DNA of 32,000 bases from Promethearchaeota archaeon (GTDB lineage Archaea; Asgardarchaeota; Hermodarchaeia; Hermodarchaeales; Hermodarchaeaceae), in NCBI GenBank assembly GCA_048938295.1, contig JBHLMI010000006.1, forward strand, positions 30,001-62,000, written 5' to 3'. Both the position numbers and the translations under genes were made by a program. Under the pieces are notes generated by a model, which was given only the letters and a program-made list of their open reading frames with translations, searched no databases and was not told the DNA's origin. Positions 1 to 32,000 of the stretch are shown piece by piece; the first letter of the stretch is position 1; each line of letters starts with the position of its first letter.

Positions 1-1746
1 GGCAAGGAGATTTGGGATCCGTTCAAAAATGTTGACTTCTACATATTGAGTGCCTTTTGAGAGTTTGAGAATTCCTCTAGCAATGACTTTTTCATAGAAA
101 TCATCGAAGAAATAACCTCGCTCAACAATACTATTGATGGGAGCTATTATTTTTATCTTAAATTCTGAGACCAACCGATTTCTACTATAATAGATTAGAT
201 AGACCGGAAGGCCTCCAATCAATAAGACCAATAGAAAGATCACTGTTTCGAAGCTGAGAATATTCTCAAGACTAATTTCCACAGACACACCCAGAAATTG
301 GCCAAGCCCGTTTGCGAAGAAACCCCAGATTGTGCAAAAGACAGCAAGGACAGCGCAGGCGAAAAGCATTATTTTGGGGGCTTCATGCAGTTGAAATTTT
401 CCCGCATATTCAGTTTTTTCTCGAAGGAAGGTGAGGATTGTAAAACGCAGAGTATAAGCAAAGGTCAATGCTATGGCTGCATAAACACAAAGAACAAGCA
501 AGACATCTCCGGTAGTCTTTAGACTCGTAATTATTAGACCCTTGCTAAAGAAACTAGCAAATGGAGGTACGCCGGTTCGGGCAAATAAAACTACCAGGCA
601 TAGCCCAAATGTGATTGGCAACGCTTTACGAAGCCCGCCCATCTGACGCATGTCTCGTGTTCCAAGGATATGGATTATTCCTCCGATAGCAAGAAATCCA
701 AGACTCTGGAAAAACGCATGGCTAATTAGATGGAACAACCCAGCAAACCATCCAAGTGATGAAGCAGAGGTAGCTGAACCAAGTGCAGCAACCATGAAGC
801 CAATTTGACTTGTAGTTGAATATGCAGGAACGCCTTTGATATCAGGAGTGGAGAGTGCCAAAGTGGCACCGATGAAAGCTGTTATTGCGCCAATCCATGC
901 AACAGATGGTAACCAGAGTGGGATTAACGGTAGTAGTGGACCAAAAAGAATGAATAACCTCGCAATTAGATAGACTCCAGCTTTCACCATGGTTGCACCA
1001 TGTAAGAGTGCACTAACAGAAGTCGGTGCCTCCATGGCTGTGTACAACCATGTATGCAAAGGGAGCTGTGCTGATTTTGTAATTGCTCCAGCCAGTATAA
1101 GGAAAGCGACTAGGGTGAGAGTGGGAAATGGTATTAGAGCAATATTGCTAATGAGATAAGAAAAAGAGAACGACCCTAGGTGTACATAAAGAAGGAGTAT
1201 GGCTCCAAAGAAGCAGACGTCGCCGACCCGTGTCATAATAAAGACTTTTTTGCCTGCGCGAACTGGTTCAATGCGCTTATTCCAGAATGAAACTAATGAA
1301 TAAGAACATAAGCCGACCATTTCCCAGAAAATGAACAGTTGGAAGAAATTGTCAGAAAGAACGAGGGCAATCATCGAACCAATAAAAAGTAGCATAAAGA
1401 AGTAGTATCGTGAAAGATTTTCTTCACCTGCCATATAGCCTAACGAGTAAATAATGACGATAAGACCGATAGAAGCAATCAAATTTGTAAAAAGTATACT
1501 AAGTGGATCTACTAATACTCCAATTTGGATACCAATTGCAGGAAGAACGTCTATTGTGAATTCAGTACTGGTCAGTATACCAAAGTAAATATCTGGAATT
1601 ATTGAGATTGCAAATACTGTAGTGATTAGACAAATGATAACAGCAAAATAATCTCGTGCTTTTCCACTTCGTCGCCCAAGAAGAGGAACAAATATGCTAG
1701 AAGCAATTGGAATAATCCATACAAGCCACGGAGCGAAAGGTAGCAT
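1..1746 (-). CDS. nuoL: NuoL/MrpA-type antiporter-like membrane subunit (partial, runs off left edge)
   Basis: Absent from the ORF track; translated by hand from ATG at 1746, open to base 1 (582 codons). Motifs FIFWEMVG, TRVGD, ITKSAQLPLHTWL, AMEAPTSVSALLHGATMVKAG, AYSTTSQIG, FHLISHAFFQ, DMRQMGGL, FFSK. Confidence 0.95.
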   Translation of the reverse strand, partial: MLPFAPWLVWIIPIASSIFVPLLGRRSGKARDYFAVIICLITTVFAISIIPDIYFGILTSTEFTIDVLPAIGIQIGVLVDPLSILFTNLIASIGLIVIIYSLGYMAGEENLSRYYFFMLLFIGSMIALVLSDNFFQLFIFWEMVGLCSYSLVSFWNKRIEPVRAGKKVFIMTRVGDVCFFGAILLLYVHLGSFSFSYLISNIALIPFPTLTLVAFLILAGAITKSAQLPLHTWLYTAMEAPTSVSALLHGATMVKAGVYLIARLFILFGPLLPLIPLWLPSVAWIGAITAFIGATLALSTPDIKGVPAYSTTSQIGFMVAALGSATSASSLGWFAGLFHLISHAFFQSLGFLAIGGIIHILGTRDMRQMGGLRKALPITFGLCLVVLFARTGVPPFASFFSKGLIITSLKTTGDVLLVLCVYAAIALTFAYTLRFTILTFLREKTEYAGKFQLHEAPKIMLFACAVLAVFCTIWGFFANGLGQFLGVSVEISLENILSFETVIFLLVLLIGGLPVYLIYYSRNRLVSEFKIKIIAPINSIVERGYFFDDFYEKVIARGILKLSKGTQYVEVNIFERIPNLLA

Positions 1747-1749
1747 TCA

Positions 1750-2097
1750 CTATTCCCTCTTTGCAATTATTTCACAGTTGTTTGTCTCATGATCATTATT
1801 TTCACTGTGCAAAAGTCTCGCAAGCTCTCGGATATCGCAGGTACCATATTTGCGCGAGATACTGACTAGCAAAACCAGGACTATAGCGGAGATACATGCA
1901 TCAGTCGAGAAAGCTAGAATGAAAATCGCTTCACCTAATGGTTTGAGAATTGATGAGGCAAATAGCACAAAATTCATGGTTGCCGCATTTGTAATTAGTT
2001 CAATAGAGATAACGGTTTTTAGAAACTGGTATTTGCTTAACAAACCATAGATACCGATTCCCATCAGCACTACCGAGAGAATGAGATAATCCATCAA
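1750..2097 (-). CDS. nuoK: NuoK/4L-type membrane subunit
   Basis: Three hydrophobic helices, SIELITNAA (conserved Glu), position between nuoJ and nuoL, TTGA overlap with the nuoJ stop. Confidence 0.9.
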   Translation of the reverse strand: MMDYLILSVVLMGIGIYGLLSKYQFLKTVISIELITNAATMNFVLFASSILKPLGEAIFILAFSTDACISAIVLVLLVSISRKYGTCDIRELARLLHSENNDHETNNCEIIAKRE

Positions 2098-2564
2098 GAT
2101 GCCCCCTTTTCCTTTTTTATTTCATGAAAAAAGAATACGACACCCACAGCAGTAACAAGGATTACTAATCCTTGTATCAAGATATCCACGATTCTTAGAT
2201 CCCAGAGCGCCTGACTGAAAGTGAACACGATTGGAATACTAGGTGCAATTATTGGTACCGAAAGAAAAATTACTGGCAAGGATAGTAAAATGGCAATTGC
2301 GATAGCTGCTATTAAACTCTGGATGGTCTGCTTTTTAACTGACTCCTCGCTCAACATTTCGCTAGACAGAAAAAGTAATGCAGCAGTTCCCACGCCAACA
2401 GCAAGTTGAAAAATTGCCACAAAGAATGCACCATTCAATGCAAAGAGAAGTGCAAGCAGCAACAGCATACAAACTAGTGATCCAATTGCATAGACGGCTT
2501 CTTCAAAATGAACAGCCAGAAATGCGAAAATAATCAGTAGTATTACAATTAATTCTATAATCAT
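2094..2564 (-). CDS. nuoJ: NuoJ-type membrane subunit
   Basis: Five hydrophobic segments, AFFVAIFQLAVGVG helix, position between nuoI and nuoK. Confidence 0.82.
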   Translation of the reverse strand: MIIELIVILLIIFAFLAVHFEEAVYAIGSLVCMLLLLALLFALNGAFFVAIFQLAVGVGTAALLFLSSEMLSEESVKKQTIQSLIAAIAIAILLSLPVIFLSVPIIAPSIPIVFTFSQALWDLRIVDILIQGLVILVTAVGVVFFFHEIKKEKGAS

Positions 2565-2948
2565 CTAGGTTTCTTCCCCTCCTGAGGTATTTGGATGAGG
2601 ATCTACAATAAGGTGTGATTTTTCATGGTTTGCAAGTTCAAAAATAACAGAAGTCTTGATAGCATTTTTAGGACAACTCTCAGCACATTGATAACAAAAA
2701 ACGCAACGATATAGCATGAATTTAGGCCGTTGCTTACCCTCTACATCCACCATTTCGATGGCTTCAGCAGGACAAACTCTTGAACATAATCCACAGCTGA
2801 TACAAAGATCTATATCAAATACTTGTCTCCCCCGAAGATTCTCAGGAACTTCCGGTTTAATCGCGGGATATTTTGAAGTAGCAGGTTTTCTAAAAAGCTG
2901 GAGAAAAACTTCCTTTAAGATAGGGGAGATTCTTCGTTTTTTGCTCAT
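2565..2948 (-). CDS. nuoI: NuoI-type 2x[4Fe-4S] subunit
   Basis: CISCGLCSRVCP and CVFCYQCAESCP motifs; N-terminal KPATSKYP. Confidence 0.93.
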   Translation of the reverse strand: MSKKRRISPILKEVFLQLFRKPATSKYPAIKPEVPENLRGRQVFDIDLCISCGLCSRVCPAEAIEMVDVEGKQRPKFMLYRCVFCYQCAESCPKNAIKTSVIFELANHEKSHLIVDPHPNTSGGEET

Positions 2949-2961
2949 TCAATCACCAACC

Positions 2962-3954
2962 TCAACCTGCAAAAAAATTTGTTCCAAATATCAATCCAAT
3001 AGTTATAATGAGTGACAAAATAGATAGTGGCACTAGAATCTTCCAACTCAATGTGAGCATTTGGTCAATTCGCAATCGCGCAAATATGCAGCTTAAGTAT
3101 TCAGAGATAATAACAACAATCAAGACTTTTATCACAAACCACAAGGTATACCAGAATGGTGCTAAGCCAAAAAAAACAGGTCCAAAGGGGCCTCCCAAGA
3201 ATAGCTCAACCACAATCACTGCGACTACTAAGCGTTGTACTTCCCTTGCAAGTTTCAAGAAAGCTAATTTTCGTCCGCCGTATTCTGTCTCATAACCTCC
3301 CACAATCTCCGTATCTGCATGAGGAATATCAAAGGGGTCTTTCTCTAACTCCGCTTGCATAGTAAAGAGGAATAATACAAATACCCAAGGTATCAAAATG
3401 GCAAACGGGATGGATTGGCTGGCAACGATTACTGAGAAACTCAGGGAACCTGCAATGAAAGCAGGTGCTAAAGCGAGGACGAAAAGAGGAAGATCATATC
3501 CGAGAAATTGCATCAGGACCCTTTTCGCGCTTATAGCACTATAGGGGTTGGTTGAAGCCCAGCCTGAAAGAAATAGAAGTAAATTCGCAATCGAGACTAA
3601 CGAGAGTATCAGAATCAAATCGCCTTGAAAACTCGAATTGAGAACCACATTCCCCCCATCAATTGGCAACAAGAATAGAGTAAAAACATAAAGGGAAAAA
3701 GCGAAAATTGGTACAAATTTAAAGAGGACACTTCTGGTTTCAATTGGGACTACATCTTCTTTTATGAGCAACTTGATGAAGTCAGCAAAGGGTTGTAAAA
3801 TCCCTCCTGGACCAGCTTGATTGGGTCCAATCCGATTCTGCATCCGAGCCTCAAGTTTCCTATCAACCCATGCGAAGAACATAGCGAGAAGAAAAATGAA
3901 AGTGAATCCTGGAAAGACTAAAACCCGAATTATAAATAAGAGATCCAGAGTCAT
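2962..3954 (-). CDS. nuoH: NuoH/HycD-type membrane subunit
   Basis: DRKLEARMQNRIGP, GILQPFADFIKLLIKE, PFDIPHADTEIVGGYETEYGG, ARLRIDQ. Confidence 0.95.
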   Translation of the reverse strand: MTLDLLFIIRVLVFPGFTFIFLLAMFFAWVDRKLEARMQNRIGPNQAGPGGILQPFADFIKLLIKEDVVPIETRSVLFKFVPIFAFSLYVFTLFLLPIDGGNVVLNSSFQGDLILILSLVSIANLLLFLSGWASTNPYSAISAKRVLMQFLGYDLPLFVLALAPAFIAGSLSFSVIVASQSIPFAILIPWVFVLFLFTMQAELEKDPFDIPHADTEIVGGYETEYGGRKLAFLKLAREVQRLVVAVIVVELFLGGPFGPVFFGLAPFWYTLWFVIKVLIVVIISEYLSCIFARLRIDQMLTLSWKILVPLSILSLIITIGLIFGTNFFAG

Positions 3955-3972
3955 TTCATCACCCCTCTTTTT

Positions 3973-5562
3973 TTATCTATCCGTGCAGGAGAAGCAAGGA
4001 TCTAGACTAACGAAGCTTGCGGGAATATCCGCCACATTGACGCCCTGAGCTATGCTGACAAATGAAAGGATATTCGCATAGGTTGGTGTTCGAACTTTAA
4101 CCCGTTCAGGTGACCGTGTTCCATTACCTTTCACATAGTAAAACAGTTCACCACGTGGAGCTTCTACTCGACTAATTGAATCATTTGCGGGAACTACCCT
4201 GGGAACTTTGATTCGATAGGGACCACTTGGTAGATGGTCTACTATGTAGTCTATTATCTGAATACTTTCTGAAATTTCATCTAGTCTTACCATTAGACGG
4301 GACCAGCTATCTCCTGAAGGATAAGTTATCATGTTGAAAGGAATTTCACCATAAGCAAAATATGGCTGATTTTTCCTAACATCCATTTTTAGACCTGAAC
4401 CCCGTGCGACTGGACCTACAACGCAGAGTTCTAATGCATCTTTTTTACTGAGCAGCCCAATATTTTTTGTTCGCCCTTTAAAGGTGATATCAGTCTCGAA
4501 TAGGTGTTTGTAGAAGTCTACTCGTTTTCCTAGTTTGTCTAATTCTGATTTAATCAGAGGAATTTTTTGGGTGTTTAGATCAGCCCGTACGCCTCCAATT
4601 GCCATAATAGAAGCATGAACTCGATTGCCTGTAATAATTTCCATTAAATCCATCATGGGTTCACGGTCACGCCACATGTACTGAAAGACTGATTGGTATC
4701 CGATTTCTAGGCACGCATGGCCCAATACTAGCAGGTGACTTTGAATACGATTCAACTCAAGGACAAGTGTACGTAGGTATTTGGCTTTTGGTGGTATTTC
4801 GACGCCCAGTATTGCTTCGACGGCTTGGCAAAAGCATGATGAGTGGCATGAATTGCAGATCCCGCATATTCTTTCAACTAAATATACATTCTGAGGATAT
4901 CTACGGCTTTCAGTAGCTTTTTCTACTGCTCGATGACAATACCCAATTCGTGGTTCAACTTTTCGAATTCTTTCACCATCTACATCAAGTACAAATCTTT
5001 CAGGTTCTAGTAAAGCGGGATGCTGTGGGCCCATAGTTAGCGTTATTATTTGACTTTTAGTCGATGGATTATCGGTTATGGAGGGATTTGTTATCGGGCT
5101 AATTTGATTCATTACATCTTCAAGATTTGCATCTTTCCTGAGTGGAAACAGATTCTCAGGCCAATTATCTGGAAGAATTAGCCTCTTGGGATTAGGATGG
5201 TTAAGGAACACTACACCGAAAAAGTCGCTGACTTCTCTCTCATGAAAGTTGGCTCCAGGTAGAATATCTGTAATGCTGTTGATTTCTGCTTTAGATTTAG
5301 GCACGCTCGTAATGATTGTGATAATTGTCCCAAGAAAGCGAAAGTGATATCGAATTTCTATGTCTTTGGCCATATCTATTCCTGTGATCGCTGATATTGT
5401 CGTGGTATCATCCTTTTCTAGGAGTGCTTTTAGCGCTGTTCTATGGGTTCCAGGCTCCACTTGAATCGTTGTTTCTTCTTTTCGGGATTGTCTAATCGAA
5501 AAACTTGAATCCTTAAATGCGGCTCCCAGCAATGATGAAAGTATCTCTTCCATGGTAATCAC
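3973..5562 (-). CDS. nuoCD: Group 4 [NiFe]-hydrogenase large subunit, fused NuoC-NuoD type
   Basis: NuoC-like N-terminus (HEREVSDFFGVVFLNHP, FPLRKD), then GPQHPALLEP, GYCHRAVEK, L1 motif ERICGICNSCH, EAPRGEL, and L2 motif DPCFSCTDR at the extreme C-terminus. Confidence 0.93.
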   Translation of the reverse strand: MITMEEILSSLLGAAFKDSSFSIRQSRKEETTIQVEPGTHRTALKALLEKDDTTTISAITGIDMAKDIEIRYHFRFLGTIITIITSVPKSKAEINSITDILPGANFHEREVSDFFGVVFLNHPNPKRLILPDNWPENLFPLRKDANLEDVMNQISPITNPSITDNPSTKSQIITLTMGPQHPALLEPERFVLDVDGERIRKVEPRIGYCHRAVEKATESRRYPQNVYLVERICGICNSCHSSCFCQAVEAILGVEIPPKAKYLRTLVLELNRIQSHLLVLGHACLEIGYQSVFQYMWRDREPMMDLMEIITGNRVHASIMAIGGVRADLNTQKIPLIKSELDKLGKRVDFYKHLFETDITFKGRTKNIGLLSKKDALELCVVGPVARGSGLKMDVRKNQPYFAYGEIPFNMITYPSGDSWSRLMVRLDEISESIQIIDYIVDHLPSGPYRIKVPRVVPANDSISRVEAPRGELFYYVKGNGTRSPERVKVRTPTYANILSFVSIAQGVNVADIPASFVSLDPCFSCTDR

Positions 5563-5572
5563 GATTTTAGTC

Positions 5573-5998
5573 TTAAATCATGTTTAGGAGTTTTGCAACT
5601 CCATCAATGAGAGCTTCTGGTTTCGGGGGGCAGCCTGGAATGTACATATCGACAGGTAAGACCTTATCGACTCCGCCTAAGAGGCTGTAATTACCTCTAA
5701 AGATGCCTCCTGAGCAACCACATGCTCCAATTGCAACGACGAAACGTGGCTGAGGCATCTGCTCGTAAATTCGTCGTAATCTCTCGGCACATTGTATAGT
5801 GACAACGCCTGTGACTAACAATACATCGGCATGTCGAGGTGAAGGTTCAAGTCGAATTCCGAAGCGTTCAACATCATATCGGGGTGTTAAAAGGGAGACA
5901 AGTTCGATATCACAGCCATTACATGATCCCGAATTAAAATGAAGTACCCATGGAGAGTGCTTTTTTACCCACTGGGTTAATTTAGCACAACACGTTAT
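5573..5998 (-). CDS. nuoB: Group 4 hydrogenase small subunit (NuoB-like); true start uncertain
   Basis: The frame stays open upstream of the track start (5821) to 5998, giving KLTQWVKKHSPWVLHFNSGSCNGCDIE...SPRHADVLLVTG...GACGCSGG...PGCPPKP. The CNGC ligand pair is hydrogenase-type. No in-frame ATG/GTG/TTG lies upstream of these motifs. Confidence 0.9.
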   Translation of the reverse strand: MTCCAKLTQWVKKHSPWVLHFNSGSCNGCDIELVSLLTPRYDVERFGIRLEPSPRHADVLLVTGVVTIQCAERLRRIYEQMPQPRFVVAIGACGCSGGIFRGNYSLLGGVDKVLPVDMYIPGCPPKPEALIDGVAKLLNMI

Positions 5999-6333
5999 TT
6001 ATCTCCCTCCTTTAATAACAAAATACTGGATATTAGGATAGCCACCAAGTAGCAAAATAGACCCAACAAATTTATTGTTGACAGTCCCAAGGAAGCAAAG
6101 GCGATTATCAATATTGCTGAATCCAGAATGAGAAAATAGGCAAAATACTTGTAAAGAGAGACACTAATTCTTGGTCTCTTAAAATACGCTTTTTCGCCAC
6201 AAGCATATGAAGATTGGGCAGTCTCACTGATAGATTGCTTGGGTGAAAGGCGACGACCAACTAAGTAAATAAGAGATGAGACTAAGATCACCAACAGAAA
6301 AGCCACTACGAGTTCGACGAACAACAGAATCAT
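5995..6333 (-). CDS. nuoA: NuoA/ND3-type membrane subunit
   Basis: TM helix, loop with SSYACGE (cf. YECG), YFLILDS helix, third TM; first gene of the operon. Confidence 0.85.
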   Translation of the reverse strand: MILLFVELVVAFLLVILVSSLIYLVGRRLSPKQSISETAQSSYACGEKAYFKRPRISVSLYKYFAYFLILDSAILIIAFASLGLSTINLLGLFCYLVAILISSILLLKEGDK

Positions 6334-6416
6334 CTTCCTTACAGATCACTTCTCAGCTAATAGACAATTACTGCTTCCTGTCAGTCTCAAACGGATAGTT
6401 AGAGAATGAAAGGGGA

Positions 6417-6437
6417 ATTTAAATCTATCATATATGA
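6417..6437 (-). promoter_or_regulatory. Candidate TATA box (TTTAAA) for the hydrogenase operon with adjacent palindrome TCATATATGA
   Basis: ATTTAAAT at 6417-6424, about 85 nt upstream of nuoA; perfect 10-bp palindrome at 6428-6437. Confidence 0.3.
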
Positions 6438-6458
6438 GAAGCAAATTACATCCTGACA

Positions 6459-7556
6459 TCAGACAATTTTGGCTTTTTGCTTTCGTCGTATGAGTACGAC
6501 AGAAGAAATAATGACAATTATGGCGATAGTGCCCCCGATTGTTATTATGAGATAGAGAGTTAACGGAGGAGGCGGTGGCGTAAAAAAGTCTGTAAGTGCG
6601 ATTTTTCTGTAGTGAAGAGTACCATCATCAGCAACTGCATGATAGAGAGTAAGTGATTCGGTGTATCCGGGAGCTCCTGGTTGTACGGCAGCTAATTCTG
6701 TATCAAGGTTCATCGTTGCAGTTATTGTATAGTCACGATCATACCACAGATATATGTCTCGGCTAACACAGTCGAATACGTTACTATACTTAGTTGCATA
6801 AAGTCCGTTTTGGTGAACAGCATCAAGTACATCTCTGCACGCCTCCACTGTGAGAGCGGATTCTGACGAAATGGCTGTGAGCATGAGCATAGCAGTGCTG
6901 TATCGCCAGCAATCAAAGACATCGCGAGTTGAATCGGCGACATTGATATTGGTTGATACTAGGCAGGTGTTGGTCTGGATGCGGGTAAAGGCGATTTCAT
7001 TGTCGTCACCAGGACTAACAACGACTGCATCACCCGTCGCATCGGCAAAGTGTAATTGATAGGGCATTGATGTTCCGATACGATGTGTTTGATACCAAGT
7101 CACAACTTCTTCGACGGTGGCACATTCCCAGAGAATTTGGGCCATCATCGCACAGTAAGGCGTATCTCTTTCAGGATGGTCATGTATTGAATAGTCGCTG
7201 AGGGCATTACCATCTATGCATAATCCCTGATCATTCATTCCACCTTGAGGGTATCCGTCAGCCTGATCGCCATTATCATCGAAGCCAAAAAAGATAGCAC
7301 CATAAGTAGTATGGCTTCCAGACGGTGTCCAGATCGCCTGAGCGGGGATGAACCAAGCATAGATCCCCCAGAGCCGATAGTCTTCATTATTCCCAAACAA
7401 TACACGATCGCTAATTGTGGCAGTAAAGATTGTACATGAATCGCCGATGTGAGTGGCTGGGTTGGAGTTTGTCGAATTGATGCCTTGCGTTGAATCAATA
7501 CTAATTCTGGCTGAAAGGAACCAAAGGATAATGATGATGATTACAACCTTTCTCAT
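6459..7556 (-). CDS. Secreted, C-terminally anchored Ntn hydrolase (C45/choloylglycine hydrolase-like)
   Basis: Signal-like MRKVVIIIIILW (ATG at 7556 preferred), SCTIF nucleophile Cys, LFGNNED, GGMNDQGL, YQLHFADATG, STN; PPPPP linker, TM helix and RRKQK tail. Confidence 0.8.
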   Translation of the reverse strand: MRKVVIIIIILWFLSARISIDSTQGINSTNSNPATHIGDSCTIFTATISDRVLFGNNEDYRLWGIYAWFIPAQAIWTPSGSHTTYGAIFFGFDDNGDQADGYPQGGMNDQGLCIDGNALSDYSIHDHPERDTPYCAMMAQILWECATVEEVVTWYQTHRIGTSMPYQLHFADATGDAVVVSPGDDNEIAFTRIQTNTCLVSTNINVADSTRDVFDCWRYSTAMLMLTAISSESALTVEACRDVLDAVHQNGLYATKYSNVFDCVSRDIYLWYDRDYTITATMNLDTELAAVQPGAPGYTESLTLYHAVADDGTLHYRKIALTDFFTPPPPPLTLYLIITIGGTIAIIVIISSVVLIRRKQKAKIV

Positions 7557-7717
7557 GAGAATACGTGGATCTGCGAATAATGGCAAGAGGAGTCACTTCG
7601 GCATAAACCCACATATTTCGAAAATATAATCCTATGGATATCGGTGGAGCCAGCAAGACCTACCTCATTTATATGAGGTTCAAAAAATAGGGTAGGCAGT
7701 ATACGGAGGTATTTACT

Positions 7718-8407
7718 ATGGGTCTGAAAGATCAAACAGTGGCAGTCATTACCATCATCCTTGGTGTCATCCTACTATTCGTCGGCGCTTGGGTTTGGAA
7801 CAACCTACCACAACCTACAGCATTCAACCTTGGTCTTGGCTTAATCGCTATCGGTATAATGGTTCTCATTGGCGGAATTGTGATTGCCATCACATCTGGT
7901 GGACGCAAAGAACCGAAGGTAGCTGGACCAGCTGCAGCACCGAAGAATGTAGAAGTTGCTGAAGGCCCCGAGGAATTCGTTCCAGAAGTTCTGCTTCCAC
8001 AGCCAGGTAAGAAACAGCTCCCCGTTAGCACCATTGAAGGAATTGGTAAAACGTATCAAGATGAACTTGAAAAAGGGAATATCAAGTGGGTTGAAGACCT
8101 GGCTCTCGCAAACCCAGAGACCATCTCGAGGTTAACTAGCGTCAACAACAGGACTGCGCAGAAGTGGATTGCGATGGCGCGTTTGACCTGGCTGGATAAT
8201 GTGTCCAATGAAGATGCCGAATGTATCGTCTTGGGTGCTAACATCACCAGCATTGAAGAGCTGGCTGTAGCAGATGCTGAAGACCTGTACAATAAGGTTT
8301 CAACTGCTGAGAAATTTGGTCGAGTTCAAGTTCCTAAAGGCTACAAGATCACCAAAGATAAAGTCAGGCTGTGGATTGAAAGCGCGAAAAAAGAAATGCC
8401 TGAATAG
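7718..8407 (+). CDS. DUF4332-like helix-hairpin-helix protein with two N-terminal TM helices
   Basis: IEGIGKTYQDELEKGNI HhH motif, WIAMARLTWLDNVSNEDAECIVLGANITSIEELA, KVRLWIESAK. Confidence 0.75.
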   Translation: MGLKDQTVAVITIILGVILLFVGAWVWNNLPQPTAFNLGLGLIAIGIMVLIGGIVIAITSGGRKEPKVAGPAAAPKNVEVAEGPEEFVPEVLLPQPGKKQLPVSTIEGIGKTYQDELEKGNIKWVEDLALANPETISRLTSVNNRTAQKWIAMARLTWLDNVSNEDAECIVLGANITSIEELAVADAEDLYNKVSTAEKFGRVQVPKGYKITKDKVRLWIESAKKEMPE

Positions 8408-8424
8408 GTTTTCTTTACTAGAAA

Positions 8425-8445
8425 GACTCCTCAACTAGAGGAATC
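8425..8445. terminator. Possible hairpin between convergent genes
   Basis: GACTCCTC-AACTA-GAGGAATC imperfect stem with T-rich flanks. Confidence 0.3.
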
Positions 8446-8471
8446 CCTTGCATTCTTTTCATTACGCTGTA

Positions 8472-9281
8472 TTATGAGGTTAAGGGTTTAGTAGCTTTAA
8501 CACTCCAACATAGTGGTAAGAGATCTCCTTCTATATGCCATTCTCCATCTTGAATCTTTTCTGCAAATTGAACTGGTTTCCACGGCAAAGCGGGAAATTC
8601 TTTGACTTCAGCGATTATGAGACCTACTTGGATTAAGGCATTAAGAACATCACTCACAGTATGAGCCCATTCGTACCCCCTTGTATTGGTCAACTTTATG
8701 TCTGTATCAACATAGGTCCCTTCCTCATCATAACTGAATGGTTCGTCTGAGTGCCAATATGAGTACTTGACCTTAAGTTCGCTTGGATGATCAAAATCAA
8801 AGACCCAGAAAAATGGGTGTCCATCCACAATGAAGAAGGTTCCACCTGGTTTCAAGTAATTTGCAATTATCTGACCCCATGATTTGATGTCTGCCAACCA
8901 GCAGAGAACACCAAAACTAGTAAAGACGATGTCATATTCGCTCTGATGGACTTTAGGGAGATCGTAGATGTTGCTACAGATGAACTGTGTATCTGAGCCA
9001 ACCTGTTGCGCAAGTTCGCGAGCAAACTTGATTGCTTTATCGCTGAAATCCACACCGGTCGCCTTAGCACCCAGACGAGACCAACTGATTGTGTCAAGCC
9101 CAAAATGGCATTGCAGATGCAACAAACTCTTACCAGACACATCACCCAGTGCATCCAACTCAACCTGGTGGAGACTCGTTGTTCCGGCTAGAAAACCTTC
9201 GAGACCATATTCTTCAGACTTCGCATGAATTGCTACGAGTTCATTCCATCGGCGCTTATTCGCTTCATAGTATTCATCCAT
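8472..9281 (-). CDS. Class I SAM-dependent methyltransferase
   Basis: LLHLQCHFGLDTISW, GVDFS, YDIVFTSFGVLCW, LKPGG, EWAHTVSD. Confidence 0.92.
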   Translation of the reverse strand: MDEYYEANKRRWNELVAIHAKSEEYGLEGFLAGTTSLHQVELDALGDVSGKSLLHLQCHFGLDTISWSRLGAKATGVDFSDKAIKFARELAQQVGSDTQFICSNIYDLPKVHQSEYDIVFTSFGVLCWLADIKSWGQIIANYLKPGGTFFIVDGHPFFWVFDFDHPSELKVKYSYWHSDEPFSYDEEGTYVDTDIKLTNTRGYEWAHTVSDVLNALIQVGLIIAEVKEFPALPWKPVQFAEKIQDGEWHIEGDLLPLCWSVKATKPLTS

Positions 9282-9386
9282 GAAATGACCACCTCTTGAA
9301 CCAAGTGATATGACTTGTGTGACAAGAGAATAGATTAATTATTTTGTGTTTCCAAAGTGCTTGACCTGGAATTCGAAGGTAATTTT

Positions 9387-9944
9387 CTAGCGATCCTTGG
9401 GAATGGGAACTTGAATCAGACCACTTTCGGGATTACGAGCTAGTTCGATGATATTATTACCGATGAGTTGGCAGCTTAGCCGTTTGTGGGGGCGAATACG
9501 AATGAATATCGGTTCTGCTTCGTCTCTTTGCTCTTCAGCCATTCTCAGATTAAATCGGAGGATACGAGTTTGATTAAAGGCATGAAGGCCAACCTGGTTG
9601 TCGAATGGAAATATCTCCGCGTTCCCTTGGAATTGGATTACACCTGCAGGGATAAAGCGAAAGATATGATGAGGGTATGGTACGGCAAAAGACACATGAG
9701 GACTCGATCGGATGTTCTTATATTTCTTTGAGGTTTTTCCGGTAATCACCCAGATGTATAACGGTAACTCAGGCAGGGATACTGCATAACTTACACCGGT
9801 GGTTTGTGACCAGCCTTTAGGGCTCACGGTTCCGAGTAGCCCAAAGCTTTTCTTACGAAGTTGCTTTTCGAGGTAGTCAAAGGTTATTTTTTGAGCCATT
9901 TTTTCCAAGTCCTCCAAAGGATTGAGTTCTTTCTGAGAATCCAC
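9387..9944 (-). CDS. Pyridoxamine 5'-phosphate oxidase-like (split-barrel flavin-binding) protein
   Basis: FGLLGTVSPKGWSQTTGV, SKKYKNIRSSPHVSF, IQFQGNAEI. Confidence 0.8.
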   Translation of the reverse strand: MDSQKELNPLEDLEKMAQKITFDYLEKQLRKKSFGLLGTVSPKGWSQTTGVSYAVSLPELPLYIWVITGKTSKKYKNIRSSPHVSFAVPYPHHIFRFIPAGVIQFQGNAEIFPFDNQVGLHAFNQTRILRFNLRMAEEQRDEAEPIFIRIRPHKRLSCQLIGNNIIELARNPESGLIQVPIPKDR

Positions 9945-10008
9945 GCGAATATACTTTAAGTGAGATATGGAGTTACGCAGACTTCACCTTCAGCTTGCTG
10001 CCTCCCAT

Positions 10009-10140
10009 CTACCTTGATTTGGTGTCAAGAAAGGCTTGCCTGAGTGCCACAATGGTTGGGGGATTAAGACAATTTGCTCGCACTGGACGATTCAATATCA
10101 GATAGAGAATATGGTGTTCAGCTTGTTGTTCAAGGCTCAT
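10009..10140 (-). pseudogene. Enoyl-CoA hydratase/crotonase N-terminal fragment (43 aa)
   Basis: Hand translation MSLEQQAEHHILYLILNRPVRANCLNPPTIVALRQAFLDTKSR*, resembling the crotonase ITLNRPxxxNAL motif; stops early. Confidence 0.55.
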
Positions 10141-10160
10141 CTAAATTCATCACTGAGCGT

Positions 10161-10682
10161 TTAGGTCCATTTAATTCGTTCAAGACTCATGGCTCGAAGC
10201 TGCATGGTCAATTCACCTAGATGATATGTATTGTGCCGGATCAGGTACTGATACTTTTCAAGTATCGAGACAAACCAGTGGAACCCATCTTTTGCCAGAA
10301 ATTCTTTGTCAGTCATACCTTTCAATTTATTCTCCAAGTATCTAGCTATCTCGTTTAGGTAGACGAGAGTATCTCCTTTAACCACTTTTTCAGCAGCTTC
10401 CTTAGCAGGAAGCGTTTCCCACCAATTGATTATTCCAAGCCTAGCACCCCATTGCATTCCATCAGGAGCATCCCGAGAATAGAATTCAGCTGTTTCGACC
10501 ATATGATAAACACGAAGTGAATAGAACCACTCCTCATCAGTCTCAATACCTACAGTCCACTTCTTATCTGGGATTTGTTCGATCGCATTTCGGGTCATCG
10601 CCCACAAGGCCCGAAATTGGCGAGCTAGACTAAAAGCAATTTTGCTTTTGAACTCCGTTTCTTCAAGCTTTGGCATATGCAT
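10161..10682 (-). CDS. DinB/YfiT-family protein
   Basis: VYHMVETAEFY and LIRHNTYHLGELTMQLR His pattern; helical bundle size. Confidence 0.8.
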   Translation of the reverse strand: MHMPKLEETEFKSKIAFSLARQFRALWAMTRNAIEQIPDKKWTVGIETDEEWFYSLRVYHMVETAEFYSRDAPDGMQWGARLGIINWWETLPAKEAAEKVVKGDTLVYLNEIARYLENKLKGMTDKEFLAKDGFHWFVSILEKYQYLIRHNTYHLGELTMQLRAMSLERIKWT

Positions 10683-10753
10683 CCCTGGCAGAAGCTATGG
10701 AATTTGAAGTCTTATAAATCTTGAAAACTTAAGGGCTTCAGGCGATATCATCG

Positions 10754-11281
10754 ATGTCTACTAGACAGCACCTAATTGCCATTCTTGCCCTCCCCTTCAC
10801 AGTCACCATCATCATTCCTATTCTCCTTCTGCTCCTATCAGAGTGGTCAGGTCATCCTTGGTTATTCCTCTATCCCCTGAACCCTCTAACACTCATACTA
10901 GGTACCATGAGCAGCGCCATAGGACTTGTAACCCTCTACAAAACCAACCAAGCCTTCGCCCGTACTGGTAAAGGAACCCTCGCGCCATGGGCACCCACCC
11001 AACGCTTAGTCGCCGTTGGACTCTACTGCTATGTCCGCAATCCGATGATCATATCCGTGCTTCTCATTCTGCTGGGTGAAGCCATTCTGTTTGGAGCAAC
11101 CCTCCTTTTCCTCTGGTTCTTTATCTTCTGGATTATGAATCATGTCTGGTTCATCTGGTGGGAAGAGCCAGACTTGGAAAGACGATTCGGAGACAAGTAT
11201 CGTGAGTACAAGGCGAATGTTCCGCGATGGTTTCCCCGTCCCACCCCATGGAGACCTCAGTCCACTGACTCAAACATCTAA
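10754..11281 (+). CDS. Isoprenylcysteine carboxyl/phospholipid methyltransferase-family membrane protein
   Basis: GKGTLAPW, GLYCYVRNPMI, EEPDLERRFGDKYREYKANVPRWFP. Confidence 0.88.
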   Translation: MSTRQHLIAILALPFTVTIIIPILLLLLSEWSGHPWLFLYPLNPLTLILGTMSSAIGLVTLYKTNQAFARTGKGTLAPWAPTQRLVAVGLYCYVRNPMIISVLLILLGEAILFGATLLFLWFFIFWIMNHVWFIWWEEPDLERRFGDKYREYKANVPRWFPRPTPWRPQSTDSNI

Positions 11282-11342
11282 TCTGTGGACAGAAATACAG
11301 CAGGTCACCTAGATTAAATGCGAAAACGAGTAACAGGTGCGA

Positions 11343-11480
11343 TTATGTGCCTACGATGGCTTGGGGTTTGACTTCAAACCCAGCCCGGGCACAGCGACAA
11401 CAATACCCAGAGCCCTTATTGATTTGGAGTTCACGGCACCGGAGGCATTCGGTGTGGCGACAGTATCGGCAGGTGCGCAA
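11343..11480 (-). CDS. Cys-rich zinc-finger-like microprotein (45 aa from TTG; 48 aa from GTG at 11489)
   Basis: MRTCRYCRHTECLRCRELQINKGSGYCCRCARAGFEVKPQAIVGT*; SD GGGGTGA 5 nt before TTG; TATA upstream; fills an otherwise empty 350-nt gap. Confidence 0.7.
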   Translation of the reverse strand: MRTCRYCRHTECLRCRELQINKGSGYCCRCARAGFEVKPQAIVGT

Positions 11481-11494
11481 ATGGTTCACCCCAC

Positions 11495-11537
11495 ATCTAT
11501 ATAATCTATAGATTCCTTAGAATAATGACTTATAAAG
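11495..11537 (-). promoter_or_regulatory. TATA box and 7-5-7 palindrome upstream of the microprotein
   Basis: CTTTATAA (minus) at 11530-11537; ATCTATA-TAATC-TATAGAT at 11495-11513. Confidence 0.5.
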
Positions 11538-11550
11538 GTACGGATTTCGT

Positions 11551-11568
11551 CGCCTCTACAAAAAGGCG
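11551..11568 (-). terminator. Possible hairpin downstream of the MFS gene
   Basis: CGCCT-N8-AGGCG stem about 65 nt after the MFS stop. Confidence 0.25.
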
Positions 11569-11631
11569 GGTAATACCATCGCCATCCCACATTTCAGGAA
11601 AGACAAGGCATTTCACAGTAATCTAACTGCT

Positions 11632-13218
11632 TCAAGAGGGCTCGTTGACTTCTTTCGGTTTCTGAAACGCGTCGGTTAACACCGCCCGCTTATCAAGTTC
11701 TTTATACGCTTCGGCAGGAGTCTCAGCGGGAAGCGGTAATTCAGGAATGTCTACTGAAGGAACTTCAGGGATTTCGGGAACCTCATCCTTGATTTCTTCA
11801 AGGAATTCTTCGATGGATTCATCTTTAGGAATGGGGTGTTTAAACCCTCTCTGGATAAGAAATGCCCCAATGAAAGCAACAGCAGCAGCTATCGTAAAGA
11901 CTGCGGGAAACCCGAAAATGGGTAAGAGCTGACTAATGGCAAAGATTAGTGGGATTGAGAGTAGAAATGCGATAGTCGGGCGAAGGCTGTACATACAATT
12001 GCGGATACGGTTGGGAAAAACATCTAACATTACACGCCCACTCAACACTTCACTCATCCGACCGATGAAGTCAGAGGAAACGAAAAGTATCCAAATCAGA
12101 ATCACCGGAAGAATTGATACGAATGGTAAGGTCAGGAAGGGAACAGCGGTGAAGGGAATGAAGACTGTAAGGAATTCGGTCGCACCAAGGGGTGGTGGGA
12201 AAGCAGCTGTTATTAGGACGAGTCCTATACAAAAAGCAACTCCCATAAACTGTATAAACCGAAGCCGTGGAATCCACTTCACCGGATCAAACCGCTGCGA
12301 AACAACACCCGATCTCTCCTGTGCGACGATCATCGGTGCGAACATTGAGGTGCGGAATGCAGATACAGCTATATCACTCAGTAAATATGAGAAGTAGAGG
12401 GGGAACAGCAGGATTTCCCACCATACGATGCCGATGGCCCACATGAGCATTTCGCCTGCCATGGTGAAGGCAACGAATTTTGAGGACCCCATGAACCGGA
12501 TGCCGTCCTTGAGGAGGCGACCGTATTCACGGAAGCCGGTTCGGTGCTCTGTGTATTTTCGGGCACCGGGGAGATCACGAATAAAAACGAAGGCCATAAT
12601 GGCGAGAATGATGAAGAGAATGCCCTGGACTTGGAATACCCATCCATGACTGAAGATGAAGGCAAGGATGCTGCCTGGGATGAGAACAAGGGTAGAAATG
12701 AATTGGAACATTGTTCCTGCACGGGCCCAGAAGACACCGTATTGTTTGCGGTCTTTGTCTTGTGGCATGGCGACACGATAGTTATTATCAAACCAAGCAG
12801 GCATAGCTCCACTTTCCTGGGAGGCGCCCAGCCCCATGAGGACGTAGATTAGAATAAAGACATAAAACGGGACAAAGACCACTGAGACAGCGTAGGCTGT
12901 AAGAAAGAAGGCAATACTGTAACAAATTAGGGCGGAGGCAATGATCCAGCGTTGACCAATCCAGTCGCCAATCCCTCCGGTAGGATAATCTAAAACGACT
13001 TGGACAACGATGCGGATGATGACGAGGAGACCAACCATGGCCATGCCGGCAAGGTAGTCACCACCTCCCAATACCGTCGCAATCGAGATCATCCAGAAGG
13101 TGGTTGAGAGTTGGAAAGCGATGGACCATGTGGAGCCGAGTGACATCACCACTAGGGCGATGCGGTTGGCTTGGGGAGAATCCTCTTTGAATCCAAACAT
13201 TCGGCTCAGGAGACTCAT
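11632..13218 (-). CDS. MFS transporter with acidic/Pro-rich C-terminal tail
   Basis: About 12 hydrophobic helices; LDYPTGGIGDWIGQR (MFS motif A-like), GLGASQESGA, DVFPNRIRNCMYSL. Confidence 0.88.
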   Translation of the reverse strand: MSLLSRMFGFKEDSPQANRIALVVMSLGSTWSIAFQLSTTFWMISIATVLGGGDYLAGMAMVGLLVIIRIVVQVVLDYPTGGIGDWIGQRWIIASALICYSIAFFLTAYAVSVVFVPFYVFILIYVLMGLGASQESGAMPAWFDNNYRVAMPQDKDRKQYGVFWARAGTMFQFISTLVLIPGSILAFIFSHGWVFQVQGILFIILAIMAFVFIRDLPGARKYTEHRTGFREYGRLLKDGIRFMGSSKFVAFTMAGEMLMWAIGIVWWEILLFPLYFSYLLSDIAVSAFRTSMFAPMIVAQERSGVVSQRFDPVKWIPRLRFIQFMGVAFCIGLVLITAAFPPPLGATEFLTVFIPFTAVPFLTLPFVSILPVILIWILFVSSDFIGRMSEVLSGRVMLDVFPNRIRNCMYSLRPTIAFLLSIPLIFAISQLLPIFGFPAVFTIAAAVAFIGAFLIQRGFKHPIPKDESIEEFLEEIKDEVPEIPEVPSVDIPELPLPAETPAEAYKELDKRAVLTDAFQKPKEVNEPS

Positions 13219-13330
13219 GTTTGTCCACGTTCGGCTGTGTTGGTGCGCTGATGTTCCCAGGTGCCTGAGCCTATTAAAGGGGGACTCACTTCACGAGGTC
13301 ACCGATTGTGACTAATGCCGTGTTGGTTGC

Positions 13331-13420
13331 TTCTTCCCCCGTTGGTGTTCGATGGTTCAGGTCACTTGAAGTGGGTGCATCGAACGACTTTATTTTTCTC
13401 AGTGAGTGAGAACACCCTCT
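13331..13420 (-). ncRNA. Structured 5' leader of the MFS gene resembling a degenerate TPP riboswitch
   Basis: GGGUG, CUGAGA, ACCC, ACCUGAAC and CGGGGGAA occur in TPP-aptamer order; P1 and P5 do not pair canonically. TATA-like TTTATAT at about 13430-13436. Confidence 0.35.
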
Positions 13421-13512
13421 TGAACTTTGATATAAAGCTTTCCGTTGAGAAGAAATATTTTAAGTTTTGAAGAAAACTGGAACTCCAATCAATATAATGA
13501 GACACAGACTTT

Positions 13513-13992
13513 ATGATAGATGAAAGGTTGATGGCGGCGATGATTTCAGAAAAGGACTGCGCGCAGCAAGTACGTAAAGTAGGAAACCAAGTTGGATTGC
13601 TCTTCTATCATTTTGCTAGGACTCTGATTGATGAACTTGGTGATGCAAAAGGTAAAGTGCTAATTCTGAAGGCGGTTGAAAGTTATGGCACGGAAAGGGG
13701 GAAAATCATTCGCAAAAGAGTCGAGCAGGCGGGTCTCGAGTTAACAATGGAGAATTTTTCTAAATTCAGTGATTTACCCCAAAGCGGTTGGGAATACAGT
13801 GAGGAAGGGACCACTTACTGCTGTTATGCCGAAGCGTGGATGGATCGGGGGGTTGAGGATCTCGGTCGCTTGTACTGTGAAGTAGACTTTGCCCTATTGA
13901 AGGCGTACAATCCGAAGATGCGTCTGAGGCGGGTAGGAAGCCTTCTTGACGGTGATCCCTGCTGTAAAAGCAAAATCGAATTTGTAGAATGA
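13513..13992 (+). CDS. L-2-amino-thiazoline-4-carboxylate hydrolase-like (ATC_hydrolase family) protein
   Basis: KAVESYGTERG, TYCCYAEAW, GRLYCEVDFA, GSLLDGDPCC. Confidence 0.8.
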   Translation: MIDERLMAAMISEKDCAQQVRKVGNQVGLLFYHFARTLIDELGDAKGKVLILKAVESYGTERGKIIRKRVEQAGLELTMENFSKFSDLPQSGWEYSEEGTTYCCYAEAWMDRGVEDLGRLYCEVDFALLKAYNPKMRLRRVGSLLDGDPCCKSKIEFVE

Positions 13993-14003
13993 GACGATAA
14001 GGT

Positions 14004-14561
14004 ATGAGTAGAGAACAGCGAGTGATCGGAATAAGTGGCAGCCCCCGTTCGAATGGGAATACGGAAACGCTCGTGAATGAGATTCTCACTGGAGCGAATG
14101 AGGCAGGCGCTTCAACCTCGATAGTGATTCTTGCTGACCTTGATATCCGCCCCTGTAAGGGCTGTTTCGCCTGCTCGAAGTTAGGGAAATGCATTCAGGA
14201 TGATGATATGAATGAGCTGGCAGCGACAATGCAACAGAGTGCGGGGTGGGTGCTGGGAACGCCCATCTATTGGTGGGGACCTTCGGCCCAATTCAAAGCG
14301 TTCTTAGATCGCTGGGTTAGTATTCGCCGTGCAACTTTTCGGAATAAGAAGGTGGTGTTGGCGATTCCGATGGGTGGTGGCTCGGAACGGTATGCGCGAC
14401 ATACCGTGGCTATGTTCGAGGATGTGTTCAGCTATTTGAATATGGATCACGTTGGCACGGTTCTTGCGCCTGGATCGGATGAACGCACTGCGGTCAGTAG
14501 TTCGTCAAATCTCTTGATTAAGGCACGCCAGGTTGGTAAAGAGCTTGTTGAGAGACTATGA
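14004..14561 (+). CDS. Iron-sulfur flavoprotein / multimeric flavodoxin (NADPH-dependent FMN reductase family)
   Basis: ISGSPRSNGNT, CKGCFACSKLGKC, DDM, GTPIYWWGPSAQFKAFLDR. Confidence 0.92.
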   Translation: MSREQRVIGISGSPRSNGNTETLVNEILTGANEAGASTSIVILADLDIRPCKGCFACSKLGKCIQDDDMNELAATMQQSAGWVLGTPIYWWGPSAQFKAFLDRWVSIRRATFRNKKVVLAIPMGGGSERYARHTVAMFEDVFSYLNMDHVGTVLAPGSDERTAVSSSSNLLIKARQVGKELVERL

Positions 14562-14579
14562 ATCCACTTAATAATGGGT

Positions 14580-15389
14580 TCATTTCTTGTCAATGGGTTT
14601 GGTGTGTTTATCTAGAATCTCCCAGACGGCAGGAGTTACGGTAGGTGTGGAAAGGCTTACGAACATAGGAGACCGAATACCCATGGTATAGCCTGCTTTT
14701 CCAAGCGAGGAAACGGTTTCTTCGAGTTTTTCTACAGGTAGGGCAAAGATGATTTCATGGTCTTGGACGGCGGCGTACACTCGGTCACCAGCTCCAGGGA
14801 TGACGATGTTGGAATTGCGGGTTATGAACGTATGCAAAACACCACCGATGCAGCTGGCGACTAATCCCATCTGTTTTGTCATGAGGGGTTCGCCAGTAGT
14901 GTAGACACTTGCTTGGATGAGTCTCATGATTTGAGTCGAGTTACCATGAATGAGAATCACATCCGGTTCCACTTTTGTCCAAGCTAGGGGAGAAATGACG
15001 ACGGCCTCGTATTCACCAGGCTTAAGCATGGGGAAATTATCGATGATGCGTTGGGCGGCTTCATCCGTGGCATAATAATCCATGGCGCGTAATGCTTCGA
15101 TGAAGGCGTAATCATCAGTGAGTCTAGTGAATCCGTAGCCGATGAGATTGGGGGTGCATTTCATATCCTCGACTGCAAGCCCCATGGTCCAGCCGATACG
15201 TCGAGCGAAGGTGTAACCTTGACACATGGTTATCTGCATATTGAAGGCACTCGGTTGGCGAACCTTCTCAGGAATGTCATTTTTCGATTTCAGAAGGCGT
15301 ACAGCGAGGGGAAAGGTTTGGAGGTGAAGGTATTCGTTGAGTTTCTTCCCCAGCTCACGAAAATGTTCTAATTTGGGCATGATCTTCAT
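14580..15389 (-). CDS. DUF169-family protein
   Basis: PLAVRL, TMCQGYTFARRIG, EPDVILIHGNSTQIMRLIQA, ASCIGG, IPGAGDR, HEIIFALP. Confidence 0.88.
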   Translation of the reverse strand: MKIMPKLEHFRELGKKLNEYLHLQTFPLAVRLLKSKNDIPEKVRQPSAFNMQITMCQGYTFARRIGWTMGLAVEDMKCTPNLIGYGFTRLTDDYAFIEALRAMDYYATDEAAQRIIDNFPMLKPGEYEAVVISPLAWTKVEPDVILIHGNSTQIMRLIQASVYTTGEPLMTKQMGLVASCIGGVLHTFITRNSNIVIPGAGDRVYAAVQDHEIIFALPVEKLEETVSSLGKAGYTMGIRSPMFVSLSTPTVTPAVWEILDKHTKPIDKK

Positions 15390-15598
15390 CTCGTCATTTC
15401 TTTTTGGTACATTTCAGGACGCTGTGGCTAATTTCCACGATACATAGAAACCTTTTTCGCTTTTATCTGTGGTTATGGGAAAGTCAATTTGCTTAACGCA
15501 TAACCTGCTTTCAATACGCTTAATATTTTACAATTATATTTTTATTAAAAGACTCGACATATCTAGAATATGGAGAAATAATGGGATGGTAGTTAATT

Positions 15599-16108
15599 TT
15601 GGCTATTGTATTTGAGTTGGGCTGTGATTACAACGAGTTTTGCCGATATTACGAGTCGGTCCTAAAGAATGAGGAAGGTCGGGAAAATGGATTGATGTAT
15701 TTCAAACAGGATCCCGAACAGCTCATCGTCTGGCGGAAGGATGATGAGATTGTGGGCCATACTATTTGGCATCATTGTTCAACCGACGAACATCAACCAG
15801 GCAACCCACGGGATGAGGCTGATCGAGCATCGTTGCGAGAGTTATTTGGCGGGAAAATGGACATCATAGAGCTTCACGAAGTGTGGCTCAAAAAGGAATA
15901 TCGAGGCCAAGGGTATGGAGCTCAATTCTTTGCATACTTCGAAGAGCTGATGCGAGGAAAACAACAGCCCGAAATCGCTTATTACGCTTACAATCCAGCG
16001 GCTTTAGCCATCTGTCGAAAACGAGGCTACAAATTAGGCAGCTATATGTACATGCCTGGATTCGAAGGGAACATTGAGAAAACATATGTGATTCGAATGT
16101 CATTGTAA
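15599..16108 (+). CDS. GNAT-family acetyltransferase
   Basis: LHEVWLKKEYRGQGYG motif A; AALAICRKRGY. Confidence 0.8.
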   Translation: MAIVFELGCDYNEFCRYYESVLKNEEGRENGLMYFKQDPEQLIVWRKDDEIVGHTIWHHCSTDEHQPGNPRDEADRASLRELFGGKMDIIELHEVWLKKEYRGQGYGAQFFAYFEELMRGKQQPEIAYYAYNPAALAICRKRGYKLGSYMYMPGFEGNIEKTYVIRMSL

Positions 16109-16115
16109 TCTGTAA

Positions 16116-17045
16116 GTGATTATGGTGGATGCCATCGACAAAGGAATCCTGTTCACCCTTTTACATAATTGCCGAGTCACATTCGAAGAACTTGCCCGTG
16201 ATCACAAAATTACAGCTAATGCCATTAAACGACGTGTTGCTAAGCTACATAAATCGGGAGTAATCTACCAATTCATTATCCGCTTAAGCTGGAAGATGGT
16301 TGATGCGCACCCGTTGATTATCTTTGTCTATTCTGATCGATCTTATGATGATGAAGGGTTCATGAATCACATCGGAGCACACCCTATGGTCAGTCGGGTT
16401 CGCTTCGACTCCTTTGGATCGTCGGTGGTTACCGCGGCTTATCGTGATGGGAATGATATCTATCAGCTTAGCGAATATCTGCAGAACTTGGAAGGAGTCA
16501 ACGATATCGAAATTCATACAATTCCTGCAGACCGCGGCGAGCAGATCAAGTTCACAAGACCCCAATACCGAGTCATGACCCAATTGGCTAAAGATCCTAG
16601 AATGCCCATCTCGCTCATTGCCTCACAATCCGGTCTTTCAGCCAAACGTGTTAGCAAAACTATTAATGAACTTGAGAACAGCAAGAGCCTATTGTTTACT
16701 ATTGATATAGATCCGGCTGCTGGAGCTGGTAACTTCTTAGCATTTCGAATAATCTATCAGCCAAAGGTTACCAACCCCAAGGCAATTATTTCCTCACTTG
16801 AAGAAGAGTTTCACGATAAGATTTGGGATGAATGGCACTCGGCTTCACAGAATCGTTTGTGGATTAACTGTGTCTTGGATAATGTTCGTGAGGCAGAACC
16901 GATTGCTAAGCGTCTGCGAATGATGGCAGGCGTTGAGATTGAAAACACCATCGTTCCGTATCCTGCACGTTATTTTCCAAATTATCGAGATGACCGACTC
17001 CAGGAGTTGTTACAGGAATCAGGTGTGCTGAAAATCTCGAAATAG
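16116..17045 (+). CDS. Tandem winged-HTH Lrp/AsnC-type transcriptional regulator
   Basis: HTH1 NCRVTFEELARDHKITANAIKRRVAKL; HTH2 DPRMPISLIASQSGLSAKRVSKTINEL; each followed by a RAM-like domain. Confidence 0.85.
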   Translation: MIMVDAIDKGILFTLLHNCRVTFEELARDHKITANAIKRRVAKLHKSGVIYQFIIRLSWKMVDAHPLIIFVYSDRSYDDEGFMNHIGAHPMVSRVRFDSFGSSVVTAAYRDGNDIYQLSEYLQNLEGVNDIEIHTIPADRGEQIKFTRPQYRVMTQLAKDPRMPISLIASQSGLSAKRVSKTINELENSKSLLFTIDIDPAAGAGNFLAFRIIYQPKVTNPKAIISSLEEEFHDKIWDEWHSASQNRLWINCVLDNVREAEPIAKRLRMMAGVEIENTIVPYPARYFPNYRDDRLQELLQESGVLKISK

Positions 17046-17133
17046 TTGTTCAGTATTTTTAGAACTAACGTTCAATTTTCCCGAAACAAATAAAAAGGAA
17101 TACAGCACTTTCCCCACTCGCTGGAATCTTCTC

Positions 17134-18021
17134 ATGAATGACGTGGATTTAGAAACAGCATGGAATGTGACTGGAAAACTCGGAAAAGACCTGGCCGTTG
17201 TGCTGGGAGCCCTCGCAAACCAGAAGCGGCTACGCGTGCTGTCGGCCTTGCTGATGGGGGTTAAACCGTTTAGTGAGTTAAGGAAAATTTCTGGGCTTGG
17301 AAAAACCGCATTATCCCATCATCTAGGGATTCTTGTGAAAGCCAATGTGATTAAACAAACCGGGCGAGGGCAATATGAAATGACCCTCGATGGCCAGGCA
17401 TTACTCACCGCCATTAGTTCCACATATTTGGAGACTAAACGATATGAAACTTTGCAATCGACACAGATGAAACGATACATCGAGAAGGTCTATGCATTAC
17501 GGAAAGAGAAGGAGATCGAAGATTTGTTTGTACAAGTAGTAGAGCTCGAACCCATGCGCGTGGCGAGTGTTCGAGCCATTAGTGCATCACCCGAAGTTGA
17601 TGCCTGGGAAAAAATGCGAACATGGGCACACCCTCAAGGATTATTGGACGATTATAACAAGCACCCGGTCTTTGGATTCAATAACCCGAATCCCTTGCCA
17701 GGACAGAAAGAATATGGATACGAGTTCTGGATTCGAATGGGTGCCCACTTCAAAGGTGAAGGAGAAATTGAGGCCAAGGATTATGAGGGGGGCTTGTTCG
17801 CTGTAACGACATGTAAACCCTGGGAAGAAATGCAATCAGAATTCGGAAAGAAACACGGGTACCTAGAATCTTGGAAGAAACTCGTGGACTGGGTGATTCT
17901 CAGCGAGAAGTATGAGATGGATGAATCTCGTCAGTGTCTGGAAAAACCGCATGACCAGGATGTTTCCTTTGAGGAGCTAGTGCTGGACTTGTATCAACCC
18001 ATCAAAGAGGTTAAGCGCTGA
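17134..18021 (+). CDS. ArsR-type HTH fused to a GyrI-like effector-binding domain
   Basis: LANQKRLRVL, TALSHHLGILVKANVI; C-terminal VVELEPMRVAS, VFGFNNPNP, YGYEFWI, GGLFAV, CLEK. Confidence 0.88.
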   Translation: MNDVDLETAWNVTGKLGKDLAVVLGALANQKRLRVLSALLMGVKPFSELRKISGLGKTALSHHLGILVKANVIKQTGRGQYEMTLDGQALLTAISSTYLETKRYETLQSTQMKRYIEKVYALRKEKEIEDLFVQVVELEPMRVASVRAISASPEVDAWEKMRTWAHPQGLLDDYNKHPVFGFNNPNPLPGQKEYGYEFWIRMGAHFKGEGEIEAKDYEGGLFAVTTCKPWEEMQSEFGKKHGYLESWKKLVDWVILSEKYEMDESRQCLEKPHDQDVSFEELVLDLYQPIKEVKR

Positions 18022-18557
18022 TGACCGACCTTTCACAACTCCGATATGAAAGAGCTACTGAAGACGATATTCCCGCCATGACCGCAGTGATGACCCGCAG
18101 CTTTGATGACGATTCACAGCGGTTCCGCGGAGAACCGGAAGGTGGCCCTGACGGATACAATGACGGACGGTTCTTTCAGCAGTGGATGCAACAAGGCAAA
18201 TGTTGGAAGATCCTCCTTGGCGATCAGCTAATTGGAGCTTTCCTCATCTTCGTGGGTTATCCGGAGAAAGGTTCTAATGCGCTAGGAACGATTTTCCTCG
18301 ACCCGGAATTTCAGGATCAAGGGATTGGTTCAGCTGTCATGGATCATGTGCACCGAACGTTTGCAGCGAAGCGATGGATCTTAGATACCCCGGAGTGGCA
18401 TACGCGGAATCATCACTTCTACGAGAAGCTGGGGTATCGGAAGATAGGTGAACAGGAAGAACCTCATGCTGGGTTTACCCTCCGTATCTATCAGAAGGAT
18501 ATGGCAGGGTTGGCTTTGGGCGGTGGGCGGACGTTCTTCCATTGCCTGGCAATCTAA
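18021..18557 (+). CDS. GNAT-family N-acetyltransferase
   Basis: IFLDPEFQDQGIGS, LDTPEWHTRNHHFYEKLGY; TGATG 1-nt overlap with the regulator. Confidence 0.92.
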   Translation: MTDLSQLRYERATEDDIPAMTAVMTRSFDDDSQRFRGEPEGGPDGYNDGRFFQQWMQQGKCWKILLGDQLIGAFLIFVGYPEKGSNALGTIFLDPEFQDQGIGSAVMDHVHRTFAAKRWILDTPEWHTRNHHFYEKLGYRKIGEQEEPHAGFTLRIYQKDMAGLALGGGRTFFHCLAI

Positions 18558-18647
18558 CTGGTTTACTTTGCGATTAGACTCCCTGATTATATAGGAGATA
18601 CTCCTAGTGATTCGGGAGTCATTCCCTTTTTTCTAAGATGGTTAGAG

Positions 18648-19682
18648 ATGAGCGAAGTAGTTTCAAAATGCGGGATGAACTGTGCAAAATGCCCTTGGTC
18701 TCCCATCACGCGGAAGCACATTTCTGATGAAGAAATTCCGAAAATGCGGAAACAGGCAAAGGCAATCTTGGGTTTTTCCCCAACAGAGAAGCCTTGTTTG
18801 TTGTGTTTAACACTGGATGAAAAAATTAGCAAAAAAGATGCAACACATTGGCATGCGCGTTTTCGTAAAGGATGCCAAGTGCGTAAATGTGTGACGAACA
18901 TGGGGATTAAGAACTGTGCCTATTGTTCACGATTCCCTTGTGACTTTGAACAAGCGCATGGAGGGACTTGGACACGAGAGGCTTATGAGAAAAAGCATGG
19001 ACGACCCTTAACTGATGAGGAGTATCACAGATTCATTGAACCATTCGAGGCAGTGACTCGATTACAACAGATCAGGAAAGAATTACGCTCCGATGAGATT
19101 GTTGAAGCAAAGACGGTTCCGCTCTTGAAGGTGGAGGTTGTGGACTTTCCTGCTTCATTGTCTGGTGCTCGAGCAGCTAGTTTCAAGCAGCTGCATTCGG
19201 TGTTGAAAACGTTGAAGGAGTCCACCCTTTCGGGTGTAGATGCAGATTTAGCAATTCAGCAAAGACGGCTGCAAAATCGGGTCAAATACTTGTTCCGATT
19301 TCTGTGGATTTTTGCTATACATGGTAAGTTGCAGGAGACAAACGGGAAGGCCCTCGTTGTTGATCCTGACGTGTATAAGAGTAACCGTGGAAGTGAAACC
19401 GCGTTAATGTCCGTGAGTACCTTGGAAAATGTGATTTTCCCCAATCTTGTTAAGGCGGGCATGAAAGCGGAAATTGATAAGTTGGATAAGGATTGGAAAG
19501 TGCCAACTGGATACCTTCGGATACGAGGGTGGGAAATGAAACTGGTTTTCACCAAGAAGATTGGGGGATTAGCTGGTCTGAAGGCATTATATGAATATGG
19601 TAAAGCTTTGTTGAAAAAGTATGGAAAACGGGCGTTTCAGTATTTCACTAATATTGATATGACCGTACTGATTGACAGCTAA
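18648..19682 (+). CDS. DUF3795-domain Cys-rich protein with uncharacterised C-terminal domain
   Basis: SKCGMNCAKCP, CLLC, CQVRKC, NCAYCSRFPC. Confidence 0.8.
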   Translation: MSEVVSKCGMNCAKCPWSPITRKHISDEEIPKMRKQAKAILGFSPTEKPCLLCLTLDEKISKKDATHWHARFRKGCQVRKCVTNMGIKNCAYCSRFPCDFEQAHGGTWTREAYEKKHGRPLTDEEYHRFIEPFEAVTRLQQIRKELRSDEIVEAKTVPLLKVEVVDFPASLSGARAASFKQLHSVLKTLKESTLSGVDADLAIQQRRLQNRVKYLFRFLWIFAIHGKLQETNGKALVVDPDVYKSNRGSETALMSVSTLENVIFPNLVKAGMKAEIDKLDKDWKVPTGYLRIRGWEMKLVFTKKIGGLAGLKALYEYGKALLKKYGKRAFQYFTNIDMTVLIDS

Positions 19683-19697
19683 TGGAGTAAGGCCACC

Positions 19698-20063
19698 TTG
19701 ACAAAAGATATCTTGGGCATTTTTGTTACCGAATATGATAGCCCTGCGAAAGCTGACAGTGTTGTTACAGTGATGAAAACCTGCCCTCATCTGGTGGTTG
19801 GAGGTACCTCGGGAAATATCGTTTTGATGGGCTTCATTGTGCCGGAATCCCTAAAGTGGTAGTTCGAAGCACCAGCAGAAAGTCCTGAAATCCTTGGCGC
19901 CAAGAAGGTCAAGGTATTCATCATTGACGACATCACTTATCCTGGCAAATTTGTTCCTCGACTTCCCGAAAAGAAATTCGCTTCTCCCCCCTGTGGAGCC
20001 AATTGCAATGATTGTCCGATGCGTGAAAAATACGAGTGCCCTGGATGTCCGGCGGTAATCTAA
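19698..20063 (+). pseudogene. 121-codon ORF with one in-frame TAG and a C-terminal Cys cluster (pseudogene or readthrough)
   Basis: TTG at 19698, TAG at 19860-19862 (codon 55, KW*FE), same frame continues to TAA at 20061 and ends PCGANCNDCPMREKYECPGCPAVI. Confidence 0.7.
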
Positions 20064-20073
20064 CTCGGTGATT

Positions 20074-21405
20074 TCATTTCATTGCTAGCCATAGCGCTTG
20101 AAGCGCTGTTTTTTCGGCTTCATAAACTTCGTGAAATCGATCGCTTAATTCTTCGAAGAGGGTTATAAGTTCACGCTGATTAAGTGGTGGTTCTTCAGAG
20201 AACTCAGTTCGTATCCTCTGAAGTTGCCTGCTGAGAGTATCAAGAGAGTTGGATTTGACGCTTCCATGGGCTTTGAAAGTGTTATGCCAGTTAAGGGCTG
20301 TTTGTCTAGCGTGTAGCAGTTCAGGAATATCATCGTTGAGGGCTTCTGTGCCAATTTCGTCCCACATGATGCCGATTTCGGAAAACTGGTGAGCGATCTG
20401 TTTGAGTTCAGGTTTCTTTAGAATGTCACTAGCTTCTTCTAAGAAATCTGCATATGAGGAACGGAGTGCGCCACCATCACTATTGTAGAAGGCGATTTGT
20501 GCATGGATTCGGGTTAATGTATCAAAGAGCTGCCAGGATTCTGGGAAGAGAGCCAGCCATCCACGTTTCCCTTTGAAGTCGCTGATTTTTGTTGCCATGG
20601 CGTGCCAAGCTTCGGTTCGATAATGTGTGCCGGCGATGATAGCTTTTTCATGGAGTAGGCTTTCGACGCAGTCCCAAATTCCAAGTCGGATGGCTTTGGC
20701 AAGGTCAGGTTTAGTTTGTGGAGAATCAAGTGTGTAGGTTATATTTTTCCAAGCTTTGACAATACCCCGTGATTCGGCTAGCTGTTGTGTAGTGAGAGTA
20801 ACGGGTTGGTTGCTGAAATCCGAGATATGTGTTTTCTGTGCATCCTCATCAATGCCATACACAGTGACAAGATGCTCAGCAATCCATGAATATGGTAGTG
20901 AATAATATGGGAGAAAATTGACAAACTCATCATAAAGGAGTGGAGGAAAGAAATTAGGATCTTGTTCGTACTTGGTTTTTATGTCATGATGATGGTAGAT
21001 TCCTTGCCAGATCGAGAGGACAACCATCACGGGTTTACCAGCCTGAAGTGAGTTGGTAAGAAAGTGTTGAGCTGTTTTTCGACTGGCTGAATACTTCGTT
21101 GTAAGTTGAGCTCCAATCCGAGCAGCGGCTTTCGATAGGAAGATTTGCTCTTGCTTCTTAGTGTAGTTTTGTAGATGATGGAATCGAATAGCGAGTTGAT
21201 TGTGGGGTTGGTGGGATGGATCAATTCCTGTGTAGGTCATAACGTTGTATTCTGCACCTAATCCGCCCCCGATACCCATGAGAAGGGCTTCAGTGAAAGG
21301 TTCATCAGTATGGGGTGCGTGCACTCTGTAATGGTCTAAGATGTTACGGAGTGCTCCAGCTGTACGTTCTGTTGCTCCAAATTGTGAGTATCCTTCGATG
21401 ATCAT
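20074..21405 (-). CDS. BtrH N-terminal / DUF4872-like protein
   Basis: GALRNIL, PFTEALLMGIGGGLG, LQAGKPV, YLPY-like FLPY, EHLVTVYGID, DGGALRSSYADFLEEA. Confidence 0.8.
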   Translation of the reverse strand: MIIEGYSQFGATERTAGALRNILDHYRVHAPHTDEPFTEALLMGIGGGLGAEYNVMTYTGIDPSHQPHNQLAIRFHHLQNYTKKQEQIFLSKAAARIGAQLTTKYSASRKTAQHFLTNSLQAGKPVMVVLSIWQGIYHHHDIKTKYEQDPNFFPPLLYDEFVNFLPYYSLPYSWIAEHLVTVYGIDEDAQKTHISDFSNQPVTLTTQQLAESRGIVKAWKNITYTLDSPQTKPDLAKAIRLGIWDCVESLLHEKAIIAGTHYRTEAWHAMATKISDFKGKRGWLALFPESWQLFDTLTRIHAQIAFYNSDGGALRSSYADFLEEASDILKKPELKQIAHQFSEIGIMWDEIGTEALNDDIPELLHARQTALNWHNTFKAHGSVKSNSLDTLSRQLQRIRTEFSEEPPLNQRELITLFEELSDRFHEVYEAEKTALQALWLAMK

Positions 21406-21408
21406 AAG

Positions 21409-22146
21409 TTAAAGCTCCGCTTTGGTGAGCATGACATGGTGGAATCCTTCTTTGTCGAAGTCTTTGCTAATTGTCCAATCCGCTTGTTGTATCGTCTCTT
21501 GAAATTGGTCGTTGGTAGGAAGCCAGAGGCCAAACCAGGATCCGAAATATCCAAGGAAGCGGAATCGGAGAATTATTTCCCCTTTGAGGCGGCCAGCGGC
21601 GAGATTGTGTTTATGGATTGCGAGGTGAAAGGGATCATCGGTTTGTTCCACATTGGCATAGGAGAGTAAGATGTTTGCATCTGGTGTACCAAGTTGATGT
21701 AGGTTTTTGAGCAGGCGGAGGGTGTTGGGTTGATTTCCTAGAATCCCGAAATTGTTGAAGAGCAACAGAAAAGTGTTGAAGGGTTTCTTGAATGAGGGCA
21801 GGTGGGCAGCAGAACCTTGCACGACTTTTTTCAATCCGCGCTTATTGCAGACGTAAACAGCTCCTTCGGAAATGTCCAAGCCAATGACATCTATTCCCTT
21901 TTCCTGGAGGTAGAGTGCGTGACGACCTGCACCACAACCAATATCGAGGACCGGCGATTCAGCCTGCTGAAGAAGGGCTAGTTCATTGTCTGGCCAGTCT
22001 TCCTTCGTGGCGAAGTACTTTTGCGTGTTATTGCAGGTGATATAGCCGTCTTCCCGTTCAATGAGATGGAAGATGGGTTCTTTAGAAACTAGTTGCTCTT
22101 TGAGTATTAACCCGAAGATATCAGGCGTCACTGCTTTTTCTAACAA
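21409..22146 (-). CDS. Class I SAM-dependent methyltransferase
   Basis: IEREDGYI, VLDIGCGAGRHALYLQ, GLDIS, LFNNFGILG. Confidence 0.92.
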   Translation of the reverse strand: MLEKAVTPDIFGLILKEQLVSKEPIFHLIEREDGYITCNNTQKYFATKEDWPDNELALLQQAESPVLDIGCGAGRHALYLQEKGIDVIGLDISEGAVYVCNKRGLKKVVQGSAAHLPSFKKPFNTFLLLFNNFGILGNQPNTLRLLKNLHQLGTPDANILLSYANVEQTDDPFHLAIHKHNLAAGRLKGEIILRFRFLGYFGSWFGLWLPTNDQFQETIQQADWTISKDFDKEGFHHVMLTKAEL

Positions 22147-22231
22147 TGTTCTCTCACCTCACAAACCCTAGGATGCTAGTAGTTTTTATGATTACTCAAA
22201 CTAACACACCAAGAATAAGAATCATATAGAT

Positions 22232-22708
22232 ATGGTTGGAAACGCTTTGGCTGAAGAACTCCATCAACGGATGTATGACCGCACTCGTGAACCCACAGAT
22301 ACAGACATAATCTCCTTCATCTCGGATTCCCAAGCAGTTAGTGCCTGGAACCAATTAATGAAATATATGGATAGCTTCTATGATCTTGCGAAGGAGGTGC
22401 TCTACTATGGTGATCGGTATGGTTGGCTGGTTCGGTATCGCAAGAGTAAGCGGACCATTGTGTCCATGTTTCCTGAAACCAATAGTTTTAGTTTTCTCAT
22501 TATCTATGGCAAAAACGAGATTGACAAGTTTGAGAATCAGAAATCAGACTTCTTACCATCAGTTGTGGATGTGTTTGAAAAAACGGAGAAATTACACGAT
22601 GGGAAGTGGCTATGGATCCGTGTGAAGAATACGTCTGTGCTTGAAGATTTGAAGAAACTGATTGCCATCAAAAGAAAGCCCAATGTATTGGGCCAAACTG
22701 GGCATTGA
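22232..22708 (+). CDS. DUF3788-family protein
   Basis: YYGDRYGWLVRYRKSKRTIVSMFPE, LHDGKWLWI, DLKKLIAIKRKP. Confidence 0.85.
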   Translation: MVGNALAEELHQRMYDRTREPTDTDIISFISDSQAVSAWNQLMKYMDSFYDLAKEVLYYGDRYGWLVRYRKSKRTIVSMFPETNSFSFLIIYGKNEIDKFENQKSDFLPSVVDVFEKTEKLHDGKWLWIRVKNTSVLEDLKKLIAIKRKPNVLGQTGH

Positions 22709-22721
22709 AAAAACAAAAGTT

Positions 22722-22751
22722 AGAGGCTAGAAGAAAATCTTCTAGTCCTCT
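22722..22751. terminator. Hairpin between convergent genes
   Basis: AGAGGCTAGAAG-AAAAT-CTTCTAGTCCTCT, 12 bp with one bulge. Confidence 0.5.
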
Positions 22752-22767
22752 TACTGGAAGTGCTGAA

Positions 22768-23214
22768 TTATTTGTTCTGTTTGTAGAGCGCTTCGATGAA
22801 AGGTCCGAAGCCTTTCTTGCGACTTTCGAAGTCTTTCTTCTCTTCGCCGTATTGCTTGCACTGTTCGCACTTGAAGAACCATTCTAGCTGCTTCTTGGGA
22901 GTGTCGGGTATAGTGTGTTTGACTTGTATCTTGTCTTTGTAGTTACCGAATTTTTGGATGTTCGCCCAGGGAATGAAGCCTGCGAGTGCACCAGCAGCCA
23001 TGGAAACAAAGGATACTTCAAAGAGCCCTGTCTTCGCAGCGTAGAAAGCGATGCCTTGATCAGTGATAACCACGGAACCAGATTTCTTGTGTGCGCCCAT
23101 ACCTCGTTTGAGTACTTCAGCACGGGTCGTATAGAGGATGTTTGCTTCCGCTGGAATGAGTTTTTCGTATCCAGAATCTAGTTGATCTATCGGTATGTAG
23201 TGATGTTCAGACAT
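22768..23214 (-). CDS. Hypothetical protein, possibly PH/GRAM-like fold
   Basis: ATG at 23214 preferred; GSVVITDQGIAF and FIPWANI pattern. Confidence 0.55.
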   Translation of the reverse strand: MSEHHYIPIDQLDSGYEKLIPAEANILYTTRAEVLKRGMGAHKKSGSVVITDQGIAFYAAKTGLFEVSFVSMAAGALAGFIPWANIQKFGNYKDKIQVKHTIPDTPKKQLEWFFKCEQCKQYGEEKKDFESRKKGFGPFIEALYKQNK

Positions 23215-23318
23215 TGTGATATCCCCAAAGGGCACCAACCGATGATGCTATTTAAAGCGTGAGTTAACGAAGTTTAGGACAGTTTTGGAATTAAGTTTCG
23301 CTTAATGACCGAGTAAGC

Positions 23319-23834
23319 CTAGTGAATCAGAGGTTTTCCGTACTTAGCTCTGAGTTTTTGATAAAGGAAGGGTTGATAAACTCGGTTTAGATCAATCGGT
23401 CCAAACCTCTTTTCATCAGAGAAACTTGAGCATTCATAAAGAAACGTAGGCTTCCCCAGCCATTTCAGCCGTTCAAGATTCGCAGCGATTTGACTGCTCT
23501 GATTCACCCAAATAATAATCGCTGAATCACAGGCCTCAATCATGTTACGCTCGCGTTCAGCAAGAACATCACCGTATTTCATATCCAACCAATCACCGGC
23601 ATTGTATCGGAGGCTGCGGGCATGCCCGACAATAACATCACGGTAACCTTGGCTGTGAAGGTAATCTTGGTACAGGTGACAGGCCCCGGGAGCTTCACCG
23701 ACGATTATTTGCATCTGTTCTTTAATAGCGGCGTTGAGTAACTGTTTCACTACTTTGGGGAGTTTATGGTCTGTGTAAGCTTTGCTTCCCATGAGGAGGA
23801 GCTTTTTTCCTTTGCCAAGTACCACTTCATCCAA
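23319..23834 (-). CDS. SLOG-superfamily (YspA/DUF2493-like) protein
   Basis: LLLMGSK, IIVGEAPGAC, RERNMIEACDSAIIIW, LGKP; GGTGA SD before TTG. Confidence 0.6.
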   Translation of the reverse strand: MDEVVLGKGKKLLLMGSKAYTDHKLPKVVKQLLNAAIKEQMQIIVGEAPGACHLYQDYLHSQGYRDVIVGHARSLRYNAGDWLDMKYGDVLAERERNMIEACDSAIIIWVNQSSQIAANLERLKWLGKPTFLYECSSFSDEKRFGPIDLNRVYQPFLYQKLRAKYGKPLIH

Positions 23835-23982
23835 ATCGCGTCACCTTTCATGGAGTTTAGGTGTTCATCAGATTGGGCGATTACTTTTAGTATTGTCCCT
23901 GTTGGGTTTTATACGTTTAAGGAGACCTTCGTGTAATTACAAAGGATAATAGTAGGTTTCAGTTTACGTTGGGACGATGTAG

Positions 23983-26900
23983 ATGGATATCCACGTGAAG
24001 GGTGCCAGTGAGCACAACCTCAAGGATATTGATGTTCGATTCCGTGATGGCCTTACTGTGGTCACCGGGGTCTCGGGTTCAGGCAAGACCTCCTTGGTGT
24101 TTGATACTTTATACCATGAGGCAAATCGGCGCTTCTTGGAAGTCTTCTTATATGGTCGGGGCGGTCAACGATTAGCCCCAGCAAATGTTGAAACAGTCAC
24201 AGGTTTGGGACCAGCAATTGCTGTAGGTCAAAATCTGTTGAATCGAAACCCAGGATCAACTCTCGCAACAGCATCGGGTTTGCATCCATTTTTGCGATTA
24301 CTCTTTACGAACTATGGAGTTCGGTATTGTCTGAAATGCCACGAGCCTTTATCGGTGTTGACCGAAGATGAACTGGTCGAACGATTAACAGCGTTGTCTA
24401 AAGAGGAACCCTACCAACTCTTCGCACCGCTCTTACAGGACATCCAAGGAAGTCATAAGATCCTGCTTGCAACTCTGAGAAACGAATTTGAGAAAGGACA
24501 AATAATTATCGATGGAAAAGAATGGCAAGGAAACGCATTATCTCCAAAAGAGCCTCATTCTATCGACCTCCATATCGGAGCAATTGATGCCAAAAGCTCG
24601 ACTAAGAAAATTCGAGAATTGACCCAACAGGCAATTGCACTAGGTGCTGGAGCTATCCACGTAACATCCAAGAAATCCAACATAACTCTGACAACGACAC
24701 AAAATTGTAGTGTGTGTGGAACAGGTTTTCGGGAGCTGCGTCCCACGCATTTCAATCAGTCATGCCCTTATTGCAAAGGTAAGGGCTGTGAACGCTGTGA
24801 TAGGACTGGGATGCATCCTCAAGCTGCAACAGTCCGATGGGAAGGGATGCGATTACCAGAACTACTCGCACTTTCTGTTGATAACACACATGAATTGTTC
24901 AATCGAGTGAAATTACCTTCGACCGCAAAACGCTTACTTTCTGAGATTCAGAGACGGCTCGATGCTTTAGCCCGAGTGGGTCTTGGATATATTTCCTTGG
25001 ACCGTTCATCCCCTACCCTATCACGGGGTGAATCGCAGCGGGTGAGACTAGCTATTTCCTTGTCAAGTCGTCTGGAAGACATTGTGCATGTACTAGATGA
25101 ACCAACCATTGGTCAGCACCCGGCGGATATAGCCCGGTTGCTACCCGCCTTCCGTGAGTTGTCCGGACCGGTTATCTTTGTTGAGCACGAAAGAGTAGCT
25201 GCTGCATCAGCGGATTATGCAATCGACTTAGGTCCCGGGGCTGGAAAGAACGGCGGTGAAGTGGTCTTTGAAGGTTCACCTAAAGAATTATGGCTAGCGG
25301 ATACTGTCACGGGACAGTATTTCAGCCTCCGAAACCGAGTCGTGCACCCTGAATCCCGTCCACCACCGAAAGGCTTCATTACGGTCAGGAAGGCGCACCA
25401 ACATAACCTGAAGAATATTGATGTGAAAATCCCTCTAGGTCGCTTGATAGTAATATCTGGTGTATCGGGTTCGGGAAAAAGCACACTGGTTGAGCATGTG
25501 CTTGTGCCTTCGTTGGCTAAGAAGACACCCATGGGGTGTGAAGAGATTGAAGGGCCAACGATTAAACCTGTGTTAGTTGACCAAAGTCCCATTGGGCGCA
25601 ATCCACGTTCCAATCCAGCAACCTATACAAAACTCTCAGATATCATCCGTGATCTCTTTGCTGATGCTACAGGGCTATCAAAATCACACTTCTCTTTCAA
25701 TCGCCCCGAAGGCGCATGTCCTCTCTGCAAAGGCATCGGGGCTGCCGAGGTGAAAATGCAATATCTCCCATCGATTTGGCTTCCCTGTGAAGAATGCAAG
25801 GGGCAACGCTTTAGCCGAGAAGTCTTGTCAGCACTTGTAGACTTTAATGGTGGACAACTCTCCATTGCTGATTTCTATGCCCTACCGATAGCCGATACCG
25901 AGAAAATGTTAACGAAATCTCCACACCTGTCTGAATCGAAACGTGAAGCCGCTCAACGCATCCTCAAAGCGCTAACTGATGTGGGGCTAGGCTATCTGGA
26001 GTTGGGACAACCCTCACCAACTCTCTCAGGTGGTGAAGCTCAACGGGTAAAACTCACCAAGTTTTTGGGGCGAAACCGGCTAACAAATCAGCTAATCATC
26101 CTTGATGAACCTTCAACTGGACTCCATCCCAATGATCTTAATGGACTGCTTGTAGTTTTGGATCGGTTGGTACGTCACGGAGCAACCATTGTAGTCGTTG
26201 AGCACAATACAGACTTCATGCGAGCAGCTGACTGGATTATCGATCTTGGTCCTGGTGCAGGACCACGCGGCGGTGAGCTCCTCTATGAAGGCCCACCGGA
26301 ACAGTTGTTAGATGTCAAAGAATCTTTAACAGGCGAGGCTTTGAGGAATGAGGCTCAGATTCAGCCACGTGGAATTCCGAAGAAGACGGAACCTGTTAAA
26401 ACACCTGTTATTACCGTGCGAAATGCTCGATCAAATAACTTGAAGGGAATTAACGTCGATATTCCAAAGAGCTCATTAACTGTTGTTACGGGCGTGTCTG
26501 GTTCTGGGAAGTCGAGTTTGGTGCAAAATGTCCTGCAAACTGAGGCTCGCCGCAGATACCTTGAAACGCTATCGATGTATGAACGCCAAGGAATACGTGA
26601 AGGTGCTAAAGCACCTGTTGATTCAATTACTGGACTAGGTGTGACACTAACTGTCACGGCTCACCGGGCCCACCTCTGGACCCACATCCCACAGTTTACT
26701 CGTCGGAATACTGTCGGTGCACTCACCGAAATTAGCCCCCACCTTGCCAACCTCTTAGCGGCGTTGGGAGAACGAACCTGCCTGAATTGTGGTGCCACGA
26801 TGCAGCGTGGTAAACAATGGCATTGTCCCAAGTGTGATGATACTGCTCCGCTGGCAAACCCACAATATTTCTCATCTGCACACTGGACAAGTTCATGTAA

Positions 26901-28911
26901 GAAATGCAATGGGCTAGGTATTCTTCGGCTCCCACAACCAGAAAAACTCCTTGTCAATCCAGATAAACCCCTTTGTGCCGGTGCAATGTGGTCGCCAGGG
27001 TATTGGCCAAAGACCTACTTGTGTAAGGACCAACCGATTATCCCTGCACTGGGAAAACGGTATGGCTTTGACCCTTTCAAGACCCCATGGAATGAGATGT
27101 CCAAGGAAGCTCAAGATGTGTTCTTAAATGGCGATGGAGAAACCTATCATTTCACCTACGTCAGCAAATCGACAGGTCGAATGAAAGGCAAAGAACGCCA
27201 GACCAAGTGGACTTGGAAGGGCTTCTTTCGCCCCGAAAGCTGGATTTTTAGTTGGGACATTCACGGAACCTACACTAAGGAAGTTGTATGCCCTGAATGC
27301 AATGGCGCAGGCCTCAAACCCGAGTTCTTGGCTGTAACACTTCAAGGGAAGAACATCTTCGAGATGAGTGAGCTTGCCCTCACAGAACTCGAAACCTTAA
27401 TCAATCAAATCCCCCAGCCCCCACCTGAAATCCCATTAGTCGACACTAGTCTTGATATCATTCGTCGACGATTACGCTTCATGCGACAAGTTGGTATTGG
27501 TTACCTCCATTTGAATCGCCCTATTGGGACTTTGTCCGCTGGTGAAGCCCAACGCATTCAGCTTGCTAGTCTTCTTGGGAGTGGATTGACTTCGTTAACG
27601 ATTCTAGTGGATGAACCATCTCGTGGAATGCACCCCTCTGAACTGGAAGCCTTGCTTGAAGCGTTACAAGAGTTACGCGATGAGGGCAACACGGTGATTG
27701 TGGTTGAACATGATTTGTTGATAATCCGTGCGGCAGATCATATAATCGATATGGGTCCACAGGCAGGGGCTCTTGGTGGCGAAGTTGTTGCAGAGGGAAA
27801 ACCAGCGGATATCGTCAGGGCAAATACAATTACTGGAAAATGGTTGGCAGAGAATAGAACCATCAGCATTTCGAAGAATGCTAGGCTACAACAGTGGATG
27901 GACACGACTAACCGACGGGATCCTCAAGGCTGGATGGTAGTAAAAGGAGCACGGGAAAACAACCTACGAGGCGAAGAAGTTCGCATACCACTTGGCACAT
28001 TGACTGGGATCTGCGGCGTTTCCGGATCAGGAAAGAGCACGCTTCTCATCGATACTGTGGGTCGTGCACTGGTTAAGCAAACACATACTTCATCATTTGC
28101 CAGAGAACCTTCGGAACCGGGAACTCATGACTCAATTAGCGGCAATCCGAAACGAACCTTCATTGTTGATCAGTCTCGACATGGGATTCGGAGTCCAGCT
28201 AATTTCTTGGGCTTAGTCAAACCTATGTCAGAGATCTTCCTTGAAAGCGACGACGCGTTGGCTCTAGACTTAGGAGAAAGAGATCTTGCCCGTGAATGTT
28301 CTGCTTGTCGAGGTCGAGGCTTCCTGCGCTTGGATATGGGATTCCTGCCAAACGAGTTTGTGGAATGTGAGACGTGTCGGGGAACTGGATACCGACCTGA
28401 AGCCTGGGAGGTTCGTGTTCATGGGATCACCCTCCCTGATCTAAATGGGATGACTCTTGATGAAATCTATGAGCTCTTCAAAGAGACTCCCAAAATTGCT
28501 AACCCCTTACAAGTCGCCAGAGAGGTGGGATTAGGGTATCTTGTCTGGCGACAACGGAGCTACACTCTCTCCGGAGGAGAAATCCAGAGGCTGAAGATTG
28601 CCAAGGAACTCCTCAAGAAGGCGAATGAACCCACTTTGTATATTCTTGATGAACCCACCGTTGGACTCCACATGGAAGATGTTACTCGTCTTATTGCGGT
28701 CTTAAATAGGTTAGTTGATGATGGCCATACTGTTGTGGTTGTTGAGCATCACCCCCATCTTCTGGCCTCTTGTGATTGGATAATTGAGCTTGGTCCAGTA
28801 GGCGGACCTCAGGGTGGTAAAGTCATTGCAGTTGGCGTTCCAGAAGATATTGTGAAACAGGATACCCCGACGGCTCCATACCTTCATGACGTGTTGGAGG
28901 GAACAGCATGA
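23983..28911 (+). CDS. uvrA: Double-length UvrA-family ABC ATPase (two fused UvrA units, four NBDs)
   Basis: Four Walker A motifs GVSGSGK[TS] (24067, 25459, 26491, 28015), signatures LSRGE/LSGGE/LSAGE/LSGGE, four hhDEP Walker B motifs, multiple CxxC fingers. Confidence 0.93.
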   Translation: MDIHVKGASEHNLKDIDVRFRDGLTVVTGVSGSGKTSLVFDTLYHEANRRFLEVFLYGRGGQRLAPANVETVTGLGPAIAVGQNLLNRNPGSTLATASGLHPFLRLLFTNYGVRYCLKCHEPLSVLTEDELVERLTALSKEEPYQLFAPLLQDIQGSHKILLATLRNEFEKGQIIIDGKEWQGNALSPKEPHSIDLHIGAIDAKSSTKKIRELTQQAIALGAGAIHVTSKKSNITLTTTQNCSVCGTGFRELRPTHFNQSCPYCKGKGCERCDRTGMHPQAATVRWEGMRLPELLALSVDNTHELFNRVKLPSTAKRLLSEIQRRLDALARVGLGYISLDRSSPTLSRGESQRVRLAISLSSRLEDIVHVLDEPTIGQHPADIARLLPAFRELSGPVIFVEHERVAAASADYAIDLGPGAGKNGGEVVFEGSPKELWLADTVTGQYFSLRNRVVHPESRPPPKGFITVRKAHQHNLKNIDVKIPLGRLIVISGVSGSGKSTLVEHVLVPSLAKKTPMGCEEIEGPTIKPVLVDQSPIGRNPRSNPATYTKLSDIIRDLFADATGLSKSHFSFNRPEGACPLCKGIGAAEVKMQYLPSIWLPCEECKGQRFSREVLSALVDFNGGQLSIADFYALPIADTEKMLTKSPHLSESKREAAQRILKALTDVGLGYLELGQPSPTLSGGEAQRVKLTKFLGRNRLTNQLIILDEPSTGLHPNDLNGLLVVLDRLVRHGATIVVVEHNTDFMRAADWIIDLGPGAGPRGGELLYEGPPEQLLDVKESLTGEALRNEAQIQPRGIPKKTEPVKTPVITVRNARSNNLKGINVDIPKSSLTVVTGVSGSGKSSLVQNVLQTEARRRYLETLSMYERQGIREGAKAPVDSITGLGVTLTVTAHRAHLWTHIPQFTRRNTVGALTEISPHLANLLAALGERTCLNCGATMQRGKQWHCPKCDDTAPLANPQYFSSAHWTSSCKKCNGLGILRLPQPEKLLVNPDKPLCAGAMWSPGYWPKTYLCKDQPIIPALGKRYGFDPFKTPWNEMSKEAQDVFLNGDGETYHFTYVSKSTGRMKGKERQTKWTWKGFFRPESWIFSWDIHGTYTKEVVCPECNGAGLKPEFLAVTLQGKNIFEMSELALTELETLINQIPQPPPEIPLVDTSLDIIRRRLRFMRQVGIGYLHLNRPIGTLSAGEAQRIQLASLLGSGLTSLTILVDEPSRGMHPSELEALLEALQELRDEGNTVIVVEHDLLIIRAADHIIDMGPQAGALGGEVVAEGKPADIVRANTITGKWLAENRTISISKNARLQQWMDTTNRRDPQGWMVVKGARENNLRGEEVRIPLGTLTGICGVSGSGKSTLLIDTVGRALVKQTHTSSFAREPSEPGTHDSISGNPKRTFIVDQSRHGIRSPANFLGLVKPMSEIFLESDDALALDLGERDLARECSACRGRGFLRLDMGFLPNEFVECETCRGTGYRPEAWEVRVHGITLPDLNGMTLDEIYELFKETPKIANPLQVAREVGLGYLVWRQRSYTLSGGEIQRLKIAKELLKKANEPTLYILDEPTVGLHMEDVTRLIAVLNRLVDDGHTVVVVEHHPHLLASCDWIIELGPVGGPQGGKVIAVGVPEDIVKQDTPTAPYLHDVLEGTA

Positions 28912-29951
28912 CTTGGACCCCACTGCTTCTTGCTGACCCATCACCAAGTCTCCGGCTCCTTGTGTTACGCGATCTGCTGAACCAACCTGAATCGGATACA
29001 GAAGTTCAAGAACTCCAAGAGCTCCAAAAATCTGATCCAATGGTTGAGAAGTTCCTTGCCTTACAGGAACCGGATGGAGCCTTTCGGAGCGGAGAAGGTG
29101 GAGGTACAGTTTTGGGACGAATCCGTATGACTTCCCAGGCCCTGATGGGATTGGGGTACTTCGGATTAGGGCCAAAGCACCCTGCGGTCAAGAAGGGGGC
29201 TGAATTCCTTTTTACACAGCAGCAATCAGATGGAGCCTTTCCTTTGATTACGCAGGGCGCTGTACTGGATGGTGGCAAATCTCAGGATGTGAAGTACCAT
29301 GCCATACCAGTCCAGACCGCCTTGCCTCTGATAGGATTAGCCTGGGCAGGATATGCTACGGATAAACGCGCTGAAGCCGCTTATGAGTGGCTAATCAATG
29401 AAGAACTACCAGAAGGCGGGTGGCCATCAGGACGCCATAAAGATAAACTCATTTTCGCTGCAGGTTACCGTCGACTCCCGCACTCTAAGTTTGGTTGTCG
29501 AACCAACACTACAGCGACGGTAAGTGCACTAGCCCTCCATCCCACTCGGCGAAAGAGCGAGTCTGCTCGTAAGGGATTGGATAAGTTACTTGCCCAAGAG
29601 CAGCGCCAAGCCCATACACTGGGGTTTGAAGTGGCACGAATCATAGGAGCGGAACCACCTCGTGGCGGATTTACATATTTCCGTCGATACGATGTTGGGC
29701 AGATGCTGGATTTGTCATGGCGGATTGGAGCCAACCTCGAGGACCCCAGAGTTGATGAAAACATCAAATTCGTCAAGGAATTACAAGGCCCCTACGGCCT
29801 CTGGGAATACCAACGGTACCCGGAAGTGTCACGCTGGGTCACCTTTGATCTTCTTCGATCCTTAACCCGCCTAGACCAGGATACTGATTGGGTTAGCTTA
29901 GAACCCCGAACTCCCTTCCAAGCCTATCCGAAAAAACGACGCCGCTTCTGA
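28908..29951 (+). CDS. Prenyltransferase/squalene-oxidase (QW) repeat alpha/alpha-toroid protein
   Basis: Repeats LQEPDGAF, QQSDGAF, ELPEGGW, LQGPYGLW; no DxDD cyclase motif; ATGA overlap with uvrA. Confidence 0.75.
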   Translation: MTWTPLLLADPSPSLRLLVLRDLLNQPESDTEVQELQELQKSDPMVEKFLALQEPDGAFRSGEGGGTVLGRIRMTSQALMGLGYFGLGPKHPAVKKGAEFLFTQQQSDGAFPLITQGAVLDGGKSQDVKYHAIPVQTALPLIGLAWAGYATDKRAEAAYEWLINEELPEGGWPSGRHKDKLIFAAGYRRLPHSKFGCRTNTTATVSALALHPTRRKSESARKGLDKLLAQEQRQAHTLGFEVARIIGAEPPRGGFTYFRRYDVGQMLDLSWRIGANLEDPRVDENIKFVKELQGPYGLWEYQRYPEVSRWVTFDLLRSLTRLDQDTDWVSLEPRTPFQAYPKKRRRF

Positions 29952-30015
29952 ACTGAACCATTTATCTTCCTAGCCACCCTATTAGCGAGCACCTCAACTG
30001 CGCGAGGAACCAGCC

Positions 30016-31434
30016 ATGAATAAAGAAGCAGTTTTTTCATACATCGACAAGCATATCGATGACCATATTGTGAAGGTTCAAGAGCTGATCAAACACCCTT
30101 CCATTTCTCCGCAGGATATCGGCGTCCGTGATTGTGCCAATCTAGTTTGTGGATACTTCAAAGACCTAGGATGTCAACGCGCTGAGTTGGTCGAAACCAA
30201 AGGAAACCCAGTAGTTGTTGGTGAGTTAGATGTCGGAGCCAAGAAGACAGTCTTAGCGTACATGATGTATGATACCCAACCGATTGATGATCCAGGTTGG
30301 TCTGTTCCACCTCTTGAAGCTAGGTTAGTGGATACGAAGCCTTTTGGCCGAGTTCTGATGGCACGGGGATCCTATAACAGTAAGGGACCACTTCGGGGCT
30401 TCTTGAATGCCTGTGAAGCCATCCAAGGTGCCGGTGAACAGCTACCCATAAATCTCATTTTTGTCGCGGAAGGAGAAGAAGAACTAGGAAGCCGAAACTT
30501 TCCTGAGTTCTTAAAAAAAGAAGAAAAAACCGTCAAAAAAGCTGATTACGTGTTCTTCCCTTTTCTTACGCAGGATATGAAAGGCAAAGTTGTGAATTAT
30601 CTAGGCTGCAAGGGCATTGTCTATTTTGAACTCGAGTTAAATGGGAAAAATTGGGGGTATGGTCCCACAGAATTCGACATTCATGGTGGCACCAAATCCA
30701 TCGTGGACAACCCAGCTTGGCGGTTCATTCAAGCCCTTTCATCCATGACCACACCAGATGGCAACCGGGTGTTAATCGAAGGTTTCTACGATGACGTAGA
30801 ACCTGTCTCAAAAGAAGATGGAGAGCTTGTGGATAAACTTGCAGAAAGCTGGAACGAAGACACGTTCAAAGCGCCTGTAAAGATTGAACGGTTTATCAAT
30901 GATGAACATGGCCGCGAGGTGCTGTTGAAATACATGTTTGGACCTACGCTGAACATCAATGGCATTTGGTCTGGATATACGGCTCCGGGTACTAAGACAG
31001 TTGTCCCCTGGAAAGCCACCGCTAAAATCGATGTTCGCCTCGTACCCAACATGCAGGTAATAGATGTCCTTCCAATGATACGTCACCACCTCGACACCCA
31101 AGGATTTCCAGAGGTCCGCATCGTTGAGCTCAAGTCCGGTTATGGATGGGCAAAACTTAGCATCAGCCACCCACTTGTCCAGGCGGTTTTAGCGATGTAC
31201 CAAGAATTCGGCTATGATATCGAGAACTGGCCCATGCTTTCAGGAAGCGCTCCATTTTCTCTTTTTGCCCAAACACCGTTTAATCTACCTTTCGTTATTG
31301 GAGGATTAGGACATGGAACACGAGCCCATGCCCCAGACGAATACATTGTCATCGATGAGGGTGGACCAACCGGTGGATTGGCAACGATGGAGAAATCCTT
31401 TGTTGACCTACTAGGACGTATCAGCAGAATCTGA
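30016..31434 (+). CDS. M20/M25/M40-family metallohydrolase with atypical metal site
   Basis: HPSIS, YMMYDTQP, ARGSYNSKGP, EGEEE, DIHGG, LNINGIWSGY, KIDVRLVP, HAPDE. Confidence 0.88.
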   Translation: MNKEAVFSYIDKHIDDHIVKVQELIKHPSISPQDIGVRDCANLVCGYFKDLGCQRAELVETKGNPVVVGELDVGAKKTVLAYMMYDTQPIDDPGWSVPPLEARLVDTKPFGRVLMARGSYNSKGPLRGFLNACEAIQGAGEQLPINLIFVAEGEEELGSRNFPEFLKKEEKTVKKADYVFFPFLTQDMKGKVVNYLGCKGIVYFELELNGKNWGYGPTEFDIHGGTKSIVDNPAWRFIQALSSMTTPDGNRVLIEGFYDDVEPVSKEDGELVDKLAESWNEDTFKAPVKIERFINDEHGREVLLKYMFGPTLNINGIWSGYTAPGTKTVVPWKATAKIDVRLVPNMQVIDVLPMIRHHLDTQGFPEVRIVELKSGYGWAKLSISHPLVQAVLAMYQEFGYDIENWPMLSGSAPFSLFAQTPFNLPFVIGGLGHGTRAHAPDEYIVIDEGGPTGGLATMEKSFVDLLGRISRI

Positions 31435-31452
31435 GAATATCAAGAAAATGAT

Positions 31453-32000
31453 TCATTCGGTAGTGTCTCTGTCCCAGTAGGCAGCAGTCACCCAGCGACT
31501 AGCGAACTGGTCAGCATCAATGGGATACGTATAGTGTAACTTTTGTGCAACTTCTCTGGAAATCCAACGAAAGAGCTGCATTGTGTTGGCCAGTGCCTGC
31601 CAGACATCCTCCTCGTCATAATGGGCAAATGCACCACGAAGATCAGCAATGATTCTAGGATTCGCCCATCTTTCAATGAACCGACCGCGGAACCAGGTGT
31701 CATGCTCTCTTCCTTGAGTGAGATGTGCATGCCATTCCATTAGGGGCAATAGGCAACGCCCCTTCATATAGGAATCAATACAAGCTTTGCCTTCCCACAA
31801 TTCACCTCGTCGAAGCTTCTTGGCTGCCCATACCGTGTGATACCAGAAATCATTCACCCGTTCAAGATATTCCTGTTCGGTGGGAGGGCTAGGTGGAGGT
31901 AGCTTATATTTTTTGAACTCAGTGATGAATTTGTCCATGATCTTGTCTTTGTCAATGAGTACACGGATACCACGCCCAATAATATTCGCTAGCTCCCGAG
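31453..32000 (-). CDS. Aminoglycoside 6-adenylyltransferase (ANT(6)/AadK)-like nucleotidyltransferase (partial, starts beyond right edge)
   Basis: The frame is open past the track start to the edge (RGIRVLIDKD); NDFWYHTVWAAKKLRRGELW, DTWFRGRFIERWA, LFRWISREVA. Confidence 0.8.
   Translation of the reverse strand, partial: RELANIIGRGIRVLIDKDKIMDKFITEFKKYKLPPPSPPTEQEYLERVNDFWYHTVWAAKKLRRGELWEGKACIDSYMKGRCLLPLMEWHAHLTQGREHDTWFRGRFIERWANPRIIADLRGAFAHYDEEDVWQALANTMQLFRWISREVAQKLHYTYPIDADQFASRWVTAAYWDRDTTE

Follow-up and report, generated by a model that had tools for sequence, protein, structure and literature searches.

An Hfo-type [NiFe] hydrogenase operon of Bathyarchaeia affinity, followed by an FrhB/FpoF-family gene, in an Asgard archaeon

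Hfo was described by Loh, Herve and Brune (2021, PMC7886697) as the Fpo-like group 4g [NiFe] hydrogenase of Bathyarchaeia subgroup 6, a family that has been described and never purified or assayed. [quoted passage not shown] Complex-I-like group 4 hydrogenases have also been described for Asgard archaea, in which groups 4j-4q are presented as native lineages, often syntenic with Hdr and ATP synthase (Valentin-Alvarado et al. 2024, PMC11291895; Appler et al. 2024, bioRxiv 10.1101/2024.07.04.601786). The novelty that a preliminary description, made from the DNA letters alone, had claimed for the locus analysed here is thereby lost, as this subunit set with NiFe cysteines was already published as Hfo (PMC7886697). 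Its expectation that no well-characterised complex would share this set stands in so far as Hfo has had no biochemical characterisation, and fails in so far as the set itself has been described (PMC7886697). We consider it quite probable, as a whole explanation, that the locus encodes an Hfo-type membrane-bound [NiFe] hydrogenase, reversible, ion-coupled and accompanied by an F420-linked flavoprotein, which was imported from a Bathyarchaeia-like donor.

The window, i.e. the whole stretch of 32,000 nucleotides under analysis, carries hfoA, hfoB, a fused hfoCD, hfoH, hfoI, hfoJ, hfoK and hfoL, as found by an ORF and Pfam scan, every one of them read from the minus strand. The stretch 6334..6453 (minus strand), a leader without coding sequence upstream of hfoA, abuts the right-hand cassette junction, 6453/6454. 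It is followed by hfoA (5995..6333), encoding a NuoA/FpoA-like membrane subunit of 112 aa (PF00507, Oxidored_q4, 24.9 bits, above the cut-off), hfoB (5573..5998), a NuoB-like hydrogenase small subunit of about 141 aa (PF01058, Oxidored_q6, 118.8 bits), and hfoCD (3973..5562), a NuoC-like domain fused to the [NiFe] large subunit in a protein of 529 aa matching PF00329, PF00374 and PF00346, the Pfam names of which are Complex1_30kDa, NiFeSe_Hases and Complex1_49kDa. The NuoH-like membrane subunit (hfoH, 2962..3954, 330 aa; PF00146, 282 bits) precedes a NuoI-like ferredoxin subunit (hfoI, 2565..2948, 127 aa) with matches to Fer4 families and two [4Fe-4S] motifs, which appear in the translation as two CxxCxxCxxxCP motifs. 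NuoJ-like hfoJ (2094..2564, 156 aa) scores 26.3 bits against PF00499, below the cut-off of 33.2, and its operon position is conserved among relatives; NuoK-like hfoK (1750..2097, 115 aa) scores 67 bits against PF00420. The NuoL-like antiporter subunit, 651 aa in total, is encoded by hfoL (1..1746), the last 69 codons of which lie beyond the left window edge. Past that edge, on the same minus strand and in coordinates of contig C41, are hfoM (28305-29789) and hfoN (26799-28295), whose products share the Proton_antipo_M domain with HfoL, then an FrhB/FpoF-family gene, the 'twelfth gene' (25606-26727, 373 aa; FrhB_FdhB_N, FrhB_FdhB_C and Fer4), and the left cassette junction at 25348/25349.

The subunit set thus comprises 11 Fpo/Nuo homologues, A, B, C, D, H, I, J, K, L, M and N, encoded in that order, with C and D forming one fused gene both here and in all 15 aligned relatives; the order A-B-CD-H-I-J-K-L-M-N is kept across 80 related loci, including those of the termite Bathycorpusculum lineages. 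The complex I gene order that had been proposed for the locus, with NuoA, J and K, agrees with the ORFs and Pfam domains, and reading past the left edge revealed hfoM and hfoN and no mrp genes. Between the two junctions NuoEFG genes are absent, as is the Mrp-type sodium module (MbhA-C, F), every gene there belonging to a Nuo-type family or being FrhB-like.

The active-site motifs reported earlier were also recovered. The large subunit contains an L1 motif, RICGICNSCH, and a terminal L2 motif, DPCFSCTDR, and the four NiFe cysteines (C233, C236, C523 and C526) are invariant in the 15 aligned relatives. The His and Tyr of the quinone site are absent, HfoCD having GPQHPALLEP and RICGIC where E. 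coli NuoCD has GPNHPSAHG and RIEY. HfoB displays SCNGC, which bears out the CNGC noted before with the caveat that hfoB has no canonical start, together with GACGCSGG and PGCPP; a CxxC thus replaces the tandem CC. Maturation genes, the presence of which had been put forward as a check, were sought by a genome profile search for five of them: hypA (95.7 bits), hypC (102.1), hypD (481.3), hypE (402.9) and hypF (769.3) all exceed their cut-offs. HfoCD lacks a C-terminal extension after L2, so no endopeptidase would be required. At the level of sequence, the [NiFe] hydrogenase is confirmed as intact and its complex I/Fpo-type chassis as complete.

In a quick maximum-likelihood tree of 47 large subunits, drawn up without MBS, Ech, Coo, Eha/Ehb and named FpoD sequences, HfoCD nests in a Bathyarchaeia Hfo clade with the Ca. 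Bathycorpusculum loci (SH-aLRT 99), while E. coli NuoCD and the genome's own Cys-less FpoD-like protein form a separate branch (SH-aLRT 98), and HycE/HyfG are likewise separate. Within the sampling of this tree, the large subunit therefore falls outside Nuo/Fpo, as had been anticipated. HfoCD shares 50-53% identity with three Ca. Bathycorpusculum loci (L078, L083 and L084), and the best matches of the operon are all from Bathyarchaeia, at 63% identity. Gene order, motifs and the large-subunit tree together assign the locus to Hfo, so that, judged by its sequence, it is a member of an already described kind and not a new kind; its probable placement in subgroup 4g rests on orthology to sequences classified by Loh et al. 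(PMC7886697). It shares with the published Hfo (PMC7886697) the 11 homologous subunits in the same order, intact L1 and L2 and the lack of an Mrp module and NuoEFG, but differs in that its host is an Asgard archaeon and the operon an imported cassette, in that an FrhB/FpoF-family gene, not adjacent in the termite lineages, follows hfoN, and in the non-canonical start of hfoB.

Methanogen Fpo and bacterial Nuo have the same subunit set and order, an HL-type helix in L and the antiporter Glu/Lys residues, and Fpo also has an associated FpoF-family gene; in contrast to both, the present enzyme keeps the four NiFe cysteines, lacks the quinone-site His and Tyr and has CxxC in HfoB in place of the tandem CC. 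A respiratory complex I or Fpo, acting as a quinone or methanophenazine reductase, was rejected on these residues. The best solved matches to the large subunit are HycE (7Z0S, 282 bits) and MbhL of Pyrococcus furiosus (6CFW, 263 bits). Compared to MBH and HycE, Hfo has neither Mrp-type MbhA-C/F subunits nor a formate dehydrogenase partner, and has three antiporter-like subunits plus NuoA/J/K-type genes rather than one or two antiporter-like subunits. An MBH or group 4d Mrp-linked hydrogenase was rejected in view of the missing Mrp-type sodium module. Like the complex-I-like group 4 enzymes of Asgard archaea, the locus occurs in an Asgard archaeon, pairs its NiFe large subunit with membrane subunits of Nuo type and has the HL helix in full length, but the descriptions of 4j-4q set it apart, as this HfoCD nests among Bathyarchaeia and is absent in 18 of 18 class relatives. 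Group 4 enzymes that are probably native to this genome are encoded on contigs C5 and C2, and contig C22 carries a separate cluster with a D subunit that is without NiFe cysteines and keeps the loop His.

Many residues associated with ion pumping are retained. The HfoA Asp matching E. coli NuoA D79 is kept in 68 of 68 relatives and the HfoK Glu matching NuoK E36 in 69 of 69, and HfoL and HfoM conserve the TM5 Glu, TM7 Lys and TM12 Lys/Glu. In HfoL an amphipathic stretch of about 100 residues leads into a terminal TM helix, comparable to helix HL and TM16 of NuoL. HfoN has Glu and Asp at the positions of NuoN K217 and K247, HfoK lacks the E72 equivalent and HfoJ lacks Tyr59, and the coupling path accordingly departs from that of complex I.

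The hfoB frame begins with an ATA codon overlapping the TAA of hfoA and has no ATG, GTG or TTG from the upstream stop to a TTG at 5821, such that a mechanical ORF call yields just 82 aa; the complete frame of 141 aa has no internal stop, and its match to the NuoB family extends over the entire length. In 10 of 73 related loci, the window included, ATG, GTG and TTG are missing from the 16 codons that lead up to the conserved SPW motif, and gene callers shorten hfoB in other divergent loci of the donor-like clade too. The hfoA/hfoB junction in the window's clade reads GGAGG-N5-8-(A/G/T)TAACG, and the occurrence of the start-less frame with this strong GGAGG across donor-like loci speaks for initiation that is non-canonical or coupled, and tolerated.

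The host genome is a MAG, 91.6% complete with 4.3% estimated contamination, which encodes profilin and actin, and the nearest named kin of a gene flanking the cassette is labelled Promethearchaeota (Asgard). One of the 19 genomes of the class carries the cassette: neither an HfoCD ortholog (best identity 47%) nor an FrhB-like ortholog occurs in any of the 18 class relatives. In one genome of the same genus (G002) the two flanks lie only 6 nt apart and similarity resumes at window position 6454, and the flanking gene pair is also adjacent in five others (G009, G010, G011, G012 and G014), six genomes in all. The 11.1-kb cassette has a GC content of 40.1%, lower than that of any of 976 windows of 11 kb slid along the genome (mean 45.7%, sd 1.6), and the FrhB-like gene lies within the transferred unit, sharing the low GC3 of the rest. 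Taken together, the Asgard host, the absence from class relatives, the adjoining flanks and the lowest GC point to horizontal acquisition of the whole 11.1-kb, 12-product unit from a Bathyarchaeia-like donor. The contamination estimate and the exclusively Bathyarchaeia best matches could also be read as signs that contig C41 is chimeric or mis-binned and that the operon comes from a co-occurring Bathyarchaeon, but we find this scarcely credible, since on both sides of the cassette synteny with genomes of the same genus is kept, at 70-88% nucleotide identity, both junctions are bridged by contigs from three samples (X1, X2 and X3), and depth is even over flank and cassette, at 31.6-35.9 in X1 and 14.1-16.8 in X2.

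A horizontally acquired unit might alternatively be decaying and non-functional, the start-less hfoB and a truncated FrhB-like gene marking early pseudogenisation. The lack of ATG, GTG or TTG in hfoB, the loss of a CBS pair from the FrhB-like protein and the confinement of the cassette to a single class genome would fit such a reading, which we nevertheless judge improbable: none of the 11 cassette reading frames is interrupted and all have domain matches over their full length, other donor-like loci show the start-less hfoB junction and its GGAGG as well, and the catalytic and pump residues are intact.

The sequence data establish gene content, motifs, family membership, insertion and foreign composition. 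Considering function, since no Hfo has been purified or assayed (PMC7886697), activity, direction, ion stoichiometry and the coupling to F420 are what we infer here, and the enzyme is most likely a reversible ion-translocating ferredoxin:H+ oxidoreductase. HfoB, CD and I would form the peripheral arm and HfoA, H, J, K, L, M and N a full complex I membrane arm. Electrons would pass in either direction between a low-potential cytoplasmic carrier, the two HfoI clusters, the HfoB cluster and the NiFe site, with H+/H2 turnover taking place where complex I reduces quinone and being coupled to ion translocation via the H/A/J/K channel and the three antiporter-like subunits. With reduced ferredoxin as the driver, the enzyme would evolve H2 and export ions; running the other way, H2 oxidation driven by membrane potential would provide low-potential reductant for the Wood-Ljungdahl pathway. 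The FrhB-like protein is most likely the connection of the system to coenzyme F420, either as a plug-in F420 reductase docked on HfoI or as a co-expressed ferredoxin:F420 oxidoreductase. Hfo itself may, on weak support, be wired to F420 as well.

The FrhB-like gene corrects the preliminary description, which had seen no NuoEFG/FpoF input module in the operon: it lies 71 nt past hfoN on the same strand and encodes two 4Fe-4S motifs along with FrhB_FdhB_N and FrhB_FdhB_C. Its scores fall below both NCBIfam equivalog cut-offs (FrhB 169.8 against 331.5; FpoF 113.7 against 475) despite the matching architecture of two Fer4 domains, FrhB_FdhB_N and FrhB_FdhB_C, indicating a distinct subfamily. The closest solved homologs are the CODH zeta subunit (8RIU_B, E 1.2e-44) and FwdI (8RJA_E, 5e-38) of Ca. 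Ethanoperedens thermophilum, which plug F420 reduction onto CODH and Fwd via a ferredoxin domain (Lemaire et al. 2024, PMC11493965). The same N-terminal two-[4Fe-4S] ferredoxin domain here precedes a domain of FrhB type, which has [4Fe-4S] and FAD, the cluster cysteines being conserved, but the putative host enzyme is a membrane hydrogenase and not CODH or Fwd, and the orthologs carry a C-terminal CBS pair, present in nearly all of those listed and lost in the window's copy. The gene directly follows hfoN in L011, L013, L017, L085, L088 and L101-L103, the nearest Bathyarchaeia relatives have the same 12-gene order, and in 10 further loci it lies at most 1.7 kb upstream of hfoA; in 12 pairs of CD and FrhB-like homologs the longest contig is identical in size within the pair. 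Most Hfo loci, including the termite type lineages, have no FrhB-like gene adjacent, hence it is not an obligate subunit.

A complex prediction of HfoI with the FrhB-like protein scored 0.60, the best of three controls scoring 0.00, with at least 97% contact agreement between runs and a partner pLDDT of at least 83. Of 80 solved complexes 58 reach the prediction mark, as do 2 of 110 mismatches; just 7 of those 80, and both of the mismatches that pass, have scores of 0.60 or lower. The model lends weak support to docking on HfoI, and its score above the mark may stem from a resemblance to solved FrhB-FrhG or zeta-CODH complexes. As for a use of F420, the genome encodes Mer and Mtd, and a second FrhB-like paralog adjoins mtd; none of the four group-3-type large subunits scanned matches FrhA over the equivalog cut-off, and CofH (FO synthase) was not found in the 91.6%-complete genome.

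That Hfo clusters with an FrhB-like gene encode a counterpart of Fpo among hydrogenases, a membrane-bound H2:F420 oxidoreductase that translocates ions, with the module seated on HfoI and in most lineages gated by a nucleotide-sensing CBS unit, is a tentative proposal that we regard as rather doubtful. A rival reading, a real possibility that nonetheless falls short of an even chance, holds that Hfo deals with ferredoxin only, as modelled by Loh et al., and that the FrhB-like protein is a separate soluble enzyme, such as a ferredoxin:F420 oxidoreductase in the manner of free FpoF or an Hdr/Mvh partner, that does not bind Hfo and owes its place in the locus to its use of the reduced ferredoxin that Hfo makes. 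The many Hfo loci without the gene nearby, the gap after hfoN, the paralog beside mtd and the weakness of the docking prediction speak for a soluble enzyme, as do the regulatory CBS pair of the orthologs, which is typical of soluble enzymes, and those lineages in which the gene is upstream, twice on the opposite strand, with a DUF1622 gene between. The soluble FpoF of Methanosarcina mazei, too, is said to have been found by Welte and Deppenmeier in 2011 to act as a ferredoxin:F420 oxidoreductase. Against this, the FrhB-like gene was transferred along with the operon, its closest solved homologs anchor to a host enzyme by the same N-terminal ferredoxin domain, and the predicted docking stands well clear of its controls.

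Hfo-type enzymes are the closest gene-for-gene match to complex I among [NiFe] hydrogenases, and none has been studied at the bench. The present locus is a clean example of the entire machine having apparently passed to an Asgard archaeon in a single cassette, from a donor resembling Bathyarchaeia, which implies that such transfers can reshape the hydrogen metabolism of the group nearest to eukaryotes and that ancestral readings of it need checking. The case of hfoB, an essential small subunit that gene callers systematically shorten in this clade for want of a canonical start codon, is a warning for annotators. A link between an F420-reductase-type module and Hfo finds no mention in the literature searched, and its recurrence offers a testable explanation of the origin of F420H2 in Wood-Ljungdahl archaea that lack Frh. 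If the H2:F420 oxidoreductase proposal is true, the enzyme would supply F420H2 for Mer and Mtd in these archaea, and such a unit could cross archaeal phyla as one cassette.

The hydrogenase genes, assigned by Pfam in a genome of 2.52 Mb and 66 contigs, form a single minus-strand operon at 1-6333 of the window: hfoA (5995-6333, NuoA family), hfoB (5573-5998, NuoB/hydrogenase small subunit), hfoCD (3973-5562), which combines a NuoC domain, NiFeSe_Hases and a 49-kDa domain in one protein of 529 aa, hfoH (2962-3954), hfoI (2565-2948, two 4Fe-4S motifs), hfoJ (2094-2564), hfoK (1750-2097) and hfoL (1-1746, running off the window; 651 aa once read leftwards). The preliminary description had stated that there is no NuoEFG/FpoF input module, a claim that fails once the contig, C41, of which the window is 30001-62000, is read past the left edge: beyond hfoL come hfoM, of 494 aa, hfoN, of 498 aa, and then, after a 71-nt gap and on the same strand as hfoN, a gene of the FrhB/FpoF family (C41:25606-26727, or L009:11606-12727 in the fetched locus), whose 373-aa product contains two 4Fe-4S motifs followed by FrhB_FdhB_N and FrhB_FdhB_C domains. 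The catalytic features had been read correctly. The NuoD-like subunit has both nickel-binding motifs (L1, RICGICNSCH; L2, DPCFSCTDR), with the four NiFe cysteines invariant among 15 aligned relatives, and has lost the quinone-site His and Tyr, GPQHPALLEP standing in place of the GPNHPSAHG of E. coli NuoCD and a Cys-Gly-Ile-Cys motif in place of the Tyr of RIEY; the small subunit contains the CNGC noted earlier (as SCNGC) together with GACGC and PGCPP. HfoCD has no protease-cleaved extension, because L2 is its extreme C-terminus, and maturation genes hypA, C, D, E and F are each found in the genome over cut-off.

Among 5.8 billion proteins searched, hundreds of homologs with a fused CD share 59-66% identity with HfoCD, the named ones from Bathyarchaeia, and the order A-B-CD-H-I-J-K-L-M-N is kept in nearly all of 80 fetched loci, including those of Ca. 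Bathycorpusculum of termite guts. Hfo was named from termite lineages by Loh, Hervé and Brune, who described it as the first hydrogenase to share the same 11 subunits as Fpo and Nuo; in their account its genes are arranged as in Fpo, its catalytic subunit belongs to [NiFe] subgroup 4g, and no enzyme of that subgroup had been biochemically characterised (PMC7886697). The architecture in termite Bathyarchaeia is identical to that of the window operon. In a large-subunit tree of 47 sequences, which has E. coli HycE, HyfG and NuoCD as named references and tests membership of the Hfo clade only, the window protein falls within the clade holding the Bathycorpusculum loci (SH-aLRT 99) and outside Nuo/Fpo, with E. 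coli NuoCD and the host's own Cys-less FpoD-like protein separate at 98, and HycE, HyfG and the host's two other group 4 large subunits placed elsewhere. On sequence, the operon can be assigned securely to the Hfo family. The earlier reading as an intermediate between MBH and complex I is correct as to the kind of enzyme and overstates its novelty, since the architecture is published as Hfo (PMC7886697); the locus is an added member of a described but biochemically uncharacterised family. For Asgard archaea, too, there are published group 4 hydrogenases of a complex-I-like kind that have a full HL helix (PMC11291895; bioRxiv 10.1101/2024.07.04.601786). Some Bathyarchaeia (L065, L069, L072, L073, L087) have a second, rearranged cluster, with CD-I on one strand and H and A on the other, followed by K-N-L-M; its CD nests in the Hfo tree, its membrane subunits are only 29-41% identical, and both cluster types occur in one MAG (L063 and L073).

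The start of hfoB is unusual. Its frame has no ATG, GTG or TTG upstream of codon 60, and its first codon is an ATA overlapping the TAA of hfoA, in the junction GGAGGG-N6-ATA-ACG (window 5950-6012). Of 73 junctions compared, the window's own and 72 others of related loci, 63 have an ATG, GTG or TTG in the stretch of 16 codons that leads up to the conserved SPW motif, mostly as ATG at the homologous position, and ten, the window among them, have none. The pattern GGAGG-N5-8-(A/G/T)TAACG is kept in the window's clade, and in the nearest relatives public gene calls cut hfoB to 70-92 aa because the canonical start is missing. Fusion of hfoA with hfoB by a frameshift or by read-through is ruled out, as the hfoB frame has its own TAA stop directly before the ATA. 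The pattern suggests a form of initiation, non-canonical or termination-coupled, that is tolerated, rather than a lesion or sequencing error.

Of the residues associated with pumping, HfoL and HfoM keep the TM5 Glu, the TM7 Lys and the TM12 Lys/Glu, the equivalents of NuoK E36 and NuoA D79 are likewise conserved, and the C-terminal end of HfoL, an amphipathic stretch of ~100 residues and a terminal TM helix, has the layout expected of a lateral helix of the NuoL type. Family-wide departures, seen in MAFFT alignments to E. coli only, are a Glu for K217 and an Asp for K247 of NuoN in HfoN (52/57), the lack of the second Glu (E72) in HfoK and a Gly for Tyr59 in HfoJ. In a mechanism drawn from homology to MBH and complex I, a cytoplasmic carrier would exchange electrons with the NiFe site by way of the two clusters in HfoI and the one in HfoB, and proton reduction or H2 oxidation, located where the quinone pocket sits, would be coupled to the translocation of ions by the membrane arm. 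Three antiporter-like subunits would give a high ion-to-electron ratio, which would suit reduction of a low-potential carrier by the membrane potential at low H2, as modelled by Loh et al. (PMC7886697); the reverse reaction would also be possible with highly reduced ferredoxin. The FrhB-like module could then provide a route to F420, by docking or via free ferredoxin.

In the papers searched, FpoF is said to be missing from Bathyarchaeia complexes, or FrhB is treated as an orphan of uncertain function in F420 reduction (PMC7886697). The FrhB-like protein has cysteines for three [4Fe-4S] clusters, scores under the equivalog cut-offs of FrhB and FpoF, and has the same domain order as its closest solved homologs, the CODH zeta subunit and FwdI of Ca. 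Ethanoperedens, in which the N-terminal ferredoxin domain acts as an anchor and a ferredoxin-type enzyme is rewired to F420 (PMC11493965). Orthologs are abundant in Bathyarchaeia at 44-58% identity; nearly all close ones run to ~510 aa and bear a CBS pair at the C-terminus, which the 373-aa window copy lacks, and only ~250 nt of non-coding DNA lie past the gene. As the genes read, the CBS module has been lost from the window's protein. The gene directly follows hfoN in L011, L013, L017, L085, L088 and L101-L103; in ten more loci it stands upstream of hfoA at a distance of 0.15-1.7 kb, and 12 pairs of CD and FrhB-like homologs have longest contigs of identical length. Most Hfo loci, termite ones included, have no adjoining frhB-like gene, and the protein is a recurrent accessory of Hfo, not a core subunit. 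In both of the upstream loci checked, a gene for a DUF1622 membrane protein (L018:8297-8782 and L048:8325-8795) stands between hfoA and the FrhB-CBS gene, and is possibly an extra component.

Docking was predicted with two chains, HfoI alone and the FrhB-like protein, and scored 0.60 (best control 0.00), with contact agreement between runs of at least 97% and partner pLDDT of at least 83. Of 80 solved complexes 58 pass the mark, as do 2 of 110 mismatches; only 7 of those 80, and both of the passing mismatches, score 0.60 or less. The prediction hints that the FrhB-like protein may dock on HfoI, and the pass may be owed to likeness with solved FrhB-type complexes. As for F420 in the host, Mer and Mtd are encoded, and a second FrhB/FpoF-like paralog (C17:16758-17807; L094:6758-7804), 27% identical to the first, adjoins mtd, the F420-dependent methylene-H4MPT dehydrogenase gene, ~0.5 kb from hypD. 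Among the four group-3-type large subunits scanned in the host genome FrhA gave no match over the equivalog cut-off, and FrhG was not found, nor was CofH, whose absence is not established at 91.6% completeness. The genome also encodes hydrogenase large subunits of Mvh-like type, of which there are three, two adjoining HdrA-like genes, and one that is group-3b-like.

The host itself has a profilin gene (C7:52862-53140), found in none of 14 control prokaryote genomes, strong actin matches, and a peptidase gene flanking the operon whose closest named relatives are labelled Promethearchaeota, and is therefore an Asgard archaeon. The strongest actin matches are partial, N-terminal (positions 4-165; C9:53228-53734) and C-terminal (257-408; C18:11406-11822), and the actin gene may be split, interrupted or fragmented. 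The host's class is small, with 19 genomes that fall into two genera of a single family. Orthologs of HfoCD and of the FrhB-like protein are missing from the other 18; the nearest matches to HfoCD, with at most 47% identity, are counterparts of the host's C5 and C2 hydrogenases.

On either side of the operon the sequence is syntenic with genomes of the same genus: in G002 the matches to C41:25348 and C41:36454 lie 6 nt apart, and the two flanking genes are likewise adjacent in five others (G009, G010, G011, G012, G014). The insertion measures 11,105 bp between a point just past the frhB-like gene and the leader of hfoA, and its GC of 40.1% is under that of all 976 sliding 11-kb windows of the genome (mean 45.7%, sd 1.6), with low GC3 extending to the frhB-like gene. 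A mis-binned or chimeric contig is ruled out by the syntenic flanks, by contigs of three sediment samples that span both junctions and by flat depth across them. Together these data point to acquisition of the complete 12-product unit from a Bathyarchaeia-like donor; with a best identity of 63%, either the donor lineage is unsampled or the transfer is not recent. An Hfo-type cluster is also present in another family of the same phylum (G363). No tRNA was found in 16 kb around the cassette, no direct or inverted repeat over 9 nt between the two junction regions and no integrase gene within the cassette. Abutting the left junction is a DUF4332 gene (C41:24624-25352) with a further match to an integrase SAM-like N-terminal domain, and a second DUF4332 gene (window 7718-8404) lies one gene off on the right.

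Elsewhere in the genome, two further group 4 [NiFe] large subunits (C5:39851-41071 and C2:111447-112652) have C-terminal extensions and, with orthologs in many genomes of the class, are probably the native membrane hydrogenases. A separate Nuo/Fpo-like cluster (C22:~500-13500; L099) has five antiporter-like genes and a D subunit without the NiFe cysteines that keeps the loop His. Hydrogenase-type and respiratory-type complexes thus stand side by side in one cell, and the linkage of an F420-reductase-type gene to Hfo and the transfer of a whole cassette between phyla are both leads worth attention.
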